Part shown: positions 1 through 64,000 of the stretch, piece after piece
How the letters are laid out: every line of letters begins with the position of its first letter
Position numbering within the stretch: position 1 is the first letter of the stretch
Translations under genes and position numbers: made by a program
Notes under the pieces: generated by a model
The model's input: only the letters and a program-made list of their open reading frames with translations
Database searches by the model: none
Told to the model about the DNA's origin: nothing
Assembly (NCBI RefSeq): GCF_033447055.1
Contig: NZ_JAWQJF010000061.1
Location: 21,780-85,779, forward strand
DNA from: Sedimentibacter sp.
Lineage (GTDB): Bacteria; Bacillota; Clostridia; Tissierellales; Sedimentibacteraceae
DNA length: 64,000 nucleotides
Direction: 5' to 3'

Positions 1-1275
1 GAAATAAAAGATTTACTTTCATTATATATTGATGATGAATTAGATGAAGAGGAAAGACTTTTAGTTGAAGAACACTTAAAAAAGTGCGAAGATTGTCAAA
101 AAGAGCTTGAAGAATATAAGAAAATTATAAATGTGTTGAAAAATACACCTGATGCAGAACCACCTGTTGGCTATTGCAAAAGGCTTCACGAAAAACTTTT
201 GATTGCTGAAGCCGCTAAGCTAGTTTCTGACGATGAAGTTTCAAAGAATATAGTAAATGCTGACGTTCCTAAGAAAACAACAAACAACAAGTTCAAGTGG
301 GTTAAATACGGAGGACTGGCTGCCGCATTGGTTTTAGTGTTTGTGGTGTATGGCTTTAATAATTTAAGAATGGGTAATTCTAAATCTGAAGAAATTGCTT
401 ATGATAATAACTTAGCAGCTCCTGCAACAGAAGCTCAATATGCACCAGCTGAAGCAGACAATGGCAACTATGAATATTCTATTGCAGCTGAAGAAAAAGG
501 AAAGTCTATCATGGGTGTTGACACATATGGAGTTGAAGATTCAGCAGCCTATGGGTTAATTCAAGATTCAACAAGGGAAATGAAAGTAATCAAGACAGGC
601 AGCATTTCCGTTGAAACAAATGATTATGAAAGATTTTTGGATGAACTTACAGCCAAAGTACAATCCGTGGGAGGCTTTTTAGAAAGCAATAACACGGAAG
701 TATATCAAGTATACGAAAATGAAAAATTAATGCATGGAAATATGATACTTCGTGTACCTGAAGAGAATTTTTATGGGTTAGTAGCTTATTTAGAAGAATC
801 TAGTGAAGTAAGAAGAAAAAACATTAATGAAACTGATGTTACTAAAGAATATTATGAAAAAGACAATAAAGTGAAAAATCTTGAAGCACAAGAAGAACAT
901 TTAAGAACATTGTATGAAAAAGCTTTGACTGTTGAAGAAATGCTTCTTATTGAAAGCGAACTTACAAGAGTAAGGACTGGAATTGATGCTCTTAACATAA
1001 GCTTAAGTGACATAGATGACAGAGCATCAATGTCAACTTTGAATTTAGAAGTTCAAGAGGTGCTTACAGCTAATTTTGAAATAACCGATCAGGACAGTGT
1101 GTGGCAAAGAGCTAAAGAAGGCTTTATTAACACTGTAAATAAAGTTTTAAGAACAGTTGAAAATCTTTTGATATATATTGTTTCAATAGCTCCTGTATTA
1201 ATTCCGGTTATAATTATTTTTATAATATTATTGGTTAAATTTAACAAGTACAGGAAAAGTAAAAATAAATTATAG
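1..1275 (+). CDS. Anti-sigma factor: zf-HC2 N-terminus, TM segment and DUF4349-like extracytoplasmic domain. The 5' end lies outside the window.
   Basis: Frame 1 is open from nt 1 and reads EIKDLLSLYIDDELDEEERLLVEEHLKKCEDCQKELEEY (H-x3-C-x2-C) ahead of the track Met at 133. There is a TM span WVKYGGLAAALVLVFVVYGF and a second C-terminal TM. The central region resembles DUF4349 from memory. Confidence 0.75.
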   Translation, partial: EIKDLLSLYIDDELDEEERLLVEEHLKKCEDCQKELEEYKKIINVLKNTPDAEPPVGYCKRLHEKLLIAEAAKLVSDDEVSKNIVNADVPKKTTNNKFKWVKYGGLAAALVLVFVVYGFNNLRMGNSKSEEIAYDNNLAAPATEAQYAPAEADNGNYEYSIAAEEKGKSIMGVDTYGVEDSAAYGLIQDSTREMKVIKTGSISVETNDYERFLDELTAKVQSVGGFLESNNTEVYQVYENEKLMHGNMILRVPEENFYGLVAYLEESSEVRRKNINETDVTKEYYEKDNKVKNLEAQEEHLRTLYEKALTVEEMLLIESELTRVRTGIDALNISLSDIDDRASMSTLNLEVQEVLTANFEITDQDSVWQRAKEGFINTVNKVLRTVENLLIYIVSIAPVLIPVIIIFIILLVKFNKYRKSKNKL

Positions 1276-1293
1276 GGCGTAAGCCCTTTTTTT
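1274..1293 (+). terminator. Short intrinsic terminator after the anti-sigma gene
   Basis: A 5-bp GC-rich hairpin (agggc gtaa gccct) overlaps the stop codon and is followed by a T7 run at 1287-1293. Confidence 0.45.
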
Positions 1294-1408
1294 ATGCCCT
1301 AACCCCATTTTTTAGAGTTTTTTTCTAAAAAATGGCAGGTAGGTCAAACGCAACGAAATCCAAATTTACGTGAGCGGTAGCGAACGAATAAATTTGTGAT
1401 TGAGACTG
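1294..1408 (+). repeat. Intergenic structured repeat, copy 1 (second copy at 52404-52517)
   Basis: ATGCCCTAACCCCATTTTTTAGAG...GATTGAGACTG recurs 51 kb away in the same orientation. My hand alignment gives 7 substitutions and one 1-nt indel. It contains a 12-bp hairpin (1305-1316/1324-1335) and a long imperfect hairpin (1361-1396). Confidence 0.85.
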
Positions 1409-1561
1409 CGCTATTTTTTGAGTACTGAATATGGTACATATTTTGCGATAGACTTAATAAGTGATAATGATGGTGCAAATTTGCAAATACATAAATAATT
1501 ATTTATGATTTGTTATCAGTATGATATAATAAAAGCATAAAATGATGAAAAGAGGCAAAAT

Positions 1562-2578
1562 ATGAGTCAGGCTAGTATTGGAGACATGTTAAACGATAAA
1601 GCTAGGGAACAAATGATAAGCATGTCAAATAATAATAAAAACATATCAGATCTTAAGGCGGGGGAGAAGACCGACGGTTTTTATTTGATTAAAAGTTTCG
1701 AAGTTAAGAAAACAACAAATGGAAAGCAATATATAGATATTGATTTGGTAGATAAAACTGGTGAAATAAATGCAAAAGTTTGGGATTATTCAAAGGAAAT
1801 TGAAACAATAGTTGCAGAAAACAGCATTGTTAAGGTAAGAGGAGAAGTTCTTGAATGGAACGGAACGAAGCAGTTGAAAATAAATAAAGTAAGAGGAAAG
1901 CTTCAAGATGATGTTATTAAAATTAATGATCTCATACCGTCAGCTCCTATAGAACCTACAGAAATGCTTTCTGAAGTTAAATCATATGCAAAGAAAATAA
2001 AGGATGCAGAAATAAAATTATTAGTTGAAAATATAATGAAGAAATTCAATAGCAAACTTATTTATTATCCTGCTGCAAAGAAAAATCATCATTCTTACAT
2101 GGGCGGTCTTTTGTATCACACTTTACGCATGCTCAGGTCCGGAGAAAAACTCGGTCAGGTATATGAATACTTGAAAATGGATTATGTTTATGCGGGGGTG
2201 ATTCTTCATGATATTTGTAAAATAATTGAGATGGATTCTGATGAATATGGAGTTGTGTCTGATTACACAATGGAAGGTAAATTGCTCGGTCATATTATTC
2301 AAGGAATCAAGGAAATTGAAATTGAAGGAGATAAAATAGGGCTCAACAGGGAGAAAAGTATAATTTTACAGCACATGGTTTTATCCCATCATTATGAACC
2401 TGAATTTGGTAGCCCTAAAAAGCCTATGACACCTGAGGCTGAACTGTTGCATTTTCTTGATATAATTGATGCGAGAATGTATGACTTTGAACATGCGCTG
2501 GATATTGTTGAACCTGGTCAGTTTTCTGATAAAATATGGCTACTGGATAATAGAAATCTTTATAAACCAACAGAATAA
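1562..2578 (+). CDS. yhaM: 3'-5' exoribonuclease, YhaM family (OB fold plus HD domain)
   Basis: 338 aa. An N-terminal OB-like segment is followed by HD-type motifs (LYHTLRM, ILHDICK, LSHHYE). RBS aaagaggc lies upstream of the ATG. Confidence 0.8.
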   Translation: MSQASIGDMLNDKAREQMISMSNNNKNISDLKAGEKTDGFYLIKSFEVKKTTNGKQYIDIDLVDKTGEINAKVWDYSKEIETIVAENSIVKVRGEVLEWNGTKQLKINKVRGKLQDDVIKINDLIPSAPIEPTEMLSEVKSYAKKIKDAEIKLLVENIMKKFNSKLIYYPAAKKNHHSYMGGLLYHTLRMLRSGEKLGQVYEYLKMDYVYAGVILHDICKIIEMDSDEYGVVSDYTMEGKLLGHIIQGIKEIEIEGDKIGLNREKSIILQHMVLSHHYEPEFGSPKKPMTPEAELLHFLDIIDARMYDFEHALDIVEPGQFSDKIWLLDNRNLYKPTE

Positions 2579-2650
2579 TATATAGAACGGTAATTTAGCA
2601 TGGATAAAGAATTCTTTATCTATGTTAAATTTATTGTTATTGGAGGGCCT

Positions 2651-5600
2651 ATGGGATTTAAAATTGTTGCTGGACGTGCTAAGACCGGAAAATCAACATA
2701 TATATATGATGAGATATATGAAGAAATCAAATTAAATAAAAAAGTTAATTTAATACTCATTGTACCTGAACAAATGACATATCAAGCTGAATATGAAATT
2801 ATCGACAGGATAAGAGACTATGGGATAATGTCTGCTGAAATATTGAGTTTCAAACGATTAGGCTATAAAGTATTTGAAGAAGTTGGTGGATTAAAGGTTC
2901 AGGAAATCAATAAATATGGCAAAATAATGCTGTTGAAAAAGGTTTTTGAAGAAAATATGGATAGTTTGAGACTTTTTAAAAAAGTTTCAATGCAAGATGG
3001 TTTTCTTAGAGAATTCGATGAATTAATCAGTGAATTAAAACAAAATTGCATCAGTGTAGAGTATCTTCAGCAAATTTTGAAATATAAAATAAGTGACAAG
3101 CAAGACCATCTGCTCAATACAAAACTCGAAGATATAATTACCATATACAGTGAAATAAACAAAAATACCAAAGATAAGTTTTTCGATGAAGAAGATAAAA
3201 TGGACTTATTTATTTCTGCTGTCGCTAAATCAGATTATATAAGAAATTCAATAATATGGATTGACGGTTTCGAGAGTTTCAATGGGCAAAGACAAAGACT
3301 TATTAAGGAACTTGTAAAGCATGCAAAGCATGTAACATTATCTTTGAATATTGATGCTGTATCTTTAAAAAATCTCAAAAATTCAGATGATTGGGAAGCT
3401 TTTAAAATAGTGCATGATACATACAAATCGTTAACTGAAGATATTGAATGTGATGTAAATATTGTTCCTGTAGAATTTAATCAGTTCAGCCATGAAATGA
3501 AGACAATAGAAAAAAATATGTTTTCCATCAGTACTGAAGAATTTAGCCGTGACACAGAAGTTATTCAAATATTTTCATCTCTTAATGCATACACAGAAAC
3601 AGAAAAAACAGCATCTGAAATTATTTCTCTTGTAAGAGATTGTGGATACAGATGGAAGGATATTGCTGTTGCTGTAGGAGATATAGATAACTACAGCATT
3701 AATATTAAAAAGGTTTTTACTCAATACGAGATACCATTTTTTTTGGACAAGAAAAGAGACATTGCAGGAAACCCTCTTACAAAGTTTATTTTGTCCTTAC
3801 TTGACATGTTTGTTTTTAATTTTAAACATGACAGTGTATTTGAATTTCTTAAAACAGGATTTTCTCCATTGAATTATGATGAAGTGAGCAGGTTGGAGAA
3901 TTTTGCTCTTCAATATGGAATTGAGGGTGAAAAATGGTTTAGACCATTTAAATTTAATTCAGATGGAATTGATTATTTCAATAAATTAAGAGAAAAGTTT
4001 GCAAGTAATTTAAAAGAAGAAAGAAAGAAATTCAAAAAATTAAATAATGCACTTGATATAACATTATTTTTATTTAGTTTCTTGAAGGAGTATAAAGTAC
4101 AGGAAAAAATCGAAAAACAAGTGAGCGTATTCAAAAAATCTGAATTGTACGAGCTGTCTAGTGAAAATGCTCAGGTATGGAATTATGTAATAGAAATATT
4201 AGAACAAATAATTTTAACAGGCTCAGATATTTTAATAACTCCTTATGAATACAAGAAAATGATAGAAGCAGGATTTGACGAAGTAAAAATAAGTATCATA
4301 CCTCCAACATTGGACAAAGTTACTGTCGGAGAAATTGATAAAATTTCTTTGAAGTCATATAAAGCAGTATTTGTTATGGGAGCAAATGAAGGAAAAATTG
4401 ATTCGAAAAATAACGAAAAAGGGCTGCTCCTTGATGATGAAAGAGATATTCTTTTGAAAAATGGAATTAAAATATTAAAAAATTCAGATTATTATTTATT
4501 TAAGGAAAAACATTTGTTGTATAAAGTGTTCTCAAGTTCAACAGAAAAGTTTTTTATGAGTTACGCTCTTGGTACAACTGAAGGAAAGGCTTTACAGCCT
4601 TCCATGTATGTGGAAAGACTTAAGGAAATATTTCCAAATGTAATGGAAAAATCTGATTTAAGCGACGTTTTGGAGATAAGCAAAGTATCAAATCATAAAG
4701 GTACCATTGACTTCTTTGTTTCAAATATGAGGGATTACACAGAAGGAAGAGAAATAGATTCAATTTGGAAAGATGTATATAAGTGGTATGATAAAAACGA
4801 CAAAGATGTTTCCTATATTGTAAAGCAAGGTTTGTGCTATGATAACAAAGCAGAAAATATTAACAAAGAGAATCTGAAACAAATATACCAGCTGCCTGTA
4901 ACCATGTCAGTATCAAGACTTGAAAGTTTTGCTTCTTGTCCATTTAAGTTTTTTATGGAAAATATTATTAAACCTGAACCGAGGTTAGTTCAAAAAGTAG
5001 AATTTTATGACCTGGGAAATATTTATCATCAGGCGGTTGAAAAATTTACCAATGAAATAACAGCTTCTGAAATAAATATTATGAATTTGGATATTGACAG
5101 TGTTAATGCATTGGCTGAAATGTGCACTGAAAAGGTATTGGTTGAAGGAGAACTGGATTATTCAGCTTTAGATGCAAATGAACGAAACAAATATATGAAA
5201 GAAAAAATAAAGAGGCTTGTGAACAGGGCTGCAAACACAATTGTTAAGCAGCTTAAAAAAGGAAACTTCAGACCTGAATTTACTGAGCTTGTAATTGGAA
5301 ATAAAAATGGAGAACTGACTATCGAACCGGTTGAAATAAAGCTCGATGACGATATGAGCATCTATTTCCAAGGAAGGATTGACAGAGTTGATACTTTAAA
5401 ATGTCAAGATAAGTCATATATAAATATTATTGATTACAAATCTTCATATAAGGATATTGACTTATCAGATGCAGTTCAAGGGCTACAGTTGCAGCTTTTT
5501 GTTTATATGTCCGCTATTATTAAAAATGGTAAAAAATTATTGTTATCTCAACCTGAAATTGGAGGAGCATATTATTTTTGCATTGATGATCCAATGATAG

Positions 5601-6049
5601 ATGGGGATACATTATCGGATTCTGCAGTTGAAGATGAAATATTCAATAAGCTTTCATTAAAAGGGTATATTTTAGAAGATGCAGAAATTATAAATAATAT
5701 GGATAATGAAATAAATGAGAAAAAATCATCAGATATAATTCCTGTAACGTTCAATAAAGACGGCAGTACTTCAAAATTTTCAAAAACATTGACTGCAAAT
5801 GAATACAAAGCTCTTTTAAATAAAACAGACAGGGTTGCCAAGGAAATTGCGGAGAAGATAATTCATGGCAACATTGACATTCAGCCATATAGAAAAGATG
5901 CAGGAAATAAAACTCCATGTTCTTACTGCGATTTCAAAGGTGTTTGTCAGTTTGACACATCTGTTGACAAAAATAATTACAGAAGGATTAAAAAACTTAA
6001 AAAAGATGATATTTTGCTTGAGATTATGAAAGAAGGCGGTGAGCAGTAA
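2651..6049 (+). CDS. addB: ATP-dependent helicase/deoxyribonuclease subunit B (AddB/RexB)
   Basis: Walker A GRAKTGKST, a RecB-type nuclease segment (IIDYKSS) and a C-terminal Cys cluster (CSYCDFKGVC). I moved the start to ATG 2651, which follows GGAGGG; the track start at 2600 has no RBS. The stop overlaps the addA start (TAATG at 6047-6051). Confidence 0.93.
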   Translation: MGFKIVAGRAKTGKSTYIYDEIYEEIKLNKKVNLILIVPEQMTYQAEYEIIDRIRDYGIMSAEILSFKRLGYKVFEEVGGLKVQEINKYGKIMLLKKVFEENMDSLRLFKKVSMQDGFLREFDELISELKQNCISVEYLQQILKYKISDKQDHLLNTKLEDIITIYSEINKNTKDKFFDEEDKMDLFISAVAKSDYIRNSIIWIDGFESFNGQRQRLIKELVKHAKHVTLSLNIDAVSLKNLKNSDDWEAFKIVHDTYKSLTEDIECDVNIVPVEFNQFSHEMKTIEKNMFSISTEEFSRDTEVIQIFSSLNAYTETEKTASEIISLVRDCGYRWKDIAVAVGDIDNYSINIKKVFTQYEIPFFLDKKRDIAGNPLTKFILSLLDMFVFNFKHDSVFEFLKTGFSPLNYDEVSRLENFALQYGIEGEKWFRPFKFNSDGIDYFNKLREKFASNLKEERKKFKKLNNALDITLFLFSFLKEYKVQEKIEKQVSVFKKSELYELSSENAQVWNYVIEILEQIILTGSDILITPYEYKKMIEAGFDEVKISIIPPTLDKVTVGEIDKISLKSYKAVFVMGANEGKIDSKNNEKGLLLDDERDILLKNGIKILKNSDYYLFKEKHLLYKVFSSSTEKFFMSYALGTTEGKALQPSMYVERLKEIFPNVMEKSDLSDVLEISKVSNHKGTIDFFVSNMRDYTEGREIDSIWKDVYKWYDKNDKDVSYIVKQGLCYDNKAENINKENLKQIYQLPVTMSVSRLESFASCPFKFFMENIIKPEPRLVQKVEFYDLGNIYHQAVEKFTNEITASEINIMNLDIDSVNALAEMCTEKVLVEGELDYSALDANERNKYMKEKIKRLVNRAANTIVKQLKKGNFRPEFTELVIGNKNGELTIEPVEIKLDDDMSIYFQGRIDRVDTLKCQDKSYINIIDYKSSYKDIDLSDAVQGLQLQLFVYMSAIIKNGKKLLLSQPEIGGAYYFCIDDPMIDGDTLSDSAVEDEIFNKLSLKGYILEDAEIINNMDNEINEKKSSDIIPVTFNKDGSTSKFSKTLTANEYKALLNKTDRVAKEIAEKIIHGNIDIQPYRKDAGNKTPCSYCDFKGVCQFDTSVDKNNYRRIKKLKKDDILLEIMKEGGEQ

Positions 6050-9000
6050 TGAAATTCAGTCCCAGTCAACAAGAAGTTATAGATATAAGGAACAAAAATA
6101 TATTGGTTTCAGCTGCTGCCGGATCCGGTAAGACCACGGTATTAGTAGAACGCATAATAAATTTAATTATCAATGAAAATGAAGATATAGATAAATTTTT
6201 AGTAGTCACTTTCACAAATGCAGCTGCAAGCGGAATGAAACAAAAAATTCATAGGTCTTTAATTAAAGCAGCACAGGAAAGTGAAAACAGGGACCATTTA
6301 AGGCGTCAGCTGAATCTTTTGTATAAAGCAAATATTTCAACAATACATTCATTTTGCATAGATGTTGTAAGAAAAAACTTTCATGTTATAGGAATTGACC
6401 CTAATTTTCGAATTGGTGATGTAAATGAAGTTGAAATATTGCTTAATGAATCAATTAATGAGGTTGTGGAAAAAGCATATGCTGGGAAGCCGGAAGGCTT
6501 CATTAGACTGGTGGAAAGTTTTACAAGCAACAGAGGAGACAGTGAACTCAATGATATTATCAAGGATGTTTACAAGTTTGTATTAAGTTTTCCGGACCCG
6601 CTGGATTGGCTTAAAAATTCTGTTGAAATGATGAATTTGTCTGAAGACGATTTAGGAAATTCAGTGTGGATTGAATCCGTTCGTGAAAACTCCGAGTTAT
6701 TTTTAGATGGTGCCTTCGAAGCGCTGTCATCAGCTATAGCACTTTGTAATGAAAGTGATGGGCCATATACATATGCTGATGCTGTTTCAGAAGACTTGAA
6801 CAATATAAATAATCTTAAAGTACTGGTTAAAAGTGACTTTGAGAAATTTATATATTTTTTGCACAATATAACTTTTTCTTCCCTCAAAGCTTTAAGAGGC
6901 AAAGCAAAAGATGAAGTGAACTTAGAAAAACAAGAAGATGTAAAATCATACAGAGAAGAGTACAAGAAAGTAATTTTAAATTTAAGAAAAATGGTTCCAA
7001 ACAGATTACTATCTGAGTTTGTGAATGATATTAAATATATGTACCAACCAATGAAAGCTTTGTACAATATTATTTATGAACTGAATGAAAATTTTAGAGT
7101 TAGAAAAATAGAAAAAGCTATTGCTGATTTTAACGATGTTGAGCATTATGCTCTTCAAATATTGAGGCAAATTGAAATAAGCGAAACATATAAAAATAAA
7201 TTTAAATATATTTTCATCGATGAGTATCAGGATAGCAACAGGCTGCAGGAAGAACTGTTAAGCCAACTTAAAAAGCAAGACAACTTGTTTATGGTTGGAG
7301 ATGTAAAACAGAGTATTTACAGATTCAGGCTTGCAGATCCAAGTATTTTTAATGAAAAGAGCAACAGCTATCCAAACATTGATGTAGCAGGATTGAACAG
7401 ACGTGTAGACTTGAATCAAAATTTCAGAAGCAGAAAAGAAATTTTATATGGGATTAATTATATATTTAATAATATTATGTCTGTGAACATAGGGGAAGTT
7501 GATTATAATGAAGATGTGTTTTTAAACAGTGGAGCAGTTTTTAAAGAAAGCGAAGATTGTTTTATTAAACTTAACATCATAGACAAAAATTCTTTAGAAT
7601 CAGAAGATTTAGATGAAGAAATAAAGTCTATGAAAACAGCGGAATTAGAAGCAATGATTGCTGTACAAAATATAAGGGAATTACTAAAAAAAGATAAGAA
7701 TGTTCCAATAAAAGAAAATAAAGAACCAGAAATAACTAAGACAGAAAAAATTCAATTTAAAGATATCGTAATTTTGATGAGGTCCGTTTCTTCATGGGCA
7801 GGTATTTTTGAAGAAATATTTAACAATGAAGGAATTCCATTTTATTTTGATGGGGGAGCAGGATATTTTGAAACAATTGAAATACAAGTTGTTTTAAATT
7901 TATTGAAAATAGTTGACAATATCAGGCAGGATGTACCACTGCTAAGTGTAATGAGGTCTCCCATAGGCAGCTTCACAACAGAAGATCTTGTGAGAATAAG
8001 GATTGTAAGCCCGAAATATAATTTTATTGATGCAGTTTATGAGTACAAAAACAAATGGGATGACAATCTTTCAAAAAAAATAAGTAACTTCATTGAAAAA
8101 GTTGAAAATTGGAAAAGCAGAAGCAGATACGCTCACTTGAATGATTTTATTTGGGAAATATTGATGGAAACAAATTATTATTATTTTGTTGGATTACTCG
8201 CTAAGGGCAACATGAGACAAGCTAATTTAAGGCTTTTGGCTGATAAAGCTTTCGAATTTGAAAAAACTTCCATGAGCGGATTGTTTAACTTTTTAAGATA
8301 CGTTGAAAAACTAAATGTATCATCAGGAGAAACAGGAAGTGCAAAAACATTGGGAGAAAATGATAATGTTGTAAGGCTCATGTCTGTTCATAAAAGCAAG
8401 GGTTTGGAATTCCCTGTTGTTATAATGTGTGGGCTTAACAAAAAGTTTAACAGAACTGATGTTGCAAAGAGTATTTTAAAGCACAGGGTTTATGGAATAG
8501 CTCCTAAATATATAAATCCGGATGAGCGAATTTACAGAGAAACATTTCCAAGAATGGCAGTTAAAAATGTAATTAAGGTTGAGAATCTATCTGAAGAAAT
8601 GCGTGTTCTTTACGTTTCAATGACAAGAGCAATCGACAGACTGATTTTGATAGGAACAGTTGATAACTTTGATAATAAAATCAAGAAGTGGCAGAAAAGT
8701 CCTTCGCTTTACAATATTTATATGGAAGAATCATACTTGGATTGGATATGCACATGCTTGTTCAGCGGAGATGATTCAAGCAAAATCACAGAAGCAGTTA
8801 ATAATAATGAGTTCATTTATAAAAAGAAATATAAAACAAATAGCAATACTTATTCAATAGATTGGAATATAGAAAGAATAACATTATCTCAAATAAGTTT
8901 AAAAAAACTGGAAGCTGTTAATTTGAAACAAGAAAAAGTCGATGAAATAATTAGATTTAAAAATCATGAAAACAGTGATTTAACAGATGAAATAATGAAA

Positions 9001-9684
9001 CGTTTAAGCTACGAATACGATTTTAAAAGTTCTGTAAATATTCCGACTAAACTTTCTGTTACTGATATAAAAATTTTAAAACAGGAGAGAATCGAAAGAA
9101 TAAAGTATAAAATACCTGTATTAAGGGATATCCCTCAGTTTAAAGAAGAAAATGAAAGTTTTACCAAAGCCGAAATAGGTACTATTGTGCATTTTGTTAT
9201 GCAGCACCTTAATATCAGCGGGAGTTTGACGACAGATAATATTTTAACTCAAATAAATACTATGGTAAATAAACAACTTCTTACTGAAAAAGAAGCGAGT
9301 GTTGTTGATGTGAATATGATAAATGAATTTTTCAAAACTCCTGTGGGAAAAAGAATGAAATCATCCCCTGTTGTAAAAAGAGAAGTTCCTTTTGTAATTA
9401 AAAAGAAAGCAAATGAAATAATTAATACATTAAACAACAATGATATAATTTTAGTTCAAGGAATCATTGATTGCTTTTTCTATGAAGATGATGAAATAGT
9501 GATTATTGATTATAAAACAGATGAAATAATTGACGGGGACGTAGAGCTGGTAAAGAAAGAATACAGTTCACAAATTCTGTCCTACAAGGAAGCAATAGAG
9601 AAAATAACAAATAAAAAGGTTAAAGATTGTTTCTTATACTTATTTGATATAGGAAAAGCGGTAGCCATCTTTCATAAAAAATGA
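6049..9684 (+). CDS. addA: ATP-dependent helicase/nuclease subunit A (AddA)
   Basis: Walker A AAAGSGKTT, UvrD-type motifs (FIDEYQDSN, VGDVKQSIYRFR) and a C-terminal RecB nuclease motif (GIIDCFF...IIDYKTD). Confidence 0.95.
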   Translation: MKFSPSQQEVIDIRNKNILVSAAAGSGKTTVLVERIINLIINENEDIDKFLVVTFTNAAASGMKQKIHRSLIKAAQESENRDHLRRQLNLLYKANISTIHSFCIDVVRKNFHVIGIDPNFRIGDVNEVEILLNESINEVVEKAYAGKPEGFIRLVESFTSNRGDSELNDIIKDVYKFVLSFPDPLDWLKNSVEMMNLSEDDLGNSVWIESVRENSELFLDGAFEALSSAIALCNESDGPYTYADAVSEDLNNINNLKVLVKSDFEKFIYFLHNITFSSLKALRGKAKDEVNLEKQEDVKSYREEYKKVILNLRKMVPNRLLSEFVNDIKYMYQPMKALYNIIYELNENFRVRKIEKAIADFNDVEHYALQILRQIEISETYKNKFKYIFIDEYQDSNRLQEELLSQLKKQDNLFMVGDVKQSIYRFRLADPSIFNEKSNSYPNIDVAGLNRRVDLNQNFRSRKEILYGINYIFNNIMSVNIGEVDYNEDVFLNSGAVFKESEDCFIKLNIIDKNSLESEDLDEEIKSMKTAELEAMIAVQNIRELLKKDKNVPIKENKEPEITKTEKIQFKDIVILMRSVSSWAGIFEEIFNNEGIPFYFDGGAGYFETIEIQVVLNLLKIVDNIRQDVPLLSVMRSPIGSFTTEDLVRIRIVSPKYNFIDAVYEYKNKWDDNLSKKISNFIEKVENWKSRSRYAHLNDFIWEILMETNYYYFVGLLAKGNMRQANLRLLADKAFEFEKTSMSGLFNFLRYVEKLNVSSGETGSAKTLGENDNVVRLMSVHKSKGLEFPVVIMCGLNKKFNRTDVAKSILKHRVYGIAPKYINPDERIYRETFPRMAVKNVIKVENLSEEMRVLYVSMTRAIDRLILIGTVDNFDNKIKKWQKSPSLYNIYMEESYLDWICTCLFSGDDSSKITEAVNNNEFIYKKKYKTNSNTYSIDWNIERITLSQISLKKLEAVNLKQEKVDEIIRFKNHENSDLTDEIMKRLSYEYDFKSSVNIPTKLSVTDIKILKQERIERIKYKIPVLRDIPQFKEENESFTKAEIGTIVHFVMQHLNISGSLTTDNILTQINTMVNKQLLTEKEASVVDVNMINEFFKTPVGKRMKSSPVVKREVPFVIKKKANEIINTLNNNDIILVQGIIDCFFYEDDEIVIIDYKTDEIIDGDVELVKKEYSSQILSYKEAIEKITNKKVKDCFLYLFDIGKAVAIFHKK

Positions 9685-9726
9685 CAGTAGGGACAATCTT
9701 CCTCAACTGTCATAGTTTTTGATTTT
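9681..9726. terminator. Bidirectional terminator between addA and tlp
   Basis: The stem is atgacagt / actgtcat (9681-9688 / 9706-9713). It has an A-run upstream and tttttgattttt downstream. Confidence 0.6.
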
Positions 9727-9737
9727 TATTCTATTGA

Positions 9738-9977
9738 CTATTTTAAATTATTTTTAATGTTATTTTCTTTATCATATTCGTTTTCAATATCTTGTTTCAT
9801 GTTTCTGAGAGATTGTTCTCTTCTGAAGTTTTTAAGCTCAAGTTCTGTCTTTAAAACTTCATCATCGACTTGATTTGCTAATTTTTCTGTTTGCCTGTAA
9901 TTGAATTCTGTATTTTCAATATCATTTTTCATTTTATTTATTGTATCTCTTTTATCCTCTGAATTGTGCTTTGACAT
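9738..9977 (-). CDS. tlp: Small acid-soluble spore protein, Tlp-like
   Basis: 79 aa, highly charged. The segment FRREQSLRNMKQDIENE parallels the ARREQSIEAFRNEIKDE region of B. subtilis Tlp (from memory). RBS gaaggag. Confidence 0.6.
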   Translation of the reverse strand: MSKHNSEDKRDTINKMKNDIENTEFNYRQTEKLANQVDDEVLKTELELKNFRREQSLRNMKQDIENEYDKENNIKNNLK

Positions 9978-10006
9978 AAATATCTCCTTCTTTTTCTATA
10001 TATAAA

Positions 10007-10035
10007 TATTATGTCATAAATTATTCATAAAATTC
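10007..10035 (-). promoter_or_regulatory. Candidate forespore (sigma-G/F-like) promoter for tlp
   Basis: The minus strand reads GAATT-17 nt-CATAATA. The -10 matches CATnnTA; the -35 only partly matches GHATR. It lies about 30 nt upstream of the start codon. Confidence 0.3.
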
Positions 10036-10042
10036 ATTGTTT

Positions 10043-10777
10043 TTACCTTCTTCGTCTTTGTTTTATACGAATTGGTTTGTGATTGTCAACAGTGTTTGAA
10101 ATTGTGTGATTTTCATTTGCAGATAGTTTTTGATTATTTTGGTTTTCTATATTTTCCGTTAAATTAATTTCATTTTTTAATTCAGTATTTGATAAATGGG
10201 ATTCTTCATTTTTTGACTGTTCAGTCGAATTTGATGCAAGGTTGTTTAAAAGAGGCATGAATGTTTCCATAAGACTGTTTAAATCAAAATTTTCGTTTCC
10301 TTCATCTTGATTGTCACCTGAAGCTTGATTAGCCATTGATGAAAGTATATCATTGATGTTGCCGTTCTTAAACATGTTCATAGCCATTGTTCCCATAATT
10401 TTATCCATATTATTTGATAAAAGTGGTTGAGTCAGCATTTTACCAACTGGAAGGTTACCGTTTTTTATTATTGCAGACATTTTTTCAACGGGTGATTTTG
10501 CATTTAAAGTTTCTATAGGTCTAAATGTTTGTGCTCTGTTTAGAAATGAGTACATGCCCAGAAGAGTGCTTACTTTTTCCATAGCAGGCAAATATGTATT
10601 TACTTTTGTCACTGTTTTTGATGATGTTAACGGTGCAAATGTGCGGACCATACTTATCATGTTCTCCACTTTATGAGGGTCTGTCATTAAAGAAGAAGCA
10701 ACATTTTTAGTGGATCCGGAAAGCTTTGAAACCATGCCCGGAAGTTGGCTACTACTAAATATGTACTTTGCAGCCAA
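10043..10777 (-). CDS. Hypothetical protein, possibly YqfQ-like; start uncertain
   Basis: 244 aa. The C-terminal third is low-complexity, N/E/S-rich and ends RIKQRRRR. The track start is a TTG with no RBS. The frame stays open to 10816, where GAAGGTGA sits (see findings). Confidence 0.6.
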   Translation of the reverse strand: MAAKYIFSSSQLPGMVSKLSGSTKNVASSLMTDPHKVENMISMVRTFAPLTSSKTVTKVNTYLPAMEKVSTLLGMYSFLNRAQTFRPIETLNAKSPVEKMSAIIKNGNLPVGKMLTQPLLSNNMDKIMGTMAMNMFKNGNINDILSSMANQASGDNQDEGNENFDLNSLMETFMPLLNNLASNSTEQSKNEESHLSNTELKNEINLTENIENQNNQKLSANENHTISNTVDNHKPIRIKQRRRR

Positions 10778-10952
10778 AGCATATAATAATATTTGAACAG
10801 GAATAATATCACCTTCTTAAATTAAGCATATTTAATATTATATTTTATTCAGCTGAAACGATTATGTTACATATTAAAAACAAAGGCACAAATTAAATAG
10901 TAATTTATTAACTGCCACAGCATATTATGTAATATGAAATGGAGGTAAATGA

Positions 10953-11267
10953 ATGGCTAATTTTTTTAAAAGTTTTGATGACAATGATATTGATAAAATA
11001 GCTGAAAACAAAGAATTCAAGAAAGTTGCAAATAATAAAAACATAAATGATTTTGTCAATAATAAGCAGTTTAAAGAATTTAGGGATAAATATGATGGTA
11101 AGACTGAAGAAGAAATACTTAATGATGCTAAAAATATGAGTAAAAAACTTAAAGAACAATATGGGGAACAGGAATACAACAAAAAACTTCAAGATCTTAA
11201 GAATTTTGAAATGTTCTTAAATCCTGAGCAAAAAAAGAAAATGAGAAAATTTTTGGAAAATCTATAA
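10953..11267 (+). CDS. Hypothetical small charged protein
   Basis: 104 aa, K/E/N-rich. Strong RBS ggaggt 6 nt before the ATG. No family recognised. Confidence 0.65.
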   Translation: MANFFKSFDDNDIDKIAENKEFKKVANNKNINDFVNNKQFKEFRDKYDGKTEEEILNDAKNMSKKLKEQYGEQEYNKKLQDLKNFEMFLNPEQKKKMRKFLENL

Positions 11268-11317
11268 TATTAAGTATCAAAAATTAAAATGCATCATCTG
11301 TATCAAGATTAAATTCT

Positions 11318-11345
11318 AAAAGGAGGAGGAAAACCTCCTTTTTAA
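11318..11345 (+). terminator. Intrinsic terminator
   Basis: aaaaggagg / cctcctttt stem (11318-11326 / 11334-11342) running into a T-run. Confidence 0.65.
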
Positions 11346-11366
11346 ATATAAAAAAATGCAAAAAAG

Positions 11367-11395
11367 TTGCGTAAAGCAATCTGCAGTAGTATAAT
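11367..11395 (+). promoter_or_regulatory. Sigma-A type promoter for tsaD
   Basis: TTGCGT (11367-11372), 17-nt spacer, TATAAT (11390-11395). Confidence 0.6.
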
Positions 11396-11423
11396 CTAGG
11401 CAATGTAAAACGTGGAGGATAAA

Positions 11424-12443
11424 ATGAAGGATAGCGTGTTAATACTTTCTATAGAATCATCTTGTGATGAAACGGCAGCAGCTGTAGTTGAAAATGGCAG
11501 AAATGTTTTATCAAATGTAATATCATCCCAAATAGAAATACATAAACAATTTGGTGGTGTTGTTCCAGAGGTAGCTTCGAGAAAGCATATTGAAAATATA
11601 AATGATGTTGTTTCAGAAGCATTAATTAATGCAAATGTAAGCTGTGAACAATTAGATGCTGTGGCAGTAACTTATGGTCCTGGATTAGTTGGAGCACTGT
11701 TAGTTGGCGTTAATTTTGCTAAAGGTTTGTCTTATGCATGGAACAAACCATTAATTGGGGTTAATCATATAGAAGGACATATAAGTGCCAATTATATAGA
11801 AAATAAAAATTTAGAGCCTCCTTTTATTTGTATGGTTGCGTCAGGAGGGCACACTCATTTAGTATATGTTAAAAATTACGGAGAATACGAAATACTTGGT
11901 AAAACAAGAGATGATGCTGCAGGGGAAGCCTTTGATAAAATTGCAAGAGCAATAGGGCTTGGCTATCCTGGAGGGCCATTGATTGATGAAATATCTAAAA
12001 GAGGGAACAAGGATGCTATAAAATTTCCAAGGGTTATTATTGATGATGATACTTTGGATTTCAGTTTCAGCGGCTTGAAATCAGCAGTTCTAAATTATAT
12101 CCATAACAGTGAGCAAAAAAACGAAAAGATTGTTATAGAAGATGTTGCTGCAAGTTTTCAGGAAGCAGTTGTAGATGTACTAGTTTTAAAAACAATTGAA
12201 GCTGCCCAAATTAAGAATTGCCATACTATTACACTTGCAGGGGGAGTTGCATCTAATTCCCGGTTGAGAGAAAGAATTATGGATGAATGTATCAGATTGA
12301 ATTATAAATTTACAAAACCATCACCTATTTTATGCACTGATAATGCAGCTATGATTGGTTGTGCAGGATATTATAAATATTTAAATAAACAATTTGCAGA
12401 TTCTTCATTAAATGCAATGCCAAATTTAGAACTTACAGAGTAA
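11424..12443 (+). CDS. tsaD: tRNA N6-adenosine threonylcarbamoyltransferase TsaD (Gcp/Kae1 family)
   Basis: Motifs [19 protein letters not shown] and GGVASN. Start set at ATG 11424, which follows GGAGGA; the track GTG at 11412 is less likely. Confidence 0.95.
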
Positions 12444-12456
12444 TCAACAGATTAAT

Positions 12457-12496
12457 AAAAAAAAGTATCAACAGCTGTGGATAAAGCTGTTGATAT
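12457..12496. terminator. Terminator between convergent tsaD and the ABC-F gene (U-tract on the minus strand)
   Basis: 11-12 bp stem gtatcaacagct / agctgttgata(t). The A9 run at 12456-12464 gives a T-run for minus-strand transcripts. Confidence 0.65.
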
Positions 12497-12546
12497 AGTA
12501 ATATTGCGAAAAAGTTATACACAGCTTACAAACAATACGTGGATAA
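12476..12546. promoter_or_regulatory. Cluster of three DnaA-box-like 9-mers
   Basis: TGTGGATAA (12476-12484) is the perfect reverse complement of TTATCCACA. TTATACACA (12515-12523) matches 8/9. CGTGGATAA (12538-12546) matches 8/9. Confidence 0.5.
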
Positions 12547-12551
12547 CTTTT

Positions 12552-14468
12552 TTAATTTTCTAGAATTTTTGTCCATTGATTATATAATATTTCCAATTCA
12601 TTTTTAGAAATGTTTAATTTTTCATTTAAATCTATAATTAGAACTTTGTCGTTATAAGTCGAAGGTTGACATAATTCATGTTCTAAATCAGAAATTTTAT
12701 TTTCATACATTTCAATTTGCTCTTCAAGTTTCTTTATAGTTTTTTCTCGTTGCTGTCGATCTCTGATGAATTCTCGCTCTTTTTTCTTTTCTGCATTAAT
12801 TTGTGTCTTTGTTTTTGAAACATTTACTTCATCGTCGGTTTCATCTAACTCAGCTTTCTTTTGTACATAGTAATCATAATTTCCTAAATACTGAAAAATT
12901 CCATCACTTGACATGTCATAAATTTTATTGGTTACTTTATTTAAAAAATATCTGTCGTGTGAAACTACAAGTACAGTACCTTCGTAATTTAACAGAGCAT
13001 CTTCTAAAATTTCTTTGGAGTCAATATCAAGATGGTTAGTTGGTTCATCCATTAACAAGAAGTTTGCATTTGATGTCATGAGTTTTAGAAGTGATAATCT
13101 GCCTTTTTCACCACCGCTTAAATCTCCGACAATTTTATACATATCATCACCGTTAAATAAAAACTGTGCGAGCATTGTTCTTATATCATAATAATTTAAT
13201 GTCGGGTTTTCATCCCATATTTCATCAATAACTGTATTTTCGCTGTTAAGGTTTGTTTGTTCCTGATCATAATAACCTGTATGGACATAATGTCCCAAAG
13301 TTACTGTTCCGTCATATTCCTTTAATTTGTCCGCAATTGCTTTTAAAAGCGTTGTTTTACCTATGCCGTTAGGACCTATTATTCCAACTCTTTCTCCTTT
13401 GTACACTTCCATTTCAATATTTTTAAATATTTGCAGATCACCGAAACTTACAGACATATTTTCTATTTTTAAAACATTTCTTCCACTGTTAATTTTAGGG
13501 GTAAATTTCAACTTAACCTTTTTACTTTCCCCAGAAGGTTTATCCATTTTTTTTATTTTATCCAGTGCTTTTTGTCTGCTGAAAGCCTGCCTTATATTTC
13601 GTTTGCTTCCATATGCATGAAGGCGGCGTATCATTTCTTCCTGTCTTTCTATTTCCTTTTCATATTCCTCATATTGTCTGATTTCTTGTTCAAGTTCAGT
13701 TTTTCTTTTTTTCATGAATTCAGTATAATTTCCATTGTAGGATTTTAAATTTGTATTTTCCATTAAGAAAATTTTGCTTACTGTATTGTCAAGGAAGTAT
13801 CTATCATGGGATATGATTATTACTGAACCTTTAAAATCTTTAATATATTTTTCAAGCCATGTAGTAGCTTCAATATCCAAATGATTTGTAGGTTCATCCA
13901 AAAGAAGTATGTCAGCTTTTTCCAGAAGAAGCTTTGCAAGCATTACTCTGCTTTTTTGCCCGCCGCTTAATAAATTTATTTGTTTATCAAATTCATTTTC
14001 AGAAAAACCAAGGCCTCTGAGAACTCCTTTAATTAAGCTCTTAAAACCGTATCCGTTTGCTTCTTCAAATTGTTCATTCATTTTTGCATAGGAGTTCATA
14101 AGTTCTTCAAGTTCAGATAGATCATCTTGTTCTGTAAAGCTGCTTATTTTATGAGATAAGTTGTGAAGTTCTGTTTCTAATTTAATCACATCATTAAAAA
14201 TAGTAAGCATTTCATCCATAATGCTCATATTGCTTTCTATATTAGTATTTTGCTTTAAATAACCTAGTTTTTTTCCTTTTGCTTTGAAAATTACACCCGA
14301 ATCCGGTTCTAAGTTTCCAGTCAATATATTAAACAAGGTAGTTTTTCCTGCTCCATTAAGACCTATTAATCCAACTTTTTCGTTGTCATTTACTGTAAAA
14401 GAAATATGTTCTATAATATTTTCAACTACATAGGCTTTTGAAACATCATTGCATGATAAAACTATCAT
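12552..14468 (-). CDS. ABC-F family ATPase (YdiF/Uup-like; no membrane domain)
   Basis: Two cassettes: GLNGAGKTT...LSGGQKSRV...LLLDEPTNHLD and GPNGIGKTT...LSGGEKGRL...LLMDEPTNHLD. They are joined by a charged linker, with a coiled C-terminal tail. Start set at ATG 14468 (RBS gaaaggaa). Confidence 0.92.
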   Translation of the reverse strand: MIVLSCNDVSKAYVVENIIEHISFTVNDNEKVGLIGLNGAGKTTLFNILTGNLEPDSGVIFKAKGKKLGYLKQNTNIESNMSIMDEMLTIFNDVIKLETELHNLSHKISSFTEQDDLSELEELMNSYAKMNEQFEEANGYGFKSLIKGVLRGLGFSENEFDKQINLLSGGQKSRVMLAKLLLEKADILLLDEPTNHLDIEATTWLEKYIKDFKGSVIIISHDRYFLDNTVSKIFLMENTNLKSYNGNYTEFMKKRKTELEQEIRQYEEYEKEIERQEEMIRRLHAYGSKRNIRQAFSRQKALDKIKKMDKPSGESKKVKLKFTPKINSGRNVLKIENMSVSFGDLQIFKNIEMEVYKGERVGIIGPNGIGKTTLLKAIADKLKEYDGTVTLGHYVHTGYYDQEQTNLNSENTVIDEIWDENPTLNYYDIRTMLAQFLFNGDDMYKIVGDLSGGEKGRLSLLKLMTSNANFLLMDEPTNHLDIDSKEILEDALLNYEGTVLVVSHDRYFLNKVTNKIYDMSSDGIFQYLGNYDYYVQKKAELDETDDEVNVSKTKTQINAEKKKEREFIRDRQQREKTIKKLEEQIEMYENKISDLEHELCQPSTYNDKVLIIDLNEKLNISKNELEILYNQWTKILEN

Positions 14469-14714
14469 ATTAGTATTCCTTTCTAAATAATTCATATAAC
14501 GCTATATGATTATATCAGTTTTAATTATGTTTATCAATTTGTTTTATTTTGATAAATGTTTAATATTCATCTTATCTAAAAGATGCATGTTTTCTTAAAT
14601 ACCTATAAGAAAAATTTTAATAATAGCAGCTAAATTTTAAAAATATTTACGATACCTTTTTTTTTGAATTTAAATGTGGTAGAATAAGAATAATTAATAT
14701 TTATGGAGGAATAT

Positions 14715-16061
14715 ATGGGTGAATTATTTGGAACAGATGGGGTCAGGGGCATTGCAAATGTTGATTTGTCATCTGAATTAGCTTATAAACTTGGACGTGT
14801 TGGAGGTTATTTTTTAACTAAGGGAAAAAAAAGACCTAAGATGGTAGTGGGAATGGATACAAGAATTTCAGGGGATATGCTGGAAGGTGCTTTGTCAGCT
14901 GGATTAAACTCAGTTGGAATTGATGTTTTATATCTTGGTATTTTGCCTACTCCTGCAGTTGCACGCATGATTAAAATATTGGAAGCTGACGGAGGGGTAA
15001 TGATTACTGCTTCTCACAATCCTGTAGAATACAACGGAATTAAATTTTTTAATGAAAAAGGATTAAAACTTACCGATGAAATTGAAAATTCAATTGAAGA
15101 ATACATAATCAACAATATCGATATAGATTATTTACCAGTTTCGGGAGAAGTGGGAAGAAAAATAAGAATTGAAAACCCTGTTAGAAAATACATGGATTTT
15201 TTGAAGGAAACGATTGATGTTGATTTCAAAGGTCTTAAGGTTGCTGTTGACTGCGGAAACGGGGCAGTTTACAAAGCAGCACCGGAGCTTCTTCATGAAC
15301 TTGGTGCACAAGTCTATGTACTACATAATGATCCAAATGGAATTAATATAAACGTAGACTGCGGCTCTACAAGGCCTGAAGAAATTCAAAAACTTGTACT
15401 TGAAACAGGAGCTGATATCGGTCTTTCATTTGATGGAGATGCAGACAGATTAATAGCGGCAGATGAAAATGGTAATATTGTTGATGGGGACCATGTTTTA
15501 GCAATATGTGGAATATCCATGAAAGAAAAAGGAATGTTAAAAAGCAATGCAGTTGTAGGAACTGTCATGACAAATATGGGTCTTGATATTTGCCTTGAAG
15601 GAAAAAATATAGATATTATTAAAACAAAAGTTGGAGACAGATATGTTCTGGAAGAAATGTTGAAAGGGCATCATTCAATAGGGGGGGAACAATCCGGACA
15701 TATAATTTTTCTTGATTACAACACCACAGGAGATGGACTGCTAACAGCAATACAGATTTTAAGTGTAATGAAGGAAAAAAACACCAAGCTTTCAAAACTT
15801 GCCAATGTCATGAAAGTAATGCCTCAAGTGCTTGTAAATGCTCGTGTCTCTGAAGATAAAAAGAAAGCATATTTAGAAGATGAAATGATAAAAAATAAAA
15901 TTGAAAAAATAGAAAAACACTTTGACGGAAAAGGCAGAGTTCTTATAAGACCTTCTGGTACTGAGCCTCTTGTAAGAGTTATGATTGAAGGGGAAGATTT
16001 AGAAGAATTAAAATTATATGCCAATGAATTGGCAGAATTAATAGAAGAAAGATTGAAATAA
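14715..16061 (+). CDS. glmM: Phosphoglucosamine mutase
   Basis: Motifs GTDGVRG, TASHNP, DGDADR and GGEQSGH. Start at ATG 14715 after GGAGGA. Confidence 0.95.
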   Translation: MGELFGTDGVRGIANVDLSSELAYKLGRVGGYFLTKGKKRPKMVVGMDTRISGDMLEGALSAGLNSVGIDVLYLGILPTPAVARMIKILEADGGVMITASHNPVEYNGIKFFNEKGLKLTDEIENSIEEYIINNIDIDYLPVSGEVGRKIRIENPVRKYMDFLKETIDVDFKGLKVAVDCGNGAVYKAAPELLHELGAQVYVLHNDPNGININVDCGSTRPEEIQKLVLETGADIGLSFDGDADRLIAADENGNIVDGDHVLAICGISMKEKGMLKSNAVVGTVMTNMGLDICLEGKNIDIIKTKVGDRYVLEEMLKGHHSIGGEQSGHIIFLDYNTTGDGLLTAIQILSVMKEKNTKLSKLANVMKVMPQVLVNARVSEDKKKAYLEDEMIKNKIEKIEKHFDGKGRVLIRPSGTEPLVRVMIEGEDLEELKLYANELAELIEERLK

Positions 16062-16125
16062 ACATACAAATTTGGAGCAGTTAATGAGAATCTATTATTC
16101 ATCAACTGCTTCATATTTTTCCAAT

Positions 16126-16626
16126 CTATTGTCCTAATGGTATTTTCATATATGGTATGTACATAAACTTTTCTTTTGGCTGACAATAAATTACTATTGA
16201 ATTCAATGTGTATTCAGGGTAGGGAACTAAAAGTTTTCCGGCTCTTTTTTTTATTTTTTCCAAATCAATTTTTCTGTTAGGTCTTTGTTTTGCAATAGTT
16301 AAATGGGGAGTATATCCTCTTTCTTCCTTCTGAAGATTTAATGATTCATAAATATTGTTGTATAAATTTATTAATTCAGGCGCTTCAACATTGACGAATA
16401 AAACACGATTGCCAAATTGCCCAAGATCATTTAATTTAATGTTAAATGCTTTTGTTTTTCTGCATACATCAATAACATCCTTAATAAATGAATCATCATC
16501 GGGAAGGGCAGGAGGCGGAACCAAAGTAATGTGTGGTTCAGTTGTTAAAAATCTAAATTCTGCACGAATCATTTCAATTTTATTTTTATAACTTTTTGGA
16601 ATTGGAACTCCAATGAAATATTTCAT
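16126..16626 (-). CDS. 2H phosphoesterase / 2'-5' RNA ligase (LigT) family protein
   Basis: Two H-x-T-x motifs (EPHITLVP and TPHLTIAK). Start moved to ATG 16626 (RBS gaaagga). Confidence 0.75.
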   Translation of the reverse strand: MKYFIGVPIPKSYKNKIEMIRAEFRFLTTEPHITLVPPPALPDDDSFIKDVIDVCRKTKAFNIKLNDLGQFGNRVLFVNVEAPELINLYNNIYESLNLQKEERGYTPHLTIAKQRPNRKIDLEKIKKRAGKLLVPYPEYTLNSIVIYCQPKEKFMYIPYMKIPLGQ

Positions 16627-16841
16627 ATAACTAATCCTTTCTGAAATAATAATATTACTATACAGTTTGATGACAAAGAATAATCGCTTAGTTTGTTTAT
16701 CTAATGACATAAATGTGTTTGTCAATAGTCTGAATAATATTATTATATTTTATATAATAAAATAATCAAGTGTTAAATAATAAATCATAATAAAAAATAA
16801 TGGCATAATAAATGTAATCAATAAGTACTAAGGATGATTTT

Positions 16842-17426
16842 ATGGACTATGGAAATTTTACGGATGTTTTTTTAAAATATGTTGAACAGGGTGGCCCGGC
16901 TGCAGGCGTACTGCTTCCTGTTATTGAAGCATTTATACCAATATTGCCGCTAGTGGGTTTTGTAATAATTAATGTAACTGTTTTTGGATTCTTCTTTGGA
17001 TATCTTTATTCTTGGATTGGAAATTGCATTGGTTCTTTTCTTTTGTTTGTTCTTATAAGAAAAGCAGGCAGCAATAAATTTGAGAAAAAAATTGAGAAAA
17101 GCAAATACAGAGCAACTTTGGAAAAAATTAAGAAGAAAAATCTTACAGTGATGTTTTTTCTTTATTGCTTTCCATTTACACCATCTTTTTTAATAAGTGG
17201 CACAGCTGCATTAACAAACATGAATACACAGCGGTTTCTTTTAACATTGCTTCCTTCAAAATTTGTAATGTTACTATCTCTTGCGTTCATAGGACAGAAT
17301 GTGAACTCATATTTTGAAAATCCTGCAAAATCAGTATTTTTTATAATATTTATATTGCTTGTTAATTTAATAAGCAAATATTTTCTTAAAAAATATGAAC
17401 AATACCATAGAAAATTGCCTCATTAA
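16842..17426 (+). CDS. TVP38/TMEM64 (DedA/SNARE-associated) family membrane protein
   Basis: 194 aa with about 5 hydrophobic spans in the typical arrangement. Its stop overlaps the stop of the convergent gene (ttaa, 17423-17426). Confidence 0.65.
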   Translation: MDYGNFTDVFLKYVEQGGPAAGVLLPVIEAFIPILPLVGFVIINVTVFGFFFGYLYSWIGNCIGSFLLFVLIRKAGSNKFEKKIEKSKYRATLEKIKKKNLTVMFFLYCFPFTPSFLISGTAALTNMNTQRFLLTLLPSKFVMLLSLAFIGQNVNSYFENPAKSVFFIIFILLVNLISKYFLKKYEQYHRKLPH

Positions 17427-19117
17427 AATGCTTCTAATTTTTTCTTTATTTCTTCTGTTAAGCTTAGAGATTTTGGATTGTTGAGTTTTTTTGCCAGTTC
17501 ATATGCTTTTTCACAATGAATTTTTGCATTTGCGTAATTTTCTTTCTCTATTTCAATTAAAGCTTTATGACATTCAGCAAAATCTCTGCCCCATATTACA
17601 TTATATTTATCAAAATATTCAATTGATTTATTTATGAAACTTTCCGCTTCTGCATATCTTCCCATATTATAAAGGGTTTGTCCTGCATTTGAATAGAAAA
17701 TCTCCATACCCTTAAACATTGAATTATCTAGGCATATATTTATTGCTTTAATAAAATAATCATATGCAATTTCATAATTTTCTAAATCTTTATTCATTTG
17801 TCCTAAATAATTGTAGCATGCTGAAATATTGATACTGTATTTGCTGTTAAAATTGTTTAAACTTGAAAAAATTTTGATTGATTCCATTAATACATTTGTT
17901 GCCTGTTTATAGTTTTCAGTTTTTATGTAGTAAAGACCTTTTAATCTTAAAATAATTCCTCTTTCTTCGATAATATCTTTTTTATCAAGGAGTTGAAGGC
18001 TTTTTACAATATAATCATTCATTATTTCATTGTTATCAACTTGTATGGCATAAAATATCATTTGCTTGTAATTGTTTAACAAATACATAATATTATCCAA
18101 TTTGTTTGCAAATTTAATGCTTATATAAATATTGTTTATTCCTTGTTCGTATTTTCCAATGGATATGTAGTATCTTCCTGCTAAATAAGATGCTTCCATT
18201 TTGATTTTTATATAATCAGTATCCAAATCATCTAAATTGTTTAAATCTTTCTCAATGTTTAAAAGTTCTGCTTCCACATTATATATTTCAGTAGAGTTAC
18301 ATGTTTTTATTGTTTCAGACGACAGTATAGGGTATGTTTCATGATATATTGTATAATAATCAGTTAAATTCTCAACTTTATTTTTCAGGTTGATGTAGTT
18401 GCTGTTTTGTTGATCATAATTAAATGTGTTTTTTAATTCTAATATTTCTTTGAACATTTTTTTTGTTCTCTGTTCTGGTTCAATTTCTAAATCCTGTTTC
18501 AAAATTTTAGTCAACTCATAATATAATTTTATTGACATATTGTAATTACCTGACAATGCAAATATCTTCATCAAGTATCTGTAAGTTTTTTCATTGTAAG
18601 GATCATTTTGTGTTAATATATTGCTGTATTTCTGGATGCTGATAAAATCTCCCACACTTACAAGTTCATTAACTTTATCGTAAATTGATTTTATATAAAT
18701 ATCCTTGTAATAATTCCTTTTTTCAAGCATCCAATTTTCAAAATCTCTGCAATTTTTTACCGAAAAATTCAACAGAAAATCTCCGATGTAAATATTTCGG
18801 GCATTTAGAATTGTAATATTGTCTATATCTGTTTCTACTAAAATTTCATCAGAAAATTCAATTACGGATTTTGATGATGCAAATATCGTGTCGCATACAT
18901 TTGTTTTAATTTTATATATGGCATCTCTTAAATTTTTACGCCCTGTTGTTTCATCTGAGTCAGTCCAAAACATATTTATTGCTTCTTCTCTTGGAACCCT
19001 TTTATTAACGCAGACATAATAAAATAAAGCCTCTGCTTTTTTATAAGGGAAAGATATTTTATTATTATTGAATTTAACTATAGGATTTCCAAGCATTTTT
19101 ACCGAAACAATATCCAT
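17423..19117 (-). CDS. SARP/BTAD-type transcriptional activator with C-terminal TPR repeats
   Basis: The N-terminus is a winged-helix-like segment (KMLGNPIVKFNNNKISFPYKKAEALFYYVCVNKRVPREEAINMFW...RKNLRDAIYKIK). A BTAD-like helical segment follows, then repeated TPR-like Y/A/L-rich motifs. Confidence 0.7.
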   Translation of the reverse strand: MDIVSVKMLGNPIVKFNNNKISFPYKKAEALFYYVCVNKRVPREEAINMFWTDSDETTGRKNLRDAIYKIKTNVCDTIFASSKSVIEFSDEILVETDIDNITILNARNIYIGDFLLNFSVKNCRDFENWMLEKRNYYKDIYIKSIYDKVNELVSVGDFISIQKYSNILTQNDPYNEKTYRYLMKIFALSGNYNMSIKLYYELTKILKQDLEIEPEQRTKKMFKEILELKNTFNYDQQNSNYINLKNKVENLTDYYTIYHETYPILSSETIKTCNSTEIYNVEAELLNIEKDLNNLDDLDTDYIKIKMEASYLAGRYYISIGKYEQGINNIYISIKFANKLDNIMYLLNNYKQMIFYAIQVDNNEIMNDYIVKSLQLLDKKDIIEERGIILRLKGLYYIKTENYKQATNVLMESIKIFSSLNNFNSKYSINISACYNYLGQMNKDLENYEIAYDYFIKAINICLDNSMFKGMEIFYSNAGQTLYNMGRYAEAESFINKSIEYFDKYNVIWGRDFAECHKALIEIEKENYANAKIHCEKAYELAKKLNNPKSLSLTEEIKKKLEAF

Positions 19118-19183
19118 TGATATCTCCTGCTTATGTAATTATTACTTAATTAATGATATAGTATATTTAGAAAATAATCAATG

Positions 19184-19219
19184 CAAAAAAATTATGCCTT
19201 ATAACGTATAAGGCATAAT
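19184..19219 (-). terminator. Intrinsic-terminator-like hairpin oriented toward the BTAD gene leader
   Basis: Perfect 13-bp stem attatgccttata / tataaggcataat (19191-19203 / 19207-19219). The A7 run at 19184-19190 gives U7 on the minus strand. Confidence 0.5.
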
Positions 19220-19376
19220 AAAATATTTATAAAAAAACAAGGGGGAGAATCAATAAGTATTAACTTATTAACTATATTTAGTATAAAGAAAAAAGCTTTA
19301 ACTAATCTTAAGCTTAGACGAATTATCGACGGATAATTATTATAATATTATTAACGATATAATTGGAGGTATTAAG

Positions 19377-21404
19377 ATGATAAATAATTTAGACATATCA
19401 AAAGCAATGACAATTAAATTAGATGATGTTCTTCCCGATTACCCTGTTTTTAAGGAAAATATTAGAAGGGCACCTAAAAGAGAGCTCACATTAAATGAAA
19501 GAGAAATAAAACTTGCTTTAAAAAATGCATTGAGGTATGTTCCGGAAAGTTTACATGAGAAGCTGGCACCTGAATTTTTAGATGAATTGATGACTCGCGG
19601 TAGAATTTATGGATACAGGTTTATGCCTAAGGAAAGAATTTATGGGAAATCAATCGATGAATATAAAGGAAAATGTGTTGAAGGCAAAGCTTTTCAAGTT
19701 ATGATAGACAATAATTTAAACCATGAAGTTGCTCTTTATCCTTACGAATTGGTTACTTACGGTGAAACAGGTCAAGTTTGTCAAAATTGGATGCAGTATC
19801 AATTGATTAAAAAATATTTGGAAGAATTGACTGATGAACAGACACTTGCAGTTGTGTCAGGCCATCCTCTCGGTTTGTTCGCTTCTCATAAAACAAGTCC
19901 AAGAGCGATTATTACAAACGGTTTGATGATTGGTATGTTTGATAATCCTCACGATTGGTCAAAGGCAACCGCAATGGGATGTTCAAGCTATGGGCAGATG
20001 ACAGCAGGGGGATGGATGTACATAGGACCTCAGGGAATAGTTCATGGAACATATAACACTTTAATAAATGCAGGTAGAAAAGAATTAGGAATTCCTGATG
20101 ATAAGGACTTGGCCGGGCATTTGTTCATAACTTCAGGCTTGGGAGGAATGAGCGGCGCACAAGGCAAAGCAGTGGAAATTGCCAATGGAGTAGGAATTAT
20201 TGCTGAAGTTGATTATTCAAGAATTGAAACAAGATTAAAACAAGGATGGGTATCTAAAGCAACTAACAATTTAGAGGAAGCATTTTCGATTGCAAAAGAA
20301 TTCATAAATAAAAAACAAGCTATTTCTATTGCTTATCACGGGAATATAGTTGACCTTTTGGAATTTGCAGTTGATAATAATATTCATGTTGATTTATTAT
20401 CTGACCAGACATCTTGCCACGTTCCTTATGATGGAGGATATTGTCCTAAAGGTCTTACATTTGATGAGAGAACAGAATTGTTGAATACTGAAAAAGAAAA
20501 ATTCAATGAACTTGTAAATAAAACATTAGTCGAACATTTCACGGCTGTTAAAACATTGGTGGAAAGAGGCACATATTTCTTTGATTATGGCAATGCATTC
20601 ATGAAAGCAGTGTTTGATTCAGGTGTTAAAGAAATTGCTAAAAACGGTGTTGATACAAGTGAAGGCTTTATATTCCCATCTTATGTTGAAGATATTATGG
20701 GACCAATGCTCTTTGACTATGGCTATGGACCTTTCAGATGGGTGTGCTTAAGTGGAAAACCTGAAGATTTAAGAAAAACAGATCATGCTGCTATGTCAAT
20801 TATCAATCCTGAAAGAAGAGGTCAGGACAGAGATAATTATATTTGGATACGCGATGCTGAAAAAAATAAATTAGTTGTTGGTACACAAGCTCGTATTCTG
20901 TATCAAGATGCTATGGGTAGAAGAGATATTGCACTGAAGTTCAATGAAATGATAAGGAACGGTGAAATAGGTCCTATTATGCTCGGAAGAGATCATCATG
21001 ATGCCGGAGGAACTGATTCTCCATTTAGGGAAACATCAAATATTTATGACGGAAGCAATGTTACATCTGACATGGCAGTGCAATGCTTTGCAGGCAATGC
21101 ATCAAGAGGGATGAGTTTAGTTGCACTTCACAACGGTGGAGGAGTTGGAATAAGCAAAGCTATTAACGGCGGATTTGGAATGGTTCTTGATGGAAGTAAA
21201 AGGGTTGATGAAATATTGTATAAGTCCATGCCTTGGGATACAATGGTTGGAGTATCAAGAAGAAGCTGGGCAAGAAACGAGCACTCAATTGAAACAACTG
21301 TTGAATATAACAAACAGTATGCAGGTCGTGACCACATAACAATACCATTTGTTGCAAGTGATGAATTAATAAATAAAACATTGGACAATTACAATAAGAA
21401 CTAG
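19377..21404 (+). CDS. hutU: Urocanate hydratase (long form)
   Basis: 675 aa. Motifs GLGGMSGAQGKA, GNAFM and HDAGGTDSP. RBS ggaggt. Confidence 0.93.
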   Translation: MINNLDISKAMTIKLDDVLPDYPVFKENIRRAPKRELTLNEREIKLALKNALRYVPESLHEKLAPEFLDELMTRGRIYGYRFMPKERIYGKSIDEYKGKCVEGKAFQVMIDNNLNHEVALYPYELVTYGETGQVCQNWMQYQLIKKYLEELTDEQTLAVVSGHPLGLFASHKTSPRAIITNGLMIGMFDNPHDWSKATAMGCSSYGQMTAGGWMYIGPQGIVHGTYNTLINAGRKELGIPDDKDLAGHLFITSGLGGMSGAQGKAVEIANGVGIIAEVDYSRIETRLKQGWVSKATNNLEEAFSIAKEFINKKQAISIAYHGNIVDLLEFAVDNNIHVDLLSDQTSCHVPYDGGYCPKGLTFDERTELLNTEKEKFNELVNKTLVEHFTAVKTLVERGTYFFDYGNAFMKAVFDSGVKEIAKNGVDTSEGFIFPSYVEDIMGPMLFDYGYGPFRWVCLSGKPEDLRKTDHAAMSIINPERRGQDRDNYIWIRDAEKNKLVVGTQARILYQDAMGRRDIALKFNEMIRNGEIGPIMLGRDHHDAGGTDSPFRETSNIYDGSNVTSDMAVQCFAGNASRGMSLVALHNGGGVGISKAINGGFGMVLDGSKRVDEILYKSMPWDTMVGVSRRSWARNEHSIETTVEYNKQYAGRDHITIPFVASDELINKTLDNYNKN

Positions 21405-21413
21405 GAGAAGATT

Positions 21414-22305
21414 ATGGGAAAAATTATAGAATGTGTTCCAAATTTCAGCGAAGGAAGAGACTTGAAAAAATTAGAAAAAATTCTTGATGTGTTCAGAGGA
21501 AGACGTGATGTTAAACTTTTGGATTATTCAAGTGATGAGGACCACAATAGAACAGTTGTAACACTAGTGGGAGAACCGGATGCGTTAAAGCAAGCAATGG
21601 TAGAAGCAATTGGCAAAGCTGTAGAATTAATTGACTTAACACATCATGAAGGACAGCACCCTCGTATGGGTGCGGTAGATGTTGTTCCTTTTATACCTAT
21701 AAAAAATGTTACAATAGAAGAAGCTGATGAATTAGCGAAATCAATTGCTAAAGAAGCATCTGAAAAGTACAATCTTCCATTCTTTTTATATGAAAAATCA
21801 GCAACAGCTCCTCACAGAGAAAATCTTGCGAGCATTAGGAAAGGTCAGTTTGAGGGAATGGCTGAAAAAATGAAAGATGCTATGTGGAAGCCTGATTTTG
21901 GTCCTGAAACTATTCATCCTACGGCAGGAGTTACAGCAATTGGAGCAAGGATGCCTCTTGTTGCTTACAATGTAAATCTTTCAACCAACAATTTGGAAAT
22001 TGCCAGTAAAATTGCAAAACAAGTAAGACATATATAACGGCGGCTTCAGATATGTAAAAGCTCTTGGCATAGAGCTTGAAGACAGAGGAATCGTCCAGGT
22101 ATCCATGAATTTAACTGATTACACAAAAACTTCCATATATCGTGTTTTTGAAACTATAAAAATGGAAGCAGCAAGATATGGTGTTAATATTGTAGGAAGT
22201 GAAATAGTGGGACTTGTACCAATGCAAGCTTTGGTTGATACAGCAGATTATTATTTGAGACTGGAGAATTTTACAACGAACCAGGTTCTTGAAACAAGAC
22301 TCTAG
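21414..22305 (+). pseudogene. Glutamate formimidoyltransferase interrupted by a +1 frameshift (or a sequencing error)
   Basis: The N-terminal ORF 21414-22037 reads IECVPNFSEGRD...HPRMGAVDVVPF. The continuation GGFRYVKALGIELEDRGIVQVSMNLTDY... to 22305 is in the +1 frame. The switch must fall inside gacatata (22027-22034). The total of 892 nt equals 297 codons plus 1 nt. Confidence 0.8.
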
Positions 22306-22314
22306 TAAAACTTT

Positions 22315-22335
22315 TCCCTCCGCATTTTGCGGAGG
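22315..22335 (+). promoter_or_regulatory. GC-rich intercistronic hairpin without a U-tract
   Basis: ccctccgc-atttt-gcggaggg lies between the formimidoyltransferase and hutI. No T-run follows it. Confidence 0.35.
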
Positions 22336-22358
22336 GAATTATATGTGAAAGGAGAAAC

Positions 22359-23606
22359 ATGAAAAGACTAATTATAAAGAATGCATCTGAACTTATTACA
22401 TGCAAGGGTAAAAGTCCTAAGCACGGAAAAGATATGTCTGATATCGGTTTAATCAAGAACGGATGCGTAGTTGTTGAGGCGGACAAAATAGTTGATGTTG
22501 GCGCAACTGATGATATTTTAAAAAAATATGATGAATATGATTATGCTGTAATTGATGCCAAAGATAAAGCTGTTTTGCCTGGATTTATTGACTCACACAC
22601 GCATTTAATATTTGGAGGTTACAGGGCGGATGAATTTTCGTGGAGGATGCGCGGAGATAACTACATGTCTATAATGGAACGTGGAGGAGGAATAACAAGT
22701 ACGGTAAGAGCAACAAGAAATACATCTCTTGAAGAATTTGTAGAAGTCGGCAAAAAAAGACTGGACAAAATTTTGGATATGGGAGTCACAACCGTTGAAG
22801 GAAAAAGCGGTTACGGACTTGATTATGAAACAGAAATAAGACAGCTTGAAGCTATGCAAAAGCTTAACGAAATTCATTCTGTTGATATTGTCCCCACTTT
22901 TCTTGGACCTCACAGCGTATTGCCTGAATATAAGGGTAGGGAAGATTTTTTTATTGATTTCATGATTAATGAAGTGTTAAACAAAGTTGCAGAAAAAAAT
23001 CTTGCTGAATTTGCAGATATATTTTGCGAAAAAAATGTATTTTCAATTGAGCAGTCAAGAAAATTTTTAACTGCTGCAAAACATGCAGGATTGAAATTGA
23101 AAATACATGCCGATGAAATGGTACAGCTAGGTGGAACAGAGCTTGCTGTTGAACTGGGTTGTGTCTCTGCAGATCATTTGCTTCAAGCATCTGATGAAGG
23201 CATAAAAAAACTTTCTGCATCTAATACTATTGCAACACTTTTGCCTGCAACAGCATTTTGCTTAAAGGAAGAATATGCAAGGGGAAGGCATATGATTGAT
23301 TCCGGATGTGCTGTAGCTCTTGCTACAGATTTTAATCCCGGAAGCTGTTTTACAAATTCAATTCCTTTAATAATTGCACTTGCTGCATTGCATATGAATA
23401 TGTCAATTGAAGAAATAATAACCGCACTGACTGTAAATGCAGCTGCGGCAGTAAATAGAAGCGATACAATAGGAAGCATTGAAATAGGCAAAAAAGCAGA
23501 TATCATAATATTGGAATATCCATCAATTAATTTTCTGCCGTATCATGCAACTGTTAATATTGTTGAAACTGTAATTAAAAACGGACAAATTGTGAGGGGG
23601 AAATAA
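22359..23606 (+). CDS. hutI: Imidazolonepropionase
   Basis: Amidohydrolase motifs DSHTHL, KIHADE and ATDFNPGS. 415 aa. Confidence 0.93.
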   Translation: MKRLIIKNASELITCKGKSPKHGKDMSDIGLIKNGCVVVEADKIVDVGATDDILKKYDEYDYAVIDAKDKAVLPGFIDSHTHLIFGGYRADEFSWRMRGDNYMSIMERGGGITSTVRATRNTSLEEFVEVGKKRLDKILDMGVTTVEGKSGYGLDYETEIRQLEAMQKLNEIHSVDIVPTFLGPHSVLPEYKGREDFFIDFMINEVLNKVAEKNLAEFADIFCEKNVFSIEQSRKFLTAAKHAGLKLKIHADEMVQLGGTELAVELGCVSADHLLQASDEGIKKLSASNTIATLLPATAFCLKEEYARGRHMIDSGCAVALATDFNPGSCFTNSIPLIIALAALHMNMSIEEIITALTVNAAAAVNRSDTIGSIEIGKKADIIILEYPSINFLPYHATVNIVETVIKNGQIVRGK

Positions 23607-23607
23607 C

Positions 23608-24222
23608 ATGAAAAATATGACTTTATATAAATTTACAGAACAGGTTGCTTCTAGTTCTCCTGTTCCTGGAGGTGGCAGTATAGCCGCTGTATGTGGCGCT
23701 CTTAGTGTAGCTTTAGCTGAAATGGTTGCTAATCTTACTGTCGGAAAGAAAAAATATATTGAAGCGGAAGAAGAAATGTATGAAATTAAGAACAAAGCAG
23801 TTGTTTTAAGAAATCAGCTTTTAGATGATATTGAAAGAGACAGTTATGCTTACAATAAAGTTATGGAAGCATACAAGTTGCCAAAATCAACTGATGAGGA
23901 AATAATTGTACGTCAAAAGGCAATTGAAGAAAGTTCAAAAATTGCAGCAACAGTTCCACTTCAAATAGCAGAAACATCTTTTGAAATATTTCCATTAGCC
24001 AACTCCGTAGTATCAAGAGGCAATTCAAATGCAGTTACTGATGGTCTTGTTGCAGCAATGTTAGCCAGAACTTCTGTTTTGTCTGCTTTATTAAATGTGA
24101 GAATTAATTTGAATTCAATAAATGACAAAGAATTTGTAAATGAGTTTAAAAAAAGAGCAGATATTCTTCAGGAAGATACTGTTGCATATGAGAAAAAAAT
24201 ATTGGAATTATCCCCATTTTAG
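23608..24222 (+). CDS. Formimidoyltetrahydrofolate cyclodeaminase-like protein (FTCD C-terminal domain family)
   Basis: SPVPGGGSIAAVCGALSVALAEMVANLT is the typical N-terminal motif. 204 aa, helical. Confidence 0.85.
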   Translation: MKNMTLYKFTEQVASSSPVPGGGSIAAVCGALSVALAEMVANLTVGKKKYIEAEEEMYEIKNKAVVLRNQLLDDIERDSYAYNKVMEAYKLPKSTDEEIIVRQKAIEESSKIAATVPLQIAETSFEIFPLANSVVSRGNSNAVTDGLVAAMLARTSVLSALLNVRINLNSINDKEFVNEFKKRADILQEDTVAYEKKILELSPF

Positions 24223-24231
24223 TGGTATAAT
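24202..24231 (+). promoter_or_regulatory. Internal promoter candidate for hutP
   Basis: TTGGAA (24202-24207), 18-nt spacer, TGgTATAAT (extended -10, TATAAT at 24226-24231). Confidence 0.45.
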
Positions 24232-24294
24232 TAAATCAATTGATGCTATTGAGGTTATTCAAATGCTCAGAATAATTATTCTATGGGAGCGGTT

Positions 24295-24732
24295 ATGAAA
24301 AAAAAGGGAATTGGTAAAATTGCATTATTGCTGGCACTTACCGATGTTGATGTAGAAAAATTGCAACATTTTTATGAAAGCAAGAATTATGTTATTTTCA
24401 AGGGACAGGCAGGTTCTATGGATGCTAAAAAAATTGTGGCAGCAATAGAAACAGCAGCGTCACGTGAGGATATAATAAGAGAAAATTATCATGAGGAACA
24501 TGCTCTTTATCATGCAATTATTGAAGCTCTAAGTGGATACTGCAGAGGTCAGGTTATGCTTGGGGAGGTTTTAAGAACTGCTGGCTTGACATTTACCATA
24601 GTCAGGGGAAATTTATTAGAAGATGATATTTCAAGCGGAAATTGGATTGCTGTTGTTCTTTATGGTCAAATAGGTTCTCCAAGAAGAGGATTTGAGCATG
24701 AAGCAGTAGGAATGGGAATTCAGCCAATATGA
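24295..24732 (+). CDS. hutP: HutP-family RNA-binding antiterminator
   Basis: The core EEHALYHAIIEALSGYCRGQVMLGEVLRTAGLTFTIVRG resembles HutP. Start at ATG 24295 (gggag RBS); ATG 24283 is also possible. Confidence 0.8.
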   Translation: MKKKGIGKIALLLALTDVDVEKLQHFYESKNYVIFKGQAGSMDAKKIVAAIETAASREDIIRENYHEEHALYHAIIEALSGYCRGQVMLGEVLRTAGLTFTIVRGNLLEDDISSGNWIAVVLYGQIGSPRRGFEHEAVGMGIQPI

Positions 24733-24750
24733 TAGAGAGGCAGAAATAAT

Positions 24751-25650
24751 ATGAATACATCTTATCTAAGAACTTTTATAGAAGTAATAAACTTGAAAAA
24801 TATATCAAAGGCTGCAGAAAAACTATTTGTTACTCAACCGGCGGTATCAAAACAGCTTCAATTGCTTGAAAAAGATTTTGGTTCCGAGTTATTCAAAAAA
24901 AACGGAAGAGAAATAATTCCAACTGAAGAAGGGTACATGCTTTATAAATACGATAAGAAGTTGCTTAGTGAAGAAAATGAAATTTATTCCATGCTTAGAC
25001 GAGATGGCGATAAAATGGCTGGAAATTTAACAGTTTACACAAGTTCTATGCCGGCTGACTATTATATTCATGATTTAATCATAGAATTCAGTCATATGTA
25101 TCCTGACATTACATATATAATTAAAAAAATTGATTCTGACATGGTATTTAAAAATATCGAAGAAGGATTTACAAGTTTTGGTTTCACCGGAACACCATAT
25201 AAAAATAAAAAGATTAAAAATATATGCATAGCAGAAGATGAGGTTGTAGTTGTTGCTTCTACCCAAAAAAGTAAAGAATTTAATAGTGATACTATATCGT
25301 TAAATGAACTTTTGAAGCAAAAATTTATCGTGAGGGAAAAAGGCTCTGCCACATTGCAGTTATTTGAGAACTATCTAATACAAAAACGAGTAAAATTAAA
25401 TGATTTAAACATTATAATTCAAGCAGAAGACAATGACATAATCAAAAAATTTATAATAAACAACTTAGGAGTGGCAGTTCTTCCTAAAAAAGCAGTTGAA
25501 ATTGAAATTAATGAGGGTAAAGTATTTATCTTGAATATTGAAGGAATGGAGCTTAAAAGAAAACTATATTATGTTTATGAAGATGACAGGTATTTTTCTA
25601 AGGCAGAACAAAAATTCAAGGAATTTATGATTGGAAAGCATAAATGCTAG
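24751..25650 (+). CDS. LysR-family transcriptional regulator
   Basis: N-terminal HTH LRTFIEVINLKNISKAAEKLFVTQPAVSKQLQLLE plus a substrate-binding domain of LysR length. Confidence 0.9.
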   Translation: MNTSYLRTFIEVINLKNISKAAEKLFVTQPAVSKQLQLLEKDFGSELFKKNGREIIPTEEGYMLYKYDKKLLSEENEIYSMLRRDGDKMAGNLTVYTSSMPADYYIHDLIIEFSHMYPDITYIIKKIDSDMVFKNIEEGFTSFGFTGTPYKNKKIKNICIAEDEVVVVASTQKSKEFNSDTISLNELLKQKFIVREKGSATLQLFENYLIQKRVKLNDLNIIIQAEDNDIIKKFIINNLGVAVLPKKAVEIEINEGKVFILNIEGMELKRKLYYVYEDDRYFSKAEQKFKEFMIGKHKC

Positions 25651-25667
25651 TTAAAATATAATAAAAC

Positions 25668-25689
25668 AAGGTCTGGGAATCCAGACCTT
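25668..25689. terminator. Bidirectional terminator
   Basis: aaggtctgg-gaat-ccagacctt, with T-rich tracts on both strands. It lies downstream of the LysR gene (+) and of the small ORF (-). Confidence 0.65.
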
Positions 25690-25698
25690 AATTCATTT

Positions 25699-25809
25699 TT
25701 ACAAGTCTATATTGCCGCACTGGCAGAATAAAATTACTAACAGTAAGAAGAAGAATAGTAAATTTGTTCCGCCAAATCCGCCTACATTATTTTCATGGAA
25801 ACATCCCAT
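25699..25809 (-). CDS. 36-aa hydrophobic peptide, YjcZ-like (sporulation-type small protein); not in the ORF track
   Basis: Minus strand: AAGGAGGT, then 7 nt, then ATG. Translation MGCFHENNVGGFGGTNLLFFFLLLVILFCQCGNIDL, then stop. The GGF(G) plus hydrophobic tail pattern resembles YjcZ-family peptides (from memory). Confidence 0.6.
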   Translation of the reverse strand: MGCFHENNVGGFGGTNLLFFFLLLVILFCQCGNIDL

Positions 25810-25878
25810 AATTGAAACCTCCTTAAGTTCTTATTTAACTTATTATATGAGTGAGGTTTTTTACGGTTACTGGGATTT

Positions 25879-26469
25879 TTAAAATAATAAACTATTTAGT
25901 CTTTTATTAACTACTCCAAAATCTAAATTTTCTAAAAATGCATCAATATAAAGACTTCTGTTTATACCGTAATCTATCATGTATGAATGTTCATAAACAT
26001 CAAGCACTATCAAAGGTTCTGCATATAGCATTACTCCGTCATCATGAGAGTCCTGCCCGTAAATGTAATATTCTTTGTTATACTTATCGTAACAAAACAA
26101 AACCCAACCCCTCATGGACATCGCAATGCATTTGAATTTGTCTAGGAAATTGTCGTATGTTCCAAAAACATCTTTGACTATTTTTTCCATAGGTCCTGAA
26201 ATATTTGTGTTGTTTCCTGTTAAATTTTCAAAATAAAGTTCATGAAGTTTTATGGCGTCACAGCAGAAAGATTTTGACTTTTGGGCGGACCTTATATTGC
26301 TGTAGTTTTGGTTGCAGTCGGAGTATATATTGTTTTGCTTTAAGTCAACATTAACTTTATTCAAACAATCTATGTACTTGGTATATAAAGCATAATGTTC
26401 ACTGAGTTGCATAGGGGAAAAGAATTTTACATTAGAAAAATTGTAGTTTTTTGGTTCAATCATATTCAA
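25879..26469 (-). CDS. Fe/Mn superoxide dismutase family protein (divergent)
   Basis: The C-terminal signature DVYEHSYMIDYGINR compares with D-x-W-E-H-A-Y-Y, and LHELYFENL with N-H-x-x-F-W. The N-terminal His pair is only partly conserved (SEHYALYTKY). Confidence 0.65.
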   Translation of the reverse strand: MNMIEPKNYNFSNVKFFSPMQLSEHYALYTKYIDCLNKVNVDLKQNNIYSDCNQNYSNIRSAQKSKSFCCDAIKLHELYFENLTGNNTNISGPMEKIVKDVFGTYDNFLDKFKCIAMSMRGWVLFCYDKYNKEYYIYGQDSHDDGVMLYAEPLIVLDVYEHSYMIDYGINRSLYIDAFLENLDFGVVNKRLNSLLF

Positions 26470-26627
26470 AAATATTTCACCTCCGTATCAATAATAAATT
26501 ATATGTTTGAGGAATCAATATATGATAAATGAAAATATTCCTTTACCCTTGTAATATTAATTGTTATAATAAAAATAATAATTGAACATCAAACAGCTAT
26601 GCAACTATAAAACACAAAGGAGATTTC

Positions 26628-29351
26628 ATGGAAAATAAAATTATGATATTGGACGGGAATAGTTTGCTTTTCAGAGCATTTTATGCAATGCCTCCTCTAA
26701 AAACTAAAAAAGGACAATATACAAATGCTGTTTATGGATTTTTAAGCATGTTGTATAAACTTTTGGATATATATTCTCCTGAGTATATTTGTGTTGCTTT
26801 TGATCCTAAAAAACCTACATTCAGGCATGAACAATACAAAGATTACAAAGCTAACAGAGCTAAAGCTCCTAATGAATTAGTTGAACAATTTCAGCTTATA
26901 AGAGACGTTCTTGAAATACATAAAATAAAATGCATTGAAATTGAAGGATTTGAAGCCGATGATGTTGCAGGTACTTTTGCAAATGCTGCGGAACAAAATG
27001 GTTCACAGGTTCTTTTAGTAACAAGCGATAAGGATTATTTGCAGTTAATCGATGATAACACTAAAGTAATTTTGACAAAAAAAGGGGTTACCAATATTCA
27101 GGAAATGAACATGCAATCCATGTGGGATGAATATGGCATAACTCCTACACAGTTTGTGGATTTAAAAGCTTTAATGGGAGATCAGTCTGATAATATACCT
27201 GGTGTGGGTGGAGTTGGGGAAAAAACCGCCCTTAAACTTGTACAGGAATATGGAAGTCTGGATAATATTTATGACAATATTGACAATATAAAAGGAAAAT
27301 TAAAGGAAAAACTTGAAACAGATAAAATGCAGGCATACATGAGTTTGAGTTTAGCGCGCATCGTAAGAGATATTCCCATTGATTTTAATATGCAGGATTA
27401 CAAAATTCAAGAACCTGAAGAGAAACGGCTTTCACTTTTGTACGATGAACTGGAATTCAGAACATTTAAAAAAAGAATTGCAGAAGAGCAAAGCCAAGGT
27501 GATTTACAATTTTCCATGTTTGATGCAGTGGAAAACAATGAAAATAAAAAAAATTGCGAAGTGACAACAATTAAAAGTGAAATTATATACGTTGAGAATG
27601 AAAGTGAAATTGATGAAATAGTTAAAAATGTAAATAAGGCTGGAAGGGCAGCATTGAAGTTTATACTCGATTGTGAGAGAACTTTGGACAGCGAAGCTGT
27701 AGCATTAGGAATTTCAGATGGCGATAATATTTATTATATAGATTTTCAAAAGATAAATGAAAAGATTGTTTTGGAAAAGCTAAAAAATATTTTTCAAAAT
27801 AAGGATATTTTAATTTTAGGTCACAATATTAAAAATGAAATAATTTATTTAATGAAAAAAAATATTGAGCTTAATGGAATTTCATATGATTCTGAAATTG
27901 GAAAATATATTTTAAATCCATCAGAAAGTTCATATTCAATTGATAAAATTGCGTATGAATATTTAAATGTAGAAATTCTTTCGGAAAATGAAATTTTAGG
28001 AACAGGAAAAAAGAAAATTTCATTTAGGGAATTGGAATTGGAAAATAAAAAAAGGTATTTGTATAATTTTATAACAACTGTAATCAGAACAGAAAAACAA
28101 ATTCTTTCTGAAATAGATGAGCTTGAAATGACGGATCTTTACGAAAATATTGAAATTCCTCTCATTGAAGTTTTAGCATACATGGAATTTATTGGATTTA
28201 AAGTAGATTTTAATGTGCTTGACAATCTTGGAATTCATTTTCAGGAAAAAATTACTCAATTAGAAAAAGAAATATATGAATTTGCAGGTGAAAGCTTCAA
28301 TATTAATTCTCCAAAACAGCTTGCATCAATACTTTTTGAAAAACTGGGTCTTAAGGTAATTAAGAAAACAAAGACAGGTATTTCAACGGATTTTGAAGTT
28401 TTAGAAAAACTTAAGGCAGAGCATAAAATTGTTGGCTTAATAATTGAGTACAGACAAATGGTTAAGTTCAATTCAACATATGTCGAGGGTTTGAAGAATT
28501 TAACAAACAAGGAAACAGGCAGAGTGCATTCTGTTTTTAATCAAACTATTGCTGCCACAGGAAGAATATCAAGCACAGAGCCAAATTTGCAAAATATTCC
28601 CACACGTACTGAAGAAGGAAGAGAACTTCGAAAAGCATTTGTTGCCGATGAAGGTTTTGTACTTTGTGATGCAGATTATTCGCAAATTGAGCTTAGGGTT
28701 TTGGCACATCTTGCCGATGAACAAAATCTTATTGACGCTTTTCGTAACAATGCTGATATACATACGAAGACTGCTTCACAGGTATTCCACGTCAATGTCG
28801 AAGATGTAACTTCTACAATGAGAAGCAGGGCAAAAGCTGTTAATTTTGGAATTGTATATGGCATAAGTGATTATGGATTAAGCAGAGATTTAGGAATTCC
28901 CAGAAAAGAAGCAAAGCAGTATATTGATAATTACCTTTCTTTTTATAGCAATATTGAAAAATATATGAAAGATATTGTCGAACAAGGCAAAAGAGACGGG
29001 TATGTTAAAACTTATTTTGGACGGAGAAGATATATACCTGAGCTTGCTTCAAGAAATTTCAACATTCGTTCATTTGGTGAAAGAATAGCTCTTAACACTC
29101 CTGTTCAAGGTACTGCAGCAGATATAATAAAAGCTGCCATGGTCGGAGTTTACAATAGACTTAAAAAAAATAAAATGAAGTCTCGACTAATTTTGCAAGT
29201 TCACGATGAGTTGATTATAGAATCATATAAGGGAGAACTTGAAGATGTTAAAATAATCATAAAAGAAGAAATGGAAAATGTGGTTAACAATTTAAAAGTT
29301 CATTTGGAATCAGATGTAAATGTGGGCGGTAGTTGGTATGAAGCTAAATAA
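26628..29351 (+). CDS. polA: DNA polymerase I
   Basis: 907 aa. A 5'-nuclease N-terminus, then Pol A motifs DYSQIELRVLAH, RSRAKAVNFGIVYG and QVHDELI. Confidence 0.96.
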   Translation: MENKIMILDGNSLLFRAFYAMPPLKTKKGQYTNAVYGFLSMLYKLLDIYSPEYICVAFDPKKPTFRHEQYKDYKANRAKAPNELVEQFQLIRDVLEIHKIKCIEIEGFEADDVAGTFANAAEQNGSQVLLVTSDKDYLQLIDDNTKVILTKKGVTNIQEMNMQSMWDEYGITPTQFVDLKALMGDQSDNIPGVGGVGEKTALKLVQEYGSLDNIYDNIDNIKGKLKEKLETDKMQAYMSLSLARIVRDIPIDFNMQDYKIQEPEEKRLSLLYDELEFRTFKKRIAEEQSQGDLQFSMFDAVENNENKKNCEVTTIKSEIIYVENESEIDEIVKNVNKAGRAALKFILDCERTLDSEAVALGISDGDNIYYIDFQKINEKIVLEKLKNIFQNKDILILGHNIKNEIIYLMKKNIELNGISYDSEIGKYILNPSESSYSIDKIAYEYLNVEILSENEILGTGKKKISFRELELENKKRYLYNFITTVIRTEKQILSEIDELEMTDLYENIEIPLIEVLAYMEFIGFKVDFNVLDNLGIHFQEKITQLEKEIYEFAGESFNINSPKQLASILFEKLGLKVIKKTKTGISTDFEVLEKLKAEHKIVGLIIEYRQMVKFNSTYVEGLKNLTNKETGRVHSVFNQTIAATGRISSTEPNLQNIPTRTEEGRELRKAFVADEGFVLCDADYSQIELRVLAHLADEQNLIDAFRNNADIHTKTASQVFHVNVEDVTSTMRSRAKAVNFGIVYGISDYGLSRDLGIPRKEAKQYIDNYLSFYSNIEKYMKDIVEQGKRDGYVKTYFGRRRYIPELASRNFNIRSFGERIALNTPVQGTAADIIKAAMVGVYNRLKKNKMKSRLILQVHDELIIESYKGELEDVKIIIKEEMENVVNNLKVHLESDVNVGGSWYEAK

Positions 29352-29970
29352 AATCCCCAAAATTATTGTTATTACCGGAAGTATTGGAACCGGGAAATCC
29401 ACGGCAGTTAATATAATTAAGGAAATGGGTTTTAAGGTCCTTGATTCGGATAAAATAGTTCATGAAGGCTACAATATAGGTAATACACTTTACAACAAAG
29501 TAGTTAAACATTTCGGGAAGGAAATACTTAATAAAGACAACACAATCGACAGACAAAAATTAGGGCAAATAGTTTTCAATGACAAAGTAAAACTTATATT
29601 TCTTAATAATTTAGTCCATAATTCCGTTGTTGAAGAATTAATAAAAGGTATTAATGAATGTGAAGATGAAGTTATATTTTTAGATATACCCTTGATTTTA
29701 GAGGTAAAAGAAAAAAATGAATTCTATGATTTAAAGTTTGATGAAATTTGGCTTATTTATGTAAATGAGCAAACTCAAAGAGAAAGGCTCTGGAAAAGGG
29801 CAATAATTGAAAATAAAAATCCTGATGATGTATTAAAAATAATCAGTAAACAAATATCTATTGAAGAAAAAGTATCCATGGTTGATGAGGTTATAAACAA
29901 CGAGGGAACAGTTGAGGAACTTGAACAAAAAATTCAGGAACTTCTTAAAACAAAAGGTATAAGGTGGTAA
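29338..29970 (+). CDS. coaE: Dephospho-CoA kinase
   Basis: P-loop GSIGTGKST. Start at ATG 29338 overlaps the polA end. Confidence 0.88.
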   Translation: MKLNKIPKIIVITGSIGTGKSTAVNIIKEMGFKVLDSDKIVHEGYNIGNTLYNKVVKHFGKEILNKDNTIDRQKLGQIVFNDKVKLIFLNNLVHNSVVEELIKGINECEDEVIFLDIPLILEVKEKNEFYDLKFDEIWLIYVNEQTQRERLWKRAIIENKNPDDVLKIISKQISIEEKVSMVDEVINNEGTVEELEQKIQELLKTKGIRW

Positions 29971-29972
29971 TT

Positions 29973-30599
29973 ATGGCAAGAAGACGAAGCAATATGTATG
30001 GTAAAAAGAGAAAAATGAAATACGGACGTATTTTCGGTTTAACTGCAGTAATTATTTTGATAGTGTATTTAATTTTTGCTGTATTTAAAAAAGACGATTA
30101 CGTGACAGCATTAGATGATGTTTTAAACTCTGAAATTGTTGAAATTTCAGGTACAGTCAGCAGCGTTTCCGCAGTGGATATCAATGTTTATTCAAATGAT
30201 GGAATAAGGTATAAAAATCAGCATAAAAACATAAAAAGATTAAACAGTTTTGATGGGACTGTTTCTGATGACTTAGATAAAGCAGAAACTGCAAAAATTT
30301 TAATGGAAAATTTGACTGATGCTAAGGAAACTTCCTTAATTACAGCTCTTCCTGAAAAAGAAAATGGTTATTATTGGCTGGAAGTAAATTTTGTTATTGA
30401 AAACAAAACATTAATTTTTGAGAATAATGAAGAGTACAACTTTGATTTGTATTATGACATTGAAGATGAAAAAATATATGTAAAAGAAAAATATTACAAT
30501 GAATACAGCAAGAAAAACAATAAATTAGAACTTCAAGGGTACGAAGCTGATGAAGAATTTAAAAAATTAATTACCGAGCTGACAAAGACGGTACAATAA
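29973..30599 (+). CDS. Hypothetical membrane-anchored protein
   Basis: Basic N-terminus, a single TM (IFGLTAVIILIVYLIFAVF), then a charged external domain. RBS aaggtgg. Confidence 0.6.
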   Translation: MARRRSNMYGKKRKMKYGRIFGLTAVIILIVYLIFAVFKKDDYVTALDDVLNSEIVEISGTVSSVSAVDINVYSNDGIRYKNQHKNIKRLNSFDGTVSDDLDKAETAKILMENLTDAKETSLITALPEKENGYYWLEVNFVIENKTLIFENNEEYNFDLYYDIEDEKIYVKEKYYNEYSKKNNKLELQGYEADEEFKKLITELTKTVQ

Positions 30600-30600
30600 A

Positions 30601-30633
30601 ATAAGATAAAGGAATACTATTCCTTTATCTTAT
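30601..30633. terminator. Bidirectional terminator (perfect 16-bp inverted repeat)
   Basis: ataagataaaggaata-c-tattcctttatcttat lies between convergent genes. It overlaps the stop codon of the minus-strand gene. Confidence 0.7.
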
Positions 30634-31124
30634 TTTATTATTTCATACGTGCCGCGAACCATAAATAATGCAAAGTTTTCAGCGTAAACGCCTCTGCCGT
30701 CATCTCTTGGTACTATCATAAGATTATTTGGAACTACAGCCATACCGGAAACAAACTCTTTTCCCATAGTTATGTTTGAAATTCCACCTAGTTCAGAACC
30801 GATAACATTAGCTTCTCCCTGCCTTAAAATCAGTTCTGTTCCTGCACCTGCTATTAATTTTTCACCTGCATTAACTTCTACAATTTCCAGGGTCTGTCCG
30901 ACTTCCGATGTGCTTCCTTCTGATGAGCTTAATTTATCTATTTGTACCTGCATATTTTCGATGTTTTCCAAATTGTAATCATCAATCAAAGCAGTTAAAC
31001 GATCATTGAGGTAGCTCAACACAACTATTGGGTCAGTTGTGTCTCCTGGGGAAGCGAAAATAACCGTTGTTAGAGCAAGTGATAATATCAATATTAAAAT
31101 AAAAACTTTTTTCAAATATAACAA
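30630..31124 (-). CDS. Hypothetical secreted protein
   Basis: Signal-peptide-like N-terminus (KKVFILILILSLALTTVIFA/SPG). The exact TTG start is uncertain (31124 or 31115). Confidence 0.6.
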   Translation of the reverse strand: MLYLKKVFILILILSLALTTVIFASPGDTTDPIVVLSYLNDRLTALIDDYNLENIENMQVQIDKLSSSEGSTSEVGQTLEIVEVNAGEKLIAGAGTELILRQGEANVIGSELGGISNITMGKEFVSGMAVVPNNLMIVPRDDGRGVYAENFALFMVRGTYEIIK

Positions 31125-31308
31125 CTCCCTTAATAGTATAAATACATTTTATCTTAAAATAACAAATATTTCAACATAAACTGACACAAATTTCATAACA
31201 CTATTTGGAATAAATGCTTTCAGGAATATTTCCGAGGTAATAAATAGTTAGAATGATTTGTTGCATAATGAAAAATGTGGACGTTTTACGAAACAATGTA
31301 ACAAAATA

Positions 31309-31337
31309 TTGAATTTAATAAAATGAAATGATATAAT
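31309..31337 (+). promoter_or_regulatory. Sigma-A promoter for the cell-wall polymer locus
   Basis: TTGAAT (31309-31314), 17-nt spacer, TGaTATAAT (TATAAT at 31332-31337). It predicts a leader of about 130 nt. Confidence 0.55.
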
Positions 31338-31474
31338 TGCAAAGTGGAAAAAACCATATGAGAAGGTTGGTACGCATAAATAAAAAAATTAGAAGAACTT
31401 ATATTGATTTTAAGATATTAATATGATATTGTACTTAGATTAGATATTGGATATTGCACTGAAAGGGAGATAAA

Positions 31475-33625
31475 ATGAAGTTAAATAAAATTGATAAAAT
31501 AGTGCTCTTATTGATTTGTCTTACACTTGTTGTTGGCGTATTTACGATATATCAGAGAGTTCAAATAGAAAAGCAATATAAGGCTGCTGAAATTGTTCTT
31601 GATTTTAATGAAATGAAGAAATTTTCAGACAGCTCAGAAGAAGAATTGAGCTGGTGGCTTAAAGAATTTAAAGATTATAAAGCTCAGTCGGTTGCAATAC
31701 AAGAAGAAACAATAAAACTTCTCATAGAAAGCGGCAAACCTCTGAGAGCAACATTAGTTTCAGAACTGATAAATAATTATAATTGGCAAAATGATTATAA
31801 CAGTGAAATAATATCTTTAATCGAAGAAGGAAAAATTGACTCGAATGATGTTATTGTAACGACAAAAGATAAGTATTTGTTTGATTATATTACTTCGGGT
31901 TTAAAAGAAAGATATATAGATGAATTTTACGACATATATGATTTAGATGATGCTTATTACATAACATTAAATGGTACAAATGATGACTTGTATTATGGTC
32001 AAACAGAAAAAGTTGTTAACCTTGCAGGCGATGGTATATATGAAACTAAAAGTGTTGTGGATTCCAGATTGCTTAATATTGGAATTGGATATGATGAAGA
32101 AAAAATAAATTTAGTAAAAGATGCAGGATTGGATGTTATATTGAGACCAATAAATTTTTCTACATACAGTGAAAAATTAACAGAGGCGTATATAGCTGCT
32201 AATGAGAAATATGGGTTAGAGCCTAGGATGTATATTCTTAACGGTAGTGAAGTACTTGGATATCCTGACAATGAAGTCAGTTTATTGAATTACATAAATG
32301 AAGAAAATATTTCCATTGTTCTTATTGAAAGTGCTACTCAAAGAGAGCATTTAGAGCAGGAAGGGTTAAATGATTTAGTAGAAGATTCAGGATATAATGC
32401 TTTAAGAGCATTTACAATGTGGGATTACATCAGAGAGAGAAATAAATACTATAATTATGAAGGTGCGGAAGAAATTGAAAACACAATGTTCAGAGCAATA
32501 ACTGAACGAAATATAAGAGTTATATATTTTAAACCGTTTTTTGAAGAAGAAGGAAGCACTAAATATTTAACAGATGCGCAGGAGTATGAAAGAACATTTG
32601 CAAGTTTAGAGAACAGATTAAGTGAACATAATATAATACTTGGAAAAGCAAAATCTATTCAAGAATTTCATATAGGGGCAAAAAGGCTTGCTGTATTATC
32701 ATTTGGAATTACATTGGCTGGAGTATTTTTGTTTATAAAAATGTTTAATATAAAATATAAATATGCAGATTATTTATATTTAGCAGCGCTTCCTGCAACG
32801 GTATTACCGCTGGTTATGAGAAGTATCGCAGAAAAAGGATTTGCATTTGCAGCAGCTGTAATATTTTCAAGCATAGCAATATATTTCTTTATGATTCAAA
32901 TTAAAGAAATATATTATTCAGCAAAAGAGTATTCAAAGCTTCAAATTATGATTCGTTCTGCACTTATTTTAACAGGTGCTGTTGCAATTTCTTTGATTGG
33001 AGCTGTATTTGTCGATGCAATGCTTGCTGATGTAAAGTATTTTTTAGAAATGGATATTTTCAGAGGAGTTAAACTTGCCCAAATTATTCCTTTTGGAATT
33101 TTTATGATAATGTATTTAATATATTTTATAAATAATGAAGAGAAGGACCAATTAAAAAGTGCAATAAACGCTGCTGTGAAAATTTTAAACAAGGAAGTTA
33201 AAATTTATTACGGAATAATTGCAGGAATTATAGGAGTGGTAGGTTATATTTATATATCTAGAACAGGGCATGAAACAAATATTCAACCTTCTAGCATCGA
33301 AATGATTTCCAGAAACTTTATGGAATATGTGTTGCTTGCAAGACCAAGAACAAAGGAATTTTTAATTGCATTTCCGGCAATATTTGCAGCTGTTTATGCA
33401 GCAGGTAAAAAATCTGAGTTTTTTACGGCAATATTTATGCTGACATCAGCAATTGGAACATCATCTGTAATTAATACATTTTCGCATTTAAGAACCCCTA
33501 TTTATTTATCATTTGCAAGAACAATTATTGCTCTTGGATTTGGAATAATAATTGGGTGTATTACAGTGATTATTATTGATTGGGTATACAAATTATTTGT
33601 GAAAGTGCAGGAGAGATTGCAGTGA
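31475..33625 (+). CDS. Large polytopic membrane protein of unknown function (I recall csaB-linked DUF5693-type proteins; unverified)
   Basis: 716 aa. One N-terminal TM, an extracytoplasmic domain of about 370 aa, then at least 8 hydrophobic spans. Its stop overlaps the csaB GTG start (GTGA at 33622-33625). Confidence 0.7.
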   Translation: MKLNKIDKIVLLLICLTLVVGVFTIYQRVQIEKQYKAAEIVLDFNEMKKFSDSSEEELSWWLKEFKDYKAQSVAIQEETIKLLIESGKPLRATLVSELINNYNWQNDYNSEIISLIEEGKIDSNDVIVTTKDKYLFDYITSGLKERYIDEFYDIYDLDDAYYITLNGTNDDLYYGQTEKVVNLAGDGIYETKSVVDSRLLNIGIGYDEEKINLVKDAGLDVILRPINFSTYSEKLTEAYIAANEKYGLEPRMYILNGSEVLGYPDNEVSLLNYINEENISIVLIESATQREHLEQEGLNDLVEDSGYNALRAFTMWDYIRERNKYYNYEGAEEIENTMFRAITERNIRVIYFKPFFEEEGSTKYLTDAQEYERTFASLENRLSEHNIILGKAKSIQEFHIGAKRLAVLSFGITLAGVFLFIKMFNIKYKYADYLYLAALPATVLPLVMRSIAEKGFAFAAAVIFSSIAIYFFMIQIKEIYYSAKEYSKLQIMIRSALILTGAVAISLIGAVFVDAMLADVKYFLEMDIFRGVKLAQIIPFGIFMIMYLIYFINNEEKDQLKSAINAAVKILNKEVKIYYGIIAGIIGVVGYIYISRTGHETNIQPSSIEMISRNFMEYVLLARPRTKEFLIAFPAIFAAVYAAGKKSEFFTAIFMLTSAIGTSSVINTFSHLRTPIYLSFARTIIALGFGIIIGCITVIIIDWVYKLFVKVQERLQ

Positions 33626-34674
33626 AAAAGGTTTTGTTGGCAGGATATTATGGTTTTGGCAATTTAGGAGACGAAGCAATATTGGAGATGGCACTAGAGC
33701 AGATCCTGGAAATAACAGAAAGAAATAATATTACAATATTATCTGGAAATAAAGAAGCAACAAGAAAAAAATACAATATTGATACTATAGACCGTTACAA
33801 TGTGTTTTCTATAATTAAAAAATTAAAATCATCTGATGTTCTTGTTTTTGGTGGTGGAAGTCTTTTGCAGGATGTTACAAGCAAAAGGAGTATTTATTAT
33901 TATTTGTTTTTAATAAGGCTTGCAAAATTCATGAATAACAAAATTGTTATGCTTAGCCAGGGAATTGGGCCTATAATAAATGAAAAAAGCAAGAGCGCAG
34001 TATCAAGCACTTTGAGAATGGTTAATTATATAACAGTGAGAGATAAGCATTCAAAAGAATTTCTCGAAAGTTTAGGCGTAGATAAAAAAAAAATATTTCT
34101 TTCCACTGATCCTGTAATAAACTTAAGAACCGGAAAAATCATAAAAAAACAGCAAAATTGCACAAAGAAAGTTTGCTTTTCACTGAGAAATTGGAAAAAT
34201 GCCAATGTAAGTGAAAAAATAAGCCAGGTTGCAGATAAACTTATTAAAAATGGGATTGAATGTCATTTTATACCCTTTTATTACAATGAGGATTTAGAAC
34301 TTATCAATGAAGTTGAAAAAAATATAGGTACTAAAGCTGTTTATTACAAAGAGAGGCTTTCTACAAGAGAAGCTTTTGATATAATCATAAATATGGATGT
34401 TATGGTGGGAGTGAGACTACATTCGTTAATATTTGCAGCAGCAGCAAATGTACCCTTTGTGGCGGTTTCATATGATCATAAAGTTGATCATTTTGTAAAC
34501 AGCGTAAGTATGAAAGTAGCATGCAAAATTGACAATATTGATGTCGAGCTTTTATGTGATGAAATTATTAAAAAAATTGAAAATGAAGACGAAGAAAAGA
34601 AAATACTTCAAGAAAGCGTATTGAAGTTAAGAGAATTAACAAATATAAATTATAAAATATTAAAGGAAATATAG
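33622..34674 (+). CDS. csaB: Polysaccharide pyruvyl transferase CsaB
   Basis: N-terminus KKVLLAGYYGFGNLGDEAILE and a later VGVRLHSLIFAA motif. GTG start at 33622 follows GGAGAG. Confidence 0.85.
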   Translation: MKKVLLAGYYGFGNLGDEAILEMALEQILEITERNNITILSGNKEATRKKYNIDTIDRYNVFSIIKKLKSSDVLVFGGGSLLQDVTSKRSIYYYLFLIRLAKFMNNKIVMLSQGIGPIINEKSKSAVSSTLRMVNYITVRDKHSKEFLESLGVDKKKIFLSTDPVINLRTGKIIKKQQNCTKKVCFSLRNWKNANVSEKISQVADKLIKNGIECHFIPFYYNEDLELINEVEKNIGTKAVYYKERLSTREAFDIIINMDVMVGVRLHSLIFAAAANVPFVAVSYDHKVDHFVNSVSMKVACKIDNIDVELLCDEIIKKIENEDEEKKILQESVLKLRELTNINYKILKEI

Positions 34675-35453
34675 TGATGGATAAGTTAAGCATAATGGGC
34701 GTAAGGATTGACAATAAGTCTATGGATGAAGTACTTCAGACGGTAGAATATAAATTGTCAAAAGGAGAAAAATATATTATATATACTCCTAATACAGAAA
34801 TTATTATGATGTGTCAAAATGATGCTGAGTTTTTAAATTATATGAATAAATCTGATATTAATATTCCTGATGGAATAGGGCTTGTATATGCATCTAAAAT
34901 TAAAAATCATCCTTTGAAGGGAAAAGTAGCAGGGTTTGATTTGTCAATGAAATTATTGGAATTGGCTGAAAAAAAGTCACTAAAGCTTTATGCTGTTGGC
35001 GGGAAACCTGGTGTAGCAGAAGATGCATTGAAAAATATTCATGATAAATATCCAAATATTAATATAGCAGGCAGTCATCACGGATATTTCAAAGGTGCTC
35101 ATCTAGGCCAGGGTGGACACGAAGAAGAACTCAAAGTTGTTGAAGAAATCAACAAACAAGAACCGGATATTTTATTTGTTGGTTTTGGAGCTAAAAAGCA
35201 AGAGCAGTGGATAGAATATAATAAAGATAAAATTAACGCTAAAATTATTATAGGAAATGGCGGAACCATAGATGTTTTAGCAGGTAACGTAAAGAGAGCT
35301 CCTGACTTATATGTAAAATTAGGTCTTGAATGGTTTTATAGACTTATTAAAGAGCCAAACAGAATATCGAGACAAATAGTGTTGCCGGTATTCATGCTTA
35401 AAGTAATTTTTGGAAATAAAAATATAGTAGAAGAAATCAAATATGGAGGATAA
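34674..35453 (+). CDS. tagA: WecB/TagA/CpsF-family glycosyltransferase (N-acetylmannosaminyltransferase-like)
   Basis: Motifs [24 protein letters not shown] and GLEWFYRL. The start is GTG 34674 or ATG 34677. Confidence 0.85.
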
Positions 35454-35455
35454 AA

Positions 35456-36100
35456 TTGAAATTATTTATTGATACAGCAAATGTTGATGAAATTAAAAAA
35501 GCAAATGACATGGGTGTTATTTGCGGAGTTACAACAAACCCATCTTTAATAGCAAAAGAAGGAAGAGTGTTTAAGGAAGTTGTAAAAGAAATTACTCAAA
35601 TTGTTGATGGTCCTATAAGTGCTGAAGTAATAAGTCTCGACTGCGAAGGAATGGTAAGAGAGGCAATTGAGCTTGTTAAAATGCATAAGAATATAATTAT
35701 TAAAATTCCAATGACGATTGAAGGATTAAAAGCTGTAAAAATTCTTCATAGAGAAAATATTAAAACAAATGTTACATTGATTTTTTCAGCAAGTCAAGCT
35801 CTCTTAGCAGCTAAAGCAGGCGCAGCATATGTTAGTCCTTTTGTTGGAAGGCTTGATGACATAAGTTGCGACGGAATGGAACTGATTTCTGAAATAGTTG
35901 ATATATTCAGCAATTACAATATTGAAACAGAAATAATTGCAGCCAGCATAAGACATCCAATGCATGTAACAAAGGCTGCCAGACTTGGATGTCACATAGC
36001 TACAGTTCCGTATAAAGTTATAGTTCAAATGACAAAGCATCCATTGACAGATAAAGGTATAGACCAGTTTCTTAAAGATTGGGAAACAGTACCAAGATAA
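35456..36100 (+). CDS. fsa: Fructose-6-phosphate aldolase / short transaldolase
   Basis: 214 aa. Motifs [16 protein letters not shown] and SPFVGR. TTG start after GGAGGA. Confidence 0.88.
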
Positions 36101-36153
36101 AAAGAGGAGAGCAAATCAGGATTTTACTAAAGAATTCTAAAAAGGGAGAAATT

Positions 36154-36972
36154 ATGAATAATGAAGATATGAAAGTCGTAGCTCAAAATATAAGAAAAAA
36201 TATTTTAACTATGATTCATGAAGCAAAATCAGGACACCCTGGAGGATCTCTTTCAGCGGTAGAGATTATGACGTATTTGTATTACAAGGAAATGAATATT
36301 GTTGACTGTAAGGATGAGAATCGCGATAGATTTGTTCTTTCAAAAGGTCATGGGGCACCAGCTTTATATTCTGTCCTTATGGAAAAAGGATTTATAGGCA
36401 AAGATTTAATTGGAACTTTGCGTCAAGTGAATTCTAAACTTCAGGGACATCCGGATATGAGAAAAGTTCCGGGAGTTGAAGCATCAACCGGCTCTTTAGG
36501 GCAGGGACTCTCTATAGCAAACGGTATGGCTCTTGCTTTCAAACTTGATAAAAAAGAAAATAGAGTATTTGTACTTATTGGCGATGGTGAGATGCAGGAA
36601 GGAATGATTTGGGAAGCTGCAATGCTTGCAAATCATTATAAACTTGATAATGTAACAGCTATATTAGATCACAACGGTCTGCAAATAGATGGAAGAAATA
36701 GCGATGTTATGACAATTGAACCTATTGACGAAAAGTGGAGAGCATTTGGCTGGCATGTAATTAAAGCTGATGGACATGATTTTAACTCCCTTGAAAAAGC
36801 ATTTGAAGAAAGAAAGACTGTAAATGGAAAACCAGCAGTAATTATTGCTGAAACAACAAAGGGAAAGGGTTGTTCTTTCATGGAAGATAAAGCTTCTTGG
36901 CATGGGAAAGCACCAAATGATGAAGAATTTTGTACAGCAATGGAAGAAATAGGAGGTGGCTTGAATGTCTAA
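36154..36972 (+). CDS. Transketolase, N-terminal (TPP-binding) subunit
   Basis: Motifs GHPGGSLS, GDGEMQEG and HNGLQIDG. Start at ATG 36154 after GGGAGA. Confidence 0.92.
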   Translation: MNNEDMKVVAQNIRKNILTMIHEAKSGHPGGSLSAVEIMTYLYYKEMNIVDCKDENRDRFVLSKGHGAPALYSVLMEKGFIGKDLIGTLRQVNSKLQGHPDMRKVPGVEASTGSLGQGLSIANGMALAFKLDKKENRVFVLIGDGEMQEGMIWEAAMLANHYKLDNVTAILDHNGLQIDGRNSDVMTIEPIDEKWRAFGWHVIKADGHDFNSLEKAFEERKTVNGKPAVIIAETTKGKGCSFMEDKASWHGKAPNDEEFCTAMEEIGGGLNV

Positions 36973-37897
36973 AGCAACAAGAGAAGCATATGGAGAAGCT
37001 CTAAAGCTTCTTGCAGCCAATAATACAAATGTAGTAGTCTTGGATGCGGATTTGTCTGGTTCAACTAAAACCTCTGAATTTAAGAAGGTAAGTCCTGAAA
37101 GATTTTTTAATGTAGGTATTGCAGAACAAAACTTAATAGGAACAGCAGCAGGTATGGCTATAGCAGGGAAAATACCATTTGTAAGTTCTTTCGCAATGTT
37201 TGCAGCAGGAAGGGCATTTGAAATCATAAGAAATACTGTGGCATATCCAAAATTGAATGTTAAAATAGCTGCTACACATGCAGGTCTTACCGTTGGGGAA
37301 GACGGCGCGTCGCACCAGGCAATTGAAGATATAAGTTTAATGAGAAGTATTCCTAACATGACAGTTATTAATCCTGCAGACTGCATCGAAGCTAAACAGG
37401 CAGTATTAAAGGCGGCAGAATATGTTGGACCTGTTTATATAAGACTTGGCAGAATGGCAGTTGAAGATGTGTATGATGATTCTTATGTATTTGAAATAGG
37501 AAAAGGTGTTGAGCTTAAAGACGGCAAAGATGTTACAATTATTGCTACTGGTATAATGGTTCAAAAATCATTGAAGGCAGCTAAACAGTTAAGTGAAGAA
37601 GGCATCGATGCAAGAGTTATAAATATTCACACAATTAAGCCTATAGACAGAGAAATAATTATAAGAGCTGCTAAGGAAACAAAGGCTATTGTTACAGCAG
37701 AGGAACACAACATAATTGGAGGATTAGGAAGTGCTGTCTTGGAAGTTCTTTCTGACGAGTATCCTGTTCCGGTTAAAAGAGTTGGAGTTTTAGATACTTT
37801 TGGAGAATCAGGAAAACCCGAAGACCTTCTTGAAAAATATTTATTGACAGAAACAAATATTGTTGATACGTGTAAGAAAGTTATTGAAATTAAATAA
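36965..37897 (+). CDS. Transketolase, C-terminal (pyrimidine-binding) subunit
   Basis: Motifs FNVGIAEQN and GEDGASHQ. It overlaps the preceding subunit by 8 nt. Confidence 0.92.
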   Translation: MSKATREAYGEALKLLAANNTNVVVLDADLSGSTKTSEFKKVSPERFFNVGIAEQNLIGTAAGMAIAGKIPFVSSFAMFAAGRAFEIIRNTVAYPKLNVKIAATHAGLTVGEDGASHQAIEDISLMRSIPNMTVINPADCIEAKQAVLKAAEYVGPVYIRLGRMAVEDVYDDSYVFEIGKGVELKDGKDVTIIATGIMVQKSLKAAKQLSEEGIDARVINIHTIKPIDREIIIRAAKETKAIVTAEEHNIIGGLGSAVLEVLSDEYPVPVKRVGVLDTFGESGKPEDLLEKYLLTETNIVDTCKKVIEIK

Positions 37898-37915
37898 TAG
37901 TTACAAAGAATAAAA

Positions 37916-37957
37916 AAATAAGTGTTGAAATAAATTTTACGACACTTATTTTTTTTA
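37916..37957 (+). terminator. Intrinsic terminator after the transketolase genes
   Basis: 10-bp stem aaataagtgt / acacttattt (37916-37925 / 37942-37951) running into T8. Confidence 0.65.
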
Positions 37958-38057
37958 AAATTATTGAAAAAATAAATTATTTTTTTCATATTATTGAATA
38001 TACTTAGTATGAATCCAAAAAAAGTTGAAATATTAATAAAAAAACATATATTTTGTA

Positions 38058-38086
38058 TTGACATTAATATAACATCAAGGTATAAT
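38058..38086 (+). promoter_or_regulatory. carD promoter P1 (perfect consensus)
   Basis: TTGACA (38058-38063), 17-nt spacer, TATAAT (38081-38086). Confidence 0.6.
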
Positions 38087-38093
38087 TAAAAAT

Positions 38094-38122
38094 TTGACAT
38101 GAGTTGTTAAATGGTGTATACT
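38094..38122 (+). promoter_or_regulatory. carD promoter P2
   Basis: TTGACA (38094-38099), 17-nt spacer, TATACT (38117-38122). Confidence 0.5.
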
Positions 38123-38144
38123 ATGTGTAATAGGAGGTGATGCG

Positions 38145-38639
38145 ATGTTTAATTTAGGAGATAAGGTAGTATATCCAATGCATGGAGCAGGAGTTATTGA
38201 AACCGTTGAATCAAAGGAGATATTAGGCGAAGTAAAAAATTATTATGTTTTGAAAATGCCAATTGGAGAAATGAAGCTTATGATACCTGTGGATAATGTT
38301 GATAATATTGGCTTGAGGAACATTATTGACAAGAGTGTTGTTGAAGGTGTATATGATATACTGAAGCAAGCAGCTGTATTGAATGATTCTAACTGGAATA
38401 AGAGATTTCGGGACAATATGATAAAAATGAAAACCGGCGATATTTTTGCAGTTGCACAAGTAGTAAGGGATTTGACTTACAGGGATAGAGAAAAAGGCCT
38501 TTCGACCGGAGAAAAGAAGATGCTGATAAGTGCAAAACAAATGATTGTAAGTGAAATAGTTCTTACAACAGAAATGGACAGCATTATCGTACAGGAATAT
38601 ATAGAGAAAATTATAAATGAAGATGCACCGGAACAATAA
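38145..38639 (+). CDS. carD: CarD/CdnL-family RNA polymerase-binding regulator
   Basis: N-terminus FNLGDKVVYPMHGAGVIETVESKEILGEVKNYYVLKMP. 164 aa. Confidence 0.9.
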   Translation: MFNLGDKVVYPMHGAGVIETVESKEILGEVKNYYVLKMPIGEMKLMIPVDNVDNIGLRNIIDKSVVEGVYDILKQAAVLNDSNWNKRFRDNMIKMKTGDIFAVAQVVRDLTYRDREKGLSTGEKKMLISAKQMIVSEIVLTTEMDSIIVQEYIEKIINEDAPEQ

Positions 38640-38799
38640 TTTATTTAATGTGCTAGTGCATATTTCTTTTTTTATTAGGAATTAAGGTGAATTTAATAAT
38701 ATATGTTAATAATTAATTAATACTATAGCCAAATAATAAAAAATATGTTAGAGTTAATAATATAACAAAATTTGGGTATACTTAGAGGGAGGTGATTGT

Positions 38800-39894
38800 A
38801 TGATAGATAAAATTGTAAGAGCGATGATTACTACCATTGGAATATCTTTAGGTGTTTTTATTGGCGTAATGTTAAATCAAAATGGTCTTCTTAAATTTTC
38901 AGGGTTACAAAACATGCTAGTAATAATAAGTATCAGTTTAATTTTTGGAATTATATTTTTTCTTATTTCTGCTAAAATTAAAAAGACTGGGCAAAAGATG
39001 GTCGAAGCTTTTGAAAAAGAATTGTTGAAGTTTTCAACAATGGATATTATATTGGGAGCTCTTGGGCTTATTGTGGGATTTGTTATAGCATTCCTTATAA
39101 GCCAACCATTTTCAGATATCAAATATGTTGGAACGATAGTTTCATTATTGTCATATTTGTTATTTGGATATTTGGGAATAAAAATATCCACAAGAAAAAA
39201 AGACGATGTTATATGGCCACAGTTAAATCTTAAAAAAGTTCAGGCAACTAAGAAAACAGATAAAGGTTCTAAAAAAGAAATTGTTTTTCCTAAAATACTT
39301 GATACTAGCGTAATAATTGACGGAAGAATTTCTGACATATGTAAAACCGGATTTATTGAAGGCACACTTGTTATTCCGGAATTTGTTCTTAAAGAGTTAA
39401 GACACATTGCAGATTCATCAGACAGCCTCAAGAGAAACAGAGGCAGAAGAGGTTTAGATATTTTAAATATTCTTCAAAAAGATGATGCTGTAAATGTATT
39501 GATTGAATCAAAAGATTACGATGACAATATAGAAGTTGATATTAAACTTTTAAAATTAGCAAAAGAGCTTGGTGGAAAAGTTTTGACAAACGATTTTAAT
39601 TTAAACAAAGTTGCAGAGTTTCAAGGTGTTGAAGTTTTAAACATAAACGAACTTGCGAATGCAGTGAAACCTATAGTTCTTCCTGGTGAAGAAATGACTG
39701 TCATGGTTGTTAAAGATGGGAAAGAATCAGGTCAGGGATTGGCGTACTTAGATGATGGTACAATGATTGTTGTTGAAGGCGGCAAAAAGTGTATAGGCGA
39801 TTCAGTTGTAGTTACTGTAACAAGCGTTCTTCAAACTGCTGCAGGCAGAATGATTTTTGCAAAATTAAAAAATGTTATTAATAAAGCAGTATAA
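38800..39894 (+). CDS. PIN/TRAM domain membrane protein (YacL-like)
   Basis: Four N-terminal hydrophobic spans, a PIN segment ([12 protein letters not shown]...[16 protein letters not shown]) and a C-terminal TRAM-like beta segment. Confidence 0.85.
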
Positions 39895-39906
39895 ATAAGC
39901 ATAAAT

Positions 39907-39934
39907 AAAAAATACTCATATGAGTATTTTTTTA
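39907..39934 (+). terminator. Intrinsic terminator
   Basis: aaaaaatactca-ta-tgagtatttttt palindrome followed by a T-run. Confidence 0.65.
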
Positions 39935-40017
39935 TTTATGCGGTATCTTTCTTAACCTGTTGTATATGTTTTGAAGCATTGGTTAAAATATCAGTATAGG
40001 TGAATAGAGAGGTATAT

Positions 40018-40656
40018 ATGATAATTGTTGCTATTAGAGCAGTTATATTGTATGGAATTTTGCTTGTTGCTATGAGGATAATGGGAAAGGGAGAGTTGGG
40101 AGAACTACAGCCTTTTGATTTAGTCGTATCTTTGATGCTTGCTGAACTTGCAGTAATGCCTGTGGAGGATTTAGGAGCTCCACTGGTTCATGGATTTGTA
40201 GCAATTGCTGTAATTATGTTTTTACAATGCTTCATATCGTATGTTACTTTAAAAAACAATTACGCGAGGAAAATCATATGCGGTACTCCTACAATTATAA
40301 TTGACCATGGAAAATTTAATACAAAAGATATGAATAAGCTAAGGATAAATGTAAACGATGTGTTGGGGCAAATGCGTCTTAAAGGGTATTACAGCATTGA
40401 AAATATAGATTATCTCATTATGGAGACAAATGGCGAAATGAGTATTATTGCTCCGGATGATTATCCGGGTACAAGGTGTGAAAGAATACCTATTGCAACT
40501 ATTTTGGATGGGCAAATAATGAAAAACAATTTAAGCAAGTACAATATTTCAATGGATGATCTGCAGAAAGAATTAAATAAGAATAATATAAAATCTGAGC
40601 ATGTTCTGTACGGTTTCATCGATGAACAAAATAAATTTGTTTTTTATAAGAGGTAG
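40018..40656 (+). CDS. DUF421 (YetF-like) membrane protein
   Basis: N-terminal TM pair, then MGKGELGELQPFDLVVSLML, which is typical of DUF421. ATG 40018 follows agagagg. Confidence 0.8.
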   Translation: MIIVAIRAVILYGILLVAMRIMGKGELGELQPFDLVVSLMLAELAVMPVEDLGAPLVHGFVAIAVIMFLQCFISYVTLKNNYARKIICGTPTIIIDHGKFNTKDMNKLRINVNDVLGQMRLKGYYSIENIDYLIMETNGEMSIIAPDDYPGTRCERIPIATILDGQIMKNNLSKYNISMDDLQKELNKNNIKSEHVLYGFIDEQNKFVFYKR

Positions 40657-40658
40657 TT

Positions 40659-41042
40659 ATGAAGATGGTAGTTATTTCCTTACTGGTTTTATTATTATTT
40701 GTTGGTGCGTGGATATGGTTTTATTATAATTCTGTAGAGCCCGTGACCACTTATTATTGGGAGAAATTAATTGAATTGTCAAACTCAATTTATGCTGACG
40801 ACTGGCAAATTGCTGAGTACGACATGCGTAATTATTTTGGAAAATGGAAAGATACAAGAAATTTATGGATTTATTTCATAAATCAAAATGATATAGACAA
40901 TATAGACTCTTCTATCAGAAAACTTGATTCATATATAAAAAACAGAGACAAAAATATGGCTCAAGCGGAGCTTGAGCATTTAAGAGTTTTATTTAATGTA
41001 ATTAATGAAAATGAATGCTTGTCTTTAGAAAATATTATGTAA
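40659..41042 (+). CDS. DUF4363-like small membrane-anchored protein
   Basis: 127 aa with a single N-terminal TM. It sits in the usual position downstream of DUF421 genes (from memory). Confidence 0.6.
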   Translation: MKMVVISLLVLLLFVGAWIWFYYNSVEPVTTYYWEKLIELSNSIYADDWQIAEYDMRNYFGKWKDTRNLWIYFINQNDIDNIDSSIRKLDSYIKNRDKNMAQAELEHLRVLFNVINENECLSLENIM

Positions 41043-41043
41043 T

Positions 41044-41937
41044 TTATTTAACTGTATTGATAAGCGTTCCAATACCTTCAATTACACATTCCATTTTATC
41101 TCCGGATTTTAAATACTTAGGCGGATTGAAACCTGCACCTACTCCTGCAGGAGTGCCTGTCAATATAATGTCTCCTGGATACAATGTTATTCCTGAAGAG
41201 AGATCACTTAAAATTGTAGGGATATCAAAAATCAACTGGCTTGTATTGCCGTTTTGTCTTAATTCATCGTTTATATAGCTTTTGATTGCTAATTTCGGCG
41301 GGAATGAAATTTTTGATTTATGGACAATGTAAGGTCCTAACGGGCAGAATGTATCAAAGGATTTTCCTTTGTGCCATTGCACATGTGATGTTTGAATATC
41401 TCTAGCTGATATATCATTCGCAATTGTATATCCAAATATGTAGTCTTCCGCTTCTTCTTTAGATATGTTTTTGCATTTTTTGCCTATTATTACAGCAAGT
41501 TCTACTTCGTAATCCAATTCTTTAACAATATTTGAATGAGAATCTACAAATTCTTTATTACCAATTGCCGGGTAAGCAATTTTACTGAAATAAATTGGTT
41601 TACTTGGAACATCAGAAGTGACACTTTTTAAACTTTTTACTTCGCTTATATGGTCCATATAATTTTTTCCGAGACATATTACATTTCTTTTAGGGTATGG
41701 TATAGGTGATAATATTTTTACTTTATCTAAATCTATTACTTCTTTGCATGAAAGAATAATCTCATTAATTTTTTCTTTTTCAAGATTGTTAAAAGAATCA
41801 ATAAGATTTAGCATATCAGTAGGAACCGGAATATTTAATTTAGAAAAAACTGTCGAAGAAGGAATCACTCCGTTTTTTTCTTCATTTAAAAAACCTGTAC
41901 ATTCTAAATTATCATAAGAATAAGTCAATAAATACAT
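41044..41937 (-). CDS. Fumarylacetoacetate hydrolase (FAH) family protein
   Basis: Motifs DYEVELAVIIGK and ILTGTPAGVG. Start at ATG 41937 after GGAGG. Confidence 0.85.
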   Translation of the reverse strand: MYLLTYSYDNLECTGFLNEEKNGVIPSSTVFSKLNIPVPTDMLNLIDSFNNLEKEKINEIILSCKEVIDLDKVKILSPIPYPKRNVICLGKNYMDHISEVKSLKSVTSDVPSKPIYFSKIAYPAIGNKEFVDSHSNIVKELDYEVELAVIIGKKCKNISKEEAEDYIFGYTIANDISARDIQTSHVQWHKGKSFDTFCPLGPYIVHKSKISFPPKLAIKSYINDELRQNGNTSQLIFDIPTILSDLSSGITLYPGDIILTGTPAGVGAGFNPPKYLKSGDKMECVIEGIGTLINTVK

Positions 41938-42041
41938 AAATGCCTCCAAATTTTATTTTATATCACTATAATATATTTTTTTGTATTTTTCAAGTAAAAT
42001 TGTTGTTTTCAATACTCAAGAAAGTTGTAAAGTAACTCATA

Positions 42042-42070
42042 TTGCAGTATATTAATTCCTGTGATATAAT
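42042..42070 (+). promoter_or_regulatory. Promoter of the giant-protein operon
   Basis: TTGCAG (42042-42047), 17-nt spacer, TGaTATAAT (TATAAT at 42065-42070). Confidence 0.55.
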
Positions 42071-42105
42071 GAAAATGATTAAATTCATATTTTAAGAGGT
42101 GCAGC

Positions 42106-45100
42106 ATGAGTAGGTTTATGTTGAATGAGTTACATAAAGAAATATTACTAAGTTTGACGCAGAAAGAATTTCTAAAACAAATTAATTTATCAGAGGAGAA
42201 AATTCAATCATTTATTATTAATAAGAAATTTGTAAATAATTTATTAATACTTATTAATAAAAAACAATTGCTGTGCAAGGACGTTCTTGATATTTCTTAT
42301 GATATTTTAAATAGCGTTTGCACAGAATCTCCAAAAGACTGGCTTCTTTATGTTTTCCAATATGTTCTAAATAAATCATTTCCTGAAGCAACAACAATAA
42401 AGCTTAATCCTAAATATGAAATTGGTGTGCTCATATATCTTGAAATACTGAAAACAATTTTACATCACGCAAAAAATAGTGATGTATTTGATAAATATGC
42501 AGATTTTAATTTTTTAACTGAAAATGAAATAAGCGAACTTCCTAATCCGGAAGAATATATGATTTTTATAGACAAGTTCGATAAAAATTATATATATGAA
42601 CTCATGATGCTTGATGCAGAAGTGAATGGATATAATACACTAAAACATGTTGCAGCAGTTCATTACGTTGCCATGCATATAGCAAGACAGCTTAAAAAAG
42701 TTGGGATTACAGTAAATTTAGGATTAGTTTCCGGTGCGGCTGCAGGCCACGATATAGGAAAATATGGATGCAAAGGTCTTGAGAAAAGAAGGGTGGCATA
42801 TCTTCATTATTATTATACAGATCAATGGCTTGTAAAATTTAATATGCCTGGAATATCTTTAATTGCTGCAAATCATTCTACTTGGGATTTAGAACTTGAA
42901 AATTTACCATTGGAATCATTAATTTTAATATATGCTGATTTCAGAGTTAAGAATAAATCAACGAAAAACGGCAATGAAATGTACATTTTTGATTTAAATG
43001 AATCATTTCAGATAATTCTTAATAAACTTGACAATGTAGATGAAGCAAAAGAAAAAAGATATATGAGAGTTTATTCGAAGTTAAAAGATTTTGAAAATTA
43101 TATCATTCATAAAGGAGTAAATACAGATTTTAAAACAGAACAACCGTCTGTATCCAAAGTTATTGATTATGCATTAATTGATGGTCATGATGTTGTAGAA
43201 AATTTTAAATATATGGCGATTGAACACAATACTTCTTTGATGAGTAAACTAAACAATGAAGCTAACTTTGCAAGCATGATAGAGGCTGCAAGAAGCGAAC
43301 AGGACTGGAAGAATTTAAGGTCTTATTTAAATATACTCGAAGAATATTCAATATATCTTTCTCAAAAAGAAAAACTATTTACTCTTAGCTTTTTGTATGA
43401 ACTTTTAGTTCACAGAGAAGGCGATATAAGGCGTCAGGCAGCATGTCTAATGGGTAGCATTATTGTATCATTTAACCTGGAATATTCAAAGGAAATTCCT
43501 GGTGATGTTAAATTCGATATTAGTGAAGATATGAGTAGTCTGTCTATTTGGGATAAATATTTGGGACTTTTTCTTGACCCTGGTTATAAAGTAACAGATA
43601 ATCACAAGGAATGGATAGGGTATTCTCTTAGAATATTTGTAGATGCCGTAATTAATTCCAAAAGGAATAATGATAAAAAAAGCTATTTGGATATATTTTT
43701 AAATCATTTTAGATATGAAGAAGAATATGTGGCAAAATTAAGTTGTATAAATTCGCTTCTTAGTATACCTGTTGACTTGTATGAGACAGATCAGTTAACT
43801 TATGTCATAGATTATTCCATCGACTCGCTAAATAATTCTGCTAATGATATAAGGCTAATGGCAGTGCAGTTTTTTAATTTAGTTGTTAAGAATAGGAATA
43901 TTGCTAATGATGCTTTGAATAAAATTCGTGAATTTATATTAGTTATTTCAGAAAGTGATGGACTTTGCATAAATTATTTGAAATATAAAATAGCCAAGAA
44001 TTTATACATGACTGAAGATTTAATTAAGAGCTATAAAACGCTTATAACAAGCAGATGTTATAAAACTTCTGATTTGTTTCTTAATAACCTGAAAGCTGCT
44101 ACACCATGGAATGTAAAAACAATTAGCATTGATTATATCATGGATCATATAAAGAATACAAATGACGTTGCTTTACTTCAAACTGCAACACATTTGGCAA
44201 ACCTTGTCAAAGTCAGCGCAAAAGAATCTGTAAGGAATAAAGCGGGAAATTCTTTAGTAGAAATCGGTCCATTATTAACAGTAGATCAAAGAAATGAAAT
44301 TGCATTTGAATTAATTAAAGGCCTTGAAATAGATGAACTTCAATATGCTAAATATATACCCGAATACTTGGGACGCTTTGTGATGCTTTTAACTCCAAAG
44401 GAACTTGATGAATTTATTAATGATTTAAAAAATATTTATAAAGGTTCTAATGAAAGAGCCAGTGCTCTTGTTATTAATACATTTGGTGTAATGGTTCAAC
44501 ATTATCCTGAGTATAAAAATAGATTTGATGAAGAAGATGAAGTGTACAATAGAAGATTTGTTAAGATTCTGAGTATCATTTTAAGCGGCCTTGCCAATTA
44601 CAATTTACAAGTTAAACAGGAGACATTTCTTGTAATTGGACAACATATTTTTGGCTCTAAGAAATTGAATTTAGAAGAAAAAAATAAAATATTCTTGTTG
44701 ATTTACAAGAAACTTCTTACATTAATCAACGAAAAAGAATTAGGCGATTTGTTTTTCTTCAACAATTCAGCATCATTTAACCATATTTATAGATTTATAA
44801 GTGATTATGAATTTTATTATAAGAATTTTGATATTAATATAAACAGAAATGTTGCATTTTTCCCGGGAACATTTGATCCGTTTTCGCTTAGTCATAAAGG
44901 AATTGTGGAGGAAATCAGAAATCTTGGTTATGATGTATATTTGGCTGTTGATGAGTTTTCATGGTCTAAAAAAGTTCAACCAAGAATGATTAGAAGACAA
45001 ATTATAAATATGTCAATAGCAGATGAGTTAGGGGTATTTTTGTTTCCTGATGATATTCCTGTTAACCTTACAAGTGCATATGATCTGAAAGGTTTGAAAG

Positions 45101-46971
45101 ATTTGTTTCCGGAAAAGGATATTTACATTGTTGTCGGAAGTGACGTATTGATGAATGCTAACGCATATAAGGCAAGACCAACAAAAAATTCTATTCATAG
45201 CTTTAATCACATAGTATTCAAAAGGACAAAGGATGATTTAACTCCTGCCGCTATGAAAAAAGCTGATGAAAATAAAAACAGAATAAAAGGGTCCCTTGTA
45301 GAGCTACATCTTCCTTTATACTTAGAAGATATCAGTTCAACTCAGATAAGAGAAAATATTGATAACAACAGGGATATTTCTAATTTAATAGATCCGTTGG
45401 CGCAAAGTTTTATCTATGACAGAAATTTGTATATAAGAGAACCTTTGAATAAAAGTATTTTAAAATCTAAACCTTTTATAATAGAAGTAGTTGAAGATTT
45501 GAGCAAAAAAATTGTTGATGAAATAGGTCATTATATTTTTATGCATACAAATCTTTATGAAAATATTGGAGAAGAATTAGTATCTAAAAACATAAAATTG
45601 TTGGTAATAAGGGACGGGAAAAATTCCAATAAGCTTCTAGGATTTTCGGCTTTCCACAAAATTGCATCTTCGGAAGTGTATTCGGAGTTTAAAAGTCAGG
45701 ATATTGCAAATCATGTAAGGGAAAAAACAGCCGGAAGAATAATTATAATCGATGGAATTTTTATAAATCCAAGTAAAATCTATGACAATATGGAACAAAT
45801 TATAATAACAGAAACTCTGGCATATTGTTTGAAAAATGATTTTACTTATGCACTTTATTACAATATTCTATCTAACATTAACAGTGAAGCAGTAATTGAA
45901 ACATTAGAACTTCAGGGGTTTATTAAAATTGAAGATGAAGGAATGAATAAAACTGTCTATGCAGTTGATATGAAATTTCCTATTTGCCTTACTCTTAATT
46001 TAGAAAGTTTTATAAAAGAGCCATTGAATGCAAATGAAAAAGTACATGAAGCGATTGGAATTGCTAGAAAGAAATTACAAAAATCGATGACGGAGCTTTA
46101 TCCGGGAAGTCTGGTATTATCAATTGACAATGATATGATAAATCAGACATTAATTAATAAAATATGTAGCATAAACAATGTTAGCAACGAAGTGCAGGTT
46201 CCAAGAACAACAGGGGATTACATGTGCGTTCCTTTTGGTAATATTTTAAAGGGGATGGTTGTGCCTAATACGGTTACGAAATCGCTGCATACTGAGAAAG
46301 TATACTCTACTGATGCAAAACGTTTCAAAATTTCAGAATATCCTTGTTATTCACCGATAGAAAATCAGGTTAAAACTATAAAGTCTTTTGAAAAACCGGT
46401 AATTTTAGTAGATGATTTGCTTCATAAGGGTTATAGAATTAAAGAATTAGATCCAATATTCAAAAGATATAATATTGAAGTAAAAAAAATCATCGTAGGT
46501 ATAATGTCAGGAAGAGGAAAAGATTTAATGGATATACAGGCTAGAGATTCAGATTGTGCATATTTTATACCTAATTTAAGGTTATGGTTTAATGAAAATT
46601 TAATGTATCCGTTTTTAGGCGGAGATGGTATGTGGCATAATAATGAGAATATGCTGAATTTGATTCCATCAATCAACCTTATACTTCCATACTACGCTCC
46701 GGTGTATATCGACAATGCTTCAAATGAGGCAATATATAATTTATCCATGGTTAGTCTCGAAAATGCAAAGAACATACTTCGTGTTTTAGAAACGGAGTTT
46801 CAGGAATTGTATGAGAAAAAACTTACGGTGAAAAGGCTTGGCGAAGTTCTTTTATCTCCAAGACTGCCGTATTTGGGAGACAATATATCTTATGATTTAA
46901 ACATGGAAGCATCAGGTTATATGGATGTAAGCATTGAAACATTGATAAAACTTGAAAGGATAATAAAATAA
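42106..46971 (+). CDS. 1,621-aa multidomain protein: HD phosphohydrolase / helical (HEAT-like) repeats / NadD-like nucleotidyltransferase / GNAT-like / type-I PRTase-like
   Basis: HD: H181, GHDIGK (aa 214-219, nt 42745), ADF (aa 277). Nucleotidyltransferase: VAFFPGTFDPFSLSHKG (aa 916, nt 44851) and ISSTQIRENI...LIDPLAQSFIYDRNLY. PRTase loop: PVILVDDLLHKGYRI (aa 1431, nt 46396). RBS agaggtg. Confidence 0.85.
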   Translation: MSRFMLNELHKEILLSLTQKEFLKQINLSEEKIQSFIINKKFVNNLLILINKKQLLCKDVLDISYDILNSVCTESPKDWLLYVFQYVLNKSFPEATTIKLNPKYEIGVLIYLEILKTILHHAKNSDVFDKYADFNFLTENEISELPNPEEYMIFIDKFDKNYIYELMMLDAEVNGYNTLKHVAAVHYVAMHIARQLKKVGITVNLGLVSGAAAGHDIGKYGCKGLEKRRVAYLHYYYTDQWLVKFNMPGISLIAANHSTWDLELENLPLESLILIYADFRVKNKSTKNGNEMYIFDLNESFQIILNKLDNVDEAKEKRYMRVYSKLKDFENYIIHKGVNTDFKTEQPSVSKVIDYALIDGHDVVENFKYMAIEHNTSLMSKLNNEANFASMIEAARSEQDWKNLRSYLNILEEYSIYLSQKEKLFTLSFLYELLVHREGDIRRQAACLMGSIIVSFNLEYSKEIPGDVKFDISEDMSSLSIWDKYLGLFLDPGYKVTDNHKEWIGYSLRIFVDAVINSKRNNDKKSYLDIFLNHFRYEEEYVAKLSCINSLLSIPVDLYETDQLTYVIDYSIDSLNNSANDIRLMAVQFFNLVVKNRNIANDALNKIREFILVISESDGLCINYLKYKIAKNLYMTEDLIKSYKTLITSRCYKTSDLFLNNLKAATPWNVKTISIDYIMDHIKNTNDVALLQTATHLANLVKVSAKESVRNKAGNSLVEIGPLLTVDQRNEIAFELIKGLEIDELQYAKYIPEYLGRFVMLLTPKELDEFINDLKNIYKGSNERASALVINTFGVMVQHYPEYKNRFDEEDEVYNRRFVKILSIILSGLANYNLQVKQETFLVIGQHIFGSKKLNLEEKNKIFLLIYKKLLTLINEKELGDLFFFNNSASFNHIYRFISDYEFYYKNFDININRNVAFFPGTFDPFSLSHKGIVEEIRNLGYDVYLAVDEFSWSKKVQPRMIRRQIINMSIADELGVFLFPDDIPVNLTSAYDLKGLKDLFPEKDIYIVVGSDVLMNANAYKARPTKNSIHSFNHIVFKRTKDDLTPAAMKKADENKNRIKGSLVELHLPLYLEDISSTQIRENIDNNRDISNLIDPLAQSFIYDRNLYIREPLNKSILKSKPFIIEVVEDLSKKIVDEIGHYIFMHTNLYENIGEELVSKNIKLLVIRDGKNSNKLLGFSAFHKIASSEVYSEFKSQDIANHVREKTAGRIIIIDGIFINPSKIYDNMEQIIITETLAYCLKNDFTYALYYNILSNINSEAVIETLELQGFIKIEDEGMNKTVYAVDMKFPICLTLNLESFIKEPLNANEKVHEAIGIARKKLQKSMTELYPGSLVLSIDNDMINQTLINKICSINNVSNEVQVPRTTGDYMCVPFGNILKGMVVPNTVTKSLHTEKVYSTDAKRFKISEYPCYSPIENQVKTIKSFEKPVILVDDLLHKGYRIKELDPIFKRYNIEVKKIIVGIMSGRGKDLMDIQARDSDCAYFIPNLRLWFNENLMYPFLGGDGMWHNNENMLNLIPSINLILPYYAPVYIDNASNEAIYNLSMVSLENAKNILRVLETEFQELYEKKLTVKRLGEVLLSPRLPYLGDNISYDLNMEASGYMDVSIETLIKLERIIK

Positions 46972-48182
46972 TGTTCTATTACAAATTTAAAGGTAAATAT
47001 TTATTTTCATCAGATGAATACAGCTATGTTAAGGTAGATGGTATACCTGATAATTGCAATGAACTATACTTTTTATATAAATCAAAAAAACAATTTTCAA
47101 AAATGTCATTTGCAGTATCGGATGTACAGGATTTGTATGATTTTGAAGATAGTATTGATTTATTAAAATTAAAAGAAGAGTATGAATTGAAGGAATTATT
47201 GCCTGAAAAAATACTGAGTATGATATTTGAAAGAAAAATCAAAGCAGTAAATACAGAGTATGAATATTATGAAGAATGTTTTTACATGTCAGAAATTAAG
47301 AAGAAAAAAGTTAATGTTTTAGCTTTGGGAGATGTGGGAAGCACTTTGCTCACAGGATTAAAATTATTAGGTGGAGAATCTATTGAGTCAATAGGTATAT
47401 TTGATAGAAGCCAAGATAAAATCAAAAGATGGGAATATGAAATGAATCAAACTTCTCTTCCTTTTGATTATGATTATTTTCCAAATGTGCACGGAATAGA
47501 AAAACATGAATTATTTAATTGTGATATGTTTGTTTTTTGTGCTTCCAAGGGAGTTCCTCCTGTAGGAGCTGAGTCGGTTGACGTAAGAATGGTTCAATTT
47601 GAAGAAAATGCAAAGTTAATTAAAGAATATGCTCTAATGGCAGCTGACGTGGGATTCAAAGGAATATTTGCAGTAGTATCTGATCCGGTTGATCCTTTGT
47701 GTGCTTGTGTTCTAAAAGAAAGCAAAGGTGGTCTTGCTCCTGAACAAATAAAAGGATACGGACTTGGTGTCATGAATGCAAGGGCAATGTATTACGCTAA
47801 GAGCGATGAAAAGTTTTCTTCATACTTCAAAGAAGGAAGAGCATTTGGGCCACATGGAAATGATTTAGTCATTGCAAACAGCATAATCAACTATGACGAT
47901 GAAATTTCAAAGGAACTTACAAAACTTGCAGTTAGAGCAAATCTTGAAGTTAGAAAAATAGGATTTAAACCATATATTGCACCTGCACTTTCATCAGGAG
48001 CAATATCAATAATTTGTACTCTGGAAGGGAAATATCATTACAGCTCTAATTATTTAGGAGGTGTTTTCATGGGCGCAAAAAACAGAAATTTGCCTTCAGG
48101 ACTTGAAATAGAAAAAATTATAATGCCTGAAGATCTGTTCGTCAGAATAAAACATACATATGAAGAGCTTTTAAGGGTATAA
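46971..48182 (+). CDS. LDH/MDH-superfamily dehydrogenase-like protein with a ~110-aa N-terminal extension
   Basis: Rossmann start VNVLALGDVGSTLLTGL, then SDPVDP, GYGLGVMNARAMYY and GPHGND. The ATG overlaps the upstream stop (TAATG at 46969-46973). Confidence 0.75.
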   Translation: MFYYKFKGKYLFSSDEYSYVKVDGIPDNCNELYFLYKSKKQFSKMSFAVSDVQDLYDFEDSIDLLKLKEEYELKELLPEKILSMIFERKIKAVNTEYEYYEECFYMSEIKKKKVNVLALGDVGSTLLTGLKLLGGESIESIGIFDRSQDKIKRWEYEMNQTSLPFDYDYFPNVHGIEKHELFNCDMFVFCASKGVPPVGAESVDVRMVQFEENAKLIKEYALMAADVGFKGIFAVVSDPVDPLCACVLKESKGGLAPEQIKGYGLGVMNARAMYYAKSDEKFSSYFKEGRAFGPHGNDLVIANSIINYDDEISKELTKLAVRANLEVRKIGFKPYIAPALSSGAISIICTLEGKYHYSSNYLGGVFMGAKNRNLPSGLEIEKIIMPEDLFVRIKHTYEELLRV

Positions 48183-48221
48183 AATTAAAATTTAAAACTT
48201 AACGATATGGGTGGTGATAAT

Positions 48222-49295
48222 GTGGATAAATTATATGTGCTTATGCCGGGGAAAATATCACAAAGGCTTGAAAAAATGCTTGAATATTCTTTGATGGAAT
48301 ATGACTGCGACATAATTAAAACATGCGATGAATTGAAGAATATGAGAAACAAGAGAATATTATTTGCTGTGGAGTTGGGCGATTCGGGCATAAATATAGA
48401 GCATTTAAAAATGCTTGAAAAAATAAAATTATCCGGTTCTGACTTTATGGAAAATTCAGTTGGCAGCGTAATAATAAACAGCAACAATGAATTGTTTTCC
48501 AGAGATACAGCTCGAAAAACCATATTTTATGCAAACATGGCAGGATGCATGTTCCCGGGAAGGCCGCTGTCTGAAGCCACAGGTTCATTAAAAAATTTCA
48601 ATACTCAAAAAAAAATATCTGATTCAAATTTGAGTCTTGAAGATATTTGTCTCAATGATTGTAAAAATGTTGTTGATAGATTGATGAATTTCAGCATCAA
48701 TAAAATTGTTAAGCCGAAAATTTTGACACTTTATGCTAGCTACCACAAAAAATCAAATACATTTTCTTTGTGGAAGATGGTAAAGGAAAACCTAAAGGAA
48801 TACGATATTAGTGAGATTCACATAGAAAATGGTTCGGTAAAAGATTGTAAAGGCTGTTCATATAAAGCTTGCAAACATTACTCAGAGAGCAACAATTGCT
48901 TTTATGGAGGAATTATGGTTGAAGAAGTGTATCCTGCAATAATTGATTGCGATATTCTCATATTGCTTTGTCCGAATTACAACGATGCCATAAGTGCCAA
49001 TATGTCTGCTACTATAAACCGTTTGACAGCTTTATTTCGAAAAGTAAAATTCTATGACAAATATGTTTATGCGATAATTGTTTCCGGTTTTAGTGGAAGC
49101 GATATAATCGCCCAGCAGTTAATAAGTGGGTTGAATATAAATAAAACATTTATGCTTCCGCCTAAATTTGTTCTCATGGAAACTGCAAATGATTATGGAG
49201 ACATAGAAAAAATAGATAATATAAGAGATAAAGCAGCAGAATTTGCTGATAACATAAGTAAAGCGGGAAAATCGGGGATGGTTCTTTTTGATTGA
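48222..49295 (+). CDS. Two-domain flavodoxin-like / NAD(P)H-dependent FMN reductase-type protein with a Cys cluster
   Basis: C-terminal half: ILTLYASYHKKSNT...CKGCSYKACKHYSESNNCFYGG...LLCPNYNDAISANM. The start is either GTG 48222 (after GGTGGTGA) or the track ATG at 48207. Confidence 0.7.
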   Translation: MDKLYVLMPGKISQRLEKMLEYSLMEYDCDIIKTCDELKNMRNKRILFAVELGDSGINIEHLKMLEKIKLSGSDFMENSVGSVIINSNNELFSRDTARKTIFYANMAGCMFPGRPLSEATGSLKNFNTQKKISDSNLSLEDICLNDCKNVVDRLMNFSINKIVKPKILTLYASYHKKSNTFSLWKMVKENLKEYDISEIHIENGSVKDCKGCSYKACKHYSESNNCFYGGIMVEEVYPAIIDCDILILLCPNYNDAISANMSATINRLTALFRKVKFYDKYVYAIIVSGFSGSDIIAQQLISGLNINKTFMLPPKFVLMETANDYGDIEKIDNIRDKAAEFADNISKAGKSGMVLFD

Positions 49296-49326
49296 TATAA
49301 AGATTGAATATGAGGAGTCTTATTAA

Positions 49327-50100
49327 ATGATTAATTATACTAGAATAAAAATGTTAAATAAGGAAAAAACAATTGGAACATTTTTTGAACTTGGAACAGC
49401 TAACGCAGTAGAGGGCTTAGGCTATAGTGGTTTAGATTACATAATAATTGATACAGAACATGGTCCATTTGCAGAAGAAAGTGCTATGGAATTCATAAGA
49501 ACAGCAAAATTAAGCAAGTTAACTCCTTTTGTTAGAATTAAAGATATTACAAGACCATCAGTTTTGAGAATGCTTGATATAGGAGCAGAAGGATTAATTG
49601 TTCCATGTGTTGAAACGGTTGAAGAAGTTAAAAACCTTGTTAAGTGGGGTAAGTATGCTCCAATGGGCGAACGTGGATTTTTCTATGGCAGAGCAGCAGG
49701 ATATGGATACGAAGATTTTACATCTCCACTTAGTGAATACTTTAATAAATGCAACATCGAAACTATGATAATACCTCAATGTGAAACATTGGGGTGCTTA
49801 GAAAATATAGAAGAAATTATGTTGATAGATGGAGTTGATGGTATATTTGTAGGACCTTATGATTTATCTATAGCATTGGGTAAACCAGGGCAATTTAATA
49901 CAGATGAATTTACAGAAGCATTATCACGAATATTGAAAGCATGTATAAATGTCAATAAACCAGCAATGATATTTGCTAATGATCTAGAAACTGCAATAAA
50001 AGATTTTAATATTGGCTTTGATTCTGTGGCAATGGGCACTGATATTGCAGCACTTACAAACAGTTTCATGAGCATTGTAAACAAAATTAGGAAAGAATAG
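49327..50100 (+). CDS. HpcH/HpaI-family aldolase
   Basis: Motifs DYIIIDTEHGP, IVPCVETVEE, IIPQCET and FVGPYDLS. RBS gaggag. Confidence 0.85.
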   Translation: MINYTRIKMLNKEKTIGTFFELGTANAVEGLGYSGLDYIIIDTEHGPFAEESAMEFIRTAKLSKLTPFVRIKDITRPSVLRMLDIGAEGLIVPCVETVEEVKNLVKWGKYAPMGERGFFYGRAAGYGYEDFTSPLSEYFNKCNIETMIIPQCETLGCLENIEEIMLIDGVDGIFVGPYDLSIALGKPGQFNTDEFTEALSRILKACINVNKPAMIFANDLETAIKDFNIGFDSVAMGTDIAALTNSFMSIVNKIRKE

Positions 50101-50261
50101 TTAAATGGTTTTTAAAGAACTAGTAAAGCAAAACAGATGAAGTTGGATAAGAATGCTTAATTTCCGGTCCTTTAATTTATTAATTTTTATATGGAAGAAT
50201 GAACTTTAATACTATATAATATTAAAAAAGAATAAAAACATAAAATATTTGGAGGAACATT

Positions 50262-50531
50262 ATGAAGGTGAAAGTCTGTGTAGGTTCAAGTTGTACACTG
50301 CTGGGTTCAATGGGAATTTTAGATCAGATTGATGATTTGAAGGACATCATTAGCGAAGATGCAGAAAACTATAAAGATGAAGAGTTAGAAGTGGAAGCAG
50401 TTAAATGTTTAGGATTTTGTAAAGAAATTGGTGAAAAAGTATCACCTGTAGTAGTCATAGATGACGAGATTATGTTTAATGCCACTAGTCAGACCGTAAT
50501 GGAGAAAATTGTAAATAAAATGAGAAAGTGA
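50262..50531 (+). CDS. Thioredoxin-like [2Fe-2S] ferredoxin-type protein
   Basis: 89 aa. Cys pairs VCVGSSC and KCLGFC. RBS ggagga. Confidence 0.7.
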   Translation: MKVKVCVGSSCTLLGSMGILDQIDDLKDIISEDAENYKDEELEVEAVKCLGFCKEIGEKVSPVVVIDDEIMFNATSQTVMEKIVNKMRK

Positions 50532-50558
50532 TAGTAAGTAACTATAGGAGTAATAGTT

Positions 50559-52061
50559 ATGAAGGAAAGTTATGTTAATCTGATTAATATTAGAAGACAG
50601 GTTTTTGCAAAGATTGCTAAAATGGCATATGATGGTACTGATTTAAGTGAATTAGAAAAATTATCTTATGAGATTTTACCCGGAGAGGTAGCATTATATA
50701 GAGACAGTATATTTAGAGAGAGAGCAATAGTAGATGAACGACTAAGACTGACAATGGGGCTAGACGTAAGGAAACCAACTGAGTACCACCGAGTTACTGA
50801 CGGAATTTCTGAAGTAAATGTTAGTGAAATTCAATTTGTTGAGCCTTTAGTAAATATCATCACCTATGCATGTGAAGCATGTCCGACCAAAGCTTTTTAC
50901 GTTACGGACAATTGCAGAAAGTGTTTATCCCATCCCTGTACTAACGTATGCCCTGTAAATGCAGTTTCTATAGGGAAGGACAGAGCAATAATTGATCAGG
51001 ATAAGTGCATTAAATGTGGCAGATGTGAGCAAACATGCCCATATAACGCAATTGTGAAATATGAAAGACCTTGTGCAGCAGCATGTGGTGTTAATGCAAT
51101 AGAAAGTGATCATTTAGGAAGAGCTAAAATCAACCAAGACAGATGCGTATCTTGTGGGAATTGCATTATTCAGTGCCCGTATGGAGCGATTTCTGATAAG
51201 TCACAAATATATCAGCTTGTTATCGCTCTCAAAAACAATAGCCATATGTATGCTATAATAGCTCCGTCATTTTTAGGGCAGTTCGGACCATTAGCATCTC
51301 CTGCTCAAGTATTTGAAGGTATTAAACAGCTTGGATTTAGAGATATAGTAGAGGTAAGTCTGGGAGCTGATATTACAACTCTGCGTGAAGCAAAAGAATT
51401 TCTTGAAAGAGTACCTGAAAAAAATCCTTATATGGGAACAAGTTGCTGTAACTCGTGGACAATAATGGTTGAGAAGTTATTTCCGGATCAGTACCAATAT
51501 ATTTCAGATTCTGCTTCACCAATGGTTGAGACAGCAAAATATATTAAGGATAAAGACCCGGAGGCAAAAATAACATTTATAGGACCTTGTATTTCTAAGA
51601 AGTTAGAAGCATTAAGAGAAGATGTCAAGGATTATGTTCACTTTGTAATAACCTTTGAGGAACTCATGGGTATGTTTGTTGCTAAAGGAATTGAATTATC
51701 GGAAATTGAGGTGTCAAAAGAAATACAGGATGCTTCATCGCTGGGCCGCGGCTATGCCATAGCAGGAGGAGTAGCTGAAGCAGTGAAAAATACTGCTTTA
51801 AAAATTGATCCTTCAAGGGAAATAAATGTTGAAAGTGCATCTACTCTCCAAGAGTGTGTAAAACTAATGAGACTGGCAAAAGCAGGAAAAAAGAATGGGT
51901 ATTTGCTTGAAGGCATGGCATGCCTTGGCGGATGTATTGGTGGACCTGGAACAATATCTTCAATAAATAGAGTTAGAAAGGCAGTAACGGATTTTAAAAA
52001 TCAGTCAGCATATGAAACTCCATTTGATAATGATATTATTGATGAAAAATTGAAGAAGTAA
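50559..52061 (+). CDS. [FeFe]-hydrogenase-like protein with N-terminal 4Fe-4S ferredoxin domains
   Basis: Several CxxCxxCxxxCP motifs. H-cluster-type motifs TSCCNSW, GPCISKK and EGMACLGGCIGGPG. Confidence 0.8.
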   Translation: MKESYVNLINIRRQVFAKIAKMAYDGTDLSELEKLSYEILPGEVALYRDSIFRERAIVDERLRLTMGLDVRKPTEYHRVTDGISEVNVSEIQFVEPLVNIITYACEACPTKAFYVTDNCRKCLSHPCTNVCPVNAVSIGKDRAIIDQDKCIKCGRCEQTCPYNAIVKYERPCAAACGVNAIESDHLGRAKINQDRCVSCGNCIIQCPYGAISDKSQIYQLVIALKNNSHMYAIIAPSFLGQFGPLASPAQVFEGIKQLGFRDIVEVSLGADITTLREAKEFLERVPEKNPYMGTSCCNSWTIMVEKLFPDQYQYISDSASPMVETAKYIKDKDPEAKITFIGPCISKKLEALREDVKDYVHFVITFEELMGMFVAKGIELSEIEVSKEIQDASSLGRGYAIAGGVAEAVKNTALKIDPSREINVESASTLQECVKLMRLAKAGKKNGYLLEGMACLGGCIGGPGTISSINRVRKAVTDFKNQSAYETPFDNDIIDEKLKK

Positions 52062-52110
52062 ATAAGAAGGTGTACAGTTAAAAAACGGTAGATTTGATTT
52101 TTTTGCAATG

Positions 52111-52139
52111 TTGACAAACAAAAAAAATTATGATATATT
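52111..52139 (+). promoter_or_regulatory. Promoter of the B12-regulated transporter operon
   Basis: TTGACA (52111-52116), 17-nt spacer, TGaTATATT (-10 at 52134-52139). Confidence 0.55.
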
Positions 52140-52159
52140 GGTATAAAATAGAATATCGA

Positions 52160-52403
52160 AAACATTTAAGGTGCTTTTTATAAAGAGAATAGGGAAACTG
52201 GTTAAAGTCCAGTGCGAACCCATCACTGTAAGCAGAGACTAAGTCTTAATATGCCACTGAAGGAAACTTTGGGAAGGTAAGACGGAGGATGAACTGTAAG
52301 CCAGGAGACCTGCCTTGAAGAAGAAAAATATGTAAGGGAAGTACATATATTATGTCTTTAGTTTGATGGGAGCTAATTAGCAATTGCTAGTTGGCTCTTT
52401 TTT
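52160..52403 (+). promoter_or_regulatory. Cobalamin riboswitch with a terminator expression platform
   Basis: Aptamer elements AATAGGGAAACTGGTTAAAGTCCAG and GCCACTG, plus the B12 box AAGCCAGGAGACCTGCC (52298-52314). Terminator: gagctaattagc-aatt-gctagttggctc followed by T6 (52369-52403). Confidence 0.88.
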
Positions 52404-52538
52404 ATGCCCTAACCCCATTTTTTAGAGTGATTTCTAAAAAATGGTTGGTAGGTCAAACGCAACGAAATCCAAATTTATGTGAGCGGTAGCGAACAAATAA
52501 ATTTATGATTGAGACTGTGAAATGCCCTAACCCCATTT
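52404..52538 (+). repeat. Intergenic structured repeat, copy 2, plus a 17-nt direct repeat of its own 5' end
   Basis: 52404-52517 aligns with 1294-1408. ATGCCCTAACCCCATTT occurs at 52404-52420 and again at 52522-52538, immediately before the btuC-like RBS. Confidence 0.85.
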
Positions 52539-52554
52539 GGGAAGGAAGGTTTAT

Positions 52555-53592
52555 ATGGATGAAATTCAAAAGCGAAAATGTAATCGCAATAAATATATAA
52601 TGATAGGATTTGGAATCTTCACACTGATAATAATAACACTTATTTCTGCTGTGGGTACAGGTGCAATGCAAATTGGGTTTGATGAATCTATGGGTATCTT
52701 GTTGGGAAAAATTACTCACCACTCTTTAAGCGGAATAAAGGAAAACATAGTTGCCGTAGTGTGGGAAATAAGAACACCTCGTGTTTTGTGCGGTTTGTTT
52801 GTGGGTATGGGGCTTTCCGTGGCAGGAGCAATATTCCAGTCACTTCTAGGAAATCCTCTGGCTGATCCTTATACATTGGGTATTTCCACCGGTGCGGCAT
52901 TCGGTGCATCACTGGCAATTTTATTAAATATTTTATATGGACTGGCATTACCTACAACTGTTTTTGCTTTTGGATTTGCAATTCTGACAATGATGATTGT
53001 GTTGTTGATTTCTAAGCGCAGCGGAGTTTATACCACAAGCAGCTTGATTATTTCGGGCATTATAATAGGTTCCATTTTGTCTGCAGGAATCAGTTTTATA
53101 AAGATGACTGCGGGGGAGGATGTGAGCGCCATAGTCTTTTGGATAATGGGAAACCTTGTGGCTTGCAAGTGGGCTGATGTATTTCTTTTAATGCCAACAG
53201 TCCTCACAGCTTGCATCATTGCTTACGCTTACGCTAATGATTTGAACATAATGACACTGGGAGACAAAGGTGCTCAGGCTCTTGGTGTAGACACAAAGAA
53301 AACACGTCTGATTTACATGATAATCGGGTCAAGTTTAACTGCTGTTTGTGTTTCTGTAAGTGGTGTAATTGGATTTGTTGGTCTTGTTGTTCCTCATCTG
53401 TTAAGAATGTGGCTGACAGCGGACAACAGGGTGATGATACCTCTTTCTGCGTTATTTGGAGGACTTTTAATGATGGTTGCAGACAATGTTACACGTTTGT
53501 TTTCTAATGGAGAGATTCCCGTCGGAGTACTGACCACTTTGTTTGGAGGGCCATTCTTCCTGTTTGTGTACTTTAAAGGTCCCAGGAGGTAA
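52555..53592 (+). CDS. FecCD-family ABC permease (BtuC-like)
   Basis: About 9-10 hydrophobic spans, with motifs LADPYTLGISTGAAFG and GEIPVGVLT. ATG 52555 follows GGAAGGAAGG. Confidence 0.9.
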   Translation: MDEIQKRKCNRNKYIMIGFGIFTLIIITLISAVGTGAMQIGFDESMGILLGKITHHSLSGIKENIVAVVWEIRTPRVLCGLFVGMGLSVAGAIFQSLLGNPLADPYTLGISTGAAFGASLAILLNILYGLALPTTVFAFGFAILTMMIVLLISKRSGVYTTSSLIISGIIIGSILSAGISFIKMTAGEDVSAIVFWIMGNLVACKWADVFLLMPTVLTACIIAYAYANDLNIMTLGDKGAQALGVDTKKTRLIYMIIGSSLTAVCVSVSGVIGFVGLVVPHLLRMWLTADNRVMIPLSALFGGLLMMVADNVTRLFSNGEIPVGVLTTLFGGPFFLFVYFKGPRR

Positions 53593-53594
53593 AC

Positions 53595-54383
53595 ATGAAA
53601 AAACATGATAATCTTACCCCTGTTTTAAGAGGACAAAATATTGATTTTAATTACGGAAAACGACAGGTTCTTACGGATATAAGCCTTGATGTCTATGAAG
53701 GCGAGTACATTTCTATAATCGGACCTAACGGCAGCGGTAAAAGCACGCTTTTTAATATACTCAGCGGATTGGAAAAATCAAAACATGGGAATGTGTACTG
53801 TGAAAATCAGACATTGCAAGATATGAATCCGAGGCTCAGGGCTCAATGCATAGCAATCGTCCAGCAAAATTCCCAACAAGCTATGCCTTTTACCTGCCTT
53901 GAAAGCATTTTACTGGGGGTTTATCCATACCAGGAACGCTTTGGTTCAATAAGTGATATACAGTATAAAAAGGTTATGCAATTGATGAAGGCTACAGATA
54001 CATGGAAATTGGCAGAGCAACCCATCACACAGATTTCCGGCGGTGAAAGGCAGCGTGTATCTTTGTGCCGGGCACTCGTTCAAGAGCCAAGGGTATTGCT
54101 GTTGGACGAAGCAATGTCTGAAATGGATATTTCTGTTTGTTCACAAATGTCCGAATTGCTTAAAAAGCTTTGCCGTGAGGATGGACTTGCTGTTATTGCC
54201 ATTCACCATGATTTAAATCTTGCATATGGTTGCAGCAATAAAATTTATGCCATTAAAGATGGCCGCTGTGCAGGTTTTGGCACACCTAAAGAGGTAATGA
54301 CGGAAGAAATGTTCCATCATGTTTTCAATGTTAAAGTTGAAATCTTTGAAAACAAAGGTTTCTTCATTAAAAATAAATTTTAA
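53595..54383 (+). CDS. ABC transporter ATPase (BtuD/FepC-like)
   Basis: Walker A GPNGSGKST, signature ISGGERQRV, Walker B LLLDEAMSEMD. Confidence 0.92.
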   Translation: MKKHDNLTPVLRGQNIDFNYGKRQVLTDISLDVYEGEYISIIGPNGSGKSTLFNILSGLEKSKHGNVYCENQTLQDMNPRLRAQCIAIVQQNSQQAMPFTCLESILLGVYPYQERFGSISDIQYKKVMQLMKATDTWKLAEQPITQISGGERQRVSLCRALVQEPRVLLLDEAMSEMDISVCSQMSELLKKLCREDGLAVIAIHHDLNLAYGCSNKIYAIKDGRCAGFGTPKEVMTEEMFHHVFNVKVEIFENKGFFIKNKF

Positions 54384-54404
54384 TTATAAAAAGGAGTAAA
54401 TTAA

Positions 54405-55304
54405 ATGAAAAAAATTGTTACACTTGTTCTTGCCGCATTGACGGTTCTTACACTGGCAGCTTGCTCTTCAACAGCTGCAGATACAAAAACAGCAGAAGTT
54501 GGGGATCTTGCAAAAAAAGCAATTTTGGTAGTAAGCTTTGGAACCAGCTACAATGATACACGCGCCTTGACTATTGATGCCATTGAAAAGGCCATAGCAG
54601 ACGAATATTCTGATTACGAAGTTCGCCGAGCATTTACCAGTCAGATTATCATAGATAAGCTTAAGGAGCGAGACAAACTTGACATCAAAAATGTTGATCA
54701 AGCAATGCAACAGCTGGTTGCAGATAAAGTAGGCACTCTTGTGGTTCAGCCGACACACATAATGAATGGATTTGAATTCGATGAAATGAAAGCATCCATC
54801 GAGCCGTACGCTGAAAATTTTGATTCAATTATATACAGCGCACCGCTTTTGTCAAGCGTTGAAGATTACATGACATTGATAGAAGCGTTCGAAAATGAAA
54901 TAGCAACTGATGTTCCAAAAGATACTGCGTTGGTTCTTATGGGACACGGAACTGAACACTTTGCAAATGCAACATATGCTGCACTGGATTACATGTTTAA
55001 AGATAAAGGAATTAATAATATTTTTGTGGGTACAGTTGAAAGCTATCCTGATTTAGATACAGTTATTAAACATGTGAAAGATGCCGGCTTCACAAAAGTT
55101 ATACTAGAACCTCTCATGGTTGTTGCAGGAGATCATGCAAACAATGACATGGCAGGAGATGAAGAAGGTTCATGGAAGACAGCTTTTAAGGCAGAAGGCT
55201 TTGAAGTTGAATGTGTATTAAGAGGGCTTGGAGAATTCAGCTCAATTCATGACATGTATGTACAGCATGTATATAATGCCATCAATGCACCTGCTGAAGA
55301 GTAA
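54405..55304 (+). CDS. CbiK-type (class II chelatase fold) lipoprotein, predicted extracytoplasmic
   Basis: Signal peptide with lipobox LTLAAC (Cys20). CbiK-like core follows: ILVVSFGTSYNDTR, LMGHGTEH and VVAGDHANNDM. Confidence 0.8.
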   Translation: MKKIVTLVLAALTVLTLAACSSTAADTKTAEVGDLAKKAILVVSFGTSYNDTRALTIDAIEKAIADEYSDYEVRRAFTSQIIIDKLKERDKLDIKNVDQAMQQLVADKVGTLVVQPTHIMNGFEFDEMKASIEPYAENFDSIIYSAPLLSSVEDYMTLIEAFENEIATDVPKDTALVLMGHGTEHFANATYAALDYMFKDKGINNIFVGTVESYPDLDTVIKHVKDAGFTKVILEPLMVVAGDHANNDMAGDEEGSWKTAFKAEGFEVECVLRGLGEFSSIHDMYVQHVYNAINAPAEE

Positions 55305-55372
55305 GCAAAAGACATATACCGAGGTGCTTCATGCCTCGGTACATTCTACTCGATTTAAGAAAAGAGGCAGCT

Positions 55373-56845
55373 ATGAAAAATAACAAAAATAAAATGTTTG
55401 CTTTATTAATAGCAATAATCATGTTTTCATTTTCATTATCAGGTTGTACAGAAACAAAGGATGTTGCTGTACAACCTGACAATGCAAAACAAATAGACGT
55501 CGCTATTCAATTCACTGATGATGACGGGCGAGAAATTGCCATTGATGAACCATGTTCCCGCATCATCTCTTTGTACAGCGCCCACACTGAAAATTTGTTT
55601 GAACTTGGTGCAGGCAATTTGATTATTGGCGTTCATGATACATCAATATATCCTCCGGAAACTCAAAAAATTCCAATTTATGACTATACGGACGACCCGG
55701 AAAAAATAATTGCTGCAGATCCTGATCTCGTATTGATACGTCCATTTATTACAAGAAAAGTTCCTGATTTTGTAGAGGCTATTGAAAACGCAGGAATTAC
55801 GGTTGTATCATTGTACCCTGAGAAATTTGAGGACTTTGATGACTATATCGAAAAGCTCTCACTTTTAACAGGAACAGAGGAAGTAGCAAAAGAAAAACTA
55901 GCATTGTTTCATGAGAATATTGATGATGTTTCTTCAAAGACAAAATCTGTAATTGAAAAACAAAGGATATTCTTTGAAGCTACTGAAGCGAATCTGCGCA
56001 CAATAACAGAAGAATCAATGGCAGCACACGCCATTGCTTTTGCAGGAGGAATCAACATAGCAGAAAAAGCAGAAGCCGTTGAGGAAGGAAGCTCCATAGC
56101 CACATTCGGAGTTGAAAAAATACTTTCTCTCGCTGATGACATTGATGTTTACGTGTCTCAGCGGGGTGCCATGAATGCCGGAGGCAATTTGCACTCCATA
56201 TTCATTCGTCCGGGCTTTGACACAATAAAGGCAATAAAGGATAAAAGAGTGTATATCTTAAATGAAAAAATCATATCTTCGCCAACGTTCAGATTTTATA
56301 AAGGAGTGAGGGAATTGTCACGATATCTTTATCCGGATGTCGTAGATAATATTTCAGAATATGAGGTTGATGATGCTGCTGACAAGCGTGACTTTGCAAA
56401 CATCATGGTTAGGCAGCTCCACATTCCTATCTACATAACATCATCCTCAAAATATTATGAAACTGATACAAAAGGGCATATATACGGCATGTTTAGTGAT
56501 GTTACCTGGCAGGATGATGATTTTGATTATATTGAAACTTGCGCTATGGGAGGATATATTCCTTATAAAGAAGACGGTGAACAGCAATATTTTGAGCCGG
56601 ATTCAAATGTTACAAGAGAAATGCTTGCACAGACAATATTTCTGACAGGTGATTTCAAGCGTACAGCGGAAGCAACTCCTATTAATGACCTGGATCAATG
56701 CGACAATGCAAATATTGTTCAAATATTGGTGGATAATGGAGTGTTTTCTCTCAATCAAGGAAATTTTGAACCTGGACGCAATGTAACTTGCAATGAAATT
56801 ATTGATGCTCTAAAATTTGTTTCATATACCGTTTCGGATTTGTAA
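55373..56845 (+). CDS. BtuF-like periplasmic-binding-protein-fold lipoprotein with C-terminal SLH-like repeats
   Basis: Lipobox FSLSGC (Cys25). Class III SBP-like core (RIISLYSAHTENLFELGAGNLIIGV...DPDLVLIRPF). C-terminus: FSDVTWQDDDFDYIETCAMGGYIPYKEDGEQQYFEPDSNVTREMLAQTIF plus a second SLH-like unit. Confidence 0.75.
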   Translation: MKNNKNKMFALLIAIIMFSFSLSGCTETKDVAVQPDNAKQIDVAIQFTDDDGREIAIDEPCSRIISLYSAHTENLFELGAGNLIIGVHDTSIYPPETQKIPIYDYTDDPEKIIAADPDLVLIRPFITRKVPDFVEAIENAGITVVSLYPEKFEDFDDYIEKLSLLTGTEEVAKEKLALFHENIDDVSSKTKSVIEKQRIFFEATEANLRTITEESMAAHAIAFAGGINIAEKAEAVEEGSSIATFGVEKILSLADDIDVYVSQRGAMNAGGNLHSIFIRPGFDTIKAIKDKRVYILNEKIISSPTFRFYKGVRELSRYLYPDVVDNISEYEVDDAADKRDFANIMVRQLHIPIYITSSSKYYETDTKGHIYGMFSDVTWQDDDFDYIETCAMGGYIPYKEDGEQQYFEPDSNVTREMLAQTIFLTGDFKRTAEATPINDLDQCDNANIVQILVDNGVFSLNQGNFEPGRNVTCNEIIDALKFVSYTVSDL

Positions 56846-57141
56846 TAGTTGTGAATGAAATTCTTAGAAATTTGTATTAAATTTTTAGAAAAAACATTAT
56901 AATAAAAAGCTTGAAGTTCATTGTAAATAATGGATTGCAAGCTTTTAATATGTTTTAAAAAGTGTACTTTTTTTATTATTTAGCTTCTTAAGAAATACTA
57001 ATATTGACATTGTAACAAAATGAATAAATCTTATTTCTAAAAAACAGAATTTATAGTATAATGAACAATGAATATGTCTTATGAGCTACATTATGAAAAG
57101 TATCTAGAAAGGGACGGAGAATATCCGACAATACAAAAAAT

Positions 57142-58086
57142 ATGAATAAATTAATGGAATTGGCAAAACAAATATATTCAAGTGATAATATCGGTTATGT
57201 AATGATTTTTGGAGCCGGAATATTGTGGGGAACAATCGGGTTATTTGTAAAGTTGTTGAATGGTGTAGGAGCAAGCTCTACATTAACAGCTTTTATGAGA
57301 TTATTTATGGGATTTTGGATAATAGTGCCTGTTATGATTTGCAAGGGTGGAATAAAATTGTTCAAAATTGATAAAAACGGACTTATTCAATGTTTGATGT
57401 TAGGTATATTGTCTCAGGCACTTTTTAATTATTGTTATAATGTAAGTATCGAGAGTGTTGGAATTGCAACAGCATCTATACTTTTATATACTGCTCCTGT
57501 ATTTGTATGTGTTATGTCAATAATATTTTTCAAGGAACAAATAGGAATTTTAAAGATTTTTTCATTGGTGTTAAATATTTTTGGATGTTTTTTAATGGTT
57601 ACTGGAGGAAACTTGTCATATTTCAAATTATCTGCTATGGGAATAATTTTTGGAGTGGCAGCAGCTTTCCTATATAGTTTGGTAACAATAATCGGAAAAA
57701 TTGCATCAGGCAATATTCATCCGTTTACAGTTGTATTCTACAGTTTTTTCTTTGGCTGGATAACTCTTGGCATACTTACAGCACCATGGGAATCTATCGC
57801 AGCGGTATCTGGGCTTAAATTTTGGATTTATTCAATTGCATATGGTCTCATTCCAACCGTAGGCTCTTATTTGCTTTATTTAGGGGGATTAAGAAAAAAT
57901 TTAGAAATATCCAGAATACCTGTTATTGCATCAGTTGAGACAGTTGTTGCCACATTGATAGGTGTCATATTATTCAAGGAAAAACTTAATTTCATAAATG
58001 TTTTGGGAATTATTATATTAATATCATCTATTGTTATGATGAATTTAAGAATAAAAGTAAAAGATAACGATGTTATTTGCAGTTGA
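57142..58086 (+). CDS. EamA/DMT-family transporter
   Basis: 314 aa with 10 hydrophobic spans in two halves. No obvious RBS at the annotated ATG. Confidence 0.75.
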   Translation: MNKLMELAKQIYSSDNIGYVMIFGAGILWGTIGLFVKLLNGVGASSTLTAFMRLFMGFWIIVPVMICKGGIKLFKIDKNGLIQCLMLGILSQALFNYCYNVSIESVGIATASILLYTAPVFVCVMSIIFFKEQIGILKIFSLVLNIFGCFLMVTGGNLSYFKLSAMGIIFGVAAAFLYSLVTIIGKIASGNIHPFTVVFYSFFFGWITLGILTAPWESIAAVSGLKFWIYSIAYGLIPTVGSYLLYLGGLRKNLEISRIPVIASVETVVATLIGVILFKEKLNFINVLGIIILISSIVMMNLRIKVKDNDVICS

Positions 58087-58179
58087 GAACTTACGTAAGC
58101 AAATTAATCAAAGGTCTTTCCAAGCTTGAAAGACATGAAAAAAGACAGCTGAAACGTTCCAGTATATTTAAGTTAAATA

Positions 58180-58208
58180 TTGCACGATATGTTAAAAAGT
58201 ACTATAAT
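58180..58208 (+). promoter_or_regulatory. Promoter for the membrane LuxR gene
   Basis: TTGCAC (58180-58185), 17-nt spacer, TATAAT (58203-58208). Confidence 0.5.
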
Positions 58209-58275
58209 AATGTGTATATGATACTTAAATTTTGTTACAACAATCTTACTAAAAATTTATAAATTGAGGTATATG

Positions 58276-59730
58276 ATGCAATCCTATATTTATGATATAA
58301 ATAAATTTTTACGTAGCTCCTTTAGAATGGCAGACACCCTTAGCATTAAATCTGTTTCTAAAAAAAATCTTCCTTATTTTATAGGATGGATTGCTATTTT
58401 TATATGGCTATATTCATATTTTCTACCGATGGGCGGATTCAAGTTTGATAGTAAACTATATTATGAAAATGTAGGTTATACTTCTGCATATTATTACATC
58501 TTTCTCGCTGTAGGTTGCATTATTCCTGTATTTATAGATGGAAGAAAATTTGTTCCCAAAACAATTTACAGCGTAATAACAGCTTTTATATGCTTTATAG
58601 CGATTCGCTTTACAGGAGCAAGCATTCTTTCGAAATCTTTAATGATTGTTGCATCAGCATGCATTGGGCACATTTTTGCATCAAATACATTTGCTTTTTT
58701 TATGATACTCAATAATGCTGAAAAGTTCTATTCTATGATATTGGCAGTGCTGTTACCTAAAGTATTGATGTATGTAAAACCTAGGTTGCTTGAACACAGC
58801 TATATAATAGATACGCCAAGTTTAATTATTTTTTCCATAATGATCTTGTTGTTCGTATGTTCTTATTTTTATAAGTATAATATTGAAGAAATCCCAGTCA
58901 ATAATAATATAAAAGCTCCAAGAAGAGCTTACTCTCTAATGCCTTTGGTATTTGTAATTATTTCACTTAATGATGTCGTTGCACCTTCAACTTTGAGACA
59001 AATTGTAAATGTTTCTAAAGATCAAATTGAAAGTTTTTATTTTTTCGGTATTTTAATAGGGATTTTTATTGTAATATTTTTTCAAAAGCGTTTTTCAATA
59101 AATATATGCAATATGCTCAATATTTCCTTTGCGTTCCTTGCAATGGGATTTGTTGTAAATATAATAAGTATTGAAAGCCGCGAGGTAATGCTGATTTCCG
59201 CATCATGCTTTGGAAGTTCATATGCAATAGGTTTTGTAAATATTTATTACCTTGCAGGGTTTATGACAAAAAAATTTCAAAGCATTAAATTCTATAAATT
59301 TGGGATAATATTGTCTACCATATATTACATAATTTCCTTTATAATTATAGGGGTTTCAGAAAATGTTGAGATGCTGCCTCCGCCTATATTTACGGCACTT
59401 GTTTCAATATTCATTGTAATAATATTTTTTGTATTGTCCCCGTTTTTTATCAAACTTCTTTATTCGGGTGAATGGATTGATGATTCCTACCGTTTTGATG
59501 TAACAAAATGTTCTCGTTTAGAAGCAAAGCTCAAGGATTATAAATTGACACCGGCTGAAACTGAGGTTTGTGTCCTGTTGTTGGAAGGATATACAATGCG
59601 GCAGATAGCAGGAATGCAATCTAAGGCATATGCCACAATTAATACATATTGCACTTCCATATATCGCAAGTTAAATATTAATAGCCGTACAGAACTTATA
59701 TTGATTTTGCAAGATTATATTTCTAAATAA
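58276..59730 (+). CDS. Polytopic membrane protein with a C-terminal LuxR-type HTH (one-component regulator)
   Basis: At least 10 hydrophobic spans, then LTPAETEVCVLLLEGYTMRQIAGMQSKAYATINTYCTSIYRKLNINSRTELI. The start is ATG 58273 or 58276, after GAGG. Confidence 0.8.
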   Translation: MQSYIYDINKFLRSSFRMADTLSIKSVSKKNLPYFIGWIAIFIWLYSYFLPMGGFKFDSKLYYENVGYTSAYYYIFLAVGCIIPVFIDGRKFVPKTIYSVITAFICFIAIRFTGASILSKSLMIVASACIGHIFASNTFAFFMILNNAEKFYSMILAVLLPKVLMYVKPRLLEHSYIIDTPSLIIFSIMILLFVCSYFYKYNIEEIPVNNNIKAPRRAYSLMPLVFVIISLNDVVAPSTLRQIVNVSKDQIESFYFFGILIGIFIVIFFQKRFSINICNMLNISFAFLAMGFVVNIISIESREVMLISASCFGSSYAIGFVNIYYLAGFMTKKFQSIKFYKFGIILSTIYYIISFIIIGVSENVEMLPPPIFTALVSIFIVIIFFVLSPFFIKLLYSGEWIDDSYRFDVTKCSRLEAKLKDYKLTPAETEVCVLLLEGYTMRQIAGMQSKAYATINTYCTSIYRKLNINSRTELILILQDYISK

Positions 59731-59743
59731 AACATAAATTTAA

Positions 59744-59776
59744 CCCTCTCATTAGGACTAATGAGGGGGATTTTTA
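59744..59776 (+). terminator. Intrinsic terminator
   Basis: ccctctcatta-ggac-taatgaggggg followed by T5. Confidence 0.7.
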
Positions 59777-59848
59777 TATTTATCAGATGAACTATTGAAT
59801 AGACAAATGAAAACATATATGTAATTATTTTAATTGTTTCCATGATAC

Positions 59849-60220
59849 ATGAGTTTAGGAGGTGATTATTTACAAGTGGATATAATCATAAGACTTTTTT
59901 TAAGATTAAAATCATTTTTTCATACATATGTAAATATAAATATAAGTAATGATATGACCGTTCCTGGAGTAATTACTCCATATGGCAAAATGGTTTATTT
60001 CAGTAGTGAAGAAAAAAAAATTTTTGTAAAAAGTCTTACAGCATGGGAAATGGATGTTTATCTGCTTTTACTGGAGGGTTATACTGTCATGGAAATATCG
60101 CACAAGCTTCATATAGGATATATTGTTGCTAATAAATATCAAAAGTCAATATGCAGGAAGCTTAAAATAAACACAAGGTCGGAGATAATAATGAATTACC
60201 GTGATATTGGAGCAGGATAA
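59849..60220 (+). CDS. Short LuxR-type HTH protein (paralogue of the upstream C-terminus); start uncertain
   Basis: LTAWEMDVYLLLLEGYTVMEISHKLHIGYIVANKYQKSICRKLKINTRSEII. The ATG at 59849 has no RBS. AGGAGGTGA at 59858-59866 is not followed by a well-spaced canonical start. Confidence 0.55.
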   Translation: MSLGGDYLQVDIIIRLFLRLKSFFHTYVNINISNDMTVPGVITPYGKMVYFSSEEKKIFVKSLTAWEMDVYLLLLEGYTVMEISHKLHIGYIVANKYQKSICRKLKINTRSEIIMNYRDIGAG

Positions 60221-60330
60221 CACCATATAAAAATATTTAAAATATTTTTCATTATACTATTAATTTATTTGTCATGAATGAAATTGTTTTGAAATTATTA
60301 AGTGATTGCATATTATAGGAGGGAAATAAT

Positions 60331-61920
60331 ATGAAAAGAAAAATTTTATCAATTATTTTAACATTTATTATGGTTTTAGCATTGATTCCGCTGAACGCAA
60401 GTGCTTCTGAAATGCCTACATCATGGAAGGCACCAGGATCATTAATAGTTAGTGAAACAAGCCAGTTTGAACACTGTACCAGCTTATTTTTTTCAGTTGA
60501 TCCAGAACTTTTAAAGTTTGTTGATTATGAGCAGACTGATCACGATGCTTTAGGCATTAACAGCGTTTCATATACAGCCCAAATAGACTGGAAGCTGAAT
60601 GATGGAAATTGGCATTATACTACTGATTGGGATACAATAAGTGAATATTACGAGTTTGATTCTGGCATTTATGCGGAAACAGGGTATCTTACCGGCGAAA
60701 CAACCAATGAAGTAAGCATACTGGATTTAAGAAATGGTGATGAGGGAGATACACCGATTCAAAAAATGTTAGGAAATGCTTTAATTAGAGGGACACTTGA
60801 TGATGGCAGTGATAACCGCCTTGATTTAGCAAACAATACTATATATTTTCGCGTTAGATTATATGTGGAGTATTATATTGAAGATTCTGAGGAAGAAGGA
60901 TTTATACTTTCACCATGGTCTGAAGTACTTGCATATGGCAAAAATGGCGTATTGTTAGAAAAGCCGACATATCTTGAAAAACCTACTATTTCTAATCTTG
61001 CAGTTGAAAAATATCCTGATGGTTCCCCTAAAATAAGATTTACAGCAATCACACCTAAACAGGTTCAGGATGCAAACAATTACATTCAGGCAAATGATGC
61101 AACTTCTATTACAGTTGAACATCTGATTAATATTAACAACACTGGTTGGATAGATGCAGAGGCCGGAGTCTGGTGGCTATCAGGCGAATCAAGAACTGTA
61201 GATGTGCCTGTAACTTATGATAATGGCAAAGTCGTAGAAATTGACAAGGCATATGTTCAGCTTCGCATGCGGTATACGTATGATGGTGGAGCTAATGTTG
61301 GACCTCTTCAATCAGAGTGGTCAAATATAGTATCAGTAAACACACCTGCCTGGAGCAATGCTAATGAATGGGCAACAAAAGAACTGCAGGCAGCTGAAGC
61401 TGCAGGATTAATCCCTGAAATATTAAAGGGTGCCGATATGACAAAACCGATAACAAGAGAAGAATTTGCCGAGCTAGCAGTTTTATTGTATGAAAAATCA
61501 TCGGGGGAGACAGCTGCTCCTACAAATTCTAATCCGTTCAATGATACAACTAATCAACAGATTTTAAAAGCCTTTAGCTTAGGAATTACTAATGGCACTT
61601 CTGCCACAACTTTTTCTCCAAAAACATTAATAAACAGAGAACAGTGTGCTACGATGCTATTTAGAGTAATAAAGGCAATGGCTCCAGATGGAACATACAG
61701 CATGGAAGGCGTAAAAGATTTTCCTGATCAGAAGCATATTTCTTCATGGGCGATTGAATCGACAAAATATATGTTTAAAATAGGAATAATTAAAGGAGAT
61801 GGAGCTGGAAATTTTATGCCTAAGGCTACAACATCAGTACAGGAAGCCTCTGGTTTTGGAATGGCTACAAGAGAGGCTGCAATACTCATGGCACTAAGAA
61901 CGTATGAAAGCACTAAATAA
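60331..61920 (+). CDS. Secreted protein with three C-terminal SLH-like repeats
   Basis: Signal peptide ILTFIMVLALIPLNASA. C-terminal units: WSNANEWATKELQAAEAAGLIP...ITREEFAELAVLLY; FNDT...AFSLGITNGTSATTFSPKTLINREQCATMLFRV; FPDQKHISSWAIESTKYMFKIGIIKGDGAGNFMP. Confidence 0.8.
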   Translation: MKRKILSIILTFIMVLALIPLNASASEMPTSWKAPGSLIVSETSQFEHCTSLFFSVDPELLKFVDYEQTDHDALGINSVSYTAQIDWKLNDGNWHYTTDWDTISEYYEFDSGIYAETGYLTGETTNEVSILDLRNGDEGDTPIQKMLGNALIRGTLDDGSDNRLDLANNTIYFRVRLYVEYYIEDSEEEGFILSPWSEVLAYGKNGVLLEKPTYLEKPTISNLAVEKYPDGSPKIRFTAITPKQVQDANNYIQANDATSITVEHLININNTGWIDAEAGVWWLSGESRTVDVPVTYDNGKVVEIDKAYVQLRMRYTYDGGANVGPLQSEWSNIVSVNTPAWSNANEWATKELQAAEAAGLIPEILKGADMTKPITREEFAELAVLLYEKSSGETAAPTNSNPFNDTTNQQILKAFSLGITNGTSATTFSPKTLINREQCATMLFRVIKAMAPDGTYSMEGVKDFPDQKHISSWAIESTKYMFKIGIIKGDGAGNFMPKATTSVQEASGFGMATREAAILMALRTYESTK

Positions 61921-61970
61921 TTCAAATTGTGAAGCTTAGATATTATATAAATAAAATTGTGGTAAAAGGG

Positions 61971-62013
61971 AATACAAAAACCTTGATGTTTTATAATCAA
62001 GGTTTTTGTATTT
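61971..62013 (+). terminator. Intrinsic terminator (16-bp perfect stem)
   Basis: aatacaaaaaccttga (61971-61986) pairs with tcaaggtttttgtatt (61997-62012). The T-run lies within and after the descending arm. Confidence 0.7.
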
Positions 62014-62259
62014 ATCTATTGTCAAATATTGACGTTGAATTATCACATATAAGATTCCTGGATCATTGATTTACATTGAAAAGTAGTATAGAATCATTGA
62101 AAAGATTAATATCAAATAAGAAGATAAGAAGTGAACTTACAAGTATATGGAACAAATTGTAGAATTTATTCGTCACATATAATATATTAATTTTCATTAT
62201 GAACAGCTTTATTATATTAGAGCATAATATGTCTCACCAAATTGATGAAGGAGTATGTT

Positions 62260-63654
62260 ATGAAAAAATTAGTCAAAATTACCATGATTCTTTTGATTTC
62301 TTCATTTTCACTTGCTTTTGCAAATTCAGGACCTGTGTATTGGCAGGGGTATCCATCATCTGATATCATGACTGTTGACAAAGATTCTCCCATAGAAGTG
62401 AAAAGCGAAAATCTCATTTTTGATTTTTCAGATGAAAACAATGACTCATATTCTGTTCAAGCCAATGTAACTGCAGAATATGAGATGACTAATCCTACTG
62501 ACGAAACTCAATCAGTTCAAATGGCATTTCCTTATATTGAAAGACTAAGTAATGTCAATTATGAAAACATAAAAATAACTGCAAATGGCAAAGAGGTCCC
62601 ATATGAGGTTTATGCAGGCAAGACTGTTAATAGCTATGGGAACAGTTTTGAAGAGAATAAAGATGAGAACTTTGATTTTAATGAAATTGTAAAAACAATA
62701 TCAAAGGATACTTATGAAGCTGAAAATTTTAAGGCTGATGAAATAGGCAAATTATATTCCATTGAAATAAAACCAACTACTGACATTGGAATAGATTTTA
62801 CTGTTGATTTTACTTACGATCAGGAAAAAACTAATATAGTCATAAAAAATTTCAATAGTTTTAATCGTGAAGATGAGAAAGTAAGGATTGCTTCTGGCTG
62901 TTTTGAATCTCAAGTTGCAGAGATTTATGTTTTAGGAGAAGACATCAACATTAATAAAATCAGTGGATACACCATTGGCTCCTCAAAGGAAGAAACAAAT
63001 TCATTTACTTATGAATTAATTGAAAAAGAAGTTGATGTTAAGTCGTATCTCCTTGGCATGAAAAGTTATTCTTATGGAGATTTTGAACACATTTCAGATG
63101 TTCAATTGTACAATATTTACGCAAGTGCTTTGGATAAGAATTTCGTAAACAACCTAGGGTTTTGTATGGTAGATGATGTATTAGAAATCAACTCTGTGAG
63201 AATTATAACTTTAGTTTATACTGTTGAGTTTCTTCCTGCTCAGGACCAGAAGGTAAGTGTTAGCTACAGCACAAAAGGAACAATGGATAAAAGAAACACT
63301 TCAAGTCCTCAGTATTTATTTTATTACATTTTAAACTCTGCAAAAAACTGGAATAGTTTTAACAATTTAAACATTAAAATTGTAACCCCACAAGAAGCTC
63401 CATACATTATTGACAGCAACATTGAATTTTATAAAGAGGAAGGTAATATTTACACAGCTTCTTTAGAAAAACTGCCGGAAGAAGATTTGTCATTTACACT
63501 TTATTCTAAGGAAAAAGTAACATTGTATGATAAGATTGAAGGACGAATATACAGAAGTTTCGGTTACTTTGCTCCAATAGTTATTGGGGTAATTATAATA
63601 TTTATAATAATAATCAGCATCATAGTTGTACGAAAATCAAGAAAAAGCAATTAG
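62260..63654 (+). CDS. Hypothetical exported protein with a C-terminal TM anchor
   Basis: Signal peptide KITMILLISSFSLAFA, a beta-rich body, and a C-terminal FAPIVIGVIIIFIIIISIIVV followed by RKSRKS. ATG 62260 follows GAAGGAG. Confidence 0.7.
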   Translation: MKKLVKITMILLISSFSLAFANSGPVYWQGYPSSDIMTVDKDSPIEVKSENLIFDFSDENNDSYSVQANVTAEYEMTNPTDETQSVQMAFPYIERLSNVNYENIKITANGKEVPYEVYAGKTVNSYGNSFEENKDENFDFNEIVKTISKDTYEAENFKADEIGKLYSIEIKPTTDIGIDFTVDFTYDQEKTNIVIKNFNSFNREDEKVRIASGCFESQVAEIYVLGEDININKISGYTIGSSKEETNSFTYELIEKEVDVKSYLLGMKSYSYGDFEHISDVQLYNIYASALDKNFVNNLGFCMVDDVLEINSVRIITLVYTVEFLPAQDQKVSVSYSTKGTMDKRNTSSPQYLFYYILNSAKNWNSFNNLNIKIVTPQEAPYIIDSNIEFYKEEGNIYTASLEKLPEEDLSFTLYSKEKVTLYDKIEGRIYRSFGYFAPIVIGVIIIFIIIISIIVVRKSRKSN

Positions 63655-63673
63655 TTCTATTGTTTACAAAAGG

Positions 63674-63769
63674 GATACGTCGCATGAATGGACAGGACGG
63701 AAATCAAAAGCAAACGCAGAATCTCATTTGGGTCATGTTTTCTCGGATGGTCCGGTAATCAGTGAGTAA
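63674..63769 (+). pseudogene. msrB: Remnant of a methionine-R-sulfoxide reductase (msrB) gene
   Basis: The frame reads DTSHEWTGRKSKANAESHLGHVFSDGPVISE then stop. HLGHVF-DGP is the MsrB active-site region. There is no N-terminal part and no RYC(I/V)NS tail. Confidence 0.55.
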
Positions 63770-63770
63770 T

Positions 63771-63803
63771 AAAAAAACGGCTGTGGATTACTTCCCACAG
63801 CCG
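63771..63803 (-). terminator. Intrinsic terminator for the minus-strand edge gene
   Basis: Stem cggctgtgg / ccacagccg (63778-63786 / 63795-63803). The A7 run at 63771-63777 gives U7 on the minus strand. The stop codon sits in the loop. Confidence 0.7.
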
Positions 63804-64000
63804 CATAAGTTTGAAATCTTAATATCCATTGAAAATTTAGTTTCGCCATCCATGGCCTCGTAAATATCTGCTATCAGTTTTAAAACCTTGTTTTTTTCGC
63901 CTCTGACGAAAGTTGAGAGAACTCCTACACTATTTTCAAGGCCTGAATTATTTATAATGTCAAGCACTCTTTTTACATCGTCAATATAATCATCACTTAC
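63788..64000 (-). CDS. Partial CDS (C-terminal 70 aa), tentatively YkoF-like small ligand-binding protein; N-terminus outside the window
   Basis: The minus frame is open from 64000: VSDDYIDDVKRVLDIINNSGLENSVGVLSTFVRGEKNKVLKLIADIYEAMDGETKFSMDIKISNLCGCGK then stop. The pattern resembles the YkoF repeat (from memory). Confidence 0.4.
   Translation of the reverse strand, partial: VSDDYIDDVKRVLDIINNSGLENSVGVLSTFVRGEKNKVLKLIADIYEAMDGETKFSMDIKISNLCGCGK

Follow-up and report, generated by a model that had tools for sequence, protein, structure and literature searches.

A multidomain HD, HEAT-solenoid, NadD-like, GNAT-like and PRTase-like protein conserved with two redox proteins in anaerobic Clostridia

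In the window analysed here, a stretch of 64,000 nucleotides of DNA from Sedimentibacter sp., a protein of 1621 aa (ORF1) is encoded together with two redox proteins, an association that is conserved across hundreds of anaerobic Clostridia. Profile and structure searches place in ORF1, in this order, an HD domain, a HEAT/ARM solenoid, a NadD/NMNAT-like nucleotidyltransferase (NTase), a GNAT-like fold and a purine-PRTase-like (PRT-like) domain, as the initial annotation had read it. The conserved cassette is made up of three genes (ORF1, ORF2, and ORF3), not four. Its features, together with the adjoining ORF4 and a candidate promoter, are the following:

42042..42070, + strand: candidate promoter TTGCAG, 17 nt, TGaTATAAT (extended -10), read from the sequence
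42106-46971, + strand: ORF1, 1621 aa, multidomain protein
42601..43125, + strand: HD phosphohydrolase domain, ORF1 residues 166-340 (weak but recurrent profile matches, conserved residues)
43126..44820, + strand: HEAT/ARM-like alpha-solenoid, ORF1 residues 341-905 (AF2 pLDDT 86, Foldseek)
44821..45450, + strand: NadD/NMNAT-like adenylyltransferase domain, ORF1 residues 906-1115 (PF01467, NadD models, Foldseek)
45451..46110, + strand: GNAT-like fold, ORF1 residues 1116-1335 (Foldseek only)
46111..46695, + strand: type-I (purine-type) PRTase-like domain, ORF1 residues 1336-1530 (weak recurrent profile matches, conserved residues)
42106..42600, + strand: N-terminal helical region, ORF1 residues 1-165, poorly conserved (AF2 all-helical, pLDDT ~90)
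46696..46971, + strand: C-terminal helical segment, ORF1 residues 1531-1621, and stop codon (AF2 helices, model residues 640-720)
46971..48182, + strand: ORF2, 403 aa, divergent LDH/MDH-superfamily protein (Pfam Ldh_1_N, PDB profile search)
48207..49295, + strand: ORF3, 362 aa, two-domain Fe-S flavoprotein-like protein (PF03358, residues 170-328, E 5e-20)
49327..50100, + strand: ORF4, 257 aa, HpcH/HpaI-family aldolase, outside the conserved unit (PF03328, E 1e-27)

Of 63 informative loci from across Clostridia, 57 carry all three genes, in Tissierellia, Anaerovoracaceae, Peptococcaceae, Lachnospiraceae, Oscillospiraceae, and Clostridium, with strict same-strand adjacency in 50 of the 57; ORF2 follows ORF1 in 59/63 loci, often with an overlap of 1-4 nt. 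In the window all four ORFs lie on the + strand with the junctions described previously, namely a 1-nt stop/start overlap (TAATG) between ORF1 and ORF2 and gaps of 24 nt (ORF2/ORF3) and 31 nt (ORF3/ORF4). The near-consensus promoter that had also been proposed stands in part: its -10 element (TGaTATAAT, 42062-70) is perfect and carries the extended TG, but the -35 element (TTGCAG, 42042-47) agrees with the consensus at 3/6 bases, and the site is indistinguishable from background, since promoter-like sites in this AT-rich region show no excess over chance (50 observed, 51.3 expected from shuffles). A plausible RBS, AAGAGGTG, precedes ORF1 at 42094-42101.

The aldolase had been counted as a fourth partner, and a pathway was envisaged in which it would build, with the LDH-like enzyme and the flavoprotein, the 2-oxo/2-hydroxy-acid part of a nucleoside-like metabolite, by analogy with the PRTase/HpcH modules of Ter loci. 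The position of ORF4, 31 nt after ORF3 with its own RBS and no predicted terminator between them, is in its favour. However, ORF4 was found by tblastn in none of 85 related loci, including that of Sedimentibacter saalensis (86% ORF1 identity), and Ter-type genes are absent from the annotated ORFs of about 31 to 62 kb of the window. The four-gene operon therefore fails the co-conservation test that ORF2 and ORF3 pass and is refuted as a conserved system, the HpcH/CitE-type and tellurite-locus analogy falls with it, and such a pathway is very improbable here. The cassette lies in the core chromosome at flat GC, ORF1 identity declines roughly in step with taxonomy, and the flanking genes are housekeeping and variable. 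NMNAT-like, PRTase-like, and HD domain types recur in NAD-centred conflict systems, which invites the reading of an anti-phage or conflict system that would act on NAD or nucleotides by depleting or modifying them; nevertheless, this genomic setting argues against it, as does PADLOC, where none of the four proteins had a match, and little credence can be given to it. The best explanation of the distribution is a self-contained cassette, vertically inherited among anaerobic Clostridia.

Within ORF1, residue conservation was scored over 40 diverse homologues (26-72% identity) and profile matches were counted over 30 family members. The HD, NTase, and PRT-like domains are the best conserved, with catalytic residues kept in 34-40 of the 40 homologues, and all motifs quoted in the initial annotation were found at the residues given there. 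The HD domain ranks first (45/175 columns conserved at 90% or more); its signature is H181, G214-HDIGK-219, and D278, and H181, H215-D216, H234, H257, and D278 are each kept in at least 37/40 homologues, while HD profiles match 13/30 (Pfam HD) and 25/30 (NCBIfam DVU_1551-type HD) family members. The solenoid resembles importin-alpha, PP2A-A, SF3B1, and CAND1 in Foldseek (E ~1e-5), and Pfam HEAT matches 14/30 members. Conservation is low in the N-terminal region (2/165 columns at 90% or more) and moderate in the C-terminal segment.

The middle module had been assigned to the NadD type, and profile and structure searches agree with this assignment. Pfam PF01467 matches at 918-1083 (E 2e-7), and the best NCBIfam matches are NadD models, found in 28/30 members (best E 2.7e-17), compared with a best E of 9e-9 for PPAT and a single match in 30 (E 0.019) for CitC (PF08218); the fused NadD-HD model PRK07152 matches 18/30. 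Human NMNAT1 ranks first in the PDB profile search (2.5e-7), and the ISSTxIR...LY tail aligns to it; nearly all of the top ~30 Foldseek PDB matches are NadD/NMNAT, with TM 0.62-0.71 to NadD. The motifs GTFDPFSLSHKG (921-932) and ISSTQIRENI (1076-1085) are kept family-wide, the conserved residues being G921, F923-D924-P925, (S/T)927-x-(G/S)-H930, G1011-x-D1013, and ISSTxIR, with R1082 in 40/40 homologues. These best matches, and source names such as 'nicotinate-nucleotide adenylyltransferase', would suit ordinary NAD biosynthesis or salvage, in which ORF1 would be the NadD of the cell and would carry, in the same chain, a YqeK-like HD hydrolase and a PRTase for salvage. This is decidedly unlikely: ORF1 reaches 46.5 bits against a TIGR00482 equivalog cutoff of 112.45, YqeK models give no match at E<=0.1, the PRT-like domain resembles purine PRTases rather than the type-II nicotinate/quinolinate enzymes, and the family occurs in only some Clostridia and is consistently linked to two redox proteins. 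Database names for the family are generic, and no literature on it was found nor any biochemical characterisation, in line with the initial annotation, to which no characterised protein of this architecture was known.

The GNAT-sized segment had been read as a modification step. A GNAT-like fold is indeed detected by Foldseek (NatD, AtaT, GCN5, KacT, and many viral GNATs), but Pfam gives no match in residues 1116-1335, the acetyl-CoA loop Q/RxxGxG/A is absent from a beta4-alpha3 loop that varies among homologues, and this is the least conserved globular domain of ORF1 (5/220 columns at 90% or more); it is probably not a canonical acetyltransferase, and modification is doubtful. The PRT-like domain carries the putative PRPP-loop motif PVILVDDLLHKGYRI at 1431-1445, with D1436 kept in 39, D1437 in 35, G1442 in 34, and R1444 in 37 of 40 homologues. 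Profile matches in the family comprise PF00156 (10/30), NCBIfam APRT (16/30), archaeal HPT (10/30), and HGPRT (8/30), with best E values of ~1e-4 to 1e-5, and BFVD gives weak structural matches to PRPP synthetase and PRT-domain entries (E 7e-4 to 5e-3).

As for the partners, ORF2 scores 26.4 bits with Pfam Ldh_1_N (cutoff 27), and L-LDH comes first in its PDB profile search (8.6e-10). It retains an NAD-type Rossmann motif together with the acidic residue that ends beta2, has invariant R206, R271, and H295, and shows an invariant M268 at the position of LDH Asp168; its N-terminal extension of ~110 aa is optional. ORF3 joins a conserved N-terminal domain of ~165 aa, for which no family was detectable, to an Isf-type FMN_red domain with four invariant Cys (C214-x2-C217-x4-C222-x8-C231).

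Relatives of ORF1 that lack the HD domain fall into two types. One retains the LDH-like and flavoprotein partners, which accompany only variants keeping the NTase motifs. In the other (variant B) the partner is in every case a PEP-synthase-like (PPDK_N) ATP enzyme, and in most cases the NTase motifs have decayed on a retained fold. The PRT-like motifs are strictly conserved in both types, even where the NTase has decayed, which argues that the PRT-like domain is the part on which the wider family is invariably built and that the ATP-using module can be swapped. This partner exchange, with the LDH-like protein and flavoprotein lost where the PPDK_N protein appears and with the LDH-like and PPDK_N/PEP-synthase-like proteins both drawn from families acting on pyruvate-type acids, would fit an acid-activating ligase. 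In such an enzyme the NTase-GNAT pair would act like the citrate-lyase ligase CitC, which has the same pair of folds, or like pantothenate synthetase, adenylating a 2-hydroxy/2-oxo acid from the LDH-like enzyme and passing the acyl group to a PRPP-derived amine or ribotide on the PRT-like domain; in variant B the PEP-synthase-like enzyme would be the source of an activated three-carbon acid. The lone PF08218 match also speaks for it. On the other hand, the NTase resembles NadD/NMNAT much more than it does CitC, PanC, or PPAT, the GNAT-like domain is poorly conserved, and the domain order is the reverse of that in CitC, so that a ligase of this kind appears unlikely.

The reading that we tentatively favour, and hold to be possible, has ORF1 synthesise and hydrolyse a NAD-like adenylylated ribotide in cooperation with the two redox proteins; the original suggestion of a single polypeptide that could form, adenylylate, and hydrolyse a molecule of the dinucleotide type is plausible. 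We infer the substrates, the reaction order, the complex formation, and the partner roles as follows. ORF1 would be a multi-enzyme on a solenoid of ~560 residues, in which the purine-PRTase-like domain would bind PRPP or a ribose-5-phosphate compound and form or hold a ribotide, the NadD/NMNAT-like domain would transfer AMP from ATP onto the mononucleotide to give a NAD-like dinucleotide, and the N-terminal HD phosphohydrolase would hydrolyse the dinucleotide or a by-product, a synthetase/hydrolase pairing like that of NadD-YqeK, SpoT, and GlnD. The GNAT-like fold would be a structural or ligand-binding module, and the translationally coupled LDH-like protein and Fe-S flavoprotein would probably dock on the solenoid and either use the dinucleotide or alter it by redox chemistry. 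In favour of this proposal are the specifically NadD/NMNAT-like character of the NTase, the PRK07152 matches, the conserved catalytic residues of the HD, NTase, and PRT-like domains, the three-gene linkage with its frequent stop/start overlaps, the restriction of the LDH-like and flavoprotein partners to variants with NTase motifs, and the Rossmann motif of ORF2. Several observations count against it: no conserved gene is a source of a base or ribotide precursor, the profile and structural matches of the PRT-like domain are weak and its phosphate loop is HKGxR instead of the canonical T/S-G-x-T, Ser/Thr replaces the first His of HxGH in the NTase (TxGH being the PPAT version of this motif), and the catalytic Asp of LDH/MDH is missing from ORF2. 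In addition, the long solenoid, the degenerate GNAT, and the NTase decay of variant B would be explained just as well by a role as scaffold or sensor. ORF1 would then be mainly a nucleotide-sensing platform, whose PRT-like, GNAT-like, and perhaps NTase domains bind PRPP, purine nucleotides, or NAD(H), and whose solenoid holds and controls the LDH-like and flavoprotein enzymes, or the PPDK_N enzyme in variant B. Large HEAT/ARM solenoids are typical of protein-protein scaffolds, PRT-fold sensor domains have established precedents in PurR and PyrR, and the missing cofactor loop, the decayed motifs on a retained fold, and the swappable enzyme partner point the same way; yet near-invariant catalytic residues in the HD, NTase, and PRT-like domains of the full-length family are unexpected for ligand-binding pseudo-enzymes, and a regulatory scaffold seems rather unlikely.

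Among known systems, ORF1 is close to NadD (NaMN adenylyltransferase) with the HD hydrolase YqeK and to the fused NadD-HD proteins (PRK07152), with which it shares the NadD/NMNAT fold with GxFDP..(S/T)xGH, GxD, and ISSTxIR, and an HD domain (H...HD...H...D) in the same polypeptide as the NTase. It differs in its order (HD, 560 residues of HEAT repeats, then NTase), its added GNAT-like and PRT-like domains, its linkage to an LDH-like protein and a Fe-S flavoprotein, and scores well under the NadD equivalog cutoffs with no YqeK model match. With type-I purine PRTases (APRT, HGPRT) and with PurR and PyrR it shares a hydrophobic strand, the acidic pair of VILVDD, and a Gly-containing loop, and APRT, HPT, and HGPRT models match the family weakly but repeatedly; however, a putative loop LLHKGYR replaces the small T/S-G-x-T residues, and for the large conserved flanks (CVPFGxIL...TEK and W..ES..PF.GGDG) no counterpart is known from PRTases that have been characterised. 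CitC likewise combines GNAT and HIGH-type nucleotidyltransferase folds in a single polypeptide, although ORF1 has the reversed order, an NTase nearer NadD than PF08218, and a GNAT-like domain without the cofactor loop. ORF2 has the NAD-binding Rossmann domain and the equivalents of Arg109, Arg171, and His195 of the L-lactate/malate dehydrogenase superfamily, but departs from it in the invariant Met for Asp168, a substrate loop longer by 5 residues with a conserved KGVPPVG, the optional extension, and scores far under the LDH/MDH cutoffs. Finally, ORF3 resembles Isf and the NADPH-dependent FMN reductase family (PF03358, 72 bits) in a compact motif of four Cys, N-terminal in the flavodoxin-like domain, and differs in its Cys spacing (CX2CX4CX8C) and its extra conserved N-terminal domain.

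Four open reading frames (ORFs) are found on the plus strand, in agreement with the initial annotation, which had read them as one operon:

42106-46971, plus strand: ORF1, 1621 aa, fusion of HD, solenoid, NadD/NMNAT-like nucleotidyltransferase (NTase), GNAT-like and PRT-like parts
46971-48182, plus strand: ORF2, 403 aa, LDH-like protein
48207-49295, plus strand: ORF3, 362 aa, Fe-S flavoprotein-like protein
49327-50100, plus strand: ORF4, 257 aa, HpcH aldolase

ORF1 and ORF2 overlap by one base (TAATG), the gaps between ORF2 and ORF3 and between ORF3 and ORF4 are 24 and 31 nt, and no terminator is predicted inside the operon. All the ORF1 residues and motifs quoted in the initial annotation were likewise found. 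Linkage of these genes was counted by tblastn in 63 non-redundant loci with at least 2.7 kb downstream of ORF1. Both ORF2 and ORF3 are present in 57 of them, strictly adjacent and on the same strand in 50 of those 57; two loci have ORF2 only and four have neither. Across loci the ORF1/ORF2 junctions are often of -4, -1 or +1 nt, which suggests translational coupling. ORF4, on the other hand, is found in none of 85 related loci (tblastn, E<=1e-5), including that of Sedimentibacter saalensis, where ORF1 identity is 86%, so that the aldolase fails as an operon member and the operon boundary had been placed one gene too far. The conserved unit is a three-gene cassette, real and conserved strongly and beyond chance, to which the aldolase is a local addition in the window's genome. 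The four-gene aldolase pathway proposed initially is refuted as a conserved system and retains next to no probability. The related analogy with PRTase/HpcH modules of tellurite-resistance loci did not hold either, since neither TerD, TelA nor other Ter-type genes were found among the annotated ORFs from about 31 to 62 kb or among the clustered neighbours that recur in related loci.

ORF4 itself is a bona fide HpcH/HpaI-family aldolase. With a thioredoxin-like [2Fe-2S] ferredoxin (50262-50531) and an [FeFe]-hydrogenase-like protein with 4Fe-4S domains (50559-52061) it forms a plus-strand block (49327-52061) that is specific to the window's genome or lineage, tblastn having matched it nowhere in the 85 related loci. 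Within the 3' part of ORF3, some 280 nt upstream of ORF4, is a promoter-like site (TTGACA-16-TAAAAT, 49023-49050, plus strand, 11/12 matches) from which the aldolase could be transcribed on its own, though such sites are at chance frequency here. In a consensus scan of 41900-50700, 50 promoter-like sites were found, compared with 51.3 +/- 7.6 in shuffled sequences. The near-consensus promoter described before ORF1 does exist and has a perfect extended -10, but its -35 element (TTGCAG) matches only 3/6 consensus positions; it is a plausible candidate because of the extended -10, although at this chance-level frequency its presence is no evidence. Control of ORF1 by a riboswitch or leader was considered and rejected: the leader is about 30 nt long and has no Rfam match, and the sole Rfam match in the window is a cobalamin riboswitch (RF00174, 110 bits, 52152-52331, plus strand) that belongs to a downstream transporter operon. 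It precedes ORFs (52537-56845) for a FecCD permease, an ABC ATPase, a CbiK cobalt chelatase and a periplasmic-binding protein with an SLH domain, which together resemble an operon for the uptake of corrinoid or cobalt and have no relation to the cassette.

Homologues of ORF1 are abundant, with more than 7,000 clusters at 90% identity. The C-terminal 721 residues alone retrieve 656 clusters at 50% identity, about 214 of them at E<=1e-30, and among the matches listed most are proteins of 1,500-1,700 residues with a C-terminal match. At least 342 encoding stretches were confirmed in a one-genome-per-species collection, and the 80 loci kept come from Sedimentibacter and other Tissierellia, Anaerovoracaceae, Peptococcaceae, Peptostreptococcaceae, Clostridium, Lachnospiraceae, Oscillospiraceae and Dehalobacterium, ORF1 identity falling from 86% to 38% roughly with taxonomic distance. 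All-against-all clustering of the ORFs in non-redundant related loci revealed no general partners beyond ORF2 and ORF3, each frequent neighbour being lineage-restricted. Among the most frequent, with the Fur-type, GlnK/GlnL-like and FAA-hydrolase genes named below, is a glutamate dehydrogenase (11 loci, mostly Anaerovoracaceae), encoded divergently just upstream of ORF1 in Anaerovoracaceae-type loci such as L013, L014, L016, L017, L019 and L032. In Lachnospiraceae, Fur-family regulators occur upstream of the cassette (loci L039, L056 and L070) and GlnK/GlnL-like (YcbB) two-component systems downstream (L039, L056, L040 and L073). In Sedimentibacter and other Tissierellia, genes for an FAA hydrolase, DUF4363 and DUF421 recur nearby; in the window they lie upstream (38800-41949) as a DUF421 (YetF-type) and DUF4363 pair and a divergent FAA-hydrolase gene, next to a PIN-TRAM (YacL-like) gene, and in locus L004 they are on the opposite side of the cassette, the locus therefore being rearranged. 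Cobalamin genes also adjoin the cassette, namely CobU/S/A in locus L001, CbiA/CobD/CobC in L004 and the riboswitch and CbiK operon in the window; a cobalamin link was rejected as lineage-specific synteny, neighbour clustering having confined these genes to a handful of related lineages, in clusters of 3 loci.

The surroundings of the cassette are core chromosome, with CsaB, TagA, transaldolase, split transketolase, CarD and PIN-TRAM genes upstream, and no signal of horizontal transfer was found, the GC content being flat across the operon. This location, an identity that tracks taxonomy and the lack of any PADLOC match for ORF1-4 all speak against an anti-phage defence system, which was rejected on the PADLOC result and is extremely improbable.

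The order of domains in ORF1 is as initially described, according to both profile and structure searches. The protein is identical to WP_318524707.1, labelled 'cytidyltransferase'. Taken alone it gives a single Pfam call (CTP_transf_like, 918-1083, E 2e-7) and, with NCBIfam, sub-threshold NadD and weak HD matches. Member-by-member scans were made on 30 homologues with 27-47% identity to one another. Among these, CTP_transf_like is matched by 27/30, HEAT by 14/30, HD by 13/30 and Pribosyltran by 10/30, and the fused NadD-HD model PRK07152 matches 18/30. Conservation was scored in an alignment of 40 sequences with 26-72% identity to ORF1. Columns at least 90% conserved number 45/175 in the HD domain, 28/210 in the NTase, 25/195 in the PRT-like domain and 5/220 in the GNAT-like domain.

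Conserved catalytic-motif residues of ORF1, with the number of sequences (n=40) that keep each
HD domain: H181, 38; H215, 37; D216, 38; H234, 37; H257, 39; D278, 37
NTase domain: G921, F923, D924 and P925, 40 each; H930, 34; G1011, 40; D1013, 37; R1082, 40
PRT loop: D1436, 39; D1437, 35; G1442, 34; R1444, 37

The H...HD...D signature of HD domains is thus present in ORF1 (H181, H215-D216 and D278, plus H234 and H257), each residue in at least 37/40 sequences. Pfam HD has no match in ORF1 itself at E<=1 and the NCBIfam matches are weak (DVU_1551-type HD, 7e-6; HDIG, 0.013); among the homologues PF01966 matches 13/30 (best E 2.4e-4) and DVU_1551-type HD 25/30. No YqeK model of NCBIfam matches ORF1 at E<=0.1, and none is among the families listed for the 30 homologues. 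Sequence and profile searches of the PDB with the HD, GNAT and PRT parts gave nothing significant. The structure of ORF1 was predicted as two halves from a 26-sequence alignment. The N-terminal 900-residue model (pLDDT 86.4) is all-helical save for one beta hairpin in the HD region, and its part beyond about residue 341 has structural matches in importin-alpha, PP2A-A, SF3B1 and CAND1, this part being a HEAT/ARM solenoid in the predicted structure. The C-terminal 721-residue model (m483cc8ee32d5) has a pLDDT of 73.2. In BFVD it matches a 477-aa Yasminevirus protein (annotated NMNAT) and a 626-aa Klosneuvirus protein over about 450 columns with high RMSD, a hint that giant viruses may have multi-domain proteins with a fused NMNAT.

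That the middle module is NadD-like, as claimed initially, is borne out by several searches. Nearly all of the top ~30 Foldseek matches in the PDB are NadD/NMNAT (E 6e-7 to 1e-4, target TM 0.57-0.71), the exceptions being SpNatD and one axonemal complex chain; PF01467 is matched at E 2e-7; NadD models match 28/30 homologues (best E 2.7e-17); and a PDB profile search places human NMNAT1 first (2.5e-7) via the ISSTxIR...LY tail. The ISSTxxR motif is present (I1076-SSTQIR1082), and the (H/T)xGH site reads S927-L-S-H930 in ORF1 and (S/T)x(G/S)H in the family consensus, with Ser or Thr in the first position where NadD has His, compared with TxGH in PPAT. ORF1 falls short of both NadD equivalog cutoffs (TIGR00482, 46.5 bits vs 112.45; NF000840, 36.6 vs 150).

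The following segment indeed has a GNAT fold, as shown by Foldseek matches to NatD (PDB 4ua3, 1.5e-5), AtaT, GCN5 and KacT, which rank after the NadD/NMNAT proteins, and to many viral GNATs besides, but a role as acetyltransferase is doubtful. The Q/RxxGxG/A acyl-CoA pyrophosphate-binding loop between beta4 and alpha3 is absent, the ORF1 loop (NPSKIYDN) being glycine-free and variable across the family, few columns are conserved, and Pfam GNAT has no match in ORF1 or the 30 homologues. The domain is a GNAT by fold and probably no acetyltransferase. In the PRT-like domain, the PRPP loop (V-I-L-V-D-D-L-L-H-K-G-Y-R) keeps the hydrophobic stretch, the acidic pair and the Gly, with H and K in place of the usual small residues; some homologues have D, S or R at these positions. 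PF00156 has no match in ORF1 at E<=1 and matches 4/17 close and 10/30 distant homologues (best 9.7e-6), and the NCBIfam models matched among the 30 homologues are APRT (16), archaeal HPT (10) and HGPRT (8). No PRT protein is among the top 50 Foldseek matches in the PDB; in BFVD the matches are weak, to PRPP synthetase and PRT-domain proteins (E 7e-4 to 5e-3). Ordinary NAD biosynthesis would account for a NadD-like domain, but the sub-threshold NadD scores, the purine-type PRT domain and the restricted distribution make it very improbable.

With regard to the partners, ORF2 is probably a divergent protein of the LDH/MDH superfamily. Ldh_1_N stays just below its cutoff (26.4 bits, cutoff 27), and a PDB profile search puts L-LDH first (8.6e-10). 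Across 19 orthologues no variation occurs at R206, R271 and H295, which correspond to Arg109, Arg171 and His195. Unlike LDH/MDH, by motif alignment ORF2 has an invariant Met (M268, nt 47772-47774) at the position of the catalytic Asp168, three residues before R271, and its substrate loop is longer than that of LDH, with a conserved 5-residue insertion (KGVPPVG). In some lineages, e.g., Anaerovoracaceae, ORF2 lacks the first ~110 residues. ORF3 consists of an N-terminal domain of about 165 residues without assigned family, followed by an FMN_red domain (PF03358, 72 bits), and has four invariant Cys (CX2CX4CX8C); a flavodoxin-like domain with a compact Cys cluster is also seen in iron-sulfur flavoproteins, the cofactors of ORF3 being predicted. 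The idea that its N-terminal domain duplicates the flavodoxin domain was rejected (hhalign probability 2.7%).

Two HD-less forms appear among the shorter matches of the 50%-identity cluster search. Variant A (P0216, 1075 aa, locus L090) has the order HEAT-NTase-GNAT-PRT with intact NTase motifs (SLGHE, VGEDV and VSSSLIR), and is followed by LDH-like and FMN_red genes; the linkage of the three genes therefore does not require the HD domain. It lies directly after rsmD-coaD (L090, 7002-13124). Variant B (P0240, P0241, P0253, P0218 and P0214; 1065-1244 aa) aligns to ORF1 from about residue 351-440 on, and in 5/5 contexts it is preceded by an abutting or overlapping gene for a protein of ~850-895 residues, the upstream gene in L091 being cut by the contig end:

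L086, 5449-11273: PPDK_N and variant-B pair
L087/L088, 5426-11198: PPDK_N and variant-B pair
L089, 5317-11303: PPDK_N and variant-B pair
L091, 3-5377: PPDK_N and variant-B pair
L092, 3365-9735: PPDK_N and variant-B pair

These upstream proteins are orthologous (54-70% identity), have a PPDK_N ATP-binding domain (PF01326, 1.3e-39) and resemble PEP synthase, PigC and rifampicin phosphotransferase. A displaced HD domain in them was rejected, BLASTP against the ORF1 N-terminus giving no similarity. No LDH-like or flavoprotein gene follows variant B in the contexts examined. In L092, ORF2- and ORF3-type genes (1-1110, the end of a cassette; LDH-like by Pfam annotation and ORF3-type by tblastn) lie 2-5 kb upstream of the pair, so the cassette and the variant-B system can coexist side by side within about 5 kb. 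The NTase motifs are decayed in P0240, P0241, P0253 and P0214, with the HIGH His replaced by Asp, GxD lost and ISSTxIR changed to INSDEVK and similar, and the LDH-like and flavoprotein partners were seen immediately after forms whose NTase motifs are intact and after no others. The PRT-like motifs are strictly conserved in variant B: CVPFGKIL...TEK, VDD(L/F)(Y/F)HKG(Y/F)R and W..ES..PF(I/V)GGDG. The module swap, a natural experiment, suggests that the invariant functional core of the superfamily is the PRT-like domain, with an ATP-using module that would be exchangeable between the NadD-like NTase and the PPDK_N enzyme.

Both partner types come from pyruvate-handling families, as would be expected if ORF1 were an acid-activating ligase of the CitC/PanC type, the LDH-like or PEP-synthase-like partner giving a three-carbon acid to be coupled to a PRPP-derived acceptor; the NTase is far nearer NadD than CitC, and this explanation is improbable. 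Somewhat better placed, if still rather unlikely, is a nucleotide-sensing regulatory scaffold controlling swappable enzyme partners, which agrees with the solenoid, the degenerate GNAT domain and the NTase decay, and less well with the near-invariant catalytic residues.

NadD/NMNAT enzymes adenylylate pyridine mononucleotides, type-I PRTases convert PRPP to ribotides, an HD domain that is fused to a transferase typically acts as hydrolase on the product of the latter or on a related nucleotide (YqeK with NadD, SpoT, GlnD), and HEAT solenoids are protein-binding scaffolds. The best explanation of the whole, which we favour tentatively and at less than even probability, infers substrates, reaction order and complex from what is shown, namely domain identities, motif conservation and gene linkage: the PRT-like domain of ORF1 would form or hold a ribotide, the NadD-like domain would adenylylate it to a NAD-like dinucleotide and the HD domain would hydrolyse this product, while ORF2, as a putative dinucleotide-binding Rossmann protein, and ORF3 would dock on the solenoid as users or redox tailors. 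The dinucleotide idea of the initial annotation is therewith the leading, putative hypothesis. Bolder, and of low probability, is the proposal that many anaerobic Clostridia, including the abundant gut Oscillospiraceae and Lachnospiraceae, make a new adenylylated ribotide as a NAD-like dinucleotide cofactor or signal, which one giant enzyme would build (from PRPP and ATP) and degrade, and the LDH-like protein and the Fe-S flavoprotein would read or redox-cycle; in a sister system a PEP-synthase-like enzyme would take the place of the adenylyltransferase step.

The family is large, of fixed architecture with its catalytic motifs kept, and occurs widely in anaerobes of the gut and the environment. 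Should the cassette produce a new dinucleotide, or regulate redox enzymes via nucleotide sensing, it would be a missing piece of the nucleotide and redox metabolism of strict anaerobes, common human-gut genera included. Database names do not go beyond a generic domain label ('cytidyltransferase', 'NadD', 'hypothetical'), and for the reconstruction of pathways the 'NadD' annotations now in use are probably incorrect. The initial statement that no characterised protein of this architecture is known agrees with a full-text literature search of incomplete coverage, in which no paper on it was found. The cassette is rated new as a system because, to our knowledge, its composition and the NTase/PPDK_N swap have no characterised counterpart; all its folds are known, and its function is putative. 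In a functional sense it is not assigned to any of the families NadD, YqeK, PRTase, GNAT and LDH. Of the known arrangements, that of NadD with YqeK, in operons or fused, comes closest; it has in common with the cassette the NTase subfamily and an HD partner, and nothing else.
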